Shown: positions 1 through 64,000 of the stretch, piece by piece
Layout of the letters: every line of letters starts with the position of its first letter
How positions within the stretch are numbered: position 1 is the stretch's first letter
Origin: a virus
Direction: 5' to 3' (one strand)
Length of the DNA: 64,000 nt
IMG/VR virus record: IMGVR_UViG_3300043774_001004
Span: 25,842-89,841 of that record
Made by a program: the position numbers and the translations under genes
The notes under the pieces: model-generated
Seen by the model: the letters and a program-made list of their open reading frames with translations, nothing else
Told to the model about the DNA's origin: nothing
The model's database searches: none

Positions 1-42
1 ATTATTCTATTTGAATATATAGACTAAATAATAATATGCGAC

Positions 43-591
43 ATGGCGAATAGAAAAGCATTAATGTTTGATGCAGATAGTTATACACCGGCAAATGACG
101 AATTTTTCAAATGGGATTCAGCTACTGAATCTGTTATACCAACTGTAGGTCCTACAATCTTATCAAATCAGATAACACACACTGGAACTGCAGCAGTAAC
201 TGCGGCATCTTATAATGCTGGAATTAACCATTCTTTTACTATTTCAGGCCATGTTGTGGTTTCTGTAACTACACCAGGCACTGGCGCAACAAATTACGCA
301 ATAGGCAGTAGTTGCTCATGGCATATACCCGCTATAATAGTAGTACATAGCACAGGCGGTTCATATAGTGTAACACCTACAACCTGGAATCTATCAGCAT
401 CAGGTGGTATAGTCCCAACATATGACCAAACCTCTGGTAACCTATTTGCGGATGCTAAACTCGGTCTGTCAGCTGCTTCAGGAATTTTTTATCTAACTTA
501 TACACCTGATACAGGTGCTAACAGTACTATAGCAGGCACTATTGTGAAAATAAACACACAATTGTTAGTTTCTGCTATACAGCTCATTTAA
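43..591 (+). CDS. Hypothetical Thr/Ser/Gly-rich beta protein, probably virion-associated
   Basis: 182-aa ORF, beta-rich composition, preceded by AATATATA (14-21). Confidence 0.5.
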   Translation: MANRKALMFDADSYTPANDEFFKWDSATESVIPTVGPTILSNQITHTGTAAVTAASYNAGINHSFTISGHVVVSVTTPGTGATNYAIGSSCSWHIPAIIVVHSTGGSYSVTPTTWNLSASGGIVPTYDQTSGNLFADAKLGLSAASGIFYLTYTPDTGANSTIAGTIVKINTQLLVSAIQLI

Positions 592-615
592 ACAATTATC
601 TTATTTTAAGTATAT
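589..615 (+). promoter_or_regulatory. Putative phage promoter TAAAC-N17-TATA upstream of tmRNA
   Basis: TAAAC 589-593, 17-nt spacer, TATAT 611-615; same spacing recurs at 7 other sites. Confidence 0.6.
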
Positions 616-624
616 AAATCATAT

Positions 625-1106
625 GTGCCCGACCAGGAATTGATTGGCGGTCGTAGTTCTTTGAGATGCAGGCGGTCTTAGATGGAAAGACCATAATCAC
701 CTATCAAGCCATTAAACGGCAATTCTTATATCACAGCAGAGGGTGACCTCGTACTTGACGGCGTAGCTGTTGAGTTTGCTTCAGAGTTTGCATTAGCAGC
801 CTAAGCACTTGGCGGCAACTGCCAAGCCTTAAACAAAGTTGCACCTCGGGAAAAAGGGTTAAGAGTACCATTTAGAATCACCAGAAACCCTGAGCGAAAG
901 CAACAGTCCACGGAGAAATCCAAGGAGCGCTGTAGTGATTTTGTGAAATTCGGCTTATACCGAAGAGTAGCCTGACTGAGCATTAAGTCTGAAAAGAAAA
1001 AGAAATGCAAAAAAGTTTGTTGATGTCAAACAATCAACTAAGCCTGTGAAAGAGTCCTTAAAATTAACCGAGCAAGACGTGGGTTCGACTCCCACCGGGT
1101 ACACCA
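625..1106 (+). ncRNA. ssrA: tmRNA; tag ORF 718-804 GNSYITAEGDLVLDGVAVEFASEFALAA*
   Basis: Acceptor stem GTGCCCG(625-631)/CGGGTAC(1096-1102) with G3:U70, discriminator A and CCA (1103-1106); T-arm GTGGG-TTCGACT-CCCAC; tag ending ALAA-stop. Confidence 0.93.
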
Positions 1107-1131
1107 AAAGCGATCAAATGATCGCTTTTTT
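1106..1131 (+). terminator. Intrinsic terminator after tmRNA
   Basis: AAAAGCGATCA-AA-TGATCGCTTTTTT hairpin plus U-tract. Confidence 0.85.
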
Positions 1132-1144
1132 CTTGTCCGGCTAC

Positions 1145-1171
1145 TAAACAATACAGCCTTAAACGTTATAA
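1145..1171 (+). promoter_or_regulatory. Putative phage promoter TAAAC-N17-TATAA
   Basis: TAAAC 1145-1149, TATAA 1167-1171; ATG follows after 5 nt. Confidence 0.65.
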
Positions 1172-1176
1172 AAAAC

Positions 1177-1665
1177 ATGAATAAGAGAATCATTTTAGTC
1201 GGTAAAGCTGGATCAGGCAAAGACTTCATGAGAAGGAAGTTAGAATCTAGAAATTTCAAATACGCAACAAGTTATACAACAAGACCTGCAAGAGAAGGTG
1301 AAGTAGAAGGTAAAGACTATTTCTTTATCTCTGAAGAAAAGGCTCAATGGATGATAGAAAATGGTGAGTTCTTTGAGTATGTCCCATTTAATGGTTGGAT
1401 CTATGGTACTACATTAAGTCAATGGAATCAAGAAAATGACGAAAGCGTTTTTATTATGACTCCAACTGGTCTTTCACATGTCGGTCCAGATGACAGAAAA
1501 GAATGCTTTGTAATTTTCGTTGATATCGATAAAGAGGTTAGAAAAGAAAGACTTCTCAACAGAAATATGCCAGGTGATAGCCTTGAACGAAGAATTGAGG
1601 CTGACGAATTGGACTTTGAAGATTTTTCTAATTATGATGTTAGAATTACCAATCCTGATTTCTGA
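1177..1665 (+). CDS. gmk: Guanylate kinase
   Basis: P-loop GKAGSGKD; signature TSYTTRPAREGEVEGKDYFF; YGT. Confidence 0.9.
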   Translation: MNKRIILVGKAGSGKDFMRRKLESRNFKYATSYTTRPAREGEVEGKDYFFISEEKAQWMIENGEFFEYVPFNGWIYGTTLSQWNQENDESVFIMTPTGLSHVGPDDRKECFVIFVDIDKEVRKERLLNRNMPGDSLERRIEADELDFEDFSNYDVRITNPDF

Positions 1666-1690
1666 AACTAAACAAGTAATCTTAATATAA
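1664..1690 (+). promoter_or_regulatory. Putative phage promoter GAAAC-N17-TATAA
   Basis: GAAAC 1664-1668, TATAA 1686-1690. Confidence 0.55.
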
Positions 1691-1706
1691 AAATAAAACA
1701 AATAAA

Positions 1707-2300
1707 ATGGCAAGAAAAGAAAAGATCGAAGCTGCTGAAGTAAATGTTCCGCAGGATGAAACAGTAACACTTAGCATGATTAAAGCAACTGACGCAAAAG
1801 AAATGTCAGATGATGTTTTGAAAGCTGAGCAACAACGCTATAGTGATATGGCAGACAAGTTTGGTCAGTTGACTAAAACTAAAAAGTATGGCATCAAGTT
1901 TGATGATATCAAGGATGCTAAAACGCTTCTTAAGCACTTTGAGAAAAATGTAAAATGGACACATGCTGAAGCTCCACTTTTTGTTGCAGCATATCAAAAG
2001 CTTAAGGATGCAATTACTGAAGGCCTAAGCGAGCAAAATGAATTGTTGATCGATGGTCCATCACTTAATGGCATTTATCAAATCCTTTTGAAAACTGAAG
2101 GTGTTGGTTTCTTTGCAGTTCGTGATTATATGTCACTTCTTACAATGACAGGTGAAGGTATCACCAATGCAATGCGTAACATGATCGAAGATCAAAACAC
2201 ATTGAAGAATATCCATACAAATCTTAGTACACTTGATGATGAAGTTAATGCTCGTCACATGGGTATCGAAGTAGAATCTGTAGAAGAAACACAAAAATAG
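1707..2300 (+). CDS. Hypothetical helical protein
   Basis: 197-aa ORF, no recognised motif. Confidence 0.6.
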   Translation: MARKEKIEAAEVNVPQDETVTLSMIKATDAKEMSDDVLKAEQQRYSDMADKFGQLTKTKKYGIKFDDIKDAKTLLKHFEKNVKWTHAEAPLFVAAYQKLKDAITEGLSEQNELLIDGPSLNGIYQILLKTEGVGFFAVRDYMSLLTMTGEGITNAMRNMIEDQNTLKNIHTNLSTLDDEVNARHMGIEVESVEETQK

Positions 2301-2308
2301 TAATCTAG

Positions 2309-2812
2309 ATGATATTCTTTATTGAAGGCTTGTCAGCCACAGGTAAAACAACTTTAATCAATAAGTATCTAGAAAAATACCCCAATAACGGCGCCATCCG
2401 ATTCAAAGGATCTGGCGCCGTTAACATTGGGATGCAATCGAGATGGCAAGAATATAATTTCTGGATGCATAACATTATTGAAAGAATGGACCAGCTTAAT
2501 GACTACAAAGTCCCATTTCTTTGGGATCGTGGCATTACTGATATCATTTATAGTGAAGATGAGAATTATGCAACAGAACTTTTAAGAGTTGTCAAATCAC
2601 ATATCCGTAAAGCTGTTATCTATATTGATGCTCCACCTTCAACATTAAACAGAAGAATGACTAAAGAAGGTAGTGATATGTCCGAACATGGTCGTAAATA
2701 TGAGCATGTAATTAAAAGTTTTGACATATTAAGAATTACTCTTTCAGGTGATTGTTTGATTACAGAAGAACATGTAGATATGCTTCATGAATATATTATG
2801 TCGAAGATATGA
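2309..2812 (+). CDS. P-loop nucleoside-monophosphate kinase (dTMP-kinase-like)
   Basis: N-terminal IEGLSATGKTT, WDRG motif, lid-like TLNRRM. Confidence 0.75.
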   Translation: MIFFIEGLSATGKTTLINKYLEKYPNNGAIRFKGSGAVNIGMQSRWQEYNFWMHNIIERMDQLNDYKVPFLWDRGITDIIYSEDENYATELLRVVKSHIRKAVIYIDAPPSTLNRRMTKEGSDMSEHGRKYEHVIKSFDILRITLSGDCLITEEHVDMLHEYIMSKI

Positions 2813-4026
2813 GTTTAAAGAAAGACTATAAAGAAATAATTAACAGAATCAATTCACTCAGAAGAATTGAATCATCAGGCGATCTAAATAAAAAGATTAA
2901 GAGAGTCGCAGTTATTCTTACTGGTTCACGTTCTGGTTCTAGTTTAATGAAAGCTGTAGTCTCAAAAAGTAATGATGTTGCATATCTTTCAGGTGAAGAA
3001 GAGCCATTTTTTATCTTAACAGGTAACGGCTTTCCATGGTCTAGTGACAGCGATGGCTTTAACACTATTAAGAATAAGCAAAAGCTTTTAGATAATCTAT
3101 TCGATGATCTAGGTATAAATGATAAGGTATTCAATCTCACGAAGACCCTACATGACTGGCGTAATCGTATACTGTTGCAATTTCCAGATGTCGATTCTGA
3201 TGTGATTGATTATCAGTTACCTAAGTATGTGTCTAAGTTTTATACAGAAGGCACAGACTATACTGAAGCAACACAAAAGATGTTGTTTACTACTTTCAAA
3301 GAAAGGGCAGGACTGTATGATATCTGTGACGGCAGCTATGATTTTATGCTTCAGAAATTCAAAATTGAAGAACCTCCTTTTGTAATCCCACCACAGCGTA
3401 GAAAATTTACAGAATCCGACATTGAAGACAAAGTCCTTGTATTCAAGACACCTCAAGACTGTTACAGAATAGGTATCTTTGAAGAGCTTTTTCCAAATGC
3501 GGATATCAAGTACATACATTTAACAAGAGGCTTTGCCCAAACAATCAATGGGCTTATGGATGGCTGGTTATCAGATACTGGCTTTTTTGCCCATGATGTT
3601 TCTATCATCAATGAGAAATTAAACATTGAAGGCTACTCTGATGTTAAACCTTATGGTAGCAAATGGTGGAAGTTTGACCTGCCTCCAAATTGGAAAGATT
3701 ATAAAGATGCCCCACTTCATGAGGTATGTTTAAATCAATGGCATTCTGCACATACGCATATCTTAAATTCAGGTAAGCAGGTATTGCATATTAGATTTGA
3801 GGATTTCTTAACTGATCCAAACACAACAGCAAATAAGATTACAGATTATCTTGGCATCAATCCTATCAAGATCGATCATATACCTGTAGTAATGGCAACA
3901 GAAAAGCCTGAACAGTTCAGATGGATGAAAAGAAGTGCGCTAATAAATGATCTTTCACAGAGAAAAGAGGTAAAAGAACTAATGGATGCGTTAAAATATA
4001 AAATGGAACCAGAGTTATGGGTGTAA
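2809..4026 (+). CDS. PAPS-dependent sulfotransferase (Sulfotransfer_3-like)
   Basis: 5'-PSB-like TGSRSGSSL; FPNADIKYIHLTR (3'-PB); IRFEDFLTDP...ITDYLGI. Confidence 0.85.
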   Translation: MSLKKDYKEIINRINSLRRIESSGDLNKKIKRVAVILTGSRSGSSLMKAVVSKSNDVAYLSGEEEPFFILTGNGFPWSSDSDGFNTIKNKQKLLDNLFDDLGINDKVFNLTKTLHDWRNRILLQFPDVDSDVIDYQLPKYVSKFYTEGTDYTEATQKMLFTTFKERAGLYDICDGSYDFMLQKFKIEEPPFVIPPQRRKFTESDIEDKVLVFKTPQDCYRIGIFEELFPNADIKYIHLTRGFAQTINGLMDGWLSDTGFFAHDVSIINEKLNIEGYSDVKPYGSKWWKFDLPPNWKDYKDAPLHEVCLNQWHSAHTHILNSGKQVLHIRFEDFLTDPNTTANKITDYLGINPIKIDHIPVVMATEKPEQFRWMKRSALINDLSQRKEVKELMDALKYKMEPELWV

Positions 4027-4997
4027 AAGAAACTAAAAATAAAAGATCTAAGAAAACAAAGGAACAAGAGTCTATTGATAAAGGCGTTGAGCTTTTACAT
4101 GATGTTCCTACTCAACCTCAGCCTGAAACTGAGGAAGAGCCAAATTATTTTAAATACGGATATACCAACGAGTACGATACACTCGTTGCAGCTATGATTC
4201 ATATTCCAAGAAGGAATGAGATTGAGTATTTCGATCCTAAAAAGGCCATGTACAAAAGCATTCCGAATTATGAAAAGCTTTTAGAAGAGGTTGATCAGTA
4301 CAGAACTCTTTTAATGAATCTGGGTATTCAGGTTTACGATGATGTGTATTTCCATGATACAGATTATAACCCATATCCTAACCAGATCTTTATGCGAGAT
4401 CTGGCAGTTATCACGCCAAATGCAATCATCTTAGCCAATCCTAAATACGATATTAGAAAAGGTGAAGAGAGAAACCTATTGGCAACAATGAGAAAATGGG
4501 GTTACTTTGGTCGTGTAATTGAACTTTCAAAAAATACGACAATGGAAGGTGCCGACTTTTTCTGGATATCTGAAAGTGAAGTCCTGGTATCAGTTGGTAA
4601 TAGAACTAGTGAAGATTTTGTAACAACATTTAAGTTCTTTTATCCAAATCTTAAAGTAACAGTTGTTGAAGCTGCTGCTGAAGGTATTCCTCAACATATC
4701 CTAGGTGGCGCACATATTGTTGATAAAGATACAATCATTCAACGCAAATCGATTGTAAAGCATGACCTTGGCTTCAAGAATACAATTTTACTTGAAGAAA
4801 CAGATGAGGTTGTTAATGGCTACGCAATGAATATCCTGACAGTAGGTCCAATGGAAATCATTATGCCATCTGGCAATCCGGAAACCAAGGCAATTTATGA
4901 ATCACATGGTATTAAAGTCCATGAAAGTCCAGCAAAGGAAATCGGTAAAATGGGAGGAGCCTTTGCCTGTATGACACTTCCAATGAAAAGAGGATAA
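4017..4997 (+). CDS. Amidinotransferase / arginine deiminase / DDAH (pentein) family enzyme
   Basis: NEYDTL..AMIHIP, PNQIFMRD, RKGE, EGAD, C-terminal KMGGAFACMTLP with catalytic Cys. Confidence 0.85.
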   Translation: MGVKETKNKRSKKTKEQESIDKGVELLHDVPTQPQPETEEEPNYFKYGYTNEYDTLVAAMIHIPRRNEIEYFDPKKAMYKSIPNYEKLLEEVDQYRTLLMNLGIQVYDDVYFHDTDYNPYPNQIFMRDLAVITPNAIILANPKYDIRKGEERNLLATMRKWGYFGRVIELSKNTTMEGADFFWISESEVLVSVGNRTSEDFVTTFKFFYPNLKVTVVEAAAEGIPQHILGGAHIVDKDTIIQRKSIVKHDLGFKNTILLEETDEVVNGYAMNILTVGPMEIIMPSGNPETKAIYESHGIKVHESPAKEIGKMGGAFACMTLPMKRG

Positions 4998-4999
4998 TT

Positions 5000-5908
5000 A
5001 TGAAAATGAGTTTAAAGTACAATGAAGTTGAAAGTGCTGCAGCAGCATATCAATGGTTTTGTAAATTGATAAATGAAGAAGGTGATTATGTAACCAGCAG
5101 AGGTGAACAGACCAAAGAGGTTTTGAATGCTGGCGTTCTGATCAAGAATATCAGAGATCGTGTTATACCAATCTCTAACTTCAATGAACGTTTCATACTT
5201 CAAGAAACATACGATATCTTAAATGAAAATCAACCCAGGGTTATGCACTCTAAAGAGATGCTAGAAAAAACCATGGGTAATAGCAATAATATCATGTTCT
5301 TTGGTAATGAGATGCGTCAGGCTTTTAGCAGATGGTCGCTTCTTCGTATCAAAACTCTTTTTGAAAAAGATAAGTTCACAAGAAAGGCAATACTAGATTT
5401 AGGTAATAGAAGACCGATTGTGCATGCTCCATGTATGATTTACGCACATTTCATTATCAGAGACAATGCACTACACATGTTGGCTGAAACTAGGGGCACA
5501 GAAGTCTCCATGGGTTTTGTCAATGACATATATTTTTATACGATTATTCAAGAGCTGATGTACAATTGGCTTCTAGAAACCTATCCAGATCTTGAACTTG
5601 GAACTTTCTTATACAAAACTACATCACTTCATTATTTTACAAACAAGGATGGTGGCCCACTTTGGTCACAAGAGTTTATAGAATCTGATAGATCTGGTTA
5701 TATCATAACAGATTTGAAATATTGTGATTATATAGCCGAGATGGGAGTTTTATACCATTATGTCGATGCCTATATGAAAGCAGGTGAAAGAGAAGATGTC
5801 GATGCGGGTATAATTACAACATACAGAGACTTAAAGAATCCCGATTTTAATAATTTTAAGCAAGCTTTTTTCTATAATTGGGCAAAAATACTAACAACAG
5901 ATGAGTGA
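5000..5908 (+). CDS. Divergent thymidylate-synthase-fold protein (dCMP-type)
   Basis: SRGEQTKE, DKFTRKA, APC (catalytic Cys), IRDNAL, RGTEVSMGFVND, SLHYF. Confidence 0.75.
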   Translation: MKMSLKYNEVESAAAAYQWFCKLINEEGDYVTSRGEQTKEVLNAGVLIKNIRDRVIPISNFNERFILQETYDILNENQPRVMHSKEMLEKTMGNSNNIMFFGNEMRQAFSRWSLLRIKTLFEKDKFTRKAILDLGNRRPIVHAPCMIYAHFIIRDNALHMLAETRGTEVSMGFVNDIYFYTIIQELMYNWLLETYPDLELGTFLYKTTSLHYFTNKDGGPLWSQEFIESDRSGYIITDLKYCDYIAEMGVLYHYVDAYMKAGEREDVDAGIITTYRDLKNPDFNNFKQAFFYNWAKILTTDE

Positions 5909-6737
5909 TAAAGGCGGCAATACCAGTGCTTACAAAATTTACCATCAAGGTAAAATGAAATACTTTATCAAATCATTTCAGACAAATGGTTTTGATATCA
6001 GTAGCTTTACTTTTCAAAATTATCTCTACAATAATTTCAAATCAGATCTGAAGATCTGTAAGCCTATTAAGATAGTTTCTGAAAAGTCAAATGAGGTTCA
6101 AATCTATTATGAATATGTCAAGCCTATTGATTGGGAATTGACTGCAGACCGTGTTTCTTTCCTCGGTAAATCATTAGCAGAATTGCATAACTTCTGTTAC
6201 TTAAAGAAAAATGAAATTTCATTACCTGATAAAGTTGCAGTTGTTGCAATGGGTAAATGGCAAGATGTTGAAGATTCATTTGATAAAGAACTTGCAGTCA
6301 GTATCAGAAAGGCAATCTATGATAACTTAAAGCCTTATGATAGAGATCAGATACGCATTCCTCTTCATCGTGACTTTAAGTTACATAACATTATGTTTGA
6401 CGGTGAAAATCTTAATCTGATTGATTTTGATTTTGCAGCTATTGATAATATCGGCATAGAAATAATGTCGTTTATCATAGATTTTTACTATGAAACCAGG
6501 GATCAAAGTTTAGTATCTGATTTTATCAAAGCCTATAAACAAGAATCAAATCTTGACATAAATTGGACATCGGTACTAAATGACTATCTAGTCTATATGT
6601 GCGTTAATACATTTCCTTTCTATATGAGAGGTAGAATTGGAGAACATAACTTCAAGAACCTGCTTACTGAAAGAAATGGCAAACTAAATTTTACATACAT
6701 CAATAAAGATTTCTTATATGAGAGTTTACAGAGGTGA
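5901..6737 (+). CDS. Aminoglycoside-phosphotransferase / choline-kinase-like phosphotransferase
   Basis: LAELH, Brenner motif HRDFKLHN, LIDFD. Confidence 0.8.
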   Translation: MSDKGGNTSAYKIYHQGKMKYFIKSFQTNGFDISSFTFQNYLYNNFKSDLKICKPIKIVSEKSNEVQIYYEYVKPIDWELTADRVSFLGKSLAELHNFCYLKKNEISLPDKVAVVAMGKWQDVEDSFDKELAVSIRKAIYDNLKPYDRDQIRIPLHRDFKLHNIMFDGENLNLIDFDFAAIDNIGIEIMSFIIDFYYETRDQSLVSDFIKAYKQESNLDINWTSVLNDYLVYMCVNTFPFYMRGRIGEHNFKNLLTERNGKLNFTYINKDFLYESLQR

Positions 6738-7590
6738 AACATTTGCAGAAGTTTATAGAAAATCACTTTGGGATCTAATTAACGATCCTGAGCATTCAGT
6801 GTCGCCACGTGGCATGAAAATCAATGAAGTGGTAAACGCAGTTCATGTCGTTGAAGATCCATCTTCTTGTCTTTACTATAATGAAAGACGTAGCAGCCAA
6901 TTGAAATATATTGCAGCAGAAACAGTTTATTACTTTGCTGGTCGTAGAGATCTTGGTTTTATCAAGAAGTTTGCCTCTTTCTGGGAACAGATTGCCAATA
7001 TTGACGCAACTGTCAATTCAGCTTATGGTAATCTAATCTTTACTGAGGTGAATAAGGCAGGTGTTACACAATGGGATTGGGCGTTTCAGTCTCTAGTTAA
7101 AGATAAAGATACTAGACAGGCTATTCTCCTGTTTAATAAGCCAGACTATCAATACTTTGGTAACAAAGACGTGATCTGTACCCTTAATGGTATCTTCAAC
7201 ATCAGAGATAATAAATTGAATTTCACAATTCAGATGCGTTCAAATGATGCCATTCTTGGAACTCCAACTGATTTTGCATTCTTCTGTTTATTACAAATGC
7301 AGATGCTAAAGCTTCTGAAAGAGAAAGCGTATCCTGAATTAGAACTGGGTACATTTACCCATATTGCAAATTCATATCACGTCTATGAAAGGCACTTTGG
7401 TCTAATACAAGACATGCTGTCTGGTTATTTTGAGCCATCTTCATTCGAGCCAATCAACGAAAACTTTATCAATTATGAAGGTAAACCTACTGCAGAATTT
7501 GAAAAGTTAACACATGCTGTTGAATATGGTACATCATACGAAACAGAAGATAAATTATTTAATTGGATATATGAAAAAGCAAGAATCTAA
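6718..7590 (+). CDS. dCMP hydroxymethylase-like thymidylate-synthase-fold enzyme (T4 gp42 type)
   Basis: VNSAYG, DKDTRQA, DVICT, MRSNDAILGTPTD (Asp at specificity position), SYHVYERHF. Confidence 0.85.
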   Translation: MRVYRGETFAEVYRKSLWDLINDPEHSVSPRGMKINEVVNAVHVVEDPSSCLYYNERRSSQLKYIAAETVYYFAGRRDLGFIKKFASFWEQIANIDATVNSAYGNLIFTEVNKAGVTQWDWAFQSLVKDKDTRQAILLFNKPDYQYFGNKDVICTLNGIFNIRDNKLNFTIQMRSNDAILGTPTDFAFFCLLQMQMLKLLKEKAYPELELGTFTHIANSYHVYERHFGLIQDMLSGYFEPSSFEPINENFINYEGKPTAEFEKLTHAVEYGTSYETEDKLFNWIYEKARI

Positions 7591-8089
7591 GTTCTTTGTT
7601 ACCAGTGATACTTTTTTCGGAAGGGTCAATAAAGCCGCTGAAAGGGGCTTTGCAACCGTTGAGGAAATGGATGAGGCCCTTGTCGAAAACTGGAACGCAA
7701 AAGTCGGCAAGGACGATGTTGTCGTACATCTGGGTAATTTTGCATGGACGCCAAATCATGTTGAGGAAATACTAGAAAGACTAAATGGCACCATAATCTT
7801 CTTGCTCGGCGACAGAGATCAGGCTCTCGCAAAAGTTGCTGAAGTTAACGAAGATATAAAATTACAGCAAGAGCAAATCCTAACACATGATAATGTCATA
7901 CTGTCTCACTGGCCACTTGAAATATGGCCAGGCAAAGATAAAGACTTCTATCACTTTCATGGCCACGCTGAACCTGGATTAAGAACAGATATCAAATTGA
8001 TGAAAAGGGTTAACGCATGCTGTGACCATTGGTCTTTAGCGCCGATAGAAATAAAAGACACTATTGATCTTCTAAGTGATTTTATGTAA
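7571..8089 (+). CDS. Calcineurin-like phosphoesterase with degenerate metal ligands
   Basis: SDTFFG, LGNF, GDRD, LSHWP, HGH against canonical SDxHFG, GDF, GNHD; start chosen at ATG 7571. Confidence 0.7.
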   Translation: MKKQESKFFVTSDTFFGRVNKAAERGFATVEEMDEALVENWNAKVGKDDVVVHLGNFAWTPNHVEEILERLNGTIIFLLGDRDQALAKVAEVNEDIKLQQEQILTHDNVILSHWPLEIWPGKDKDFYHFHGHAEPGLRTDIKLMKRVNACCDHWSLAPIEIKDTIDLLSDFM

Positions 8090-8154
8090 AGTTTTCAGCA
8101 AAAGACTATATGTTTATGTTTTTTGTTGTTATATTTACACTATACATAAAATAT

Positions 8155-8790
8155 ATGACAGAAACTACAAAAAATCTGATGCTTGACTTTCAAGCAACTA
8201 AAACCCACTCATCATTTACTAAACTTTATAAGAAGCTTGCGCCAAGCCTTAAAAACTACATCAGAGGTATTGTAAAAGACCAAGATGTAACTGAAGATCT
8301 TCTGGCTAATACGTTTGCCAAAATCTATACCAAGATCGACCAATATGACCCACAATGGCAAGCTTCTACTTGGTCATATACTATCGCCCATCGTGAATGC
8401 CTACGTTGGATTAAAAAAGAAAGAAATACCCGAGTTTCGCTTTCATACTTTAATGAAAACGGCTCAGATGTAGTTTCAGATGATGATGTTGTATCAATCA
8501 GCAACAGCAATAATAGTAAAATTGAAGTTGAAAATTACAAAACTGAAGATCAATGGCTTGATGAAGATCGTCAGTTAAACGAACAGTTTGATTTTGCAAT
8601 TGAGTCAATACAAAATCTGAAACCAATGTATCGTGAAATCCTGACAGACAACCTGATCAAAGGCATGAAGTATCGTGAAATTGCCGATAAACATAAATTA
8701 CCTTTGCAGACTATTAAAAACCGCATTCGCCGTGCCAAGCAACTGGTAGCTGAAAGCTTAACAGGTGAATTTGGTGAAATCGATATATAA
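8155..8790 (+). CDS. ECF-type sigma-70 family RNA polymerase sigma factor
   Basis: Region 2 EDLLANTFAKIY..STWSYTIA; region 4 GMKYREIADKHKLPLQTIKNRIRRAK. Confidence 0.88.
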   Translation: MTETTKNLMLDFQATKTHSSFTKLYKKLAPSLKNYIRGIVKDQDVTEDLLANTFAKIYTKIDQYDPQWQASTWSYTIAHRECLRWIKKERNTRVSLSYFNENGSDVVSDDDVVSISNSNNSKIEVENYKTEDQWLDEDRQLNEQFDFAIESIQNLKPMYREILTDNLIKGMKYREIADKHKLPLQTIKNRIRRAKQLVAESLTGEFGEIDI

Positions 8791-8809
8791 AATGTAAAAA
8801 ATCAAACCC

Positions 8810-9172
8810 ATGAAAAACTTTGGAGAATTTGTAAACGAGTCAAAAAAGAATCATAAGGCCAAATCAGTGAACGAGGCTAAGAAAGCTGATATCGAAAACA
8901 GCGTTGCCGATCTTTATGCTTTTGCAGGACCGAAGACTAAGTATGATGAAAGAATGGTTGAAAGATATGGCCAAGAAGTAGTTGATAAAGCTATAGAAAT
9001 GGCTCCAGCAATTATTGCATACCAGAAGAAGATAAAGGAAATGACCAAAGAGGTTAGCAAAAGCCCAGAGGGTAAAATGTTAATGAAAGTAATTTCTAAT
9101 GCTAAAGGGTATGGAGGTGAGCACTACACCGGCGTTACAGTCGGCGAATTATTTAATGTTTACTCAAGATAA
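8810..9172 (+). CDS. Putative internal head protein (capsid-targeting-like leader MKNFGEFVNE)
   Basis: Leader resembles T4 IP CTS; preceded by GATATATA. Confidence 0.55.
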   Translation: MKNFGEFVNESKKNHKAKSVNEAKKADIENSVADLYAFAGPKTKYDERMVERYGQEVVDKAIEMAPAIIAYQKKIKEMTKEVSKSPEGKMLMKVISNAKGYGGEHYTGVTVGELFNVYSR

Positions 9173-9191
9173 TAAAAATCAATAAAAGACA

Positions 9192-9509
9192 ATGATTAAG
9201 AAATTTGCAGAAAGAAACAATGTTGTAAATGAGGCTAAAATGCCAACTGTTTCTAAGGAACCCATATTCGAAAACAAAGTCATATCAGAAGAGGATGCTG
9301 CAAAGCAAGCTATACTGGATTCTTTGAAGGAGCTTCAAGATGAGTTTTCAGGTCATGTTGATGACGTTCTTGCCTATCTTGAAAGCACTATAGAGGACTA
9401 TGAAGAATATCTCAGCAAAGAGACATATAAACACGTAGATGACTTATTTACACATATTTCAGAAGCGCAAGTTTCCTTAGTCAAAGCAATTATTTCACTA
9501 AGAAAATAA
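9192..9509 (+). CDS. Acidic hypothetical protein with MIKKF..VNE leader
   Basis: 105-aa ORF. Confidence 0.5.
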   Translation: MIKKFAERNNVVNEAKMPTVSKEPIFENKVISEEDAAKQAILDSLKELQDEFSGHVDDVLAYLESTIEDYEEYLSKETYKHVDDLFTHISEAQVSLVKAIISLRK

Positions 9510-9518
9510 AACTATATC

Positions 9519-9544
9519 AGGCCGGTTTAATTACCGGCCTTTTT
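9519..9544 (+). terminator. Intrinsic terminator
   Basis: AGGCCGGT-TTAATT-ACCGGCCT-TTTT. Confidence 0.85.
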
Positions 9545-9549
9545 ATGTC

Positions 9550-9576
9550 TAAACTTTACTAAAGTATAACGTATAA
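9550..9576 (+). promoter_or_regulatory. Putative phage promoter TAAAC-N17-TATAA
   Basis: TAAAC 9550-9554, TATAA 9572-9576, directly after a terminator. Confidence 0.65.
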
Positions 9577-9588
9577 AAAAGAAAGAAC

Positions 9589-10038
9589 ATGTACTTAATA
9601 GATCTTTGGAACGATATTACAATTTGGTATAAGTATGCCAAGGTTACCAAGAGTAATCGAAAAAAGCTCGAAGAGAAAAAACTCAGAGTCGATTGGGCAG
9701 GTAGAATATACACTGTAGTCAATGTACCAGATGAGCTTAAAAATTATCCAAATATCGAGATGTGGGTTATGCAACAACTTGGCCCATATAATGATGTTCT
9801 TTTAGAACTCGGTATAGCAGACTATTCATTTCCTGAAGTTCAAAGAATTGAAGAGCCTGGTGTCGATGCCTATCTTGTTGTTATGTACCCTGAACTTAAT
9901 AGCATAAGCTTCTGGCGTATCATACTTGAGATTGCAAAATGGGCCGGAATTGTGATTGCAATTAAAATAGGTTACAGCATCTGTATAGAAAATAATGTTT
10001 TTACTAATATAGGAAATTTCTTCTCTAAATATGTCTGA
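9589..10038 (+). CDS. Hypothetical protein with C-terminal hydrophobic segment
   Basis: 149-aa ORF. Confidence 0.55.
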   Translation: MYLIDLWNDITIWYKYAKVTKSNRKKLEEKKLRVDWAGRIYTVVNVPDELKNYPNIEMWVMQQLGPYNDVLLELGIADYSFPEVQRIEEPGVDAYLVVMYPELNSISFWRIILEIAKWAGIVIAIKIGYSICIENNVFTNIGNFFSKYV

Positions 10039-10795
10039 TTATAATATAAAGCGAGTAAACCTATTAGGTAAAAGATTCTATGATGTCGAAGGTTGTGGTG
10101 TATTTCCAAGTGTAACGACAGTTTTGTCTTCTACTGGAGATAAATCTGGTCTTGAAAGATGGAGAAAGCGTGTCGGTGAAGATGAGGCCAAAAGAATAGG
10201 CGAAGAGGCAACCAGTAGGGGTACAGTGATGCATAAACACCTAGAGCTTTATCTAGGTGAAGATCTGACCAAAGATAAAACTGAACTTCTTGCTCTATCT
10301 AGCGAAAAAGCCAAGACAGACGATGAGATAAATCAGTTTAACGACAAGGCAAAAGATCTCGGTGAAGACCTGTTCATGAAGTTCTATAACCATGATGACT
10401 TTTTTCCTAGAGTACAAGAGACTATATTCCAAGAAAGGTTCTTATGGTTTAATCAAGGCGAATTTGGATATGCAGGAACTGTAGATAATTTTAGTCTCCT
10501 GAAATGTGGCAATAGAAAAGTGATTGACTTTAAAACAGCCAAGAAACCCAAGGATGAAGACTGGATAATGGACTATAAGTTACAGGTTTCGGCATATGCT
10601 ATTGCGATCTGGCAGAGAACTGGTATCAAGCCAGATGGTGGCGAAATCTGGATCGCTAATGAACTGACACCTGATCCTCAGCGTTTTGTTTTAGACTTTG
10701 ATGAAATTAGATTTTTCTTTAGTCTTTTCAAAGACAGATTAAAAAGATTTAACGAAATAAAGAAAAATGCAGAATTGCGCGGGGTCAATATATAA
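10031..10795 (+). CDS. PD-(D/E)XK exonuclease
   Basis: PSVTTVL, RGTVMH, AGTVD..VIDFKT, QVSAY. Confidence 0.85.
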   Translation: MSDYNIKRVNLLGKRFYDVEGCGVFPSVTTVLSSTGDKSGLERWRKRVGEDEAKRIGEEATSRGTVMHKHLELYLGEDLTKDKTELLALSSEKAKTDDEINQFNDKAKDLGEDLFMKFYNHDDFFPRVQETIFQERFLWFNQGEFGYAGTVDNFSLLKCGNRKVIDFKTAKKPKDEDWIMDYKLQVSAYAIAIWQRTGIKPDGGEIWIANELTPDPQRFVLDFDEIRFFFSLFKDRLKRFNEIKKNAELRGVNI

Positions 10796-10815
10796 ATAAA
10801 ATCAATATAGGACAG

Positions 10816-11031
10816 ATGGCAATCAAAAAATTTACACAGTTCATAGCTGAAAAACAAACAGATAAAGAGCTGAAGAAAAAAGCCGAAGAAGATCTGGGTC
10901 AAGTTGTTGATAAGTGCCCAAGATGTGGTGCATCCTTTCATGATTGTATCTGCCCGGAAATTGATTACTATAGTACTGTAAACATATACAGAACGCCTAA
11001 AGGCGAAGTTAAAAACGGAAAAAGCAAATAA
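10816..11031 (+). CDS. Small CxxC protein with CTS-like leader MAIKKFTQFIAE
   Basis: Leader ends FIAE like T4 IP CTS; CPRC..CIC. Confidence 0.55.
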   Translation: MAIKKFTQFIAEKQTDKELKKKAEEDLGQVVDKCPRCGASFHDCICPEIDYYSTVNIYRTPKGEVKNGKSK

Positions 11032-11033
11032 CA

Positions 11034-11312
11034 ATGATAAACACTCTTAAACAATGGTACTGGGCAATTACACTCGTATTTTGTGCCCTTTTATTTCTAG
11101 GTCAATGTAGCACAAGCAGAAAGATTGCTACACTTAAAAAAGAAAATGATGCACTTCAGGCTAAAGTTGATAGCCTACAGGCACCTTTAACCGAAAAGGA
11201 AACAAAGGATCTGGTACAAAACATCATGTTCGATTTTCTTATTTTTGAAGATGATCTTGATAAATCAAAAACAAGTCTCACTGATATAAAAACTAAAATC
11301 GAAAGAGACTAA
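11034..11312 (+). CDS. Membrane-anchored or lipoprotein coiled-coil protein (spanin-like?)
   Basis: Hydrophobic N-terminus ending LGQC, then coiled coil. Confidence 0.45.
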   Translation: MINTLKQWYWAITLVFCALLFLGQCSTSRKIATLKKENDALQAKVDSLQAPLTEKETKDLVQNIMFDFLIFEDDLDKSKTSLTDIKTKIERD

Positions 11313-12226
11313 TGTTTACACCCTTGACTATGATACCCTTTGTTGGAAGCTGGATTAAAAACCCATTTAGTAAAAATAACATAACAGGAACACTTGCAAT
11401 AGCTTTAGGCATTTTCATACTTCTGAATATGAAAAGCTGTAAAAAGAATGCCGAGCTAAAAGCTGAAATGGAGTTCCAAAAAAATGTTGCAACCAATAAT
11501 TACGACGCATTAAATGGCGAAGTTAAAACACTTAAGACCAAGAATGGCGAATTAGAGTATTCAAAGACAATACTTTATACAGACATGGAAGGTCTTAAGA
11601 ACCTGAATAGTAACTTATATGAAGAGTTAAAAAAGGAGAAAGGCAAAGTTAAAGTCATAACAGATGTCGAAACTGTAATTGAGTATGTGCCAGTAACTAT
11701 ACCAAATACTGTTACATCTTTTGGCTCAGGTAAATATGGCTTATCATTTACTTCAACCTATAGAGATTCTGGTCTTTACTCTCAAATAGAAGGTATCAGT
11801 AAGTTCAATATTAAAGATAACGTTGTTTCTCCTGATTCTACTTCAATAACTAAGAACTCTCTTAAGATAGATGTAATTTATGGTATGAGAGAGATCGATG
11901 ATAAAATTGAAGTATTTGCCAGAAGTGCATCACCACTGGTAAGTTTCAATGAAATACAGGGCGCTTATATCATGAATAAAGGTAACACTCTTTTACCGGA
12001 TGATAAGCCTGTTTCAAAACCAATTAAGTGGTTGTTAGGACCGCAGATTGGTTATAACTATAACTGGCCTGCTGAAAGGTCTAATGTACAAATACTTGCA
12101 AATCTACAAAGAAGAGCGGGTAAATTTACTCTAGGCTTCCAAACAGGTATAGTAAGAGGCATAGAAAGCCAGCAAACGGATTTGAGATTAGGTCTCAGAT
12201 TCCAATATAATTTATTTCAATGGTAA
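11312..12226 (+). CDS. Membrane-anchored protein with coiled coil and beta-rich C-terminus
   Basis: TM segment plus KSC; ends LRLGLRFQYNLFQW. Confidence 0.5.
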   Translation: MFTPLTMIPFVGSWIKNPFSKNNITGTLAIALGIFILLNMKSCKKNAELKAEMEFQKNVATNNYDALNGEVKTLKTKNGELEYSKTILYTDMEGLKNLNSNLYEELKKEKGKVKVITDVETVIEYVPVTIPNTVTSFGSGKYGLSFTSTYRDSGLYSQIEGISKFNIKDNVVSPDSTSITKNSLKIDVIYGMREIDDKIEVFARSASPLVSFNEIQGAYIMNKGNTLLPDDKPVSKPIKWLLGPQIGYNYNWPAERSNVQILANLQRRAGKFTLGFQTGIVRGIESQQTDLRLGLRFQYNLFQW

Positions 12227-12426
12227 AACTTCTTTCATTCAAAGATTTTGTAGCAGAAGCAACTATAGGTGGTCAAATGTCACCAAACATTAGCTTTGCT
12301 CCAAATCTTGCTTTTGCCCCAATGGCTGAAAATCCTCAGCCAGACCCAGGTGAACAAGATCATTTGAATATGCGAAACAGGATGAAGAAGAAAACCCCAA
12401 AAAAGAAGAAAAATGAAGAAGGATAA
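12220..12426 (+). CDS. Small protein with CTS-like leader MVKLLSFKDFVAE
   Basis: 68-aa ORF, basic C-terminus. Confidence 0.5.
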   Translation: MVKLLSFKDFVAEATIGGQMSPNISFAPNLAFAPMAENPQPDPGEQDHLNMRNRMKKKTPKKKKNEEG

Positions 12427-13099
12427 CGTAATAAAATACGGTATAATATCAGTATTTATCAGTCTATATCTGATCGTGTCGACGATCTCTATGATACACT
12501 CGATCGATTTCTTCGGTCTGTCTAATAGTAAAAGTATGGCATTAGCATTGGCTACTGCTTTTGAAATTGGACAAGTTGCTGCACTCTGTGGTATACTTAT
12601 TTTAGATAAAACAAACAGATTTGTAATCTGGTCACTTTTCTTGCTGTTGACGTCAATGCAGATCATGAGTAATGTTTATTTCTCATATAAATATCTGGGT
12701 GACTATTCAACATGGGCTGAACTGTTTGGCCTAGGCGAAGAAGAGCCTATATTCCAAAAGAGAATGTTGGCAATTATTTCAGGCGGTATATTACCAATAG
12801 TTGCTCTAGGTTTTATCAAATCTCTTGTTGATTATTTAAGACCTGCAGGTGAAGAGGAAGTAAAAGTAGATGCAGAGCCAAGAGAAGACAAAGTAGTTAC
12901 AATTACTGAAACTGAAGAAGAGCCTGAGATCCTAAGTGACAAATTTGATTCGACTATAAATATATCAGATGAGCTTGCTCCTGTTAAAGACGAGACTGTG
13001 AAAGAAGTCATGACTAGGAAAGTTGAAATGCCTAGAACACCTGGCCAATATAGAGATCCTATAACAGGCGGTGGAGCTATAAAAAACAAGGGAAAATAA
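12413..13099 (+). CDS. Multi-pass membrane protein (about 4 TM) with acidic tail
   Basis: Hydrophobic segments in the first 140 aa. Confidence 0.6.
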   Translation: MKKDNVIKYGIISVFISLYLIVSTISMIHSIDFFGLSNSKSMALALATAFEIGQVAALCGILILDKTNRFVIWSLFLLLTSMQIMSNVYFSYKYLGDYSTWAELFGLGEEEPIFQKRMLAIISGGILPIVALGFIKSLVDYLRPAGEEEVKVDAEPREDKVVTITETEEEPEILSDKFDSTINISDELAPVKDETVKEVMTRKVEMPRTPGQYRDPITGGGAIKNKGK

Positions 13100-13108
13100 T
13101 AAGAATGA

Positions 13109-13618
13109 ATGGCAATATGTAATGCTATTTCAGAATGTGGTTCAATATATGCTTCAGTTGAATGTTTAGCTGCAGTAGTACAGGGTGAGAGCTACCACTA
13201 TGAAATTCAACTCACTAATGCTGACGGTACCCCGTTAGATTTAACACTTTACGATGCTATCGTAATGAAATTATATGGTGAAGCCGTAGACATTACTTAT
13301 GAGAGTCTTTATTATGGTTACTGGGGATGGCCATTTCCTTTGAATAGCGAAATTCAGAATGAGCTTTATGTCTTACAAACAACTGAAGTGCCTTCAGGCA
13401 CTACTGTGCCGATTATAGTTAATGAAGGCATGATAGCATTTGATCTAGACTATGAGCTGACCAGATATTTCAATACTGGTAAATTATACGCAGAAATTAA
13501 ACTTAAACAACAAAATTCAGGCACTGGAGGATTCCTTGAGCAGCCTGTTTATACAACAATAACTTGCTTAAAAATAGGAAATGTGAAAGGTTCTAAAACC
13601 AGAGATTTCTTCTTCTAA
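13109..13618 (+). CDS. Virion adaptor-like beta protein (BppU-N-like)
   Basis: QGESY..IQLTNADGTPLDLT..GKLYAEIK pattern; directly upstream of the fibre gene. Confidence 0.45.
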   Translation: MAICNAISECGSIYASVECLAAVVQGESYHYEIQLTNADGTPLDLTLYDAIVMKLYGEAVDITYESLYYGYWGWPFPLNSEIQNELYVLQTTEVPSGTTVPIIVNEGMIAFDLDYELTRYFNTGKLYAEIKLKQQNSGTGGFLEQPVYTTITCLKIGNVKGSKTRDFFF

Positions 13619-13633
13619 ACAAAGAGACTAGGA

Positions 13634-16600
13634 ATGCCGATACCTTTAAATGAGCCACCACAGAGGATAACGAATGAACCGCCTACAGGGGTCATTAAGT
13701 TAACCAGAGAGCTTCAATTACTGAAGCCTGTGCTCACGTCTGATGGTGTCTTTACTGATAGAATTACTCTTAACAATACATTTCTTGTTCTTGACTGGAA
13801 TAACTGGCCTGAACTTGAATACGACGTCGTCGATGATCTTTATCAAATTAGAATAGGGGCATCAGGCACTAGTGGTACTGGTGGAATAGGAGCAGCTATC
13901 ACAATTTTAGACGAGGGTAATCCTGTTACAACTAATGTCAGCTCAATCAATTTTGTAGGTGATATAATTACAGCACAGTCCCTAGATCCTCTCGATCCAA
14001 CTGCAGTTACTGTAACTGTTACTACTCCTGCCCAAACCGAATTTTATTCATGTTCACCATGGCAGATTTTAAGTACAAACAATACTCCGGCACTTCTTTC
14101 TACAAATAACGGCCGTGCAAATCTTAACGATAATACACCGCAATTTGTCAACACTCTATATTTACATGTAGATGACTTTAACGGTACAGATCAGGCTACA
14201 TGGATAGATTCATGGCAGGACAGTGGAGCATATGGCTATATTAGTTTAACTGGTATTACAACTGGCGCATACCTAAATGGTTATGTCACTGGTACTTTCC
14301 CAGGCACTAACACAAGAGAGATATACATAAATGTACTTTCTTATAGTTCAACTGATTTTATAAATGGTGAAAAACTAGTTGTTTGTTTTACACAAAACGG
14401 TGCAAATGGTACATCTGGTTCAAGTGGTACATCAGGAACTAGCGGAGCAACATACGGCACCAGTGGCTCATCTGGTACTAGAGGCACTAGTGGTACCAGC
14501 GGTAAAGGTACATCTGGCTCATCAGGTTCATCTGGCTCATCGGGTTCAAGTGGTACTATAGGTACTTCAGGTACGTCTGGTACTACATTTGGATCTAGTG
14601 GTTTAGACGGTACAGCAGGTACAAGCGGTACTACTGGTATAGATGGTTCAAGCGGTACATCTGGTCAAAATGGTACCAGCGGATCATCCGGATCCTCAGG
14701 TTCATCAGGAACCAGCGGTGTTACAGGTTCATCAGGAACCAGCGGTGTTACAGGTTCATCAGGAACCAGCGGTGTTAATGGAACAAGTGGTATAGACGGT
14801 TCTAGTGGAACCAGTGGAGCTAATGGCACTAGAGGTACAAGTGGTACAAGTGGCAATACAGGTTCTAGTGGAACTAGTGGAGCTAATGGCACTAGAGGTA
14901 CAAGCGGTTTATCAGGAACGAGCGGTAATGATGGTTTAAATGGTTTACCGGGTACTTCAGGAACAAGTGGTTCAAGTGGCACTAGAGGGACATCTGGATT
15001 ATCAGGTTCAAATGGAACCAGTGGTGTAACAGGTTCGTCAGGAACAAGTGGTGTTAATGGTTCTTCAGGAACAAGTGGTGCCAATGGCACAAGTGGTTCA
15101 AGCGGCACTAGAGGAACATCTGGATCTTCAGGTTCATCGGGAACAAGTGGTGTAACAGGTTCATCAGGAACCAGTGGTGCCAATGGCTCATCAGGAACCA
15201 GTGGTGCCAATGGCTCATCAGGAACCAGTGGTGCCAATGGCACTAGAGGCTCATCTGGATCTTCAGGTTCATCAGGAACAAGTGGTAATACAGGTTCATC
15301 AGGAACAAGCGGTAATAATGGCTCAAATGGTACTAGAGGTTCAAGTGGCTCAAGCGGTACTAGTGGTGTAGGTACAAGTGGTACTTCAGGTAATAATGGC
15401 TCAAATGGTACTAGAGGCTCATCTGGCTCAAGTGGTACATCAGGTCCTGCAGGTTCTTCAGGTACAAGCGGTGCTGATGGTAATAATGGCTCAAATGGTA
15501 CTAGAGGTTCAAGTGGCTCAAGCGGTACTAGTGGTGTAGGTACAAGTGGTACTTCAGGTAATAATGGCTCAAATGGTACTAGAGGCTCATCTGGGTCAAG
15601 TGGTACATCAGGTCCTGCAGGTTCAAGCGGTACAAGCGGTGCTGATGGTAATAATGGCTCAAATGGTACTAGAGGTTCAAGTGGCTCAAGCGGTACTTCA
15701 GGTAATGATGGTTTAAATGGTACATCTGGTAGTAGCGGTTCGTCTGGAACTAGAGGTTCTTCAGGTACATCTGGTAGTAGCGGTTCGTCTGGCTCATCTG
15801 GCTCATCTGGCTCATCTGGTTCTTCAGGCACTTCAGGTACTAGAGGTACTTCAGGTACATCTGGACAAGACGGAGCAGCTGCACCGGGTTGCTATGAGTA
15901 TTTCTTAAAACTTAACGGTGCCACTGGAGGAAGCCCTTCAGCTCTGACTCCAGGTGAGGCATATCAAAACGTAGCAGCTGCTGCATCCATTACGGAATTT
16001 GCTATATACGAAATTGATGCTAACTCTCTAGATATTTCTTCTTTTCTAAATACTATAACAGCAGGTTGTACAATTACAGTAACTGGTCAGACAAGTGGAG
16101 CAACTCTTACTGCAACCATTGGTTCAGTAAACATCATATCAGGTACAATATATCGTTTTACAGGTTTAACTGTTATTGCATCTAGTGGTACTTTTATAAC
16201 AGCGAATGTCGGTACAGAATTAGCATGGGTTTGTTTCTCATGTGCCGGTACAAGCGGTAATAGCGGTACTTCAGGTACAAGTGCTGTAGGTACTTCGGGC
16301 ACATCAGGAGCTAATGGTCTTTCTTTAGTTACTACAACGACTGGAGGAGGTGTAGTAGAAGTTAGCCCAGGTTGTTTTCAAAATACGGGTGCTGCAGGTT
16401 TTGGTAACTATGTCTATAGCGACCAGGCCTACACAAATGCATATATTTCAGTTACTATATCAAATACTGGAGTATATGCAACAGGCTTAAGTACTAATCA
16501 AATACCCGTAGTTACATCACCTCCAGTAGCAGGTAATTATGACTATTGGATCTTCTTTGGTGCTGGAGGTACTGGTACAGCTTATGGCCCAGGTGGTGTT

Positions 16601-17959
16601 GTGTTAGCTAATTTTATAACACCTGGTTTCTTTTCAGCCGGTGATATTATAACAATCGTCTGGGATGGCTCACTTGCAACATATTATCAAAATGGTGTTG
16701 TAATAGCTACCACTACATTACCGCCTACAGGAGGAAACCCTCTATACGGTTCAACTGTTTTGAGCTCAACTGGTGACCAAGTATGTGACTTTATATTTGG
16801 ACCAGTCGGACAAGGAGGTACTGGTACATCCGGTACTTCAGGCACAACAGGTCCTACAGGTACATCTGGTACTTCAGGAAACAATGGTACATCTGGTACA
16901 AGTGGAGCTAATGGTACAAGCGGTACTTCAGGTTCAAATGGCACTGCAGGTACTTCAGGTTCTTCATCAATATGCCCATGTATCTGTGCAGAATGGGTTA
17001 TTAAACCTACAACAAATCCTGCAGCCGGTCAAGGAGTTCTAAATCCTACATTAGTTGCTACAGGTATTACAAGCATCAATCTACACAATACTGACGCTAA
17101 TTCTATAAACCAGGCGGCTTGGTTTGCTACATGGACCGGAGGCGGTAATTGGATAATGGTTGGTCAGTCAAGTGGAGCTACTGCAAGTGGCTTTACAACT
17201 AGTGTTAATACATCGCCTGGTGGTTTTACTGGCGTGTCACTCGGTGTTACAGTTGTTAGCGGTTCTGGAACTTTTACAGCAAATGAAACTATAACATTCT
17301 GCTTTGATCCAACAGGAGGTGGAGGAACAGGTACTTCAGGTACATCTGGAACTAGCCCCGGAGGAGGTGGCGGTACATCTGGTACTTCAGGATCATCTGG
17401 AACCAGAGGCACATCAGGTGTAAATGGAGCAACAGGTCCTGCAGGTACATCAGGAACATCAGGTGCCGGAGGAGGAAAAGCTATAACGCCAATAGCAGAA
17501 AGTTCATGTCAAATTACAGACAATAGTACAATTTACGTAGGCGACTCGAAGGCAGGATGGGCAGGCCCCGGCTGGGATGTTCAGCGTACAGGAGGCTTGA
17601 CGATCAGTATTAACAGTGCATGGTGTTTAATTAAAATACCAACAGAATTTACCGGCGGTGTTGATGCGTTTAAACTATGTGCTTCAGGTTATTGTGCTTC
17701 ATGTGACGATTCTGACAATATCGGCGCAGCCGTATGGATTGTAAGTTGTGCAGATCTTGAAGGTGCTACAACTGATATTGATCTTGTACTCTGGGACAAT
17801 TTTAGTACTAAGTATTATAGAAACGGAACTTTTTGTCTTACCGGATCAGATAAAGCCCCTAAGACAATTCCAGCATGTGATATGCTTCTTATAGGTTTTT
17901 ATTCTACTGGTGGTACATCCGATACCGTTAATATAACCTGGCGATTAGACGAGGTATAA
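13634..17959 (+). CDS. Collagen-like (Gly-Ser/Thr-Ser) virion fibre protein with repeated globular domains
   Basis: Long runs of G-X-Y triplets (GTS/GSS/GTR), interrupted by Cys-bracketed beta domains. Confidence 0.75.
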   Translation: MPIPLNEPPQRITNEPPTGVIKLTRELQLLKPVLTSDGVFTDRITLNNTFLVLDWNNWPELEYDVVDDLYQIRIGASGTSGTGGIGAAITILDEGNPVTTNVSSINFVGDIITAQSLDPLDPTAVTVTVTTPAQTEFYSCSPWQILSTNNTPALLSTNNGRANLNDNTPQFVNTLYLHVDDFNGTDQATWIDSWQDSGAYGYISLTGITTGAYLNGYVTGTFPGTNTREIYINVLSYSSTDFINGEKLVVCFTQNGANGTSGSSGTSGTSGATYGTSGSSGTRGTSGTSGKGTSGSSGSSGSSGSSGTIGTSGTSGTTFGSSGLDGTAGTSGTTGIDGSSGTSGQNGTSGSSGSSGSSGTSGVTGSSGTSGVTGSSGTSGVNGTSGIDGSSGTSGANGTRGTSGTSGNTGSSGTSGANGTRGTSGLSGTSGNDGLNGLPGTSGTSGSSGTRGTSGLSGSNGTSGVTGSSGTSGVNGSSGTSGANGTSGSSGTRGTSGSSGSSGTSGVTGSSGTSGANGSSGTSGANGSSGTSGANGTRGSSGSSGSSGTSGNTGSSGTSGNNGSNGTRGSSGSSGTSGVGTSGTSGNNGSNGTRGSSGSSGTSGPAGSSGTSGADGNNGSNGTRGSSGSSGTSGVGTSGTSGNNGSNGTRGSSGSSGTSGPAGSSGTSGADGNNGSNGTRGSSGSSGTSGNDGLNGTSGSSGSSGTRGSSGTSGSSGSSGSSGSSGSSGSSGTSGTRGTSGTSGQDGAAAPGCYEYFLKLNGATGGSPSALTPGEAYQNVAAAASITEFAIYEIDANSLDISSFLNTITAGCTITVTGQTSGATLTATIGSVNIISGTIYRFTGLTVIASSGTFITANVGTELAWVCFSCAGTSGNSGTSGTSAVGTSGTSGANGLSLVTTTTGGGVVEVSPGCFQNTGAAGFGNYVYSDQAYTNAYISVTISNTGVYATGLSTNQIPVVTSPPVAGNYDYWIFFGAGGTGTAYGPGGVVLANFITPGFFSAGDIITIVWDGSLATYYQNGVVIATTTLPPTGGNPLYGSTVLSSTGDQVCDFIFGPVGQGGTGTSGTSGTTGPTGTSGTSGNNGTSGTSGANGTSGTSGSNGTAGTSGSSSICPCICAEWVIKPTTNPAAGQGVLNPTLVATGITSINLHNTDANSINQAAWFATWTGGGNWIMVGQSSGATASGFTTSVNTSPGGFTGVSLGVTVVSGSGTFTANETITFCFDPTGGGGTGTSGTSGTSPGGGGGTSGTSGSSGTRGTSGVNGATGPAGTSGTSGAGGGKAITPIAESSCQITDNSTIYVGDSKAGWAGPGWDVQRTGGLTISINSAWCLIKIPTEFTGGVDAFKLCASGYCASCDDSDNIGAAVWIVSCADLEGATTDIDLVLWDNFSTKYYRNGTFCLTGSDKAPKTIPACDMLLIGFYSTGGTSDTVNITWRLDEV
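15311..15690 (+). repeat. 168-bp near-perfect tandem repeat (2 copies plus a partial) within the fibre gene
   Basis: GGTAATAATGGCTCAAATGGTACTAGAGGTTCAAGTGGCTCAAGCGGTACT starts at 15311, 15479 and 15647. Confidence 0.85.
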
Positions 17960-17983
17960 ACAATTTAATAGTCAGTTGTATAA
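17957..17983 (+). promoter_or_regulatory. Putative phage promoter TAAAC-N17-TATAA at the start of the glycosylation island
   Basis: TAAAC 17957-17961, TATAA 17979-17983. Confidence 0.65.
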
Positions 17984-17996
17984 TTACTAAAAAGTA

Positions 17997-19661
17997 ATGC
18001 AGAGACTTTTAGTAATAACCCCACATCTTTCTACCGGCGGTTTACCACAATTTCTTTATAAAAAACTTACTGTACTCAAGGATCGATTTGAGATACATGT
18101 AGTAGAATGGGATGATATTACAGGTGGTGTCTTGGTCGTACAAAGAAACCTGATTAAGAATCTAGTTGGCCAAAATTTCTATACACTTGGCGCTAATAAA
18201 AATCAAATTCTAGAAATCATACAACGGGTTAAACCCAATGTCATTCACTTTGAAGAATTTCCAGAAACTTTTATAGACACTAAACTCGCCCAACGTATAT
18301 TTTCTGATAAAGGATATTACATTACCGAAACTACACATGGTACTGGCTTTAAAAAAGAGGATAAACTTTTCAAGGCTGATAAAACCATGTTTGTTTCTGA
18401 TATCAATTATACGCAATACGACTCTGTTACAAACAGGTCTGAGGTTATCAAACACCCAATAGTCAAGAACAGAGAGTCTATTTTATTAGAATTAGGTTTA
18501 GATCCAGATTATTTTCATGTCTTAAATGTCGGCCTATTTACACCTGGTAAAAATCAGGCTGAGATCATTGGATATGCAAGAAGGCTAAAGGATAAAAAAA
18601 TACAATTCCATTTTGTTGGCAATCAGGCTGGTAATTTTGAAAGTTACTGGAAGCCAATAATGGATAGTCTTCCAGATAATTGTAGAGTATGGGGTGAGAG
18701 AAATGATGTCTACAGATTCTACAGCGCCATGGACCTGTTTCTGTTTACCTCTATGCTTGAGAATAGACCCCTTTCTGTGTTAGAAGCCTTAGCCTATAAT
18801 ATGCCAGTGCTGATGTACAATCTCGATAACTACGGCACCGAATTTTCAAATATCGAAGGTATAAGATTTCTGACAACATTTGAAGAAAATCTAAAAATGA
18901 TTTATCCAGATATAGAAGAAAAGGTCGAAGAACCTTTCTATACACCCTTTGTTGAAATACAAGAAACTGTAGTAGATTTGCCAGAAGGAATACCATGCAT
19001 ACCATGTAAAAATAAGGTTACAGCAATGCATATCTTGACTGATATTGACACTCCTCGTGAAATTAGATCAATGCAGTCTTTGACAAAACTAAAAGATAGA
19101 AAAATCAACTATATTCCTGTAGTCAGTAAAAGATATACTGAATTACCACCTGCTGAAACATGTCAATATCCAGAAAGGATTAGCATGGAACCTGGAGGTA
19201 AACTTACACCAGGTCACTATGGTTGTTATCTAGGTCACAGAAAGGCATTTGAAATGGGTCTAGAAACAAATAGTGACTTTTTACTTATATTTGAATGTGA
19301 TGCCGTGATAGATGTGCCAATGGCCGAGTTTATGAAAAAGCTTAACTATGCCTGCACTGTATTACAAGAAACTGATCTTTTCTGGTTTTCATTTGGTTTC
19401 CATAACAATACAAACATTATAGAAAAGAATGAAAATTATTGGATAGTTGATGGCTTCTTTGGAGCACATGCCTATCTGATACCTAAAAAATCATTCGCCG
19501 AATTTAAAGAAATGTATGAAAAGAGCAAATGGAATGTAGCAGACCTATTATTTGTAGAAAAACTAAGTCACAAGAAAGCCGGTATATTTGAAAAGCCTTT
19601 AACATTACAGGCTGCAGGTTATTCTATACTTGATAAAATTGAAACCAATGACAGACACTAG
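17997..19661 (+). CDS. Glycosyltransferase fusion: GT4-like (GT-B) plus GT25-like domain
   Basis: HLSTGG, VGLFTPGKNQ, ENRPLSVLEA; C-terminal GCYLGH..LIFECD..AHAYLI. Confidence 0.8.
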   Translation: MQRLLVITPHLSTGGLPQFLYKKLTVLKDRFEIHVVEWDDITGGVLVVQRNLIKNLVGQNFYTLGANKNQILEIIQRVKPNVIHFEEFPETFIDTKLAQRIFSDKGYYITETTHGTGFKKEDKLFKADKTMFVSDINYTQYDSVTNRSEVIKHPIVKNRESILLELGLDPDYFHVLNVGLFTPGKNQAEIIGYARRLKDKKIQFHFVGNQAGNFESYWKPIMDSLPDNCRVWGERNDVYRFYSAMDLFLFTSMLENRPLSVLEALAYNMPVLMYNLDNYGTEFSNIEGIRFLTTFEENLKMIYPDIEEKVEEPFYTPFVEIQETVVDLPEGIPCIPCKNKVTAMHILTDIDTPREIRSMQSLTKLKDRKINYIPVVSKRYTELPPAETCQYPERISMEPGGKLTPGHYGCYLGHRKAFEMGLETNSDFLLIFECDAVIDVPMAEFMKKLNYACTVLQETDLFWFSFGFHNNTNIIEKNENYWIVDGFFGAHAYLIPKKSFAEFKEMYEKSKWNVADLLFVEKLSHKKAGIFEKPLTLQAAGYSILDKIETNDRH

Positions 19662-21207
19662 AAAAGGATTCATAATTACCTATTTTAAGACATCAGACCA
19701 GGGTGAGCAATTGCTTAAAGATCTTGTAGACACGATGAGTCGTGAAAACTATTATCTGGTTTTGGCTTCACATTCACCTGTGCCAGTTGAAATTTATTCA
19801 AAGTGTGATTACTATATTTACCAGGAATTAAATGTTGTAGATAATAGAAAATACTCACATGGCGTTGCAGAAAGCAACCTGATAGAACTTGCGCTTCTCC
19901 ATCTAGCATATAAAGAAATTGAATGGACTTATAAAGTATGTTATGATATTCAAGTCAATGATGTAACCCATTTTGAAAATTGGATAAAGGATGGCTACAA
20001 TTTTGTAACATGTAATTGGGGTGAATACTACGTTTGCACTAATTCATTTTATGGTAGCGTTGATTGGCTTTTATCAAACATAACATTCTACAAAAAAGTG
20101 AATGAAATGTTTTCAGACAGCAATGTACTTGAATTATGTTGGCAAAAATCAATAGAAAACAACGGTCTTAAGGGTGAAGTTTACACATGGTCAAACAAGA
20201 CTGAGTTTTTTGGGCCTAATAAGATTGACATTCTTTATTATGACTATGACAGATTTCAGTTTTGGTATAGTGAAGATGAGCGAAGGTTTTATATACAAAA
20301 TAATGGGTCTAACATCAGCTGTGAAGTTAAAATTTTTGAGTATTACACTGATCTATGCATTTACGGAAACAGATTTAATTTATCTACAAATGATTCCCAC
20401 TGGGTAATTCCACCAATGTCTGAATTTGTAAATAATTGCAAAAATGGTTTTTATGCTGAATTTTACATTGACGGTAATGTCATTAGAAAAAACATAAACA
20501 TTAGAAATTTTGAAGAAAAACATCCTCTTTCAAAAACATTTAAAGTCTTAAAAAAGGGTGAAAAAAGATTCGCAGAGTATGTTGCATTCAATGAATATCT
20601 CCAGTACAGACACTTAAATATAGATCTAGATAAAATTAAAAACTATGTAGATATTGGTGCTAATTATGGTTTTGCTAGTTTACCTTTCACGGAAAGAAAG
20701 TCTAAGATATACATGGTCGATGCGGATAAGGGTAATATAGATCTATTAAATGAGACATATGGTAATCGACATAATATAAAAATAATCTATAAAGCGATTT
20801 GTGATGTAGACGGTTCTGTAGATTTTTATAATGATGTACATAACAGCCTTGTTTCTAGTATAGATCCAATCGGACACGGTGGAGATAGTGTTAGAAATAA
20901 AGTCACTGTTCCTTCAATGACGATCAATACATTTATGGATAAGTATTTAGAAGAAGATGAGGTTGATTTAATGAAAATTGATATAGAAGGTGCAGAATAT
21001 AGTTTATTCAGGGCTGCAACTGAAGCAAATCTTAAAAGAGTAAAAAGTTTTTTGATTGAGTTTCACGGTAATGATAATTTTCAAATAATGGAAATTATAC
21101 AAAAATTGGCTAAATGTGATTTTAATTATAGAATCGATAATAGCTGGGGAAAAAATGACGAGTATATGGTTGAAAATAAAGCAGGTATAATTTATGCATG
21201 GAGATAA
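19648..21207 (+). CDS. Multidomain protein with C-terminal FkbM methyltransferase
   Basis: VDIGANYG, MKIDIEGAE, IEFH. Confidence 0.8.
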   Translation: MTDTRKGFIITYFKTSDQGEQLLKDLVDTMSRENYYLVLASHSPVPVEIYSKCDYYIYQELNVVDNRKYSHGVAESNLIELALLHLAYKEIEWTYKVCYDIQVNDVTHFENWIKDGYNFVTCNWGEYYVCTNSFYGSVDWLLSNITFYKKVNEMFSDSNVLELCWQKSIENNGLKGEVYTWSNKTEFFGPNKIDILYYDYDRFQFWYSEDERRFYIQNNGSNISCEVKIFEYYTDLCIYGNRFNLSTNDSHWVIPPMSEFVNNCKNGFYAEFYIDGNVIRKNINIRNFEEKHPLSKTFKVLKKGEKRFAEYVAFNEYLQYRHLNIDLDKIKNYVDIGANYGFASLPFTERKSKIYMVDADKGNIDLLNETYGNRHNIKIIYKAICDVDGSVDFYNDVHNSLVSSIDPIGHGGDSVRNKVTVPSMTINTFMDKYLEEDEVDLMKIDIEGAEYSLFRAATEANLKRVKSFLIEFHGNDNFQIMEIIQKLAKCDFNYRIDNSWGKNDEYMVENKAGIIYAWR

Positions 21208-23467
21208 AGTAAAATCTAGACTAATTGGTGGTTTCATCGAAGTCGAAAACATTACAGGTCAGTTATTAAACAACTGTGTTGTTTCTTTGAGAAATATATT
21301 TTCAGGTAATCTTATTTTCGAAAAAACGACTCTTCGTCCGGGTGAAATAAAGAAGTTTCCGATAATAGGGCCTTCAACATTTAGAAGCCAATGGGAGGAT
21401 GAAGCGCTTAACCTTAGGGTTTATAGCAACCATAGTCTTGTGCACAAGAAAATGTTTAAAGACAAAACTAAATGCTTTGTTGTTATATCAAATGATAAAT
21501 TTGAAAAGATTGCTGAGCAGTTAATAATCGGTTTAACAAGATATTCAAACATTGATATTTTACATTATACCATAGGTTATAAGTCTAGCTTAAATTATAG
21601 ATATCTCCAAAATATTGAATTTGATCTAAAGGGCGATATTAACGATCAGCAGTATATGCAATTTTCAAAGCCTCCGGTGTTTTTAGATGTCTTAAACAGG
21701 GGTTACAAAGCTGCTGTTTTTATAGATGCTGATGTGCAAGTTAGAAGCAATGTCGAAGATCTTTTCGGTTATATCAATCAGATAGAAGACGGTCCTGTAT
21801 TCCATAAATCACCCCATGAGTTTACAGTTGTCCATAATATGTACATACCAGGCCCATTACTTTCGGGTTTAATGGATCTCGGTATAGAAAAACAGTTAGC
21901 GCCACAGGGTATTACAAATGTCGTTATATTTAATCAAACACATAGAGACCTATTTGAGGAATGGAATACACTTTGTTTTTCAAAAGAAATTGAAGAAATC
22001 AGAAAAACGGAGTTTTTACATGATGAGCTCCTGATAAATTGTTTAATGTGGAAGAAGGGAGTTAAACCAAAACTTTTCTTTCTGACAACAAATGTCAATA
22101 CAATAAAAGACATTGAATTTTTCTACCATCATACTAAGAATTATTCCCCGCAGACAGATCTGAATGAATACGACCTTGGCTTTTTTGCACAATCTTTTAT
22201 CAACTATGAATCGGAAACTATATGTGGATTCCATTGTGTTAAAGATCCTGAAGTTGCAAAAAAAATAAATGATCTAATATACAAAAATGAAATAGGCCTT
22301 AGTTTCAAAGATGAGATTACTAACTTCTATGAAAACTTAGAAGTTTCTGATACTAGATTCTTTGAAGAGAAAAAGCCCATAATGATTAACCACTATATAA
22401 ATGGCCCTTATCTGGAAATAAAGGGTAGTGGCGATAGAAATTTCAATGTCAAGTTTCTCGACGGTAAATTAAATACTATTTATGAAAGTAGAATAGGTTG
22501 CAATATGTGGTCTAGACCGTCGGCGAGATATTATGATGAATACACTACACAGGTTTTCGAAAACGGTGAACTTGTATATGATGAAAAAATAAATCTTAAA
22601 GGTAAAAGGGTCTATATCAGTTTAGACTCAAGTTCTTTAGGCGACACATTTGCATGGTTTCCATATGCTGAAGAGTTTAGAAAAAAACATGGATGCCATG
22701 TAGTAGTTTCAACTTTCATGAATGACTTGTTTAAAGATCAATATCCAGATCTAGAATTTGTAGCACCTGGTACTAATGTCCAAGGCATTTATGCAATGTA
22801 TAACATCGGCTGGTACTATGATGATAAAGATCAGCCAGATCTCTCCAGGAATAAAGTTGACTTTAAAGCTATACCTTTACAGATGACGGCCACTGAAATA
22901 CTTGGTCTAGAATATAAAGAGGTTAAGCCACTTATCAAAGTTCCTAAAGTTGAAAAGAAGAAGAAGGTAGGTCTAGGTATACATTCAACGGCACAGGCAA
23001 AATACTGGAATAATCCAACTGGCTGGCAAGAGGTTACAGATTATTTAATAGCAAATGGTTATGAAGTTGTCATATATTCAAAAGAAGGTGACGACTACAT
23101 GGGTAATAAATTTCCTAAAGGTGCCACTAAGTTTCCAAATGGCCCAATTGAAAATGTAATTGAGGATATGGCCTCTTGTGAATTTTTTATAGGCATTGGA
23201 TCAGGGTTAAGTTGGTTAGCATGGGCAGTTGGTCTCCCAATGTTTTTGATTTCAGGATTTAGTGAAGAGTATTCTGAGCCTACAGAAAACGTGGTTAGAA
23301 TCATCAATAAAGACGTATGCCATGGATGCTTTAACAAGCACAGGCTTGATCCTGGCGACTGGAACTGGTGTCCGTTACACAAGGGTACCGAAAGACAATT
23401 TGAATGTACTAAAAGCATTACAGGACAGACCGTTATCGGTAAAATAAAAGAAGTACTAAGCAAATAA
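21194..23467 (+). CDS. GT-A-like domain fused to Aah/TibC-type autotransporter O-heptosyltransferase domain
   Basis: FIDAD; SSSLGDTFAWFPYAEEF; STAQAKYWNNPTGW; FIGIGSGLSWLAW; CHGC..WCP..FECTKSIT. Confidence 0.8.
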   Translation: MHGDKVKSRLIGGFIEVENITGQLLNNCVVSLRNIFSGNLIFEKTTLRPGEIKKFPIIGPSTFRSQWEDEALNLRVYSNHSLVHKKMFKDKTKCFVVISNDKFEKIAEQLIIGLTRYSNIDILHYTIGYKSSLNYRYLQNIEFDLKGDINDQQYMQFSKPPVFLDVLNRGYKAAVFIDADVQVRSNVEDLFGYINQIEDGPVFHKSPHEFTVVHNMYIPGPLLSGLMDLGIEKQLAPQGITNVVIFNQTHRDLFEEWNTLCFSKEIEEIRKTEFLHDELLINCLMWKKGVKPKLFFLTTNVNTIKDIEFFYHHTKNYSPQTDLNEYDLGFFAQSFINYESETICGFHCVKDPEVAKKINDLIYKNEIGLSFKDEITNFYENLEVSDTRFFEEKKPIMINHYINGPYLEIKGSGDRNFNVKFLDGKLNTIYESRIGCNMWSRPSARYYDEYTTQVFENGELVYDEKINLKGKRVYISLDSSSLGDTFAWFPYAEEFRKKHGCHVVVSTFMNDLFKDQYPDLEFVAPGTNVQGIYAMYNIGWYYDDKDQPDLSRNKVDFKAIPLQMTATEILGLEYKEVKPLIKVPKVEKKKKVGLGIHSTAQAKYWNNPTGWQEVTDYLIANGYEVVIYSKEGDDYMGNKFPKGATKFPNGPIENVIEDMASCEFFIGIGSGLSWLAWAVGLPMFLISGFSEEYSEPTENVVRIINKDVCHGCFNKHRLDPGDWNWCPLHKGTERQFECTKSITGQTVIGKIKEVLSK

Positions 23468-23469
23468 GT

Positions 23470-24528
23470 ATGGAATCAAACGAGGTTATAATTATTCTAG
23501 CACATTGCGATAACAGCAATAAACTTGAAATACTTGAGGAATGTATCGAATTGTGTAAAAAACAAAATAGGAAAATTATAATTTCAACAAATTATAAATT
23601 ACCTGAAAGGATATATGAAAAAGTAGATTACATCGTATATGAAAAGGAAAACAGGTTAATTTACCATTATGAAAATATACCAAGTGGGTATAGTTTTTTT
23701 ATAAATTTCCCAACATACTGGCATATTCAAAGGGTTGAGTATGATATCGGTTATGCTGCTTTACAATTGATAAAAAACGGTTTAAGCCTTTCAGTGCAAA
23801 AAGGATTTGTTAAATCACATTTTGTAAATTATGACTATCTAATACGCGAAGAAAACTTTTTTGAAAAATATGCAGCACTGTTAGGCTTAGAATATGATGC
23901 TATTTCATATTATTTTTGCCATGATTTTTTCTTTAACACTGGCATGTTTTCAGTCATTAACAAAACATTTTCTGAGACTTTAAAATCAGTTAATAATGTT
24001 TATGAGTATAGCAAATTACACAATGATGCCATATCATATAATGGTAACAACGGCGTTCTTGAAGGTATGCTGGATTATCTTTTTTATAAAAATAATTTAA
24101 AGTATCTAAAAGTAAAAGAAGAAAAGCTGGACGCAGAAATCAACGATTTCAATAAATTGTGTATCTTTTCAAGAAACAATTTTATAGAAAATACAGATAT
24201 TGAAGTTTATAAATCAACCGATGGTTTAGACTATTATCTTACGTTTATAAATCCCGGAAACGATAAATCTGACATAATAGAAATAAAATCAGAAGATGAA
24301 ATTATATCAATTAAATTCAATGAAATAATAGAGTATGTCAATGGTATAACAGGAATGCCCTTGTTTGTATTAAAGTTATCTGATAGTCTAGCCGGTAAAA
24401 ACATTATAGTCAATGTACCGACTAGGGGTTCTAAACTTATTAAGAGCAACTATAGTATAGCATCATGTGAAATACGCGACAAAAGAATTATATTTACAGA
24501 TGATGTCTTAATACAAAAATCGAATTAA
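23470..24528 (+). CDS. Hypothetical glycan-related protein (paralog of the 24562 N-terminus)
   Basis: IIILAHCDN..IIIS..VDY..HFVNYDY. Confidence 0.55.
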   Translation: MESNEVIIILAHCDNSNKLEILEECIELCKKQNRKIIISTNYKLPERIYEKVDYIVYEKENRLIYHYENIPSGYSFFINFPTYWHIQRVEYDIGYAALQLIKNGLSLSVQKGFVKSHFVNYDYLIREENFFEKYAALLGLEYDAISYYFCHDFFFNTGMFSVINKTFSETLKSVNNVYEYSKLHNDAISYNGNNGVLEGMLDYLFYKNNLKYLKVKEEKLDAEINDFNKLCIFSRNNFIENTDIEVYKSTDGLDYYLTFINPGNDKSDIIEIKSEDEIISIKFNEIIEYVNGITGMPLFVLKLSDSLAGKNIIVNVPTRGSKLIKSNYSIASCEIRDKRIIFTDDVLIQKSN

Positions 24529-24561
24529 ACAAAACTGATTATAACCTTACAAATCAAGATT

Positions 24562-26262
24562 ATGGACAATAGAAATAAAGAAATTGTAATTATACTTTCA
24601 CATTGCGATAATCAACGTAAAGTTGATAAGTTAAAAAAATGTGTGAATGTAATAAAAGAACAGGGTTACCCAATTATTATTTCCAGTCATATTAAGGTTC
24701 CTGATGACTTTTTTCCTGAGGTTGATTATGTTGTCTGTGATTCAGATAATCCGGTTATAAACAACATGGATAGTAATGAGATACCGTCCGGTGCACCTAA
24801 TATATGGTTTAAAGATGATTCATATTACCAGGTATCATACGTGAGATATAATTATTCATACGCAGTAATGAAGCTCATGAAATCTTCTGCAGGTGTTGCT
24901 TATGCAAACGGGTATGAAAAAATACATTTCATCAATTATGACTACGTTATTAACGATCCTGGCATACTAAAAAAGCATTTAATTTTATTAGAAAAACATG
25001 ACATAGTCGGTTATAATGAAAGTTATGAAGATCAAACTTACTTTAGTACAGGTATCTTCTCTGTAAATGCGCAGCCTTTTGTGTCAGCTTCAAATTCTAT
25101 AAATTCAAAGTCTGATTTTCTTTCATATGGGCAACCTATTTTAGAAAAATTTATACACGAGTATTATCATAAAAAGGCAGGTTTAAGCATAGAAAACTCT
25201 ATGCATATAGACACTATAAAAAATTCATGTGAAATAAACACCGAGGCGACATTTAATGGTATTATAGACGGTTTTAACGGTATCTTTTATTTGTTTTTTG
25301 CAAAAGACGAAGTCAAAAATAGTTACTATATTTCAACATGGGTAAATTCTGATTCATCAAAGCAGATTTTTTTGACAATTGATAATAAAAAAATTACAGT
25401 AGATACCTTACCATTTAATCAAAAAACAATAATAGACGTTACTGAAATTATAAAAAGTGGTAAAGTTATCAATGTTAGCGTTCCTGAATATCAATTCACA
25501 GATCAGTATCACCTCTTATATGAAACATCATACTGTGAAATACTCAACAATAATATAGTCAAAAGCATTGACAGTTTTGATTCCGTATTATTAAATGACG
25601 CCAATATTAAACCAAGAGCTTTTTCTGAAATTTCTAATAGCTTTGGTAGTGATAAATCATGGTATCATAAATATGACAAGGTATATCCTGACTTTCTAGA
25701 AAGATTTAGAAATGAAAGCTTTAATTTATTCGAAATAGGAATAGAAGCAGGCGGATCGTTCAAGTTATGGCAAGAATATTTTCCATATGCAAGAATATAT
25801 GGAATGGACATAGGCGTTGCCTTTAAAAATGAAAGAGGTGAAGTTTTTATCGGGGATCAAAGTAAAAAGGAAGACCTTGAAAGAATTGCTAATACTATAA
25901 AAGATAAGTGTAAAGTTATTATAGATGATGGTAGCCACGTAGCTGAGCATCAGCTTAAAACCTTTTACTATTTTTTCGAAAATCTATTAGACTATGGTGG
26001 AGTTTACATTATAGAAGACATAGAATGTAGTTATTGGAAGCCTGAGGTACATGTTTATGGTTATGAGAGCGGCCACTTCAATATAATCGACTATTTCACA
26101 AAATTAAACCATACCGTAAACAGTCACTATAGTTTACATGTAAATAATCTAAATATAAAATCTATAACATTTGCTTCTAATTGTATTATAGTAACAAAGA
26201 AAACAGAACATGATATAATAGAGGATAGTCAAAGATTTTATAGATTTGGAAATTTACTATGA
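24562..26262 (+). CDS. Multidomain protein with C-terminal sugar O-methyltransferase (MycE/TylE-like)
   Basis: SDKSWYHKY, FEIGIEAGGSFKLWQEYFP, GDQS, IIDDGSH, YIIED. Confidence 0.75.
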   Translation: MDNRNKEIVIILSHCDNQRKVDKLKKCVNVIKEQGYPIIISSHIKVPDDFFPEVDYVVCDSDNPVINNMDSNEIPSGAPNIWFKDDSYYQVSYVRYNYSYAVMKLMKSSAGVAYANGYEKIHFINYDYVINDPGILKKHLILLEKHDIVGYNESYEDQTYFSTGIFSVNAQPFVSASNSINSKSDFLSYGQPILEKFIHEYYHKKAGLSIENSMHIDTIKNSCEINTEATFNGIIDGFNGIFYLFFAKDEVKNSYYISTWVNSDSSKQIFLTIDNKKITVDTLPFNQKTIIDVTEIIKSGKVINVSVPEYQFTDQYHLLYETSYCEILNNNIVKSIDSFDSVLLNDANIKPRAFSEISNSFGSDKSWYHKYDKVYPDFLERFRNESFNLFEIGIEAGGSFKLWQEYFPYARIYGMDIGVAFKNERGEVFIGDQSKKEDLERIANTIKDKCKVIIDDGSHVAEHQLKTFYYFFENLLDYGGVYIIEDIECSYWKPEVHVYGYESGHFNIIDYFTKLNHTVNSHYSLHVNNLNIKSITFASNCIIVTKKTEHDIIEDSQRFYRFGNLL

Positions 26263-26278
26263 AAATAAACTACTATAA

Positions 26279-26305
26279 TAAACAAATCTATTACAAACAA
26301 TATAA
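26279..26305 (+). promoter_or_regulatory. Putative phage promoter TAAAC-N17-TATAA
   Basis: TAAAC 26279-26283, TATAA 26301-26305. Confidence 0.6.
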
Positions 26306-26324
26306 ATCAAAAATAATAAAGATT

Positions 26325-26510
26325 ATGACACAAGATCAAGCACTTTCAGTTTTAGTACAAGCAGCCAGAGTAGCTCAGGCAAAAGGAGCATTCACTCTAG
26401 AGGATGCTAAAGTAGTTGCAGAAGCAGTTGCGGTATTTACACCAGCTCAAAAAGAAGAGTCTGAAGTTACACCAACAGTTGACGCTGTAACAGAAGAAAG
26501 CGGTAACTAA
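26325..26510 (+). CDS. Small helical hypothetical protein
   Basis: MTQDQALSVLVQAARVAQAKGAF...; start chosen downstream of the promoter motif. Confidence 0.55.
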   Translation: MTQDQALSVLVQAARVAQAKGAFTLEDAKVVAEAVAVFTPAQKEESEVTPTVDAVTEESGN

Positions 26511-26519
26511 TCGCTTTCT

Positions 26520-27158
26520 ATGCGAATTGCCATCGCACCACCTAAATCTGGCCTACAAGATTACATAGACTGGTTATCGTTACACTTTTCTATTAGCGTT
26601 TTAGAGCCAGATGAGGACCTTACTAATTATCAAGGTCTAGTCCTTACAGGCGGTGCAGATATTGGTAAAAACCCAGAGCGCGACAGGATAGAAAAGATCT
26701 ATCTTGATCGCGCTCTCTTTTTGGGTATACCTGTTTTAGGTGTATGCAGAGGTCTTCAATTAGTCAATCTACATTTAGGCGGTACCCTATTAGATGATAT
26801 AGAAGAGACTGTATGTAACCACGGCTTAGACAGAGAGCTTCTTTCAAGAGATGGCATGAAAATATCTCAAATGCCATCTAGTTTCCATGACGTCTTTTTT
26901 GAAAACACGGTCATTAAAGTTAACTCAAGGCATCATCAGGCTATAGATATACTAGCGGACAGCTTAATATCACATGGCGTAGCCACTGATGGAATAATAG
27001 AGATGGCAGGCAACGATCAGTTTGTACTTGTCCAATGGCATCCAGAAAGACCTGAAGTTAGAGACATGATATGCTCTACCATGGTCATAGAAAAATTTAA
27101 AGATTTGATAAATGAAAAAGCAAGTCAAGATCAAGCCAAGCATAGTCAAGCCAGATAG
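26520..27158 (+). CDS. Class I glutamine amidotransferase / peptidase C26 (PuuD-like)
   Basis: LTGGADI, GVCRGLQ, NSRHHQ, QWHPE. Confidence 0.88.
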   Translation: MRIAIAPPKSGLQDYIDWLSLHFSISVLEPDEDLTNYQGLVLTGGADIGKNPERDRIEKIYLDRALFLGIPVLGVCRGLQLVNLHLGGTLLDDIEETVCNHGLDRELLSRDGMKISQMPSSFHDVFFENTVIKVNSRHHQAIDILADSLISHGVATDGIIEMAGNDQFVLVQWHPERPEVRDMICSTMVIEKFKDLINEKASQDQAKHSQAR

Positions 27159-28677
27159 AGTTCCTGCTCAGATGCCAACTGTCAGAAGGGGCTCAGGCGG
27201 CCCAGATGACAATGGCGGATCACATATGGATGCAAGGCAAAGGGCAATGGCTGAAATAGCCAGACAGAATTACAACAAGGTAATGGGCAGAAGAACCGGT
27301 AAAGACTATAGCGGTTACGTGGGAGATCCTCTTACTAAAAATATGTCACAGATCGGCGATGCTAAAAGGTCAGATACTGTATTTATTATAGGAGGAGGCC
27401 CATCCCTTATAGGTTTTGATTTTAATTCACTTACAGGTCGTGATACAATAGTTGTAAATAAAGCTGTAGAGTATGTGCCAAATCCTACATACTTTATAAC
27501 AATGGACTATTCTTATCTTTCAAAATCAGAACACTGGATAGCCAATTATTCTAAAAGAGGTATCAGTACTGTGTTTGTTGCCAATATGACAGGCAATCTA
27601 GCAAAAAAGGAAGAAATATATGTAGACACTAAGTTTAATATACGTTATACTAAACTGGGTGAGTTTAACTATGTTATAGAGTCTAAATATAGAATACATC
27701 CGAAAACAGGATTTGGTAAAACTTTAGGAGATTTTGCACATGGTGACAACAGCGGATTCTGCGCTGTACAGTTGGCTATTTTACTAGGGTATGAAAAAAT
27801 ATATTTGCTAGGTTTTGACATGAAGGCGGAAAGAAATACTAAAACGCATTTTCATGACGGTTATAAGGGCTCTAGTAGCATAAGAGGCAACATTGCAGGC
27901 TATGCAGAAAATATGAAAAACGCTTTAAGGTTAGTAAATGAACCAGAAAGGATCATCAGCTGCTCTCAGAGCAGTTCATTAAACCAGTACATCAAATTTA
28001 AAAATTATGATGACATAAAGACGCAGTATTTTATACAAGAAGATAACATACAAGAAGATATGGAACAAAACAATATTAAGGGATTATCGAATCTAGTGAT
28101 TGTTGGTTATTACACCGTAAATACACCCTATCAAAATGAGGCGGTTAAGCTAATCAATTCATGTAAGAGGCTCGGCTTAAACCATGATATTATTGGAGTT
28201 GATAATCTAGGTAGCTGGCAATCAAACACTAGATATAAAGCAAAATTTATGGGTGATATGCTCTTAAAGCATCCCGATAAAAGGCTTTTATATGTAGACT
28301 GTGACGCAGTAATACACAGGTTACCTGATCTATTTAAGAGTTATTCAGCAGACATCGCAGTTAGATTCCAGGACTTCAAATGGAGAAAGAATGAATGTCT
28401 TAGTGGAACAATCTACATGGAAAACAATCTTAAGACCAGAAAGCTTTGTGAAATATGGGGTAAGATTAACAAGAGTGAAGGCCCACAGGCTAAAACATTT
28501 GAACAATGGAATTTAGGTGCTGCAATTGAACAAATGGCTAAATCAGACGGTCTGGTCTGTAAGAACTTACCACCTGAATATACATTTATTTTTGACTCAA
28601 TGAGAAAAATGTACCCAAATGCGGTTCCAGTAATTGAGCATTTTCAAGCAAGTAGAAAATATAAACATAAAGTATGA
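27112..28677 (+). CDS. Fusion of DUF115/Maf-like domain and GT-A glycosyltransferase
   Basis: IIGGGPSL, NSG..QLA..LG..IYLLGFD; C-terminal YVDCDA, IEHFQASR. Confidence 0.7.
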   Translation: MKKQVKIKPSIVKPDRVPAQMPTVRRGSGGPDDNGGSHMDARQRAMAEIARQNYNKVMGRRTGKDYSGYVGDPLTKNMSQIGDAKRSDTVFIIGGGPSLIGFDFNSLTGRDTIVVNKAVEYVPNPTYFITMDYSYLSKSEHWIANYSKRGISTVFVANMTGNLAKKEEIYVDTKFNIRYTKLGEFNYVIESKYRIHPKTGFGKTLGDFAHGDNSGFCAVQLAILLGYEKIYLLGFDMKAERNTKTHFHDGYKGSSSIRGNIAGYAENMKNALRLVNEPERIISCSQSSSLNQYIKFKNYDDIKTQYFIQEDNIQEDMEQNNIKGLSNLVIVGYYTVNTPYQNEAVKLINSCKRLGLNHDIIGVDNLGSWQSNTRYKAKFMGDMLLKHPDKRLLYVDCDAVIHRLPDLFKSYSADIAVRFQDFKWRKNECLSGTIYMENNLKTRKLCEIWGKINKSEGPQAKTFEQWNLGAAIEQMAKSDGLVCKNLPPEYTFIFDSMRKMYPNAVPVIEHFQASRKYKHKV

Positions 28678-29279
28678 TAGTAAGTGAAAAAAATAAATAC
28701 GTGTTTATTTCTGTAATGAAATCAGGCACGCATTCAATGTATGAGTATTTAGTTAAAAATTATGGAGGCAAGCATTTTACAAGAGGTAAAATTCTAAATG
28801 CCGGAGGAAAATATCACACAAATATCATACCTAAAGAAAATCAAGATTATTATAAATTTACTCTAGTTAGAAATCCCTATAGTAGAGCCATATCAATATA
28901 CAATGTCTGTAAAAACATAGAACCATATAAAGAAGACTATGTAAATAAAATAGGACATGATTTCTTGAGCTTTTGTAAATGGCTTTCTAGTAATAATTGT
29001 AAAAAAGATCCAGGTAGAGCAGGTTTTGTTGCAAGACCGCAATCTGAATGGTTGCGCCCATGTGGCAAATTCGACAAAATTTTACATGTGGAAAATGTTG
29101 AAAGTGAACTTAAAGATCTACCTTTTATAGATAAAGATATCCCATTTCCTAATTTATTAGAGAGGACAGATAAAAGTAAATGGAAAGAATTTTATAATCA
29201 ACAGACTGCTGATCTTGTTTATAAATGGGCCCAAAGGGATTTTGAACTGTATGGCTATGATAAAGAATCTTGGAAATAA
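28674..29279 (+). CDS. Sulfotransferase (Sulfotransfer_2-like)
   Basis: FISVMKSGTHS, VRNPYSRAIS, DFELYGY. Confidence 0.8.
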   Translation: MIVSEKNKYVFISVMKSGTHSMYEYLVKNYGGKHFTRGKILNAGGKYHTNIIPKENQDYYKFTLVRNPYSRAISIYNVCKNIEPYKEDYVNKIGHDFLSFCKWLSSNNCKKDPGRAGFVARPQSEWLRPCGKFDKILHVENVESELKDLPFIDKDIPFPNLLERTDKSKWKEFYNQQTADLVYKWAQRDFELYGYDKESWK

Positions 29280-29288
29280 AATTTAGAC

Positions 29289-29957
29289 ATGGACATAAAT
29301 AGTTACTTCGACAAAATAGTCTGCATCAATCTAGAAAGAAGACAAGATAGATGGAAGGAGTCAAAAAAAGAATTTGAAAAACACGGTCTAGATGTTTTAA
29401 GAATAGATGCAGTAGACGGGAATCCAATGGGATGGACTAAAGACTCGATGTTTCCTGGTCGCCATGATGGTGCCCTCGGCTGTATTGCTAGCCATGTAAA
29501 TGTGTATAAAATGGCCAAAGAAAACGGCTGGAAAAATGTTTTGATAATCGAAGATGATTGTGAATTTATAGACAACTTAAATGAAAAATTCAAGTCATCT
29601 ATCAAGACATTACCAGAAGATTGGGACATGTTATATTTTGGAGGAACCCATAAAACAAAAAATGGTAAATTTATACCAGAGAATTTCAATCAACACTTTG
29701 TTAAAGCTAAAAGAATACTTACAACCTCGTGTTATGCTGTTAATAATACAATGTACGATATTATTCTAAATAAAGTTTTAGAAAGAGAACCCACATTTGA
29801 GACAACCATTGACGGCTACCTAGCAATATACATGCAACCTATTTGTAAAACTTATGCGTATCATCCTCCTATTGCCTGGCAAAGAGCAAGTCATAGCGAT
29901 GTACAAAACTCATTTAGAGATTATTCACATCTAAGAAAAAATAATATAAGAGACTGA
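29289..29957 (+). CDS. Glycosyltransferase family 25
   Basis: INLERRQDR, AVDG, GCIASH, LIIEDD, DMLYFG. Confidence 0.85.
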   Translation: MDINSYFDKIVCINLERRQDRWKESKKEFEKHGLDVLRIDAVDGNPMGWTKDSMFPGRHDGALGCIASHVNVYKMAKENGWKNVLIIEDDCEFIDNLNEKFKSSIKTLPEDWDMLYFGGTHKTKNGKFIPENFNQHFVKAKRILTTSCYAVNNTMYDIILNKVLEREPTFETTIDGYLAIYMQPICKTYAYHPPIAWQRASHSDVQNSFRDYSHLRKNNIRD

Positions 29958-29958
29958 T

Positions 29959-30549
29959 ATGCCTATAAGCCATAAACATAAAATAATTCTTATACATATT
30001 CCTAAAAATGCCGGAACTTCAATCGCTAATTCATTAGAAATGACGGACATGGGACATCATAAACCCCATTATTATAAAAAGAAATATCCAAAAGAATGGG
30101 CATCATACAAGAAAATAGCAATTATTAGAAATACATGGGATAGATTTGTCTCAAGTTATGAATATGCCAGAATGGAGGAAAGTTATTGGCATTCTGTTAC
30201 TGGTAAGGCTAGGTATTCAAAGCATCCTGATCTAGATTTATTAAAAAACATTGAGTTTAATAAATGTGTTATAATGTTTAAAGAACAACCAGAGCTCTTT
30301 AAGCACCAGGGGTGGCACAGCCAGTGTAGTTACATATTTGATGAAAATAACGATCTAATGGTTGACATACTGATAAATTATAAAAATCTTGAAAGCAAGA
30401 TACATGAACTCACAGGAGTAAAGATAAAAAATCAAAACAGCAGTGGCCATAAAGATTATAAATTATACTACGATTCTGATAGTATAGAAGTAATCTCTGA
30501 GGTTTACAAAAGAGATATAAAATTATTAGGTTTTACATATGAAGACTAA
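29959..30549 (+). CDS. Sulfotransferase (Sulfotransfer_2-like)
   Basis: IHIPKNAGTS, IRNTWDRFVSSY, DIKLLGF. Confidence 0.85.
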   Translation: MPISHKHKIILIHIPKNAGTSIANSLEMTDMGHHKPHYYKKKYPKEWASYKKIAIIRNTWDRFVSSYEYARMEESYWHSVTGKARYSKHPDLDLLKNIEFNKCVIMFKEQPELFKHQGWHSQCSYIFDENNDLMVDILINYKNLESKIHELTGVKIKNQNSSGHKDYKLYYDSDSIEVISEVYKRDIKLLGFTYED

Positions 30550-31081
30550 AAAAATGTTGAAGACGAATAACTGGTTTAACTATCAGGATTTCTATGAGAG
30601 TATGGCATCTATTAAAAAATATAAAACATATGTCGAACTAGGTGTATGGAAAGGCCACTCTGTTAGCTATCTAGCATCTAAGCTCAAAGGTCGTAATGTC
30701 AAAATATATGCTGTAGATATTTTCGAAGACTGGGATAAAAATAAAAAGGTATTAGACGAGGTTAAATATGTCACAGAGCTTTATAACGAAAATCTAATAA
30801 ACGAAGGTGTCAGAAATATGATAACAGATATTAGATCTATTTCCTGGGAAGCAGCAGATAATTTTAAAGAAGGTGAAGTTGATTTTGTATTCATCGATGC
30901 AGATCATACATATAATTCCGTCATAAAGGATATCAAAGCGTGGTTGCCTAAAATAAAAAAGGGCGGTATAATAAGCGGTCATGATTATTTTACATCACCT
31001 GGTGTAAAGTCTGCAGTAGATGAATTATTAGGTAAAGTAGAAAGTGATAGAAAACAAAACATCTGGTATAAAAAAGTATAA
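30539..31081 (+). CDS. Class I SAM methyltransferase (Methyltransf_24-like)
   Basis: VELGVWKGHS, FVFIDADH, GGIISGHDY. Confidence 0.85.
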   Translation: MKTKKMLKTNNWFNYQDFYESMASIKKYKTYVELGVWKGHSVSYLASKLKGRNVKIYAVDIFEDWDKNKKVLDEVKYVTELYNENLINEGVRNMITDIRSISWEAADNFKEGEVDFVFIDADHTYNSVIKDIKAWLPKIKKGGIISGHDYFTSPGVKSAVDELLGKVESDRKQNIWYKKV

Positions 31082-31082
31082 C

Positions 31083-31955
31083 ATGGCATATATTACACCA
31101 AAATTAGTAAAATTCGGAGAAAGCAAGAATCTGCGTAGTTCTATAGGTCATGCCATGTATAATTACATAACAGCTTTGATAATAGCCCATAAATTTAATC
31201 TAAATTTTATACATCAACCTTTCACACATGATACAGAAAGGTTTGAAAGGGTGCTAGGATTGTGTAATAAATTTCCAAAAATAAAATCAGTTAAGAATCC
31301 GGAATTTGTAAAAATAGAAAGAGTAGATTTTGGCCATATATCTAAAATACCTGAAAAAGAGTTAAATGCGAAGTTAGAAGGAATAGGTAAAATCGTAAAG
31401 AAGGGTAAACCCAACACGGTTTTTATAATGGGCGATAGTCGACAATTTCCAGGTAATCTTATAAAAGAATCTGAATTTTTAGTAAAATACATTTCTGATG
31501 CATACTGGTCTGTTAACTCTAGAAAAAATAGTTTTTACGATAAGTCTTTTACTAATATCGCCATACACATAAGAAGAGGTGATATAGTAAATGATCCTAC
31601 ACATCCAACATATGGTAGATGGAAAGACAATAGCCATTATCTACAGATAGTAAAAGACATCAATAACGTAATACCTAATGCTAAATTTTACATTTTCTCA
31701 GAGGGCATACCAGAGGATTTCAGCGAGTTTAAAGAATTTAATAACCTTGATTTAGTACTAAATGGTAGTGATATCAATGCTTTCTATAATCTTGCAACAG
31801 CAGACGTACTAGTTACAGGTCAGAGTACATTTTCAACAATTCTTGCGTATATCAATCCAAATAAAGTTATTTATACACCGTGTTTATCTTTTACCATGTT
31901 TGAGAATTATAGTAAGCGTTTTATACACTACGAAAAAATACTTGATGAATTATAA
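31083..31955 (+). CDS. GT11-like (fucosyltransferase-like) glycosyltransferase
   Basis: IAIHIRRGD, STFS motifs. Confidence 0.7.
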   Translation: MAYITPKLVKFGESKNLRSSIGHAMYNYITALIIAHKFNLNFIHQPFTHDTERFERVLGLCNKFPKIKSVKNPEFVKIERVDFGHISKIPEKELNAKLEGIGKIVKKGKPNTVFIMGDSRQFPGNLIKESEFLVKYISDAYWSVNSRKNSFYDKSFTNIAIHIRRGDIVNDPTHPTYGRWKDNSHYLQIVKDINNVIPNAKFYIFSEGIPEDFSEFKEFNNLDLVLNGSDINAFYNLATADVLVTGQSTFSTILAYINPNKVIYTPCLSFTMFENYSKRFIHYEKILDEL

Positions 31956-32805
31956 AATTTATATAACTAGTAATTGGGGTTTAGATCATGAAAAATTCAT
32001 GAATTATCTAAAGAAACAAACACCCGGTAATAAAGGTGTATGGGATAATATTGAATTGACATATAAAATGGAAGACGCTGATTTTATCGTTGTTCAAGAT
32101 GATTCAGACCAAGGGATAATAGATTTTAAGAAAGTTATTTTTTTCGGCCGTGAACCCAAGCATATTAAATATCGATGCTGGGATAAAGAAAAATGTTTTA
32201 AGGTTTTTCATCATGAAAATAGCAACAGTTGGTTACCACAAACATGGTGGATAGGTTTAATTTATGATGACCTAATCAATCTTAAATACATGAAAACTAG
32301 GAATCTGAGTATAATAGATTCTGGTAAAAAGCAAAGAGGTGGTCATATAACGAGATTTAATTTTATCAACAGTCTTATTAAAAAATATCCTAACGAGTTC
32401 GACGTTTTCGGTAAAATCAATGGCTTAATTTTACCAGAAAGAGATAAGAGTAAAGCCCTACTAGATTATAGGTATAGCTTATCAATTGAAAATGGCAGGA
32501 CAGATTATTATTTTTCGGAGAAATTCGTAGATCCTATTTTGTGCTTGACTATGCCTATCTACTATGGGTGTAAGAAAATCGATAAATTTTTTCCTAAAGG
32601 TTCATACTATAACATTGATATTACCAAGAAAGGCGCAGAACAAGAGATCTATGAGCTTATAAATAGTGACTATGCTCAAGAGAACCTAGAGCAATTGCTT
32701 GAAGCTAGGGATCTTGTGCTCAACAAATATAATATATGGCCTACTATTAAAATGGCAATAGAAGATAAACGTAATAATCTATTAGAGTCAGATAAAATAC
32801 TGTAA
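31945..32805 (+). CDS. GT10-like fucosyltransferase
   Basis: YRYSLSIEN..YFSEK..PIYYG. Confidence 0.8.
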   Translation: MNYKIYITSNWGLDHEKFMNYLKKQTPGNKGVWDNIELTYKMEDADFIVVQDDSDQGIIDFKKVIFFGREPKHIKYRCWDKEKCFKVFHHENSNSWLPQTWWIGLIYDDLINLKYMKTRNLSIIDSGKKQRGGHITRFNFINSLIKKYPNEFDVFGKINGLILPERDKSKALLDYRYSLSIENGRTDYYFSEKFVDPILCLTMPIYYGCKKIDKFFPKGSYYNIDITKKGAEQEIYELINSDYAQENLEQLLEARDLVLNKYNIWPTIKMAIEDKRNNLLESDKIL

Positions 32806-32828
32806 ATATATAAACTATAAGATTAAAA

Positions 32829-33239
32829 ATGGAAAAAATATATTCAAAAGTAAACCCTGATCTGTTATTACATATTATTGTTAGAGAAGATGATATTGAA
32901 CCAGGCAGGGTTGATTTAATATCTGATGAGCATTTTATCCAATGCTCTATGTTACAACTTGATAACGGTAAAACATTTAAACCCCATAAACACATCTGGA
33001 AAGAAAGAAACAGAAATGTGATTGCACAAGAAAGCTGGCATGTTATAAAAGGAAAGGTGAAATGTATTTTCTATGATATCGATGATAATGTAATAGCAGA
33101 ACCTATCTTAAATACAGGTGATACTTCTTTTACACTTCTCGGAGGTCATAATTATTTGATACTAGAAGACGGGACAAAGGTTTTAGAATATAAAACAGGT
33201 CCGTACGAGGGCCAGGAAAACGATAAAACATTCATATGA
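32829..33239 (+). CDS. Cupin (WbuC-like)
   Basis: PHKH, QESWHVIKG, GGH, EYKTGPY. Confidence 0.7.
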   Translation: MEKIYSKVNPDLLLHIIVREDDIEPGRVDLISDEHFIQCSMLQLDNGKTFKPHKHIWKERNRNVIAQESWHVIKGKVKCIFYDIDDNVIAEPILNTGDTSFTLLGGHNYLILEDGTKVLEYKTGPYEGQENDKTFI

Positions 33240-33790
33240 TACAAGAAAAAATTAAATTGCATCTAGGCTGCGGTTGGAGAAATTTTGGCAAAGACTGGAT
33301 TCATATAGATGACGGTGATTATTCACACTTAGATATAAAATGTGATGTTTCAAAACTAGATTTACCAGATAACTATGCTGATCTGATATATGCATCACAC
33401 GTTATAGCATATTTTGATAGAACTGAAATTATAGATGTGCTTAAAGAATGGTATAGAGTTTTGAAGCCAGGTGGAACTTTAAGAATTGGCACACCTGATT
33501 TTGAAGCAATGTCTAGATTATATTCCAAGGGCGATATAAAATTAGAACAGATCTTAGGGCCAATGTATGGCAAAATGCCCATGGATAAAATTACAATATA
33601 CCATAAGACTGTTTACGATTTCAATTCACTTTCAGAGCTAGCTTACAATTGTGGCTTTACAGATATTAAAATCTATAAATGGGAAGATACAGAACATTCT
33701 AAACACGATGACCATTCGCAAGCATATATCCCACATATGGATAAAGAAAACGGAACCCTAATTAGTCTTAATGTTGAAATAACAAAGTAG
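33236..33790 (+). CDS. Class I SAM methyltransferase (type 11-like)
   Basis: LHLGCG, YASHV, RVLKPGG. Confidence 0.85.
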   Translation: MIQEKIKLHLGCGWRNFGKDWIHIDDGDYSHLDIKCDVSKLDLPDNYADLIYASHVIAYFDRTEIIDVLKEWYRVLKPGGTLRIGTPDFEAMSRLYSKGDIKLEQILGPMYGKMPMDKITIYHKTVYDFNSLSELAYNCGFTDIKIYKWEDTEHSKHDDHSQAYIPHMDKENGTLISLNVEITK

Positions 33791-33791
33791 T

Positions 33792-34583
33792 ATGGATCAG
33801 AATCTAAAAAGATCATTTAATATCTGTTTTGACACTGTCCAAAGAAATACAGATGTTGTGAGAGATTATTACTCAAAGGAAGAATTAACAGACAGGGAAA
33901 AACTCTGGGATAAATTATGTCCAGCATATTACATTATAGGTATAGAAAAAAATAAAAAATTCTTCAATGAAGAGGCAAAGAGATTAGGTTTTTATAATCT
34001 GCTTACACATATAATACCTAAAGAAAAGGCTTTAATCGGCAATATTTTTTCAAGAAATAAAGACATGGGCCGATTTGAGGCTTGGGTAAAAAATGTAGGT
34101 AAAAATCAGGCTAAAGTTTTAGGTTGCCATTTTTCACACGTTATCGCCGCCATGGATATGGTTAAAAACAACTATACACATGCTATGGTTTTTGAAGATG
34201 ATTGTAAATTTAAGTATGAACTTTCGGATTCTTTTCTATGTAAATTCTCAGACTATATAAATGAAAATATAGAGAAGATGCCATATCTAAACCTGGGAGC
34301 ACCACATACTGAAAGCATAGATATTGAAGACTTTAAAATAGTTCAAAGACATTCTCCTTTTACACAATCATATATCATAAATTTAGAGACAGCAAAGAAA
34401 TTAGTAGATAGTGTAAATCTAAAAATAGAAAAACCAGAATCAATAACAGGACTCTACAATAAGGAACAATTCTACAGAGGAGGAGCCGATGATTTTTTCA
34501 TGGGTTATATTAAGTCATATGTTTTTAATCCTGCTATGACATATCAACAGTTCATAGGAACAAATATACAAAGAAACACATAA
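33792..34583 (+). CDS. GT25-like glycosyltransferase
   Basis: GCHFSH, MVFEDD, SYIIN..AKKL. Confidence 0.65.
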   Translation: MDQNLKRSFNICFDTVQRNTDVVRDYYSKEELTDREKLWDKLCPAYYIIGIEKNKKFFNEEAKRLGFYNLLTHIIPKEKALIGNIFSRNKDMGRFEAWVKNVGKNQAKVLGCHFSHVIAAMDMVKNNYTHAMVFEDDCKFKYELSDSFLCKFSDYINENIEKMPYLNLGAPHTESIDIEDFKIVQRHSPFTQSYIINLETAKKLVDSVNLKIEKPESITGLYNKEQFYRGGADDFFMGYIKSYVFNPAMTYQQFIGTNIQRNT

Positions 34584-34597
34584 ATAATTAAATAAAA

Positions 34598-35155
34598 ATG
34601 AAAATTAACAATTTTTTAGACACTGACAACTGGTTTAACTATTCTGGCTTTTATGATTTTGTATCTAAGCAAAATTTTGAAAAGCTAGTAGAAGTAGGCG
34701 TTTGGAAAGGTCATTCAATATCTTATCTTGCCGATAAAAATAGAAATAGTAAAATATGGGCTGTAGATTTGTTTGAAGAAACAGACGATGTTTATTATCA
34801 AAAACCTCATCTAAAGGATCAATTACCTCACATATATGAAATTTATAATGCTAATCTTATAAATAAAAATGTTAGAGATATTGTACAGGATATAAAGGGT
34901 GATTCTTTCGAATCTGCTAAACATTTTGAAGACAATTCTATAGATTTTGTTTTCATAGATGCTAGCCATGAATACGACAGGGTAAAAAAGGACATAGCAG
35001 CCTGGTATGATAAGGTAAAAGAAGGTGGTATGATCTCTGGTCATGACTATGGTTCATTTCCAGGTGTGAAAAAAGCTGTAGATGAGTTAGTAAATGACAA
35101 AAAATTAAAATTAAATACTGCGCCAGGTTGCGTATGGTATTGCTATAAAAAATAA
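34598..35155 (+). CDS. Class I SAM methyltransferase (paralog of 30539)
   Basis: NWFNY, VEVGVWKGHS, FIDASH, GGMISGHDY. Confidence 0.85.
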   Translation: MKINNFLDTDNWFNYSGFYDFVSKQNFEKLVEVGVWKGHSISYLADKNRNSKIWAVDLFEETDDVYYQKPHLKDQLPHIYEIYNANLINKNVRDIVQDIKGDSFESAKHFEDNSIDFVFIDASHEYDRVKKDIAAWYDKVKEGGMISGHDYGSFPGVKKAVDELVNDKKLKLNTAPGCVWYCYKK

Positions 35156-35161
35156 ATTACT

Positions 35162-35731
35162 ATGTTTGACATTTTAGAAAACGGGATCTTCAATAGCGGA
35201 GATCAAAATAAAATAAAGCACTATAATGATCAGGGTGTAATGAGATCATTAAAAGATGTTCTTAAGTCAGAAAATATAAAAACCGTATGTGACTTAGGTT
35301 GTGGCAATGCCTTTTACGTTAAAAATCTAATAGACATAGGTTATCAATGTGAAGCATATGATGGAAACCCATTTACCCCAAAGCTAACAAATGGCATAGG
35401 TAAAGTTTTAGATATATCTGTACCTGTAGATTTACAAAAGAAATTCGACTGTGTCATAAGTTTAGAAGTAGGTGAACACATACCTAAAAAATCAGAAAGC
35501 ATTTTTCTAGATAATCTAGTGTCACATTCATTGAAGTATGTAATTTTAAGCTGGGCTATACCAGGGCAAGGTGGCGATGCCCATGTAAATGAGCAAAACA
35601 ATGATTACGTTATTTCAAAAATGTCTGAAATTGGTTTTTCTATTATGGAAGACCACACTTTAAAAATGAGACAAAGTGCTGATAAATGGTATTTCAAAAA
35701 TACAATAATGGTTTTTAAGAAAAATGATTGA
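35162..35731 (+). CDS. Class I SAM methyltransferase
   Basis: DLGCGNA, SLEVGEHI, WAIPGQGG. Confidence 0.85.
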   Translation: MFDILENGIFNSGDQNKIKHYNDQGVMRSLKDVLKSENIKTVCDLGCGNAFYVKNLIDIGYQCEAYDGNPFTPKLTNGIGKVLDISVPVDLQKKFDCVISLEVGEHIPKKSESIFLDNLVSHSLKYVILSWAIPGQGGDAHVNEQNNDYVISKMSEIGFSIMEDHTLKMRQSADKWYFKNTIMVFKKND

Positions 35732-36326
35732 TTTTAGCACAATAGAAGAGTTTGAAAAAAAGGTCTCTGGCTTTTTTGGCTCGCCATATGGCATAGCAGT
35801 TGATAGTTGTACACATGGGATAGAACTGTGTTTGAGATATACAGATACTAAAAAGATAAATGTACCCAAAAACACTTACCTGTCTGTTCCGTTTTTAGCT
35901 GAAAAATTAAATATAGAAAGAATATGGAGGGATGAAAACTGGGAAGATTATTATACTTTAAATTATGATAACCCTAGAATTATTGATGCTGCAGTTCTTT
36001 GGAGAAGAAACTCATATATTCCGGACACATTCATGTGTTTAAGCTTTCAGTACCAGAAGCATTTATCATTAGGTAGAGGTGGAATGATTTTAACTGATAA
36101 TGCCGAAGCTGCTGTACAGTTAAAGAAAATGTCATATGATGGGCGATTACCAAATATACCATGGAGGGATCAAAACATTGAAACAATAGGATATCATTAT
36201 TACATGACGCCTGAGACGGCTAAATTGGGTTTAGAAAAATTACCTAACGCAATTATTTCAGAGCCAAAGAAATGGACCGTAAATGACTGGCCTGATTTGA
36301 CAAAAATGGATGTATTTCAAAAATAA
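35724..36326 (+). CDS. Short DegT/DnrJ/EryC1/StrS PLP-dependent sugar aminotransferase
   Basis: AVDSCT, IIDAA, SFQYQKHL..GRGGMILTD; only 200 aa. Confidence 0.75.
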   Translation: MIDFSTIEEFEKKVSGFFGSPYGIAVDSCTHGIELCLRYTDTKKINVPKNTYLSVPFLAEKLNIERIWRDENWEDYYTLNYDNPRIIDAAVLWRRNSYIPDTFMCLSFQYQKHLSLGRGGMILTDNAEAAVQLKKMSYDGRLPNIPWRDQNIETIGYHYYMTPETAKLGLEKLPNAIISEPKKWTVNDWPDLTKMDVFQK

Positions 36327-36334
36327 AATAAAAC

Positions 36335-37327
36335 ATGAAAAAAGCATTTATAACAGGCGTTGCAGGCCAGGATGGATCTTATCTTTCTGAATACTTACTT
36401 GAATTAGGTTATGAAGTGCATGGGATGGTCAGAAGATCCTCTACAGTCGAGAACCAATCTGCTAGGTTATTAGGAGTTGAAACAAATCCTAATTTCCATA
36501 CCCATTATGGCGATCTCCTGGATCAAACTTCAATTGAAAAATTATTAACTGAAATTAAACCGGATGAGATTTATAACTTAGCAGCACAGAGCCATGTTAG
36601 AATCAGTTTTGATATTCCGCAGTTTACTATACAAAGTAATGCTATCGGCGTAATAAATTTACTAGAAGCTTATAAAAGAATTGTGCCAAATGCAAAGTTT
36701 TATCAAGCAAGTTCAAGTGAAATGTTCGGTCTTTCTGTAGATGAAGACAATTTTCAAAGGGAAAGCACTCTGATGAATCCTGTTTCACCATACGGATGCA
36801 GTAAAGTATTCGGTTATAATATAGTTAGACATTATAGAAGAGCATATGGCTTACATGCTACCAATGGCATACTTTTTAATCATGAATCTCCTAGGAGAGG
36901 TTCTAATTTTGTGACTAATAAGGTTGTAAAAGCAGCATGTTCTATAAAATTAGGTCTTGAAGATAAATTAGAAATGGGCAATATGGATTCTTATCGCGAC
37001 TGGGGTCATTCTAAGGATTATGTTAAAGCTATGCATGCAATTACTAATCATGCTGAGGCTGATGATTTTGTTGTATCTACTATGGAGACACACAGTGTGC
37101 GAGAAATGTGTGATGTCGTTTTTAGTTATTTAGGTCTAGACTACAGGGACTATGTAACACAGAATCCTAAGTATTTAAGACCCGAAGAATTACCATATCT
37201 AAAAGGCGATTCAAGTAAAGCCAGAGAAATACTTGGATGGAAACCAACTTACACATTTGAGTCAATGTTACATGAAATGTGTGACCACTGGTTAGACGTA
37301 TTACAGGGAATAAAATCAACAAGATAA
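36335..37327 (+). CDS. gmd: GDP-mannose 4,6-dehydratase
   Basis: ITGVAGQDGSYL, LAAQSHV, QASSSEMFG, SPYGCSK, FNHESPRRG, RDWG. Confidence 0.95.
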   Translation: MKKAFITGVAGQDGSYLSEYLLELGYEVHGMVRRSSTVENQSARLLGVETNPNFHTHYGDLLDQTSIEKLLTEIKPDEIYNLAAQSHVRISFDIPQFTIQSNAIGVINLLEAYKRIVPNAKFYQASSSEMFGLSVDEDNFQRESTLMNPVSPYGCSKVFGYNIVRHYRRAYGLHATNGILFNHESPRRGSNFVTNKVVKAACSIKLGLEDKLEMGNMDSYRDWGHSKDYVKAMHAITNHAEADDFVVSTMETHSVREMCDVVFSYLGLDYRDYVTQNPKYLRPEELPYLKGDSSKAREILGWKPTYTFESMLHEMCDHWLDVLQGIKSTR

Positions 37328-37328
37328 A

Positions 37329-37928
37329 ATGGATTACAATGTTTTTTCTATACTTAAAGCCGAGTCTGATGCTATACTTAATATACCATTAGATAATCCC
37401 TATGAGGAGGCAATTGATCTTATACAAAATAGAGTTCACTTCAATAATGGTAAACTCATTTGTTCAGGCATGGGTAAAGCTGGGCAGATTGCCCTAAACA
37501 TGGCCACTACTTTTAGTTCAACTGGAACCTGTGCAGTATATCTCCATCCAAGTGAAGCACAACATGGTGACCTAGGTATACTTAGAGATAATGATGTACT
37601 TCTCTTAATTTCAAATTCAGGTAAGACCAGAGAAATTGTTGAGCTTATTACTCTGGCCAAAAATTTACATCCAAAAATTCCTATTATTTGTATTACAAAA
37701 GATCCAGATAGCCCATTGGCTAAAGGTTCTAATCTTGTTTTACATACTGGGTTTACAAAGGAGATCTGTCCATTGGGTCTTACGCCAACTGTATCTACTA
37801 CAGTTATGACCGTCATTGGTGATATACTTGTTACACTTATGATGGAACGTATACAATTCACAAAAGAAGATTATGCACTCAGACACCACTCAGGGTATCT
37901 TAATTTAAAGGCAAGAGGTCTAGTATAA
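37329..37928 (+). CDS. kdsD: Arabinose-5-phosphate isomerase (SIS domain only, no CBS)
   Basis: GMGKAG, HPSEAQHGDLG, SNSGKT, CPLGLTPT. Confidence 0.85.
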   Translation: MDYNVFSILKAESDAILNIPLDNPYEEAIDLIQNRVHFNNGKLICSGMGKAGQIALNMATTFSSTGTCAVYLHPSEAQHGDLGILRDNDVLLLISNSGKTREIVELITLAKNLHPKIPIICITKDPDSPLAKGSNLVLHTGFTKEICPLGLTPTVSTTVMTVIGDILVTLMMERIQFTKEDYALRHHSGYLNLKARGLV

Positions 37929-37976
37929 AGGCACCAATCTAGTTAAAGCACGAGATATATAAAAATAAAAATTACC

Positions 37977-38651
37977 GTGTTTTCAATCTATTATTTAACA
38001 ACGGATGGCGAAGGTATTAAGTATATCGGATTAACTAAAAGAGAATTGTCGATAAGATTAAATGCACACATCAGTAAAGCTTTCAGAAGAAAAAAGCTAA
38101 ATAGAGCCCAGTCTTGGATAAAATCGAGGATTAAAATCGGCAAAAATATCCAAATAGTTAAAATAGAATCAGATATTAAAACAATTGAAGAGGCAAATGA
38201 ACGTGAAAAATATTGGATAAAGCACTATAAAAACACTGGAAATGATTTACTAAATAGCACAGAAGGTGGCGATTCAATAAAATCTTATTGGGACGGGCGT
38301 AAACAAACAAGAGAACATTCTGAAAAAATACGCGAAGCATTAACCGGTCGAAAACTGTCTGATAAGCATAAAGAAACAATGCGAAAAAACAGAATCGAAA
38401 AGATGGTAGGAAATAAAGAAGTTTTGTGTTTTAACCAACAAGGCGTTTTTTATAAAAAATTCAAATCATGCGGTAGAGCAGCTTCTGAATTAAAGATAGG
38501 AAGATCTTCTGTAATTAAATGTGCAAATGGCAATAAAAGGAGTTCTGGTGGTTACTTATTTAGATACATGTCTGAATTTGAAACTATTCCTGAGTTTATT
38601 GAAGTTCCAAAAAGAAATAATACACAACATATTGAAAGAGGAGAATCCTGA
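37977..38651 (+). mobile_element. Free-standing GIY-YIG homing endonuclease with NUMOD-type repeats
   Basis: SIYYL..KYIGLT..RLNAH, EKYWI, NSTEGG, HSEKIREALTGRK, SGGYLFRY. Confidence 0.8.
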
Positions 38652-38784
38652 TTTTTACATAGAGAATGGCAAGTATATTATGACAGAATCTCTACATCTG
38701 AAAAGAGGTTTCTGCTGTGGAAACAAATGCAGACACTGTCCATATATCCCACTATACCAAAGGGGTAATACTAAAACAAAATGA
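38632..38784 (+). CDS. Small Cys-rich protein (DUF5522-like)
   Basis: FYIENG..HLKRGFCCGNKCRHCPY; TTG start inferred. Confidence 0.65.
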   Translation: MKEENPDFYIENGKYIMTESLHLKRGFCCGNKCRHCPYIPLYQRGNTKTK

Positions 38785-39554
38785 GCAAATTAAAACTTAT
38801 TGCTGGACCTTGTGTAGTCGAGGATAAAACACTTACTTACGACATAGCAGAGTATCTAAAAAATCTTGCAACAGAATTAGATATAGAGCTTATATTTAAA
38901 GCTTCATATAAAAAAGCAAACAGGACATCACTTGGCAGCTTTACTGGAATTAACGAAAGAGCTGCATTAAAAATCTTAGATGATGTTCGCAGATTCTATG
39001 AAATTCCTGTACTTACAGATGTACATGAAACCAGAGATTGTAGAATGGCTTCAGACCATGTTGATGTCTTACAGATACCTGCATTTTTGTGCCGACAGAC
39101 AGATTTATTATTGGCAGCAGGTAATACAGGTCTAACCGTAAATATCAAGAAAGGTCAATTCATGTCACCTGAGTCTATGAAATACGCTCAGGATAAAGTT
39201 AAATCTACTGGCAACAACAATGTTTGGGTTACAGAGCGAGGAACTACATTTGGCTATGAAAATCTAATAGTCGACATGACCAGTATTCCGAAAATGAGAA
39301 TTTTCAATGATAATGTGATTATGGATTGTACACATTCCGTTCAAAAGCCAAATCAACATGGCATTACAGGAGGTGATCCAAAAATGATTGAAACCATGGC
39401 CTTATCAGCTATAGCAGCTGGTGCCACTGGCCTCTTCATTGAAGTACACCCTGAACCCCAAAAGTCTAAAAGTGATGCAGGTTCTATTCTCCAGATAGAT
39501 AAACTTCATTCGATACTTGAAAAGTGTCTTAAAATTAGAAAAGCGTTATTATGA
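38781..39554 (+). CDS. kdsA: KDO-8-phosphate synthase
   Basis: IAGPCVVE, KANRTS, QIPAFLCRQTDL, NIKKGQF, ERG, THSVQ. Confidence 0.95.
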   Translation: MSKLKLIAGPCVVEDKTLTYDIAEYLKNLATELDIELIFKASYKKANRTSLGSFTGINERAALKILDDVRRFYEIPVLTDVHETRDCRMASDHVDVLQIPAFLCRQTDLLLAAGNTGLTVNIKKGQFMSPESMKYAQDKVKSTGNNNVWVTERGTTFGYENLIVDMTSIPKMRIFNDNVIMDCTHSVQKPNQHGITGGDPKMIETMALSAIAAGATGLFIEVHPEPQKSKSDAGSILQIDKLHSILEKCLKIRKALL

Positions 39555-40318
39555 AAATAGTCTGTGTTATACCAGCAAGATGGTCTTCTAGCCGACTTCC
39601 TGGTAAACCACTAGAAAAGATTGATGGTTTACCAATGATTGAATGGGTTTACAACGCAGTTTGGACCTCAATTGAAGAAAACCACCAATTAGTTGTTGCA
39701 ACCGATGACCATAGAATTTTTGACTATTGTAAAAGCAGAGGCATGAATGTAGTCATGACCTCCAGTGAACATTCAACAGGCACTGAACGTGTGATTGAGG
39801 TTTCTCAAATGCCAGAATATAAAAATGCAGATATCTATATCAATGTACAGGGCGATGAGCCTCTTTTAAAGTCTTCAGATATCAAAGGTATTATGATCGG
39901 CCTAGAAAACTGGGAAAAAATACACGGTCAAAATATAGTCGGCACTCTTTTGGCCAATCTATATAGAGAAGAGGCAATGGATAGAAACTGTGTCAAAGCA
40001 GTAGTCAAGCGAAATAATTCGCAAATCATTATGTTTACCAGGAGTGGCTTATATGATTATGATGCACAGGATGCTGATATTTTTAGAAGACACGTTGGTA
40101 TTTATGCATTTACAAAGAAAAGTCTTAAAAACATTTCTCGACTTAAGAATAAAACTAAAAACGAGAATGCTGAAAGCCTAGAGCAAATTAGATGGATGGA
40201 TCATGGCATCAAGCTTATTGGATCATATACAAATTCACATCTCATTTCAGTAGACACTGCAGCAGATCTTAAAAAAGTTAGAGAATATGTTAAAAAACAA
40301 AATCAAACAACTTCGTGA
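39551..40318 (+). CDS. kdsB: CMP-KDO synthetase
   Basis: IPARWSSSRLPGKPL, VATDD, TGTER, NVQGDEP, HVGIY, ESLEQIR. Confidence 0.93.
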   Translation: MKIVCVIPARWSSSRLPGKPLEKIDGLPMIEWVYNAVWTSIEENHQLVVATDDHRIFDYCKSRGMNVVMTSSEHSTGTERVIEVSQMPEYKNADIYINVQGDEPLLKSSDIKGIMIGLENWEKIHGQNIVGTLLANLYREEAMDRNCVKAVVKRNNSQIIMFTRSGLYDYDAQDADIFRRHVGIYAFTKKSLKNISRLKNKTKNENAESLEQIRWMDHGIKLIGSYTNSHLISVDTAADLKKVREYVKKQNQTTS

Positions 40319-40766
40319 GTTTAAACCGACTCTAGATAAGTTAAGACACGTTTTAAAGTCATTCAGTTACAGGGTCTATTCAACCTGTATCACAATTACA
40401 ATTGCGTATCTAGTTTCAGACGACCTTGAAAGGGCCATGTCAATCGGCGCAGTTGACTTCAGTGTTAAATTATTCACATACTATATCCATGAAAGGATTT
40501 GGTTTTATATCCCATTTGGTTTACAAAGACCTCGTAAAATACATTCAGAAATTTCTTGGGAACCTGACCCTGAATCTTGGACTCAGGTAGCTTTTATACA
40601 AAGTGAAAATGGCAAAATGAGAAAACGTGCTAAGATCTTAACAGATGGTCATGGCGATTACAGAGCCGTTTTATCTTCATACAATTCTGATACAAAGGCT
40701 CGCCATAACGATATAATAAGTGGTACTAAAGAAACTATTGAAAATAAATTAAACATCAAATTATAA
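40287..40766 (+). CDS. DUF2061-like membrane protein
   Basis: [24 protein letters not shown]. Confidence 0.65.
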
Positions 40767-41719
40767 TGGCAGAAAATCTACATTGGCACGAACATACAGT
40801 GAGTCGTGAAGCAAAAGAAAAAACATTTAAACAAGAAGGTAAAGTCTTGTGGTTTACAGGTCTTTCAGGTTCTGGTAAATCAACTCTAGCAAATGCAACT
40901 GAACATAGTTTACATCAACTGGGTTATAAAACCATGGTTCTCGATGGTGACAACATCAGAATGGGACTTTGTAAAGATCTAGGCTTTTCAGATGCTGATC
41001 GTCAAGAAAACATTCGACGTATCGCCGAAGTTGCAAAACTGTTTGCTCAATCAGGAACTATTGTCTTGACTGCATTTATTTCACCATTTAGATCTGATAG
41101 AGATGCAGCCAGAGAAATCATCGGTGATGACTTCATTGAGATATTTGTAGATACGCCACTTGACGTGTGTGAACAAAGAGATCCTAAAGGTCTTTATAAA
41201 AAGGCAAGAGCCGGTCAGATTAAAGGCTTTACAGGTATTGACTCTCCATATGAAGCACCTCTAAAACCTGAGCTTAAAATTGATACAACCTTAAATGATA
41301 TCGATACATTGGCTGGAGGTATTGCAGCATATTACACAGTAAGGTTTGCAAATAAAGAGGTCAATAATCTCGATAAGCGTAAGACGGTTGCAATTGATTT
41401 TGACGGTGTAATTCATAAGTACTCACAGGGTTTCAAAGGTCTAGATAATGCCTATGACGAACCAATGGAAGGCACGTTCCAAGCACTTACTAAACTTAAG
41501 AGTCTTGGTTTCCAATTAAAGATCATGTCCAGTCGACCAGCACCTGTAATTGAGGAATGGTTAGAAAGATATGGCATGAGTGAACTTATCAGTGAAGTTT
41601 CTAATCATAAGTTTCCTGCAACCATATACATTGATGACAGAGGCTTTAAATTTGAGTCATGGGATCAAGTTGATGAGATTATCGAAATCATGAGTGAACA
41701 ATTAGAATTATCAAAATAA
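40766..41719 (+). CDS. cysC: Adenylyl-sulfate kinase fused to a C-terminal HAD-like domain
   Basis: [33 protein letters not shown]; C-terminal [14 protein letters not shown]. Confidence 0.92.
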
Positions 41720-41720
41720 T

Positions 41721-42287
41721 ATGAATGAAGACTTATGGTGCTGTTACAGTGATCTACCATCGCCATCAGCATACATTCAAAGTAATACAAATAATATGAG
41801 TAAAGAATTAAAAGACCTAGGTAACGGTTGGTCAGTTACAAATCATGGTGGTCAGCCAATGGGCCTGACAGATAAGCAATACGCAATTTTTATTGGTCGA
41901 TTTCAGCCACTACATAATGGTCATATCGCCCTATTCCGCCAAAAACTTGACTCAGGCGTTCCACTTTTAATCATGGTCAGAGATCTTCAACCAGATGAGC
42001 GTAATCCATTTACAACTGAACAGACTGTGAAAATGTTAAAGAAGGTTTTCAAAGGTCAAGACGTGAAAGTCATGATTATTCCAGACATTGAAAGCGTGAA
42101 CTGGGGTCGAGGTGTTGGATATGAATTAAATGAATTTGTACCACCAGCAGATCTTGGCGCAGTATCTGCAACGGCAATCAGAAACGGGATTAAAGAAGGT
42201 AATAGTGATTGGAAGAAAATGGTCGATCCAATTATCCACAAAGACGTCATTAAATATCTAAAGGAAAATAATTTGATTGTTGCCTAA
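41721..42287 (+). CDS. HxGH nucleotidyltransferase (cytidylyltransferase-like); alternative start 41796
   Basis: FIGRFQPLHNGH, GRGVGY, SATAIR. Confidence 0.8.
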   Translation: MNEDLWCCYSDLPSPSAYIQSNTNNMSKELKDLGNGWSVTNHGGQPMGLTDKQYAIFIGRFQPLHNGHIALFRQKLDSGVPLLIMVRDLQPDERNPFTTEQTVKMLKKVFKGQDVKVMIIPDIESVNWGRGVGYELNEFVPPADLGAVSATAIRNGIKEGNSDWKKMVDPIIHKDVIKYLKENNLIVA

Positions 42288-42532
42288 TGGAAAATCTATA
42301 CGGATATGGTTTTTGGTATAACCATTTTGAATCTACCTGGTATGCTATACCTAGAGAAAAATGGACCAATTTCTTTTCAGGAATATACGGAGATAAAAGT
42401 GAATTAGAAGGTGTCTTGAAGTCATCTAATATAGATGATTTGATACAACTGATTAACAACCCTGATATTGAAAAGATTAAAAGTTCCGAAGATTATGGAA
42501 ATGCGCTAACTAGCGGTTTCATGGGAGAGTGA
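42287..42532 (+). CDS. Hypothetical protein
   Basis: 81-aa ORF coupled to the upstream stop. Confidence 0.55.
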   Translation: MENLYGYGFWYNHFESTWYAIPREKWTNFFSGIYGDKSELEGVLKSSNIDDLIQLINNPDIEKIKSSEDYGNALTSGFMGE

Positions 42533-42564
42533 CCTAAATATATACCCAAAATAAGCTAGCTCAA

Positions 42565-42999
42565 ATGGCTTATGAGGTTATAGATAAAGTCAAAAATGGT
42601 AAATTAAACCTCATCCTATTTAAGGACTATTATATTCGTGTTAAATTTGATAGAAGCGTTCTTGGTCTTAAAAAACCGGGAACGCTTCTTTCTTTTTACT
42701 CACCTTTAGGTGAAAAGCTTGAATTTTATTGGCAATCAGAAGGCGACACCATTAAGGTGTTTGATAACAAGGGGCTCAGGACCTTCAATATGGTTCCTCA
42801 TACAGCATATCTTATAATAATATCACGTAGAAAGGGCAAGTACTATGTAACATTTAGAGGTGTTGCCAAAAATCACTTCAAAAAAGTTTTCATAGGTAAG
42901 AGTAGCTTACTTATGAGATTTGTAAAAGGTCCTACCATTGGCGAAGTGGGCCAAAAAATCTATTACAGCCATGAAAAACTCAACAATCGTATCAGCTGA
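42565..42999 (+). CDS. Hypothetical basic beta protein
   Basis: 144-aa ORF after AATATATA. Confidence 0.5.
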   Translation: MAYEVIDKVKNGKLNLILFKDYYIRVKFDRSVLGLKKPGTLLSFYSPLGEKLEFYWQSEGDTIKVFDNKGLRTFNMVPHTAYLIIISRRKGKYYVTFRGVAKNHFKKVFIGKSSLLMRFVKGPTIGEVGQKIYYSHEKLNNRIS

Positions 43000-43207
43000 C
43001 GTTCAAATCGGTGACCATCCGGGTTTTGCAGTTATAGAAATTCTAGATAATGGTACCAAAATTTTTATCGAAAGGTACTATCCAACAATATCTGATATTG
43101 AGGTCTTAGTAGCAATCTCGGAAAACAGAGAAGAGGTTATCAAGATCTACAACGACTGGGGTGACTATTACGATTCTATCCCTAAAATGGAACGGTCCAT
43201 AAAATAA
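42971..43207 (+). CDS. Hypothetical protein
   Basis: ORF; ATG 42971 chosen. Confidence 0.45.
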   Translation: MKNSTIVSADVQIGDHPGFAVIEILDNGTKIFIERYYPTISDIEVLVAISENREEVIKIYNDWGDYYDSIPKMERSIK

Positions 43208-43254
43208 TCTGCAACTTACTTTTATTTTAGACTAAATGGTTGTATATTTACCAC

Positions 43255-44196
43255 ATGGAAAAATACAATCGTTATGGTTATGCTTGCATCAATGAAACAC
43301 TTGGCTGCAAAGGTATATCAGCTAATCGACGCATGATAAAAAAGACCTTTGATGCAAAGGGTCTAGACTATGTCAGCGAGCTGGTAATTGAAAATCTAAA
43401 AGACTTAAACAAGATATTGGCCTGGAATGCAGACCATGGTATCACCTTGTATCGCATCACCAGTGACCTATTTCCCTGGATGAGTGAATATGAAATCACT
43501 GAACTACCAAGGCAAAATGAAATCAGACAACTTCTTATTGACTGCGGTTCTACTGCTAATCTCACAGGTCAGCGTCTAACTATGCATCCTGGCCCATTTA
43601 ATGTGCTTGGTTCTCCAGAAGAATCTGCAGTTAAGAAAACTGTCAAAGAACTTAATCAACATGCTCAAATTCTAGATCTAATGGGTCTGGAGTCCAGTTA
43701 TTACTATCCAGTAAACATTCATGTCGGCGGTACATATAATTCAAAAGAAGATACAATGGATCGCTTTTGTACAAATTTCCAAAGACTCAGTGAATCTGCA
43801 AAAAGGCGACTGGTTGTTGAAAACGATGATCGTGGATCTATGTACAATGTCAAAGACCTTTACGACGGTCTATATCAAATCATTGGTATTCCAATTACAT
43901 TCGACTTCCATCACCACAGATTTAACACAGGCGGCTTAACAGAAGAAGAGGCCCTGAAACTGGCTTCAGAAACCTGGCCAGTAAAGCAACTGGTCCATTA
44001 TTCAAGTTGTAAGAAAACATTTGAAGACCCATCATCTAAACCACAGGCACATGCCGACTGGGTTTACGAAAAGGTAAAAACATATGGTCTGCGGTTAGAC
44101 ATCGAGCTCGAGGCAAAAGCAAAGGAACTTGCAGTCCTTGATTATTTCCGCCGAGAAAATTGTAAAATGCTACTTAAAGAATACATAGAACTATGA
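43255..44196 (+). CDS. uvsE: UV-damage endonuclease
   Basis: GYACIN, RITSDLFP, RLTMHPG, ENDD, DFHHH, HAD, EAKAKE. Confidence 0.92.
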   Translation: MEKYNRYGYACINETLGCKGISANRRMIKKTFDAKGLDYVSELVIENLKDLNKILAWNADHGITLYRITSDLFPWMSEYEITELPRQNEIRQLLIDCGSTANLTGQRLTMHPGPFNVLGSPEESAVKKTVKELNQHAQILDLMGLESSYYYPVNIHVGGTYNSKEDTMDRFCTNFQRLSESAKRRLVVENDDRGSMYNVKDLYDGLYQIIGIPITFDFHHHRFNTGGLTEEEALKLASETWPVKQLVHYSSCKKTFEDPSSKPQAHADWVYEKVKTYGLRLDIELEAKAKELAVLDYFRRENCKMLLKEYIEL

Positions 44197-44498
44197 TAGA
44201 GGAATTACCTGAATTTGAAATACAGAGTGCTGAAGAATTAAAAGAGTTTTTCGATACACATCGACTTCAGATATCTACACTTACGTTTGATGCTATCAAA
44301 AGAGCTCTTGACGAAGATCTGACCTATATGCCAGTTATGAAAGTTAGAGTTCATGATTTACCACTTGCAGTAATTACTGTAAGACGTGAAAATTTTGACG
44401 ACTCTTTAAATAAATGCCTTAAGAATTTCCAGGAGGCTGAACTGTACGAAAAATGCGCCGAGATTATTCAATTACTAAAAGATGAGAGGATATCGTAA
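44193..44498 (+). CDS. Hypothetical protein (UVR-like YEKCAEI tail)
   Basis: 101-aa ORF. Confidence 0.5.
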   Translation: MIEELPEFEIQSAEELKEFFDTHRLQISTLTFDAIKRALDEDLTYMPVMKVRVHDLPLAVITVRRENFDDSLNKCLKNFQEAELYEKCAEIIQLLKDERIS

Positions 44499-44857
44499 TG
44501 AATTGGTTGAATAAATACAAAAAAGAAAGCGGCGTGAAAAAATCAACACTGGATCAATTAAGGAAGTTTTTTGGTGGAGATATTGAGTTTAGAATATCCA
44601 GTAAGATCAGACAGGAGATCGGCGAGCTTTTTAAAGAGGCTCAATCTATCCATATCCCTGAAAGAGATCAAGACCTTGAAATAGCCAAGGCTGAACTTGA
44701 AAGGCAATTGGACATTGCTAAAAGCGACCTCAGAAAAGCCAGAAAGTCTTTTAAACGAGGTGAAATGACCAGAGATGTTCTCTTTGAATATGAGTACAGG
44801 TTATTTGAAATCAGAAACCAATTAGACGAAATCAATACTAAACTAAGAGGACTATGA
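44498..44857 (+). CDS. Hypothetical coiled-coil protein
   Basis: 119-aa ORF. Confidence 0.5.
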   Translation: MNWLNKYKKESGVKKSTLDQLRKFFGGDIEFRISSKIRQEIGELFKEAQSIHIPERDQDLEIAKAELERQLDIAKSDLRKARKSFKRGEMTRDVLFEYEYRLFEIRNQLDEINTKLRGL

Positions 44858-45300
44858 CTATTAGAAAATGTGAATTTAAGAATGACTGGATGGTAATGAT
44901 GGTCGACGAATCAGACCTGTCATATCCCACGTTTAAAAATTTATTTGAACATATGGGTCTTGCATTTGCAGATCTTGAAAATAAATTTATTGTTCTTGAT
45001 GGCAAAGAGATTAAAAATCAAAATTTGTCCAAAGATCATATTTCTGCAATAGAAGCCCATGAAATCGGTCATTTTATATCAGACCATGTCGGAGTGATAA
45101 ATAAATCATTAGAAAGGCTTGAGAAAGAAGCCGATTGGGCAGGACATCAAATCTTACTTAAATATAAAAAGACAAAGGCTGCTAAACTATTAGCAGAACG
45201 TTTTAAAGACAAGTATGAGGCTGAAATAACCGAGTACGATGTAAGCGGAACTGAAAGATATAAAATACAGAATTTCCTAAATGAAGTTAAAAACATTTGA
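44854..45300 (+). CDS. HEXXH zinc-metallopeptidase-like protein
   Basis: AHEIGH..EKEAD. Confidence 0.65.
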   Translation: MTIRKCEFKNDWMVMMVDESDLSYPTFKNLFEHMGLAFADLENKFIVLDGKEIKNQNLSKDHISAIEAHEIGHFISDHVGVINKSLERLEKEADWAGHQILLKYKKTKAAKLLAERFKDKYEAEITEYDVSGTERYKIQNFLNEVKNI

Positions 45301-46228
45301 GCAATTTGTTCTTGAAAACATGCAAGAACAAAACGATTTTAAAAAAATATACATTGCCCTAGACGATGATGATCTTCAGGGTGATGACTTTACATATAAG
45401 AAGTTTTGTAGTTCTAATTTTTTCACACCACTGACCAAGTCAACAACTGACCTTGATCCAAACATGCCGATTTTGAATTACTCAAATGATACAATCAATC
45501 ATTTCTGGGAAAAAATCAAAAAGGACAACGTCTACAACCTACCTAAATACTCAGAAGAGGTTAGCAAGAAAGAAAGATTTCATCAAATAGTGGGTCAACA
45601 TGAGAATGTGCCACTTTCTGTATTCACAAAAAATCATGCCCTACAATATCTTAAGTTTCCTGTAATTGCAAAGCCAAGTGATAACCATAGTGGACTAGGT
45701 ATTCAGGTCTTTAAAAAGGCTGAAGAACTTCAGGACAGTGGTGAAGACTTTGCAGTGTACTCAGAATTTGTAGATAAGAAAGAAGAGCATAGATTTATGA
45801 TCTTTAATGGTCAGCTTATAGCCTGGATGGAAAGAAAGCCTCTTAACCAAAAGGCAAAAACTGGAGATGGTGATAAGGATGGTGAAATGGATTTTGCCTA
45901 TGAATATAAAATGGATGAGCAACTACCAACTGAATATGAAGAGGTGGTTAAGAAGTTTATAGTTCTATTTCCAGATCTACCCTATATGACACTAGATGTG
46001 ATGAAAGGCGTAGATGATAAAGTTTATATAATTGAAATCAATTCTAAGGCAGGTATGCCATTTGATATTACAATAAAGCTTTATAAAAACATCTTTGAAG
46101 ATTTCTATGGAAGAAAGATTGATCCAGAATCAGATAAAAATCTAGAGATGATGGCTACTGAGCTTAAGCAAAAGACGCTTGAAAAAGAAAAAGGTAAATT
46201 TACAATAAAAGATGCTTCTAAGGTATAG
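45281..46228 (+). CDS. ATP-grasp fold protein with CTS-like leader
   Basis: FPVIAKP..HSGLGI, EHRF, LDVM, IIEINS; leader MKLKTFEQFVLE. Confidence 0.75.
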   Translation: MKLKTFEQFVLENMQEQNDFKKIYIALDDDDLQGDDFTYKKFCSSNFFTPLTKSTTDLDPNMPILNYSNDTINHFWEKIKKDNVYNLPKYSEEVSKKERFHQIVGQHENVPLSVFTKNHALQYLKFPVIAKPSDNHSGLGIQVFKKAEELQDSGEDFAVYSEFVDKKEEHRFMIFNGQLIAWMERKPLNQKAKTGDGDKDGEMDFAYEYKMDEQLPTEYEEVVKKFIVLFPDLPYMTLDVMKGVDDKVYIIEINSKAGMPFDITIKLYKNIFEDFYGRKIDPESDKNLEMMATELKQKTLEKEKGKFTIKDASKV

Positions 46229-46796
46229 TCAATTCATATCAGAAAAATGGTCAGGTGATAGCATCACGATTTTTGATGTCGATGATACACTGGTTTTAAC
46301 AAGTGCTAAAATCAAAGTACATGACCCATTTACGGGTAAAAATTATGAGATGACACCCAAAGAGTATAATGAATATGAAAGGGATCCTGATCATATTCTA
46401 GATTTTAGTGACTTTACAAATCCAGATGTCCTAAAGGCAGGAAGGATAATTGACTGGGTTATGAATGTTCTTAAAAAGACAATGGCAGTTGAAAGAGCCG
46501 TTGGTATCATTACAGCACGTGATAGTAAAGAATTGATATTAGACTTTTTGAACCATCATGATGTAAGAATCAATCCAGATTTTATTTTTGCGGTTAACAG
46601 CCCTGGTGAAGGGTACGAGGGTAGTAATGCCGAAAGAAAACAACAGGCATTTGAAAAGCTCATCGATATGGGATTCAGGAATTTCAAATTCTTCGACGAT
46701 GATGCAGAAAACTTACGTTTAGCCAAGGAACTTGAGAAGAAGTACGACATAAAAATGTTGACAAGACAAGTTCGTAAACAGTTTCCTAATGATTAA
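46212..46796 (+). CDS. HAD-superfamily phosphatase with CTS-like leader
   Basis: FDVDDTL, ITAR, K, FFDDD; leader MLLRYSQFISE. Confidence 0.75.
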   Translation: MLLRYSQFISEKWSGDSITIFDVDDTLVLTSAKIKVHDPFTGKNYEMTPKEYNEYERDPDHILDFSDFTNPDVLKAGRIIDWVMNVLKKTMAVERAVGIITARDSKELILDFLNHHDVRINPDFIFAVNSPGEGYEGSNAERKQQAFEKLIDMGFRNFKFFDDDAENLRLAKELEKKYDIKMLTRQVRKQFPND

Positions 46797-47370
46797 AAAT
46801 TTCGGTCAGTTTCTTAATGAAAACGACGTCGATGCCAGAATTTTCTGTGACATGGATGGGGTTTTATGCGATTTCGATAAAGCTTTTAAATCTTCAAACG
46901 ATGACGGGTTAAGCTTTGAGGAATACGATAAAGTAAATGGTAAAGGCTCAGGATGGGCTATTATCTCAAAACAGGGTGAAGGCTACTGGTCTAATCTAGA
47001 ATGGATGTCAGATGGCAAAGAACTCTGGGACTATCTAAATACTATTTCAGCACCTACTATTCTATCTTCACCCAGTCGTGAATATAGTAGCATCAAGGGT
47101 AAAATGAAATGGATCAATGCCAATCTGGGTATTTCACAAGATACACCAACTACAAAAAGCAAAGATTGGGACAAATCTACCAGAATTATTCTCAGTTCAC
47201 ATAAACATTTATATGTTTTGCCAGACCCAAATGTTAAGTCAATCCTGATCGATGATACACAATCTAAGATCGATAAATGGACAGAGGCTGGTGGCATAGG
47301 TATTTTACATACCAATACAGTTGATACAATTTCAAAGCTTCAGGATATAATCAAACAATATGGAATATAA
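46789..47370 (+). CDS. 5'(3')-deoxyribonucleotidase-like HAD protein with CTS-like leader
   Basis: CDMDGVLCDF, ILSSP, LIDD, WTEAGG; leader MIKNFGQFLNE. Confidence 0.78.
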   Translation: MIKNFGQFLNENDVDARIFCDMDGVLCDFDKAFKSSNDDGLSFEEYDKVNGKGSGWAIISKQGEGYWSNLEWMSDGKELWDYLNTISAPTILSSPSREYSSIKGKMKWINANLGISQDTPTTKSKDWDKSTRIILSSHKHLYVLPDPNVKSILIDDTQSKIDKWTEAGGIGILHTNTVDTISKLQDIIKQYGI

Positions 47371-48607
47371 AAAGATCGCATCATACGAAGCCCAAGAGGG
47401 TAGCTTCGATAAGGTTCTTCTACTTTATTCAGGAGGGCTGGACACATCCGTTATGTTAAAATGGATTCAGGATAAGTATAACGCTGAGGTTTATGCCCTT
47501 TGTGTTGATATTGGTCAACGTGAAGATTTTGAACCAATTGTCGATAAGGCAATTAAACTAGGAGCTAAAAAATGTGAAGTAGCCAGAGTCGAAAACAAGT
47601 ATGCAATGCTTCAATTAAATGAGGCAATCATGTTTAATGCCGACTATGAAGATGGCTACCACCTGTTCTGTCCTCTTGGTCGAATTGCTATTGCATATAC
47701 TGCAGTTGAATATGCCAGAAAATGGGGTATCAATGTGGTTGCTCATGGAGCAACTGGAAAAGGAAATGACCAGATTCGTTTTGATAACTACATTACTACA
47801 CTGGCTCCTGATATTAAAATCTTGGCTCCAGTTAGAGAATGGGCAATGGGACGTGAAGAAGAGATTGCTTATGCACAAGAACATAACATACCTGTTACAG
47901 CCAGTCTAGAGAAGATTTATAGTTATGATGAAAATCTTTGGGGTTGCTCAGCTGAAGGCGGTGAAATTGAAGATTTTAAGAAAGTGCCACAACTGGATAG
48001 AATTTTGAAATTCACTAAGCTACCTGAAGACTCTATCGACGAGGTAGAATATATTGATATTACGTTCAGTTCAGGTATGCCAATGCTTATAAGTGGCGGA
48101 GAAGATGGTGAAGTAATCATGGATGGTACAACAGCCAGTATAATTAAGAAAGCAAATCACCTGGGCAGAAAGCATGGTATTGGAATTACACATCTTGTTG
48201 AGGACAGGGTAATTGGTCTTAAAGTAAGAGGTGTATATGAGGAACCTGGTGCTGAAATCTTAGTTAAAGCCCATAAAGCACTTGAGAAAACAGTTTGTAC
48301 TAGAGAAGAGATACTTTTCAAAGAACAGGTTGATCGTCAATGGTCACAGTTGGTTTATGAAGGTCGATATTATCATCCCCTAATGGATTCACTGAGAGGC
48401 TTTACACGTGAAATGAATAGTAAAGTTGAAGGTGTTGTTACAATGCGACTATACAAAGGTCGATGTGAAGCTGTAGCCATTACTTCTAAATTTTCTCTAA
48501 ATAATGAGAACTCATCATTTATGAAAGACAACTTTAATCAAAACGCAAGTGCTGGCTTTATTGAGCACTTCGGATATACACAAAGAATCGCATATAATTT
48601 AAAATGA
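47360..48607 (+). CDS. argG: Argininosuccinate synthase
   Basis: YSGGLDTS, HGATGKGNDQIRF, YSYDENLWG, RGVYEEPG. Confidence 0.95.
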   Translation: MEYKKIASYEAQEGSFDKVLLLYSGGLDTSVMLKWIQDKYNAEVYALCVDIGQREDFEPIVDKAIKLGAKKCEVARVENKYAMLQLNEAIMFNADYEDGYHLFCPLGRIAIAYTAVEYARKWGINVVAHGATGKGNDQIRFDNYITTLAPDIKILAPVREWAMGREEEIAYAQEHNIPVTASLEKIYSYDENLWGCSAEGGEIEDFKKVPQLDRILKFTKLPEDSIDEVEYIDITFSSGMPMLISGGEDGEVIMDGTTASIIKKANHLGRKHGIGITHLVEDRVIGLKVRGVYEEPGAEILVKAHKALEKTVCTREEILFKEQVDRQWSQLVYEGRYYHPLMDSLRGFTREMNSKVEGVVTMRLYKGRCEAVAITSKFSLNNENSSFMKDNFNQNASAGFIEHFGYTQRIAYNLK

Positions 48608-49842
48608 GTAAAATCTGGCAAAAAAACAACCAGTTAGATAGAGATGCAGAAATCTTCTGTAGCTTTACCACTGGCAATGATTATCAATTAGACGATGTTT
48701 ATTTTCTAAAACATGACATCGATGCCAGCATTGTTTGGGTTCAGGCCCTGTTGCAGTGTGGTATTTACAATAATGAAGAGGCAGCCAAAGTAATTGATGA
48801 ACTTCTCCGTATACAAATAGATCATGAACAGGGTGACTTTCATGTTCGACAAAGTGATGAAGACTGTCATACTGCAATTGAAAAAAGGCTTATCGAGATG
48901 ACCGGGGAGCTTGGTAAGAAGATTCATACAGGTCGAAGCAGGAATGATCAGTCATTGACCATGATCAGACTATTCATGAAAGACACACTTACTGAAATCA
49001 TAGGTGACGCAAGTACATTGAATTTGGAAATAAGTGAAAGATTTAATGAATGGTTTGATCAGGTCTTCATCGGCTATTCACATACACAACAGGCAATGCC
49101 TATTACCGTAGGTCACTACTTCATGGCATTTAAAGAATCTCTCCTAGACGATATTTCAAATATCATTTCAACTCATAATCATATCAATCTTTGCCCATTG
49201 GGTACAGGAGCCGGTTTTGGTACACCTCTAGATATAAACAGAGATTTTATTGCAGCAGCACTGGGTTTCAGAGAGGTACAAAACAATAGTCTGTACTGCC
49301 AAAATAGTAGAGGCAAGTTCGAGTTATTATACATACAGTCTCTGATGCAGGTCATGCTTACACTACAGCGACTGGCGTCAGATATGGTGTTATACACTTC
49401 TAGAGAGTATAGCCTGTTTAAGATGTCTGATAGTCTTTCACAAGGTAGCAGTATGATGCCACAGAAAAAGAACCCAGATGTCTTTGAAATAATCAGGGCA
49501 AAAGCCGCAGATGTTATGGCGCTTGAGGAACGGGTTAAGTTTATCATTAAGGGTTTGCCAAGTGGGTATAACAGAGATCTACAAGAAATAAAAGCCTGCA
49601 TTGTTGATGCCTATAATATCACTAAAAACTGTATCTATGTTACAAAGCTGGCTATCAAACATATTGAGCCAAATCCAGAAATGATAGAAAAGAGACTGGA
49701 AAAAGATATAGTGGCCACAGATTATGTCATCAGTAAATGTATGAATGAGCCAGATCTTAATTTCAGAGACTTATACAATGAAATCATGAATGGTGAAATT
49801 AACATGTCAGTTTCAGATGCTGTAAAGCTTAGAATAGGCTAA
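48604..49842 (+). CDS. argH: Argininosuccinate lyase
   Basis: EDCH, HTGRSRNDQ, GSSMMPQKKNPD, SGYNRDLQE. Confidence 0.95.
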   Translation: MSKIWQKNNQLDRDAEIFCSFTTGNDYQLDDVYFLKHDIDASIVWVQALLQCGIYNNEEAAKVIDELLRIQIDHEQGDFHVRQSDEDCHTAIEKRLIEMTGELGKKIHTGRSRNDQSLTMIRLFMKDTLTEIIGDASTLNLEISERFNEWFDQVFIGYSHTQQAMPITVGHYFMAFKESLLDDISNIISTHNHINLCPLGTGAGFGTPLDINRDFIAAALGFREVQNNSLYCQNSRGKFELLYIQSLMQVMLTLQRLASDMVLYTSREYSLFKMSDSLSQGSSMMPQKKNPDVFEIIRAKAADVMALEERVKFIIKGLPSGYNRDLQEIKACIVDAYNITKNCIYVTKLAIKHIEPNPEMIEKRLEKDIVATDYVISKCMNEPDLNFRDLYNEIMNGEINMSVSDAVKLRIG

Positions 49843-49870
49843 ATATATAGATATACAAATAAGCAAGAAA

Positions 49871-50146
49871 ATGGGCAATACAAAACACTTTAAGACATTT
49901 GAAAGTTTCTTAAATGAAACCAAATCTGTAAATGAAAATGAAAAATTAGATCTTGATAAGAATGGAATCTATATTCTAGATGGAGGTTTAAACAAGAGTG
50001 GAGAATGGGATGAAAAAAGTTTGAAAAAAGCAAAGGTTCTATATTACACAATGGACTTTAAAGATCCTAAATTAAAAAACTTCCAAGAAGATGGAATGGT
50101 GAAGGTTGATATTAGCGATGATGGTATTGATGTGGTAGAGTATTAA
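49871..50146 (+). CDS. Putative internal head protein (CTS-like leader)
   Basis: KHFKTFESFLNETKSVNE. Confidence 0.6.
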   Translation: MGNTKHFKTFESFLNETKSVNENEKLDLDKNGIYILDGGLNKSGEWDEKSLKKAKVLYYTMDFKDPKLKNFQEDGMVKVDISDDGIDVVEY

Positions 50147-50235
50147 CAATTAAATAAAAAATCTATAAAATGAAAAACCAGAAACATTTTAAGACATTTG
50201 AAAGTTTCTTAAATGAAACCAAATCTGTAAATGAA
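49889..50235 (+). repeat. 48-bp perfect direct repeat (49889-49936 and 50188-50235) encoding the leader
   Basis: TTTAAGACATTTGAAAGTTTCTTAAATGAAACCAAATCTGTAAATGAA occurs twice. Confidence 0.9.
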
Positions 50236-50424
50236 GGAGCAATAACAAAAGCTATTAGACCTAGCCTGGAAGGTGAAGTTAAAGTAGCCGTTGAAGCTTT
50301 GGAAAATCTGTTAAAATCGACAGGCGCAATCATAGATTATAAACATGCAGATGAACTAGCAGATTGTATTATCGATATCATCGATGCTGCAAAGGCCGAG
50401 GAAAGAGCTGAATACAAAGACTAA
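50170..50424 (+). CDS. Putative internal head protein (CTS-like leader)
   Basis: Same leader as 49871, unrelated body. Confidence 0.6.
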   Translation: MKNQKHFKTFESFLNETKSVNEGAITKAIRPSLEGEVKVAVEALENLLKSTGAIIDYKHADELADCIIDIIDAAKAEERAEYKD

Positions 50425-50450
50425 CTTCTACAAATAAAACAATCAAAGGA

Positions 50451-50804
50451 ATGAAATACTTTAAACTATTCGAACAATTTGCACAGAATTTAAAGTCTGT
50501 AAATGAGGCTAAAATCGAGTACTCGTTAAAAGACCTTATGTCAGATGCCCCGAGTAAAGAGTATTCTAAAATGTGTGATTTTATTGCGAGCACTATAGGT
50601 GAAGATCCTAAAAATATCGCAGTAATTACTAGTGAAGACGACAACTTCGGTGATTATGAAGAGAAATTTAGAAATAGCAAGTTTACACCTATGAATAACC
50701 CGTCTGCAGAAACTTCGACTTTCTATAGTAAAGATTCCAATGTGGTTATGAGCAATGACGGAAGCGCTGTTTCATATTTCGTATCTGCAAAAGACATGGT
50801 GTAA
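50451..50804 (+). CDS. Putative internal head protein (CTS-like leader)
   Basis: MKYFKLFEQFAQNLKSVNE. Confidence 0.6.
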   Translation: MKYFKLFEQFAQNLKSVNEAKIEYSLKDLMSDAPSKEYSKMCDFIASTIGEDPKNIAVITSEDDNFGDYEEKFRNSKFTPMNNPSAETSTFYSKDSNVVMSNDGSAVSYFVSAKDMV

Positions 50805-50956
50805 TGAAGCAACTGGTTAATAAATATAATGAATTTATTGATAAGCTGAAAGAACCCCAAGAAGAGTTTCTAAAAAAGAAACAGGTTGACAATACAGCAA
50901 TGCATATGGGAGGTAAAGGCCTTGGTAATTTCATAAAACATTATTCAGAAAGATAA
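50804..50956 (+). CDS. 50-aa protein not in the ORF track (MKQLVNKYNEFID...)
   Basis: TAATG coupling to the upstream gene; ends just before a terminator. Confidence 0.55.
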   Translation: MKQLVNKYNEFIDKLKEPQEEFLKKKQVDNTAMHMGGKGLGNFIKHYSER

Positions 50957-50957
50957 C

Positions 50958-50982
50958 AAAAAGCGACTACGGTCGCTTTTTT
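50958..50982 (+). terminator. Intrinsic terminator with C(UACG)G tetraloop
   Basis: AAAAAGCGAC-TACG-GTCGCTTTTTT. Confidence 0.9.
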
Positions 50983-50993
50983 AGTGTCTCGGC

Positions 50994-51020
50994 TAAACAA
51001 ACACTGTTATTTAGCTATAA
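50994..51020 (+). promoter_or_regulatory. Putative phage promoter TAAAC-N17-TATAA
   Basis: TAAAC 50994-50998, TATAA 51016-51020; ATG follows after 5 nt. Confidence 0.65.
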
Positions 51021-51025
51021 TCTAT

Positions 51026-51760
51026 ATGCTAAATGATTATTTCAACAGACTTATTGTTTTCGATATCGAAACTGCAAGTGAGTGCGAAACACTCGATCAC
51101 TTAATGGACGAGAAAGGCCCACATAAAGTGGAGCTTTGGAGAAAGCGCTGTACTTGGCTCAGAAACAGATATCCTGAGAACGCAAATCTTACAGATGACC
51201 AGCTTTATGTAGAAAAGGCGGCATTACAACCAGAATTTTCTAAAATTATCTGCATCAGTATTGCTCAGATTAAAGGCGATGGTGAATCCATTGTAATTAA
51301 GAGTTATGCAGGCCATGATGAAAAGGAAATCTTGACCGATTTTGTAAAATTGAATGCAAATATACTCGGTAAAATTCCTGGTGCCACATACTGCGGCCAT
51401 AATATAAAAAGATTTGATGTGCCCTTTATTGCAAAACGATTAGCAATCAACGGTATTCAGATTCCTACTAACTTCCAGATCTTCAAAATGAAAAGCTGGG
51501 AAATACCATTTATGGACACTGGTGACATCTGGTCTTTTGGAGCTTGGCAAGAGGGCTTCTCTTCTCTAGATCTTATTTGTGAATGCCTTGGTGTCCCAAC
51601 ACCTAAAAATAAAATGGAAGGCAAGGATGTAGGACCTGCATATTTTTCAGGTAAGCTGGATGAGATTAAAACATATTGCGAAAAGGACGTAGAGGCAACA
51701 TGTCGTGTTATTTTGAAGCTCAGTCATATTGATAAAAACCCATTTGTGGAAAGAAAGTGA
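51026..51760 (+). CDS. DEDD 3'-5' exonuclease (PolB-exonuclease-like, stand-alone)
   Basis: VFDIET, GHNIKRFDVPF, YCEKDV. Confidence 0.85.
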   Translation: MLNDYFNRLIVFDIETASECETLDHLMDEKGPHKVELWRKRCTWLRNRYPENANLTDDQLYVEKAALQPEFSKIICISIAQIKGDGESIVIKSYAGHDEKEILTDFVKLNANILGKIPGATYCGHNIKRFDVPFIAKRLAINGIQIPTNFQIFKMKSWEIPFMDTGDIWSFGAWQEGFSSLDLICECLGVPTPKNKMEGKDVGPAYFSGKLDEIKTYCEKDVEATCRVILKLSHIDKNPFVERK

Positions 51761-52278
51761 AAAAGCAAAAATTTACAGTAAACAACCGTACAAACTACCA
51801 GATTACTGCTAAAGAGGTTCGAGTTACCGGCGAAGGTATCGAAAGTAGAATCTTAAGTACGAAAGAAGCAATTACAATCGCAGAAGATATGGGCTTAGAC
51901 CTTATCGAAATTGCGGCCAATGCGAATCCGCCTGTTTGTAAAATACAGGAATTTAGTAAGTTCGTGTATGAAAAGAAACTACAGGATAAGCAAAATAAAA
52001 AGAACAGAACTGAATTAAAGGAGGTTCAGCTATCTCCGGTTATTTCAGACCATGATCTCAAGACAAAGGCTAAAGCAGCCTGTGGCTTCTTAGATAAAGG
52101 TGATAAGGTTAAAGTGTGTATGCTTTTCAGAGGTCGCCAGAATGCCCACAGGGAATTTGGAAGTACTATTATGCTTAAGTTTATGGACTTAACAGAGGAA
52201 TTTGGTACAATAGAAAGTGAGCCAAAATTCGAAGGCAATAAAATGATTGCCATGTTCAAGCCGAAAAAAAAGCAATAA
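51757..52278 (+). CDS. infC: Translation initiation factor IF-3
   Basis: NYQITAKEVRV, PPVCKI, KEVQLSPVISDHDL, GDKVKV; GTG start overlapping the upstream TGA. Confidence 0.92.
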   Translation: MKKQKFTVNNRTNYQITAKEVRVTGEGIESRILSTKEAITIAEDMGLDLIEIAANANPPVCKIQEFSKFVYEKKLQDKQNKKNRTELKEVQLSPVISDHDLKTKAKAACGFLDKGDKVKVCMLFRGRQNAHREFGSTIMLKFMDLTEEFGTIESEPKFEGNKMIAMFKPKKKQ

Positions 52279-52315
52279 ACTTTTCTATCTGAAAGGTTTA
52301 TTTTATATTTACACT

Positions 52316-52993
52316 ATGAGAATAACACTAATATCAGATACACACAACAAACACAAGCAGGTCACACATGCCCTGCCTGGTGGTGATGTACTTATTCATG
52401 CTGGTGATATCTCATCTATGGGGTACGAGCATGAAATCAGAGAGTTTTGCAAATGGTTTAATGGTCTAGATAATTACAAGACCAAGATCTTTATTGCAGG
52501 TAACCATGATTGGGGCTTTCAAGATAGTCCAAGCAGGATTAAAGAAATCTTAGACTTCTACACAAACATCACGTATTTACAAGACAGTGGCGTTGAAATC
52601 GATGGCGCTAAAATATGGGGTAGCCCATGGCAACCACGTTTTTACAACTGGGCTTTTAATGCAGATCGTGGTGAAGATATTATGAAGCACTGGAATAAAA
52701 TACCAGAAGACACAGATATCTTAATTACACATGGTCCAGCATTCGGATATCGAGATGTTGTAACTGGTAGAACTGACAGATTGGGTTGTGATGACCTGAG
52801 AATGCGAATCGAGGAAATTAAACCTAAATTCCATGTATGTGGTCACATTCATACCGGCTATGGATATGCCTGGAATGAAAACACGTATTTCTTTAATGCA
52901 TCAGTACTTGATGAAAGCTACAAATATGCACATAAGCCAATTACGTTCGACTGGAATAAAGATACCAATCAAATAGATTTTATAGATGAGTAA
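52316..52993 (+). CDS. Metallophosphoesterase
   Basis: ISDTH, HAGD, AGNHD, LITHGP, CGHIH. Confidence 0.9.
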   Translation: MRITLISDTHNKHKQVTHALPGGDVLIHAGDISSMGYEHEIREFCKWFNGLDNYKTKIFIAGNHDWGFQDSPSRIKEILDFYTNITYLQDSGVEIDGAKIWGSPWQPRFYNWAFNADRGEDIMKHWNKIPEDTDILITHGPAFGYRDVVTGRTDRLGCDDLRMRIEEIKPKFHVCGHIHTGYGYAWNENTYFFNASVLDESYKYAHKPITFDWNKDTNQIDFIDE

Positions 52994-53279
52994 AGATAAC
53001 GCAGATAAGAAATATGTAGCAGTAGTGTTGCCTCCGATTTTTGACCTGGATGAATTTATGAAATTCATCGGCTTTAAACTAAAGGGGACACACAGTTATG
53101 TAAAGAATGATAAGAAAATTATCCTGTCAGATGGTTTCTTTTGCTGTATGCAGGTTGAAGATGATATAGAAACTGGCACACAGATAGAAATTATTAAGTG
53201 CCAGCTTTCTTTTATTCCAGACATCTGGATGATGAATATGTTATTGATGGAAATTGATTTCATCGACGAATTGTTCTAA
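52986..53279 (+). CDS. Hypothetical protein
   Basis: 97-aa ORF. Confidence 0.5.
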   Translation: MSKDNADKKYVAVVLPPIFDLDEFMKFIGFKLKGTHSYVKNDKKIILSDGFFCCMQVEDDIETGTQIEIIKCQLSFIPDIWMMNMLLMEIDFIDELF

Positions 53280-53290
53280 AATCACTTATT

Positions 53291-54052
53291 ATGAAAAAAC
53301 TAATTGAAAAACTACAAACTAAAATTATCCTGTGGTCTCCAAAAACCACTAGACAAAAAAAGGTCAAGAACCTGTTGATGAAGATTGCAGATCATATACT
53401 CTATCCAGAGTTTCGTGATCCTAAATTTACAAGACGTGTTAAAGCTGTGTTTTATACACCGCTGATTGCAACAGTATGCTTCTTTGCATTTTTGAAAATG
53501 TCCGCTAATACTAAAGTGATGGCCACAGCTTATGATATTTTAGGTATAGAGCCAGATGTGCTAATTTTTAATACAGATTCAGATTATGAATTGCTTAGAG
53601 GCATTGTACTTGAAGAAAGTGGAATTGATATTCCAGAACATGTGCCATATGCTCACTTGAAGTTAATGTATGACCAGTGCCAGGAAAAAGATGTGCCAGT
53701 TGCAATATTCTTCAGGCTTGTTTACTTTGAAAGTAGATTTGACTCTACTGCAACTTCGCATGCTGGCGCCAAGGGTTATTGTCAAATCATGCCAGCAACA
53801 TTCAAAATGTGGTATGATAAAATGAAACTAAAGGGCGGTAAAAATGTAGAAAACAATATAAAAATATCTACGCAGTTAATTTCTGATCTTGAAAGAAATT
53901 TCGTAAAATATGATGAACGTAAAAAATGGGAACTGGTTCTTTCTTCATATAATGCAGGAATAGGACGTGTTATAGATGCAGGTTACAATGTTCCTAACAT
54001 TTCAGAAACCAAAAAATATGTCCGCAACATATTAAGTGACGTAGAACTATGA
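53291..54052 (+). CDS. Membrane-anchored lytic transglycosylase (SLT)
   Basis: ESRF..SHAGAKGYCQIMP, YNAG, ETKKYV; one TM segment. Confidence 0.85.
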   Translation: MKKLIEKLQTKIILWSPKTTRQKKVKNLLMKIADHILYPEFRDPKFTRRVKAVFYTPLIATVCFFAFLKMSANTKVMATAYDILGIEPDVLIFNTDSDYELLRGIVLEESGIDIPEHVPYAHLKLMYDQCQEKDVPVAIFFRLVYFESRFDSTATSHAGAKGYCQIMPATFKMWYDKMKLKGGKNVENNIKISTQLISDLERNFVKYDERKKWELVLSSYNAGIGRVIDAGYNVPNISETKKYVRNILSDVEL

Positions 54053-54996
54053 GAATATCATTAGAACGCAGAATACTAGATTTAGATCCACCTTCTTTAC
54101 AAGAAAACGATATGTCAGAAAAATCAAACAATTTTACACAATGGTCTATACTCCCGAATGGGGTATTTGCACCGGCCCAAGATACGGTCAAAAGATTGAA
54201 TGCAGGTTTATATGAGATTAAATTTGACAATTCAATGGGCACTTATACAATGGTATATCAAAAACTCAATGCAGATGAGCTTTTCTTTTTACCTTCACCA
54301 GAAATTGAAGAAGTCATTGATGATATCAAAAAATTCTGGAAAAAAATAGAAACCTTCAAGTCATATAAGTTTGCCCATAAAAGAGGTATTCTCCTATACG
54401 GTGAACCAGGCTGTGGCAAATCTAGTATCATTCAGCTTTGTATGAAACACATTGTTGAAGACATGGATGGTATCGTTATCAATATCAAAGACGAAGATGA
54501 TGTTGATAACTATCTCTCATTTATCCATAACTTTAGAAAGGTAGAACCTACTAGACCCCTGATTATAATCATGGAAGATCTTGACTCAATTGTAGGTGAA
54601 GATCGCTATTCTACATCTAGAGTATTGAATGTGCTTGATGGCATTAAGCAAATCGAGAATGTTGTATACATTGCAACTACCAATTACCCAGAAAAGCTAG
54701 AAGAACGTATTACAGACCGTCCTAGTCGATTTGATCGTCGTTATGAAGTGCAATTGCCAGATGCTGAAATGCGTTTGGCCTATTTCAAGCACAAGGTACC
54801 GGCTAAAGATCTAAAGAAACTGGACATCGATCAATGGGTTAAAGACTCTGATAAGATGTCGATTGCCCATTTACGTGAGCTTGTTATTTCAACCATGGTT
54901 CTTGGTAATACATATGAAGAAACCATTGAGAGACTTAAAAACTTAAAAACTAAACCTAAGAATAAGAAGTCTTCCTCTTTAGGTTTTGGACGTTGA
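54049..54996 (+). CDS. AAA+ ATPase
   Basis: GEPGCGKS, IMEDLD, TTNYPE, RPSRFDR. Confidence 0.9.
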   Translation: MRISLERRILDLDPPSLQENDMSEKSNNFTQWSILPNGVFAPAQDTVKRLNAGLYEIKFDNSMGTYTMVYQKLNADELFFLPSPEIEEVIDDIKKFWKKIETFKSYKFAHKRGILLYGEPGCGKSSIIQLCMKHIVEDMDGIVINIKDEDDVDNYLSFIHNFRKVEPTRPLIIIMEDLDSIVGEDRYSTSRVLNVLDGIKQIENVVYIATTNYPEKLEERITDRPSRFDRRYEVQLPDAEMRLAYFKHKVPAKDLKKLDIDQWVKDSDKMSIAHLRELVISTMVLGNTYEETIERLKNLKTKPKNKKSSSLGFGR

Positions 54997-55024
54997 TAAA
55001 TACTAAAAGAAACAGATAATTAAA

Positions 55025-55603
55025 ATGAGTAATCTAGTAGGAAAATACAATCAGTTTGGTAAGAATCCAAACCCTGTAAACGAAGCTGCAGTAACTGTAG
55101 GTGGTAAATTAGTAACACCAAAAACGTTACCAGCAAGTGTAGTTAAGACTATCAACGAAAGAATCGGTGATGAATACGCTGCGCATTATTTCTATAGAAA
55201 TGCAGCCAACTGGTGCAAAGACAAAAATTATAAAAAGGCAGCTGCTTTCTTTGAGGTTGAAGCTAACACTGAATTAGAGCATGCTAAAGGTCTTCAAGAT
55301 TATGTGACACAATGGAATGAACTTCCTGCTATCCCTCCTGCACCAACTGAGGTTAAATTTGAAAGCCTTGTTGATATTGTTAATGGGGCATATGAAATGG
55401 AATATAATCTTTTCCAGAATTATTCAGATTTTCAAACTGATCTATTAACCGTACACCCTGCTACATTTAACTTTATACAAGGGTACTTAAATGGTCAAAA
55501 CGAGTCAGTGGCTGAGTATTGTGATTTAATCAATGCCCTAGAGCTTGTAGATATCGACAATAGACTTGATATTCTTTATTTCGAAAATCAATATTTCGGT
55601 TAA
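55025..55603 (+). CDS. Ferritin-like protein with N-terminal leader
   Basis: E..A..FY, AAFF..EANTELEHA, YEME, QNESVAE. Confidence 0.8.
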   Translation: MSNLVGKYNQFGKNPNPVNEAAVTVGGKLVTPKTLPASVVKTINERIGDEYAAHYFYRNAANWCKDKNYKKAAAFFEVEANTELEHAKGLQDYVTQWNELPAIPPAPTEVKFESLVDIVNGAYEMEYNLFQNYSDFQTDLLTVHPATFNFIQGYLNGQNESVAEYCDLINALELVDIDNRLDILYFENQYFG

Positions 55604-56124
55604 TGAAATTAAAATCTTTCAAAGAGTTTAAAGTATCAGAAAACTTCCAATATCACTTGGACAACGGAATCGGCATATCTGATTCCGTTTTCCGTTTGGG
55701 TAGTGATGCATTTAAGAAACTATTTGAGGAGGCTAAAAAATACTGGGATGAGGATAATGTTATCTTAAATGATAAAGATGCCTGGATAGTTCAAAACCTG
55801 GAAGTTGGTAAAAAGGCCATCTATGATGGTCGTGAAGTTGAGTTAGATACACCATCAAGAGGTGGAGACCAGAAATTTGTTGTCTATCACAACAGTGGCC
55901 GTAAAGACAAAGACGGTAACATTGTAGCCAAAAAGATTGAATGGGGTGATAGCAGTGGTTTAAGCATCAAGAATGACGATCCTGCAGCCGCAGCTTCTTT
56001 TTGGGCGAGACAAAAATGTGATACAAAGGCGAAAATGGACCCACTTACTAAAGGCTTTTGGGCCTGTTATGGACCATCACTTTTCAATAAGCAGTTAGGT
56101 TTAGCATCAGACGAACCTTGGTAA
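55603..56124 (+). CDS. Hypothetical phage protein with CTS-like leader (DUF6321-like C-terminus)
   Basis: MKLKSFKEFKVSE; WGD..SFWARQKC..FWAC. Confidence 0.55.
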   Translation: MKLKSFKEFKVSENFQYHLDNGIGISDSVFRLGSDAFKKLFEEAKKYWDEDNVILNDKDAWIVQNLEVGKKAIYDGREVELDTPSRGGDQKFVVYHNSGRKDKDGNIVAKKIEWGDSSGLSIKNDDPAAAASFWARQKCDTKAKMDPLTKGFWACYGPSLFNKQLGLASDEPW

Positions 56125-56137
56125 AAATATATAGAAT

Positions 56138-56380
56138 ATGAAACACATTAAAACATTCGAAAACTTCTTAACTGAATCCCTTAACGAAGACTTACCTGAT
56201 GGAATTATTCGTGTATTTAAGACTAAAGACATGAAAGACTATATAAAAGACGTTCCTGTAGATAACATCAAAGAAAGAGGAAAAGACATAAAAGTGAAGA
56301 ACTATATTGTTAACACCGTAGTTCTTAAAGATGGCACTAAAGGATGGATATGGTCAGAGAACGAAAATTTTGAAGATTAA
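56138..56380 (+). CDS. Putative internal head protein
   Basis: MKHIKTFENFLTESLNE. Confidence 0.6.
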   Translation: MKHIKTFENFLTESLNEDLPDGIIRVFKTKDMKDYIKDVPVDNIKERGKDIKVKNYIVNTVVLKDGTKGWIWSENENFED

Positions 56381-56383
56381 AAA

Positions 56384-56815
56384 ATGAAACACTTACAAAC
56401 ATTCGAAAACTTCCTGAATGAAGCTATGAGAGATTCATCGAAGGAATATAATGATATGAGATATGAAATCTGGTATCAAGCCCCTAAGGGTTACTTTGCA
56501 AAAGGTATCGGTGAAATGAAAGGTAAAATCGAGACGTCCTATTTTGAAACTTCAGAAGAGGCCGAAGAACATGCAGAAGCTGAAATCGATGGATATTTAG
56601 GTGAGTCTTTATCAGAAAAGACCAGTGCCAATGAAGCATATAGCTACACTCTTAAAGGCGGAGCAATACGTGGAAGTGGAGATACTTGGCCTGATATCGA
56701 AATAGAAGAAACTTCAGATACTATCACCATTTCTCAGAAGATAGGTTCAAAAACAAATAAAGTGCTTTTTAGCAAAAAACAGTTTAGAGAAATGAAAAAC
56801 TCTGACATAAACTAA
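56384..56815 (+). CDS. Putative internal head protein
   Basis: MKHLQTFENFLNE. Confidence 0.6.
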   Translation: MKHLQTFENFLNEAMRDSSKEYNDMRYEIWYQAPKGYFAKGIGEMKGKIETSYFETSEEAEEHAEAEIDGYLGESLSEKTSANEAYSYTLKGGAIRGSGDTWPDIEIEETSDTITISQKIGSKTNKVLFSKKQFREMKNSDIN

Positions 56816-56824
56816 AATAAAAAA

Positions 56825-57826
56825 ATGAAACACATTAAAACATACGAAGCCTTTCTAAATGAGGGTAAAGAACTTGAATTAGGTGTAAAATACGTATACA
56901 CTAAAACCGATGAAGTGGGCTATATCAGTACTGGTGGCTCAGATAACCCAAAACACTGGGAATTTTTAGTGAGCATTCAAGGTAGAGGTAAAAATAGTGG
57001 AAAACTCGGAGTTGAATCATATCCTTATGAAGACGTTAAAAAGTATCTCAAGCCTGCAAAAGATCAAAAGGGCGGAGGATTTGAAGACTACTTAAACAAA
57101 GGTGGTCGAGTATGGGATAATGAAAATCAGGAACCAGGTTCTGAAGTAAGCGAAAAGAAGCAGGAACTAGGATTATATGTTATAGGTAGAACATCCCGTG
57201 ATAACACTAAGATTGGTGAGTGGTTAAAGAACTCTGACTTCCATGCTGAATGGAACGCCAGAGAAGGCTATTGGTTATTTCCAGCTGACGATGAAAGTGA
57301 ATATGATGAGTTAGAAAGAGAACTTGATATGCAATTTGCTAATCATGGCATTGATGCCCGATTTGAAGGTATTTTCGAGTCATCTGTAAACGAGTCAATG
57401 GAAACTATCGTTGATGACCCAACTGCACCTGGTGTATTTGCTCGTATAAAGAAGAATAAGCAAGAGTATCGAGATATAATTAAAAATGAATTGAATAAGA
57501 AATTTGATATGGAAGATTCAGGTATGTTATTCCCACATCAGTATAAAGAAGGTGTTGACTATTACACATTTTCAATGGATGATGGTATGGGAGAAACAAC
57601 TGCTAGAATCATTTTCCCAAATAGCGAAAAGGACAAGGAGAAAGAAAAATTTGCAAAAAAGGTTGCAGACCATATCAGTAAATTCGTAGAGAAAGATTCA
57701 AAGATAAAGAAAATTGAAAACGGTCCATCATATACAGGAGATATTGCTAATGCATTTGCCGATCCACAAAACGGTAACTGGACAATAACCTGGAGACCTA
57801 AATTCTTTGTAAGAAAGCAAAACTAA
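56825..57826 (+). CDS. Putative internal head protein, multi-module
   Basis: MKHIKTYEAFLNE; internal VSE and SVNE linkers. Confidence 0.6.
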   Translation: MKHIKTYEAFLNEGKELELGVKYVYTKTDEVGYISTGGSDNPKHWEFLVSIQGRGKNSGKLGVESYPYEDVKKYLKPAKDQKGGGFEDYLNKGGRVWDNENQEPGSEVSEKKQELGLYVIGRTSRDNTKIGEWLKNSDFHAEWNAREGYWLFPADDESEYDELERELDMQFANHGIDARFEGIFESSVNESMETIVDDPTAPGVFARIKKNKQEYRDIIKNELNKKFDMEDSGMLFPHQYKEGVDYYTFSMDDGMGETTARIIFPNSEKDKEKEKFAKKVADHISKFVEKDSKIKKIENGPSYTGDIANAFADPQNGNWTITWRPKFFVRKQN

Positions 57827-57840
57827 AATAACAATTAACA

Positions 57841-58014
57841 ATGACAAAGTTAACACAAGAACAAGCACTAGGTATTGCGAGACACGCTCTTTCAGCTATC
57901 GGAGCAATTCTATTATTTAAAGGTAAAGTAGATGTTTCAACCTGGGATATAATCACAGGTAGCTTAATAAGCGTAACTGCCATTATCTGGTCAGTAACTT
58001 CTAAAAATAAGTAA
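57841..58014 (+). CDS. 57-aa two-TM holin-like protein (not in the ORF track)
   Basis: MTKLTQEQALGIARHALSAIGAILLFKGKVDVSTWDIITGSLISVTAIIWSVTSKNK. Confidence 0.65.
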   Translation: MTKLTQEQALGIARHALSAIGAILLFKGKVDVSTWDIITGSLISVTAIIWSVTSKNK

Positions 58015-58022
58015 AACCTAAA

Positions 58023-58148
58023 ATGGGTAGAGCTAAGAAAGAGACGAAACCTAAAGGAAACAGGGCTAATAAACTTAAGAACATGAAAAGGATTCAGGCT
58101 AATGAAGCCATTCTTAAGCAATTAACACAGGAAATGAACAAGCAATAA
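58023..58148 (+). CDS. 41-aa basic protein (not in the ORF track)
   Basis: MGRAKKETKPKGNRANKLKNMKRIQANEAILKQL... Confidence 0.45.
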   Translation: MGRAKKETKPKGNRANKLKNMKRIQANEAILKQLTQEMNKQ

Positions 58149-58157
58149 CATGAAATA

Positions 58158-58427
58158 ATGTTTCCATTTCAAGAAGAAAAAGTTGCTGAAAAAACTTTTA
58201 TCAGAATTTTCCCAGAAGATACCCCTGAGCTGTCACTAAAGTGGCATTGGGATGAGGAAGATAGAATTATAGAGCCAGTTGGACCAACCAACTGGCTTTT
58301 TCAGTTTGATAACCAGTTGCCGACAGGGATAAATAACCAGATCTTTATCCCCAAGGGAGTCATCCATAGAATTATTAAAGGAAATGGTGAACTTAAAATA
58401 AAGGTTATAAAAATCAACACTGTGTAA
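58158..58427 (+). CDS. Small cupin-like protein
   Basis: WHWDEEDR, FIPKGVIHRIIKG. Confidence 0.6.
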   Translation: MFPFQEEKVAEKTFIRIFPEDTPELSLKWHWDEEDRIIEPVGPTNWLFQFDNQLPTGINNQIFIPKGVIHRIIKGNGELKIKVIKINTV

Positions 58428-58428
58428 A

Positions 58429-59688
58429 TTGAAATTAAAACTAAACCTAATAGCTTTTATGATGGTTGTTTTCTTTGCTCTGAAAACTTCCGTGTTATTA
58501 GATATCTTACCCTCTTCCCCGATCACAAGAGGCTCTGAATACATTCTATTTTTATTAACATCTTATTTCCTGTTTTCTTTCATAAATCATTATTTACGTA
58601 ATGAAAAAGAAAACAGAAAGCTGACTGAAAAGATTATACAAAAGGAAAGAGCATTATCAAATAGAATGGATGCAATCAATCGATCAAGTCCTGTAATTGA
58701 ATTTGATAAAGACGGGATAATCTGTTTTGCAAATAATTCATTTTTATATGCAATGGGATATAAACTAGAAGAGATTATAGGAAAGCATCATAGTATTTTT
58801 GTTTTTGACGATGAAAAAAATTCAAAGAAATATGTAAAGTTCTGGGATAAACTAAGATCAGGTGTTTATTTCAGTGGAGATATTGTTAGAAAGAAAAAGG
58901 ATGGCAGTGAGATCTATTTAAGTGCTACATACAATCCAATTATAAACGAAAAGGGAGAAACCTATCGAGTATTAAAAATCGCAAGAGATATAACTGAAAT
59001 TATTGAAAAGTCAAGGGAAATTGAAAAACAAAACACTTATCTCGAGCACGCTGCTAAAATCTTAAGACATGATATGCATAGTGGTATTAACACCTATATC
59101 CCAAGGGGTATTAGTTCACTTGAAAGAAGATTAAAGCCAGAGGTCGTTAAAGAACTTAAGCTTGAAGCACCTCTTAAAATGCTTAAAGAGGGTTTAAAGC
59201 ATACCCAAAAAGTCTACAGAGGGGTATATGAATTTACAAATCTTGTAAAGAAAGACGTTGTCTTAAATAAAGAACTAATGGATCCTAAAAAAGTTCTTAA
59301 AGATTATTTAGAATCTACTTCCTATTCCGGTCAAGTAATTATTGAAGATCTTCCTGAAATTGAAATTAATGAATCTCTTTTCTGTACTGCCATTGATAAT
59401 CTGATCAGAAATGGCCTAAAGTACAATGATAGTGATACTAAATGGGTCAAGCTTTATATGTTAGATGAAAATACTCTGGCTATACAGGACAATGGTAGAG
59501 GTTTAAGCCAAGAAGACTTTGACCATCTTTCAAAACCATACACAAGAAAAGAGGGTCAGAAAGAATCTGGCTCTGGTTTAGGTCTAAATATATGTACAGC
59601 AATTTTACATGAACATGGTTTCGATATTACATGTAAAAAGGCAGGTAAGTGTGGGACAATAATGATGATAAATATAAAAATAAACTGA
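58429..59688 (+). CDS. Membrane PAS-domain sensor histidine kinase
   Basis: 2 TM; PAS (ANNSFL..GKHHS..FWDKL..TYNPI); H-box LRHD; NLIRNGLKY, DNGRG, GSGLGL. Confidence 0.9.
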   Translation: MKLKLNLIAFMMVVFFALKTSVLLDILPSSPITRGSEYILFLLTSYFLFSFINHYLRNEKENRKLTEKIIQKERALSNRMDAINRSSPVIEFDKDGIICFANNSFLYAMGYKLEEIIGKHHSIFVFDDEKNSKKYVKFWDKLRSGVYFSGDIVRKKKDGSEIYLSATYNPIINEKGETYRVLKIARDITEIIEKSREIEKQNTYLEHAAKILRHDMHSGINTYIPRGISSLERRLKPEVVKELKLEAPLKMLKEGLKHTQKVYRGVYEFTNLVKKDVVLNKELMDPKKVLKDYLESTSYSGQVIIEDLPEIEINESLFCTAIDNLIRNGLKYNDSDTKWVKLYMLDENTLAIQDNGRGLSQEDFDHLSKPYTRKEGQKESGSGLGLNICTAILHEHGFDITCKKAGKCGTIMMINIKIN

Positions 59689-59692
59689 AAAA

Positions 59693-60130
59693 ATGATAGA
59701 ATCTATACTATTGGTAGATGATGAGGATCTATTCCACTTAGTATTTGAAGATGCATGTAGTCTACTCGACATTACGTTATCTTTAAGTGCTGTAAACAGT
59801 TCTGATGAAGCAGAAAAGATGTTCAAAAAATGGTTTGAAACTGGTGACACGGATGAAAGACCGAAGTGTGTATTTGTGGACTTAAACATTATAGGTTCTA
59901 GTTTTGATGGTATCGAATTGATAAGAAAAATCAATTTTGAATATGGGAATCACGTAGTGATTGGTATAATTTCATCAAGTAACGAGGCAACAGAACAGGC
60001 AAAAGCAATTCAGGCAGGTGCCCAGTTTTGGATTGTTAAGTCAGACGACATTGAACCTCGCCTAGAGGATTTTAAAAAGGACTATTTAGAGTACGAAAAA
60101 AGAAAAGCTCCCTTTAAAGTCTATAGATAA
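59693..60130 (+). CDS. Single-domain response regulator (receiver only)
   Basis: LLVDDE, VFVDLN, DGIELI, ISSS, IVKS. Confidence 0.88.
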   Translation: MIESILLVDDEDLFHLVFEDACSLLDITLSLSAVNSSDEAEKMFKKWFETGDTDERPKCVFVDLNIIGSSFDGIELIRKINFEYGNHVVIGIISSSNEATEQAKAIQAGAQFWIVKSDDIEPRLEDFKKDYLEYEKRKAPFKVYR

Positions 60131-60133
60131 TCT

Positions 60134-60793
60134 ATGGTAAAGATAGACGACACTACTAAAAAAGCACTGATCCAGTTAGCTGAAGACAGAAGCATATTTC
60201 TTGAAGGTAATATACTTAAGGTTTTAGACGTTTCTGATGATCCTGATTTTGAACATTATATTAAAAATGCATCAGAAAGGGACAAAGAAATTAGACGTAA
60301 ACGTTTAGATATTACAAAGCAGATTCAGAATCAGAACAGAGAGTTAATGGAGACTCAAACTGCAAATGATAGTCTGATGCAAGAGATTAAAGATGCCCTT
60401 AGCCAGGCTGAAGAGTCTAAGGCACAAATGGAGCAACAGAACAGTGAATTGATAGCATCTAAAGAGGAAAACATTCGAATGAATGAAGAACTTAAAGAGG
60501 CCCTAGATGCTGCAGAAGACGCAAAGTTACATGCAGAAACGGATCTGGATCTTTTACAAAAGAAAACACAATTCCAGTTAATTAACCTGATAGTAAAAGT
60601 TGCCCTGATAGTTATAGCAGGTGTCGGTATAACAACCACCGCTCTATACCTGGCCGCAATGTTTACGAATAAAGATACTCAGATCATTGGTTCAACCTGG
60701 AGTAACATGTTTGGTATATTACTTACAAACGCCTTTAGTATCATTGGTACTATTATGGGTGTAAAATATGCATCAGAAAAATCATCTGAATAA
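60134..60793 (+). CDS. Coiled-coil protein with two C-terminal TM helices
   Basis: Long heptad region then two hydrophobic segments. Confidence 0.65.
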   Translation: MVKIDDTTKKALIQLAEDRSIFLEGNILKVLDVSDDPDFEHYIKNASERDKEIRRKRLDITKQIQNQNRELMETQTANDSLMQEIKDALSQAEESKAQMEQQNSELIASKEENIRMNEELKEALDAAEDAKLHAETDLDLLQKKTQFQLINLIVKVALIVIAGVGITTTALYLAAMFTNKDTQIIGSTWSNMFGILLTNAFSIIGTIMGVKYASEKSSE

Positions 60794-60794
60794 T

Positions 60795-61265
60795 ATGAAC
60801 TTATCAGAACATTTAACACTGAATGAGGTTATTAAATCATCAACTGCCATCAGACTAGGCATCGATAATAAACCAACCGAAGAGCACTTAAATAACTTGA
60901 AGCTTTTGGCTGAAAAGGTTTTTGAGCCAATTCGTAATCATTTTGGCAAGCCAATCTATATCTCATCTGGATATAGAAGTGCTGCCTTGAATAATGCAGT
61001 GCCTGGTTCATCAGCCACTTCACAACACTGTTCAGGTGAGGCCTTAGATCTAGATCAAGATGACAGAAACACTGGCATTACAAACAAAATGGTATTTGAC
61101 TATATCAAAAACAATTTAGACTTTGACCAACTTATTTGGGAATATGGCACAGATTCTAATCCTGACTGGGTTCATGTATCTTATGAATCTTCACGTGCTC
61201 AAAGAAAACAAATCTTGAGATGTAAAAGAGTTAATGGTAAGCCTAAATATGAACCTTACAGATAA
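60795..61265 (+). CDS. Peptidase M15A family cell-wall hydrolase
   Basis: ISSGYRS, SQHCSGEALD, DQLIWE, WVHVS. Confidence 0.88.
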   Translation: MNLSEHLTLNEVIKSSTAIRLGIDNKPTEEHLNNLKLLAEKVFEPIRNHFGKPIYISSGYRSAALNNAVPGSSATSQHCSGEALDLDQDDRNTGITNKMVFDYIKNNLDFDQLIWEYGTDSNPDWVHVSYESSRAQRKQILRCKRVNGKPKYEPYR

Positions 61266-61294
61266 CAATAAATAGACTATAACAAATCTATATT

Positions 61295-61657
61295 ATGGGA
61301 CAAATTAAGAAATTTAACGAATATTTTGAAAGTGGTAAAACCGATCAAAAAGTAGAAGAGGCTAAAAATCAACAAATGATTGACATGACCTATATTATTG
61401 GTCTAGATGTAAATGACACAATGAATAATTTATATTCTAAACTTTCTAAGCAATATACAAAGTCATTTAAAGGTAAAAAGGTAGAATTTATCACAACTCA
61501 AATGGGTGGAGGCCCAAAGTCACAGGGAAAAGGAATTGTAAAAGAGGTAGTTATTGAAGTAGGGCAATCGTCTTCTTCACGTCAGCCTTACACTATTGAA
61601 TTTATTACTGAAGACGGCAAATCTTTCTACGACGTAACACACATTGTTGAATTATAA
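61295..61657 (+). CDS. Hypothetical protein with CTS-like leader
   Basis: MGQIKKFNEYFE. Confidence 0.55.
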   Translation: MGQIKKFNEYFESGKTDQKVEEAKNQQMIDMTYIIGLDVNDTMNNLYSKLSKQYTKSFKGKKVEFITTQMGGGPKSQGKGIVKEVVIEVGQSSSSRQPYTIEFITEDGKSFYDVTHIVEL

Positions 61658-61705
61658 TGGACGAGATATTCGACGAATATAATTGGCATCCAGACACGAC
61701 ATTAT

Positions 61706-61731
61706 AAAGGCGAGCATTGCTCGCCTTTTTT
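61706..61731. terminator. Bidirectional intrinsic terminator at the strand switch
   Basis: AAAGGCGAGC-ATT-GCTCGCCTTTTTT between convergent genes. Confidence 0.88.
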
Positions 61732-61732
61732 C

Positions 61733-61864
61733 TTATCTACCTTGACCTCTATAGGCTTTAGGTTTACCTTCTTTAGGACCGAACTTTTTTCTAGCTCTTC
61801 CTTTTTTCTTGCAGCCAAACGTGATCTTCGCGTTTACGGCTTTACTTGATTTGTCTTTTGCCAC
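61733..61864 (-). CDS. 43-aa very basic protein ending YRGQGR (not in the ORF track)
   Basis: GTG start; MAKDKSSKAVNAKITFGCKKKGRARKKFGPKEGKPKAYRGQGR. Confidence 0.65.
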   Translation of the reverse strand: MAKDKSSKAVNAKITFGCKKKGRARKKFGPKEGKPKAYRGQGR

Positions 61865-61873
61865 TACATGTTA

Positions 61874-62677
61874 TTATTTTTTGCCTTTGTAATCATCCCA
61901 GAGATCTTGATCGGCCTTTCTAGCTCCTCCTTCACCCGTGATAAATGAATTTACTCTACCCATAGCCCATGCTGCTTGAGGTGTACCAGGTTTATGACCA
62001 GTTCTCCATGCCGCCATGCCACGGTCATGAACCTGTTTTAGTATTTTGTATGGTATGCCAGTCTCATCGGTTTTGTTTTTAAGAGCTGTCTCGATTTTCG
62101 AGTCTTCATTAACAACTGATTCGTCTTTTTTGTCACCATACTTTTTCTTGTACGCTTTTGTAGCAGGACTTTCTTTAGTATCTTGTGGTTCACCTTTGGT
62201 ATCACCACCTTTATAATCTGCCGGCCAATCTTTGTATGCAGAAGGGTCGTCTGAATCTTTTTTAGAGTGCTTGTCAATTTCTTTTTTCATTAACTCACGC
62301 TCTTTCTTAGTATCTGCAGTTAAGTATTCACCTTTAACCTTTTTACCCTTAGCCGTTTCTGCCTCTTTACCTTCGCCTTTGTCTTCGGTTTCCTTTTTCT
62401 CCCAGGCCATATTTGTATGTTCATATTCATGGCTTTCGTCTTTAGGACCACCATATTCTGGGCTTTTTACTTTCTTACCCTCATCATCTCCAGCTTCTCT
62501 GGCGATCATACCCTGTGCAATCAAGCTTGACTTTACGCCGAACGGTATCTCTTTACCCTGTTCATACTCTTTCTTATAATTTAGAAGCGTTTCTCTACTA
62601 TAGGGAGACTTCTTTTCATTTAGCTTAGCATGTTTTAAGGCTTCAGCATATTGTTCAAGCGTAAGGATTGGCTTCAT
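61874..62677 (-). CDS. Charged protein with DUF5824-like C-terminal domain
   Basis: GIPYKILKQVHDRGMAAW..AWAMGRVNSF; LNE and VNE linkers. Confidence 0.6.
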   Translation of the reverse strand: MKPILTLEQYAEALKHAKLNEKKSPYSRETLLNYKKEYEQGKEIPFGVKSSLIAQGMIAREAGDDEGKKVKSPEYGGPKDESHEYEHTNMAWEKKETEDKGEGKEAETAKGKKVKGEYLTADTKKERELMKKEIDKHSKKDSDDPSAYKDWPADYKGGDTKGEPQDTKESPATKAYKKKYGDKKDESVVNEDSKIETALKNKTDETGIPYKILKQVHDRGMAAWRTGHKPGTPQAAWAMGRVNSFITGEGGARKADQDLWDDYKGKK

Positions 62678-62682
62678 AGTTT

Positions 62683-63018
62683 TTATTTAATTCCAAGTTC
62701 TTTATGTAGTACTTCCATGAATGGTTCGTAATTATGAGAACCATATTCATCTCTCAGTACCTTGGCTACTGCAGATGCAAAATCGGCATAAGACATCGAG
62801 TCATCTATTTTGACCATTGCCTTATTGATTTCAGTAGATAATTTATCTGACTGTGCTGATTCATTTACATTACCGCATTTATGACAGGTAAAAGGATCAT
62901 CACCAGCATCATCTTTAGCCCATGACCATTTACATTTATCACAAACTATGGTATCACCAACCACACTTTCTTTTTTCAAAGAAGCGTTGTAGTTTTCGGA
63001 TGTTAGGATATATTTCAT
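62683..63018 (-). CDS. Zn-ribbon hypothetical protein
   Basis: CDKC..CHKC then VNE. Confidence 0.55.
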   Translation of the reverse strand: MKYILTSENYNASLKKESVVGDTIVCDKCKWSWAKDDAGDDPFTCHKCGNVNESAQSDKLSTEINKAMVKIDDSMSYADFASAVAKVLRDEYGSHNYEPFMEVLHKELGIK

Positions 63019-63854
63019 TTAGTTAAAAGTGCGTAGTATTCTTTAAAGTGTTTGATTCTATCTTCTAGACCGATAGTACCACCATTCACTCTCTTTGTAA
63101 CCTGTGTTACAATATCTTCAGAAAAACCTTTATCGCAGATTGACCAAAGACCGTTTTTATTAAAGAAAAATGCAGCAGAAGCCAAAGGATATTTAGTTGC
63201 TACCAGGTCTGGATTTTCTACAACGTTTTCTTCAACTGTGGCGTCAAATGATTGATAGTTTGACTTACCTGTCAATTGGATATAACCACGGCCTCTAAAT
63301 TTCCAGCCATCACCTGATCCTTCGTTTCCGTTACCCATTCTATCAGCATATACTCTGTTAGCAATCTTTTCAGGTCTTTTAGCATATGAAGGGGCTGATG
63401 CTTCCGTGAAATACTTACGGAAAACTTTTACAAGACCAGTTTCTGAATAGTTAAGATTTTCACTTACGGCTTTAAAGCCACCTGATTCATGACCACATTG
63501 GGCTAAAAAGTGAGCTAATCTTAAGTTAGTTGAAATGTTAAACTTAGCAGCAGTGTCTGGGATTTGAGCTAAAACTGAATCTGGAATATGACCTCTCAGT
63601 TTCTCTAATTTAAGTGCACCGGCTTGAAGTGGTGCACTAGATACTGGTGCACTAGTTACTGGTGTACTAGATTCTGTAAACATTTTAGACCATGTTCCAT
63701 CACCTACTATACCATCTGCTGTTAAACCATTTAAAGTTTGCCAAGCTTTTACTGCTTCGGCTGTTTTAGGACCAAAGCTGCCATCTGCAGTTAGACCTAA
63801 TTTAGACTGGAGTTTCTTAACTTCTTCTCCTGTTGAACCTATTTTTAATATCAT
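63015..63854 (-). CDS. Endolysin: peptidoglycan-binding domain plus GH19 domain
   Basis: GSTGEEVKKLQ..DGIVG; FLAQCGHESGGF, RGRGYIQLTG, TKRVNGG. Confidence 0.9.
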   Translation of the reverse strand: MILKIGSTGEEVKKLQSKLGLTADGSFGPKTAEAVKAWQTLNGLTADGIVGDGTWSKMFTESSTPVTSAPVSSAPLQAGALKLEKLRGHIPDSVLAQIPDTAAKFNISTNLRLAHFLAQCGHESGGFKAVSENLNYSETGLVKVFRKYFTEASAPSYAKRPEKIANRVYADRMGNGNEGSGDGWKFRGRGYIQLTGKSNYQSFDATVEENVVENPDLVATKYPLASAAFFFNKNGLWSICDKGFSEDIVTQVTKRVNGGTIGLEDRIKHFKEYYALLTK

Positions 63855-63890
63855 AATAATGAGTTTTAAGTATTTTGGATTATATATTCC

Positions 63891-64000
63891 CTACTCCGCC
63901 CATTTTATGATTTTCTTCCTTATTCTAGGTTTACGACCCTTTTTGATATCACGATTGATTTGGCGCTCTATATGCATTCTGACATTGGCCTTAGCGCCTT
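63891..64000 (-). CDS. 3' end of an ORF entering from outside the window
   Basis: Open frame ...GAKANVRMHIERQINRDIKKGRKPRIRKKIIKWAE*. Confidence 0.35.
   Translation of the reverse strand, partial: GAKANVRMHIERQINRDIKKGRKPRIRKKIIKWAE

Follow-up and report, generated by a model that had tools for sequence, protein, structure and literature searches.

A hypermodification gene set in an uncultured freshwater jumbo phage most likely serves to make a cytosine for phage DNA that has not been described before, depends on arginine and is probably sulfated. The set was found in a window of 64,000 nucleotides (positions 25,842 to 89,841 of IMG/VR record IMGVR_UViG_3300043774_001004). Sequence comparison indicates that five genes at 2309-6737 are a conserved, mobile core encoding a Tmk-like kinase, a sulfotransferase (ST), a DDAH-like pentein, a TS-fold enzyme (TS2) and an APH kinase; a second TS-fold gene (TS1) is usually adjacent.

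Organization of the locus

Seven open reading frames were confirmed at 2309-8089, all on the + strand and tightly coupled (overlaps of 4, 10, 8, 20 and 77 nt and a single 2-nt gap), in agreement with the coordinates and domain calls of an earlier note on this DNA. A terminator-like hairpin upstream probably delimits the transcription unit on its 5' side, and no comparable terminator was found on the + strand within 1177-8089. The features of the locus and three supply genes elsewhere in the window are as follows.

1106..1129, + strand, terminator-like hairpin (10-bp stem, then a T run), upstream of the unit
1177..1665, + strand, guanylate-kinase-like NMP kinase, gmk (Pfam Guanylate_kin 3.2e-21; phrog_1815 4e-37)
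1707..2300, + strand, conserved hypothetical protein, 197 aa (no family match)
2309..2812, + strand, core gene 1, Tmk-like P-loop kinase, 167 aa (phrog_761 thymidylate kinase 6.7e-7)
2809..4026, + strand, core gene 2, PAPS-sulfotransferase-fold enzyme (ST), 405 aa (Sulfotransfer_3)
4017..4997, + strand, core gene 3, DDAH-like pentein, 326 aa (Pfam ADI)
5000..5908, + strand, core gene 4, TS2, 302 aa (PHROG thymidylate synthase 2e-9, its sole family match)
5901..6737, + strand, core gene 5, APH/choline-kinase-fold small-molecule kinase, 278 aa (Pfam APH)
6718..7590, + strand, TS1, T4-type 5-hydroxymethyl-dCMP synthase by residue signature, 290 aa (Thymidylat_synt)
7514..8089, + strand, phosphoesterase-like protein, 191 aa (phrog_547 2.5e-30; no Pfam match)
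40766..41719, + strand, APS kinase fused to a HAD-like C-terminal domain (Pfam APS_kinase 5.4e-73)
47360..48607, + strand, argininosuccinate synthase ArgG (NF001770 425.8 bits, cut-off 334)
48604..49842, + strand, argininosuccinate lyase ArgH (TIGR00838 309.4 bits, cut-off 279.5)

The gene order is unchanged in eight further IMG/VR contigs from three phage lineages, at 30-92% protein identity, and the core is contiguous in these lineages at 28-90% identity, so the arrangement is not due to chance. Failure of these genes to co-occur elsewhere had been named beforehand as a refutation of the operon; they co-occur in both related and unrelated phages. In the cassettes compared, the 2309..2812 kinase gene lies invariably immediately upstream of the ST gene, and the APH kinase gene immediately downstream of that for TS2. 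Two contigs of 16-19 kb (L092 and L096) carry the core without TS1, so dCMP itself might be the substrate of TS2. The hypothetical gene at 1707..2300 keeps its position ahead of the kinase gene in L004, L005, L006 and L008. The phosphoesterase-like gene is present in L005 and L006 and also in the huge phage LR756500, in which the core is missing and which has a 57% ortholog of the gmk-like gene as well. Because both genes occur there without the core, they fall outside the conserved cassette and are part of the lineage backbone; the phosphoesterase, previously counted as an operon member, is thereby removed from the unit, and the gmk product is a candidate general dNMP kinase.

Predicted cytosine specificity of TS1 and TS2

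TS1 (Thymidylat_synt 55.4 bits, cut-off 24.3; phrog 6e-33) matches MilA (1e-20) and T4 gp42 (3e-19) in the PDB. Its residues D151 (=L143D), C154 (the catalytic Cys), RSND (D169 kept) and D185 (=N177D) are invariant in eight orthologs; the combination of L143D, a kept D169 and N177D is the 5-hydroxymethyl-dCMP synthase signature under experimentally based rules (PMC13326640). On residue evidence TS1 thus has the signature of a T4-type dCMP hydroxymethylase, which supports the earlier proposal of a cytosine-type DNA pyrimidine hypermodification pathway based on a T4-gp42-like enzyme. The locus resembles the T4 hmC pathway (gp42, gp1 dNMP kinase and DNA glucosyltransferases) in this signature and in having a dedicated NMP kinase. 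In LR756500 a 53% TS1 ortholog adjoins a T4 beta-glucosyltransferase-like gene that replaces the five-gene core, a natural module swap; unlike T4, the window has no DNA glycosyltransferase beside TS1, and the core stands there instead.

TS2 is rare: of 1.84 billion representative clusters, only 6 match it at E<=1e-30. The best Foldseek match of its predicted structure is MilA (4e-13, TM 0.64-0.69), in a model that has low confidence at residues 81-100 and 136-144, beside the catalytic Cys. R34, E69, H142, C145, R165 and D176 are invariant; in E. coli ThyA numbering, TS2 retains the Cys together with R21, R166 and D177, position 143 is always His, and the folate-binding Asp (D169) is not conserved. 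It shares the fold, catalytic Cys and N177D with those viral TS homologs whose product has been defined (dTMP, 5hm-dUMP, 5hm-dCMP and 5-hydroxy-dCMP; PMC13326640), but the invariant His at L143, Gly/Ser at 167 and a variable E/A/D at D169 fit none of their signatures. A C-terminal helical extension like that of MilA is a further difference. TS2 is a MilA-like TS-fold enzyme of an undescribed class. Both TS1 and TS2 bear Asp at the dCMP-specifying position, as expected of the dCMP-type paralogs they had been taken for.

The 2309..2812 gene product, which also gives weak AAA_33 and DTMP_kinase matches, keeps a P-loop (GLSxxGKTT) and a WDRG motif in 9 orthologs and is a candidate kinase for modified dCMP; its likeness to 5-HMUDK is limited to the P-loop. 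The APH kinase (Pfam 37.5 bits, cut-off 23.2; weak NCBIfam matches to homoserine, thiamine and CotS kinases) shows HRDFKLHN and IDFDF motifs in its translation.

The sulfotransferase and its genomic contexts

The assignment of ST as a PAPS sulfotransferase is borne out in fold and motifs: Sulfotransfer_3 scores 39.6 bits against a Pfam cut-off of 27, the AF2 model (pLDDT 85.5) has VIA Z scores of 14-15 to the OLS/CurM ST, TPST1/2 and NDST, and an SRSGSS loop and an LTRG...NGLxDGW motif are invariant. A total of 651 homologs were found. In phages ST always lies within a pyrimidine-hypermodification cassette, together with either TS2 and APH or the published amino acid:DNA transferase (AADT) and 5-hmdU kinases; the 18 viral loci have TS2 and APH or AADT (PF18724, 8 loci), never both, L102 being too short for assignment. 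The TS2 and APH group consists of nine complete cassettes including that of the window, and a tenth (L093) ends inside the pentein. The contig of the window yielded no AADT, and 5-HMUDK is also absent from the window. Among the other loci, L097 reads HMUDK_hel, 5-HMUDK, ST, AADT and an arginase-family gene, and L098 reads ParB_N, TET/JBP, P-loop kinase, ST, pentein and AADT, in which TET/JBP is a T-dioxygenase of the kind in PMC13229309.

The studied thymidine cassettes (M6, ViI, PaMx11, SP10 and PhiW-14: dUMP hydroxymethylase, 5-hmdU DNA kinase and AADT; PMC5889632, PMC8989533) share with the window a logic in which a hydroxymethyl pyrimidine is phosphorylated and then substituted with an amine or amino acid via an exocyclic methylene, and eight uncultured phages carry cassettes of this type that contain homologs of the window's ST and pentein. 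The window differs in having a TS-fold enzyme and an APH-fold kinase in place of AADT and 5-HMUDK, and in the cytosine-specifying Asp of both TS enzymes. No paper was found that reports a sulfotransferase or guanidino hydrolase in any studied thymidine cassette.

The partner of ST is everywhere a guanidino hydrolase, a pentein or arginase-family enzyme in phages and an arginase-family enzyme in 80 of 80 bacterial loci. Proteins encoded on Oxalobacteraceae chromosomes share 41-47% identity with ST and belong to a HemK-like methyltransferase/ST/arginase trio without DNA-modification genes. Such a trio is easier to reconcile with a small molecule or a protein as substrate than with DNA, and so speaks against a DNA-base reading.

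It is unlikely, though quite conceivable, that sulfate is absent from the final base, ST having O-sulfated the 5-hydroxymethyl group or a hydroxyl of an appended group to create a leaving group that is later lost, so that the DNA carries an unsulfated amine- or arginine-derived base. The top-tied structural neighbours include the curacin/olefin synthase 'activating' sulfotransferases, which install a leaving-group sulfate, but the Z scores to TPST and NDST tie with these. The phage hypermodifications known so far are cationic or neutral (PMC5889632, PMC8989533), and ST is translationally coupled to a kinase in almost every cassette; however, an activation kinase is already present (5-HMUDK in L097, a P-loop kinase in L098 and L099, APH in the window), and this reading does not account for why ST is so strictly accompanied by a guanidino hydrolase, including in bacteria without hydroxymethyl-pyrimidine enzymes.

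The pentein and the supply genes

The pentein (Pfam ADI 65.4 bits, cut-off 22.8) has as its profile matches in the PDB P. aeruginosa DDAH (dimethylarginine dimethylaminohydrolase, 1h70/3rhy; 4e-29, full length), ADI (3e-18) and ArgZ (6e-11). Twelve phage orthologs share D128, R147, E177, D180, R196, H227 and C318; the catalytic Cys/His/Asp and two Arg residues are invariant, and the catalytic Cys, His and acidic residues align with those of DDAH. Unlike DDAH, the pentein sits in a nucleotide-modification operon, has a variable, Lys-rich N-terminal tail and belongs to a phage-only clade (70 homologs, all metagenomic), and its scores are far below the NCBIfam equivalog cut-offs (52.5 bits, cut-off 340). 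Judged by these matches it is closest to DDAH, a hydrolase releasing citrulline. Since arginase-family enzymes also take its place in L097 and L100, removal or cleavage of a guanidino group is likelier than addition.

The earlier note had instead made the pentein an amidinotransferase that moves the amidino group of arginine to a base amine, giving a guanidino cytosine, possibly also sulfated. The pentein fold and Cys-His-Asp triad are indeed common to amidinotransferases, and ArgG and ArgH would help in turning ornithine or citrulline back into arginine. This role is nevertheless distinctly doubtful, as the match to AGAT is partial and reaches 4.5e-10 against 4e-29 for DDAH, StrB1 and SxtG are weaker still, the core is DDAH-sized (about 250 aa), and the arginase-family substitutes are capable of hydrolysis only.

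ArgG and ArgH are equivalog matches that provide a route from citrulline to arginine; argH overlaps argG by 4 nt, and an ArgG match occurs in only 16 of 50,697 phage records. The APS kinase matches plant APK1 in the PDB (5.5e-61), and the C-terminal part of the fusion resembles a polynucleotide-kinase annotation of a Gordonia phage. All three genes are also carried by the related contig G004; the remaining contigs with a cassette, two complete genomes among them, lack APS kinase and ArgG. ArgG is unlisted for LR756500, a phage without the pentein. An APS kinase is present in LR756500 and an ST of the window's family is absent, so the APS kinase of this lineage may serve something else, such as the window's glycan genes.

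Production of a free cytosine nucleotide or nucleoside outside DNA (mildiomycin- or blasticidin-like, for signalling or as a decoy) is very unlikely. MilA, the best structural match of TS2, hydroxymethylates CMP in the synthesis of mildiomycin, a gene resembling nucleoside 2-deoxyribosyltransferase separates ST from the pentein in L008, and the close bacterial ST relatives lack DNA-modification genes; yet eight other phages place ST and a guanidino hydrolase between 5-hmdU DNA kinases and AADT, enzymes whose action on DNA has been demonstrated, the core contains an NMP kinase as dNTP synthesis needs, the TS1 context is interchangeable with a glucosyl-hmC system, and the unit is without other natural-product enzymes. 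Plain 5-hydroxymethylcytosine beside unrelated auxiliary metabolic genes, in which the window is rich (KDO, GDP-mannose, glycosyltransferases, NMNAT-like), is more improbable still, given that gene order and overlapping frames are kept in three lineages down to about 30% identity and that ST and pentein turn up again in unrelated phages, within their hypermodification cassettes.

Proposed pathway

We lean, somewhat beyond an even chance, towards the block being a phage pathway that replaces or decorates virion-DNA cytosine with an undescribed hypermodified base. Of the hypermodified cytosine operon proposed earlier, the pathway type, the dCMP TS pair, the sulfotransferase and the conserved neighbourhood stand; amidino addition is disfavoured, and the phosphoesterase lies outside the unit. 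The literature searched yielded neither a description of the modification nor any paper on DNA base modification that involves sulfation or a guanidino-hydrolase step.

The chemistry that follows is what we infer for this uncultured phage, from the sequence of the steps to the identity of the nucleophile and of the group that accepts the sulfate. At first, TS1 would convert dCMP to 5-hydroxymethyl-dCMP, and the APH-fold kinase would phosphorylate the hydroxymethyl group. The conserved Cys of TS2 may then attack C6 and expel the leaving group, whereupon an arginine-type nucleophile would add to the exocyclic methylene. A mechanistic precedent is AADT, whose TS-like mechanism proceeds by addition of a Cys at C6 and by way of an exocyclic methylene (PMC8989533), and TS2 keeps the Cys, the nucleotide-binding residues and the cytosine Asp. 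TS2 and APH would thus be the nucleotide-level equivalent of AADT and the 5-hmdU DNA kinase on DNA. Hydrolysis of the guanidino part by the DDAH-like pentein would leave a side chain that is either citrullinyl or ornithinyl; an N-omega-linked arginine would instead yield free citrulline and a 5-aminomethyl group. ST would transfer sulfate from PAPS, most simply onto the amine or hydroxyl exposed by the pentein, and the Tmk-like kinase would send the modified dCMP towards the triphosphate. The phage APS kinase would supply PAPS, and ArgG and ArgH would regenerate arginine from citrulline. The likely purpose of such a base would be to shield the phage DNA from host nucleases.

Organization and conservation of the gene block

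The window spans bases 25842-89841 of a viral contig of 89.8 kb in IMG/VR that is rated 42% complete, so the genome would be roughly 200 kb. Its GC content is about 35% and nearly all genes lie on the + strand. Many studies of lakes, fresh water and estuaries have yielded metagenomes with near-identical DNA. An earlier note, made from the sequence alone, had proposed an operon for a sulfated and/or guanidino cytosine at 2309-8089. The seven ORFs that it listed and their domain content hold, as ORF calls, Pfam, PHROGs and NCBIfam agree on them, and their reading frames overlap or abut:

Genes of the block (assigned by Pfam, PHROGs and NCBIfam)
2309-2812, + strand, Tmk-like P-loop kinase
2809-4026, + strand, Sulfotransfer_3 protein (ST)
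4017-4997, + strand, pentein
5000-5908, + strand, TS2, a divergent thymidylate synthase (TS)-fold protein
5901-6737, + strand, APH-fold kinase
6718-7590, + strand, TS1, a clear TS homolog
7514-8089, + strand, phrog_547 phosphoesterase

A terminator-like hairpin (1106-1129) lies upstream of a guanylate-kinase-like gene (gmk, 1177-1665) and no comparable hairpin was found within the block; promoter-like sites showed no excess over shuffled expectation. Directly 3' of the block is a sigma-70-family factor gene (8110-8790), which is kept in the loci L003, L005 and L006.

Neither a megablast search with the block nor tblastn searches with ST and the pentein gave any match among 50,697 GenBank phage records, so the cassette is absent from the cultured phages in that collection. 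IMG/VR holds eight more complete cassettes with the same gene order (L004, L005, L006, L008, L092, L094, L095 and L096) and a further one truncated inside the pentein (L093). Kinase, ST, pentein, TS2 and APH form a contiguous unit that stays the same in all three lineages represented; we call these five genes the core. TS1 adjoins the core in two of the three lineages, on either side, and was not seen on the short contigs L092 and L096. The gmk and phosphoesterase genes are also found in LR756500, a 462-kb uncultured phage that is the nearest GenBank relative and is without the core, and both are therefore assigned to the lineage backbone. The phosphoesterase, which the earlier note had counted as a cassette member, thus drops out of the cassette.

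In the cassette of L008 (region 11404-16669) a nucleoside 2-deoxyribosyltransferase-like gene separates ST from the pentein, and an additional 4-kb insert carries genes for a Gp23-like capsid protein and an Acb1/2H-phosphoesterase-like protein. Within the same cassette an ATP-grasp gene (20085-21041) directly follows the TS1-like gene and shows 37% identity to an ATP-grasp protein of the window (R2K_3 / D-Ala-D-Ala-ligase-like, 45281-46228). We rejected it as a cassette part, as it tracks the phage lineage (contigs G000, G002 and G004) and not the cassette.

TS1 as a putative 5hm-dCMP synthase

Lee et al. (2026, PMC13326640) provided experimentally grounded diagnostic residues of TS homologs, numbered as in E. 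coli ThyA: the nucleophile is C146, dCMP specificity comes from N177D, hydroxymethyl products and water access are associated with an acidic residue at L143, and D169N is the mark of flavin-dependent 5-hydroxy-dCMP synthases. TS1 is homologous to thymidylate synthase (Pfam, 55.4 bits against a cut-off of 24.3) and to T4 gp42 (3e-19). Its C154 (position 146), D151 (position 143), D177 (position 169, within an RSND motif) and D185 (position 177) are invariant in eight orthologs, TS1 and seven others. The resulting signature, Cys with D143, D169 and D177, is that of T4 gp42, and on these residues we predict with good confidence that TS1 is a 5hm-dCMP synthase. Directly downstream of the TS1 ortholog in LR756500 (53% identity), a T4 beta-glucosyltransferase-like gene precedes a SIR2-family gene (L003, 12298-14531). 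This looks like a natural swap, in which one hmC synthase would be combined with glucosylation in LR756500 and with the five-gene core in the phage of the window.

TS2 and the APH kinase

The sequence similarity of TS2 to TS is weak. Its model (pLDDT 76) shows a MilA-like TS fold including the C-terminal helices (Foldseek 4e-13, TM 0.64-0.69), and the residues aligned to R21, E58, C146, R166, N177 (as Asp) and H207 are kept in eight orthologs. Position 143 is an invariant His, and position 169, which in E. coli ThyA is the Asp binding folate, is E, A or D in the eight orthologs. The residues of TS2 at positions 143, 169 and 177 fit none of the published signatures, be it of methyl-, hydroxymethyl- or hydroxy-forming TS homologs (PMC13326640). 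The TS2 family is very small: of 1.84 billion representative clusters, six matched at E<=1e-30, and the next matches, after a gap, were generic TS homologs. The APH kinase (37.5 bits against a cut-off of 23.2) carries the HRDFKLHN (HxDxxxxN) and IDFDF (DFD) motifs in its translation, and a protein atlas search returned generic APH clusters only.

The predicted sulfotransferase and its partners

ST matches Sulfotransfer_3 with 39.6 bits (cut-off 27) and gives a confident model (pLDDT 85.5), whose structural neighbours are all PAPS sulfotransferases: the olefin-synthase/CurM ST, TPST1/2, Stf9 and NDST, tied at Z 14-15 with 212-256 residues aligned. A P-loop-like SRSGSS loop (R41-G43-S44) and a second motif (R240...N247-G248) are invariant; we take these to be the 5'-phosphosulfate- and 3'-phosphate-binding (PAPS) motifs. 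ST thus has a PAPS-sulfotransferase fold with the expected binding motifs, and sulfate transfer is its predicted activity. As a less likely rival to a sulfated product, we considered that the sulfate might serve as a transient leaving group and so be lost.

A profile scan of IMG/VR with ST revealed 18 viral loci in two mutually exclusive contexts. In the first, that of the window, ST accompanies TS2 and APH; in the second (L007, L097-L101, L103 and L104) it accompanies an amino acid:DNA transferase (AADT, PF18724). No AADT was found by tblastn in any TS2+APH locus, and PF18724 had no match in the 89.8-kb contig of the window (42% complete), nor in a control of 14 genomes. The AADT cassettes with ST contain textbook thymidine-hypermodification parts. 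L097 has the order HMUDK_hel, 5-hmdU DNA kinase (5-HMUDK), ST, AADT and arginase family, and L098 has ParB_N, TET/JBP, P-loop kinase, ST, pentein and AADT, its oxygenase being of the ParB-dependent T-dioxygenase type of PMC13229309. The published thymidine cassette consists of 5-HMUDK and AADT, neither of which was found for the window's cassette. We dropped the Tmk-like kinase as a candidate 5-hmdU DNA kinase: compared with the 5-HMUDK and the P-loop kinases in AADT cassettes, its profile showed no likeness beyond the P-loop, and in a six-sequence search the window protein (2309-2812) and the L097 5-HMUDK had only the P-loop in common (12.5 bits).

Viral ST genes always have a guanidino-group hydrolase adjoining or nearby. 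L097 and L100 use an arginase-family protein for this, and the window type, L007, L098, L099, L101/L103 and L104 a pentein. Hundreds of ST family members (41-47% identity) are encoded on chromosomes of Oxalobacteraceae and other Burkholderiales, where an arginase-family gene flanks ST in all 80 loci compared and a HemK/PrmA-like methyltransferase gene in 76 of the 80. When all proteins of the window's cassette were compared with these 80 loci by tblastn, ST was the only match. Because ST pairs with a guanidino hydrolase in phage cassettes and bacterial chromosomes alike, the gene neighbourhoods indicate that the pair is an old two-enzyme module, recruited by phages into pyrimidine hypermodification.

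The bacterial trio of methyltransferase, ST and arginase-family protein (L012-L091; e.g. L025, 9297-12042) often lies beside hybrid sensor kinases. In L007, a 188-kb phage contig, an adenylosuccinate-synthetase-like gene (5303-6376, possibly PurZ-type) lies 2.6 kb upstream of AADT-ST-pentein, and this phage may carry a purine modification as well.

The pentein as a predicted guanidino hydrolase

A profile of 12 phage orthologs of the pentein matched the P. aeruginosa DDAH over its full length (4e-29), arginine deiminases partially (about 3e-18) and ArgZ (6e-11), followed by the amidinotransferases AGAT (4.5e-10, partial), StrB1 (2.2e-7) and SxtG (5.7e-6). Cys318, His227, Asp128, Glu177, Asp180, R147 and R196 are invariant in the 12 orthologs, and the catalytic residues align with those of DDAH. 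The protein therefore has the catalytic residues of the guanidino-group modifying superfamily. It falls below the DDAH equivalog cut-offs (NF045660, 52.5 bits against 340; NF045658, 50.3 bits against 450) and by sequence is DDAH-like, outside the DDAH equivalog. R147 and R196 presumably correspond to the DDAH arginines gripping the substrate alpha-carboxylate, which would point to a substrate of amino-acid type (arginine-like). The 70 homologs found all come from metagenomes.

The earlier note had proposed true amidino transfer. The match to DDAH is far stronger than that to AGAT, and the swap between pentein and arginase-family enzymes argues for hydrolysis; on sequence, transfer is the less likely activity.

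Candidate genes for PAPS and arginine supply

Two further features of the window bear on the supply of substrates:

Candidate supply genes
40766-41719, + strand, APS kinase with a HAD-like C-terminal domain (APS_kinase, 244.5 bits against 21.1, 5.4e-73; plant APK1, 5.5e-61)
47360-49842, + strand, overlapping argG-argH pair (NCBIfam equivalogs; ArgG 425.8 bits against 334, ArgH 309.4 against 279.5)

The HAD-like domain is similar to a Gordonia phage protein annotated as polynucleotide kinase, and the fusion may combine a PAPS-making enzyme with a phosphatase acting on PAP or 3'-phosphates. Citrulline is set free by DDAH and by deiminases; ArgG and ArgH turn it into arginine, and PAPS is the sulfate donor. 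By a rough estimate, stoichiometric modification of a genome of about 200 kb would use up arginine and PAPS by the million in each burst, a demand that would give the supply genes a purpose. ArgG is rare in phages: 16 of 50,697 records had a match, most of them tiny contigs. The APS kinase and the argG-argH pair also occur in G004, the contig of L006. Two observations weaken the link to supply. LR756500 has an APS kinase and lacks an ST of the window's family, and the remaining cassette contigs, including two complete ones, are without APS kinase and ArgG; a search of five further contigs, two complete genomes among them, likewise gave no APS kinase. A 188-aa gene adjoining the APS kinase (41721-42287), tried as ATP sulfurylase, proved NMNAT-like instead. 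Searches for ATP sulfurylase (PF01747) in five cassette contigs and for MazG and dCMP deaminase in that of the window were negative, which says little given the 42% completeness of the latter.

Elsewhere in the window are a UvdE UV-damage endonuclease (43255-44196), genes for GDP-mannose 4,6-dehydratase, KDO-8-phosphate synthase and CMP-KDO synthetase (36335-40318), and a 1441-aa collagen-repeat protein followed by large multi-domain glycosyltransferases (GT1, GT25 and GT9) and an FkbM methyltransferase (13634-23467), a region that may encode a glycosylated fibre.

Proposed pathway

Lee et al. (2021, PMC8989533) described the AADT reaction as Cys addition at C6, phosphate loss and amine attack on the exocyclic methylene, a mechanism called reminiscent of thymidylate synthases. 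We propose that in the window's phage APH would phosphorylate 5hm-dCMP and TS2 would carry out the substitution on the mononucleotide. These roles are suggested because one ST/hydrolase pair is joined either by TS2+APH or by AADT+P-loop kinase and never by both, because TS2 keeps the nucleotide-binding and nucleophile residues, and because its D169 position is no longer conserved. The nucleophile would probably be arginine or a close relative; after such an arginine-type addition the pentein would trim the guanidino group, ST would sulfate the exposed amine or hydroxyl, and the Tmk-like kinase would take the product towards the dNTP. On balance we lean towards a novel arginine-dependent cytosine hypermodification as the overall function, and every specific step is less certain than the whole.

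One explicit version, which we consider unlikely, treats arginine as a recyclable nitrogen donor. TS2 (AADT elsewhere) would alkylate a guanidino N with the activated 5-methylene, DDAH-like cleavage would yield citrulline and a 5-aminomethyl pyrimidine, ArgG/ArgH would recycle the citrulline, and ST, fed by the APS kinase, would N-sulfonate the amine to 5-(N-sulfoaminomethyl)cytosine. If true, no DNA base before it would have borne a sulfamate and a negative charge.

Two further rivals were considered and are unlikely: that the end product is a free nucleoside and not a DNA base, and that the genes are neighbours by coincidence, against which stands a core that stays contiguous in three lineages.

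Implications of the proposed arginine-dependent cytosine hypermodification

In the literature searched, all phage cytosine hypermodifications are sugars on 5-hydroxymethyl- or 5-hydroxycytosine, and amino-acid and polyamine adducts are known on thymine only; the proposed hypermodification would bring amine-type chemistry to cytosine. The same search found no paper on a sulfotransferase in phage hypermodification, and the words sulfotransferase, arginase, deiminase and amidinotransferase are absent from PMC8989533 and PMC13229309. The cassette would thus add two enzyme classes, PAPS sulfotransferases and guanidino hydrolases of DDAH type, which appear in no paper on nucleic-acid base modification among that literature, and it suggests that a TS-fold enzyme can stand in for AADT. 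The ST/hydrolase pair is common among freshwater phages and occurs in three or more types of cassette, so that a new base, if made here, would be widespread. Such a base could matter for restriction and CRISPR evasion and could affect the recovery of these phages in sequencing, and the cassette is a possible source of new DNA-modifying enzymes.
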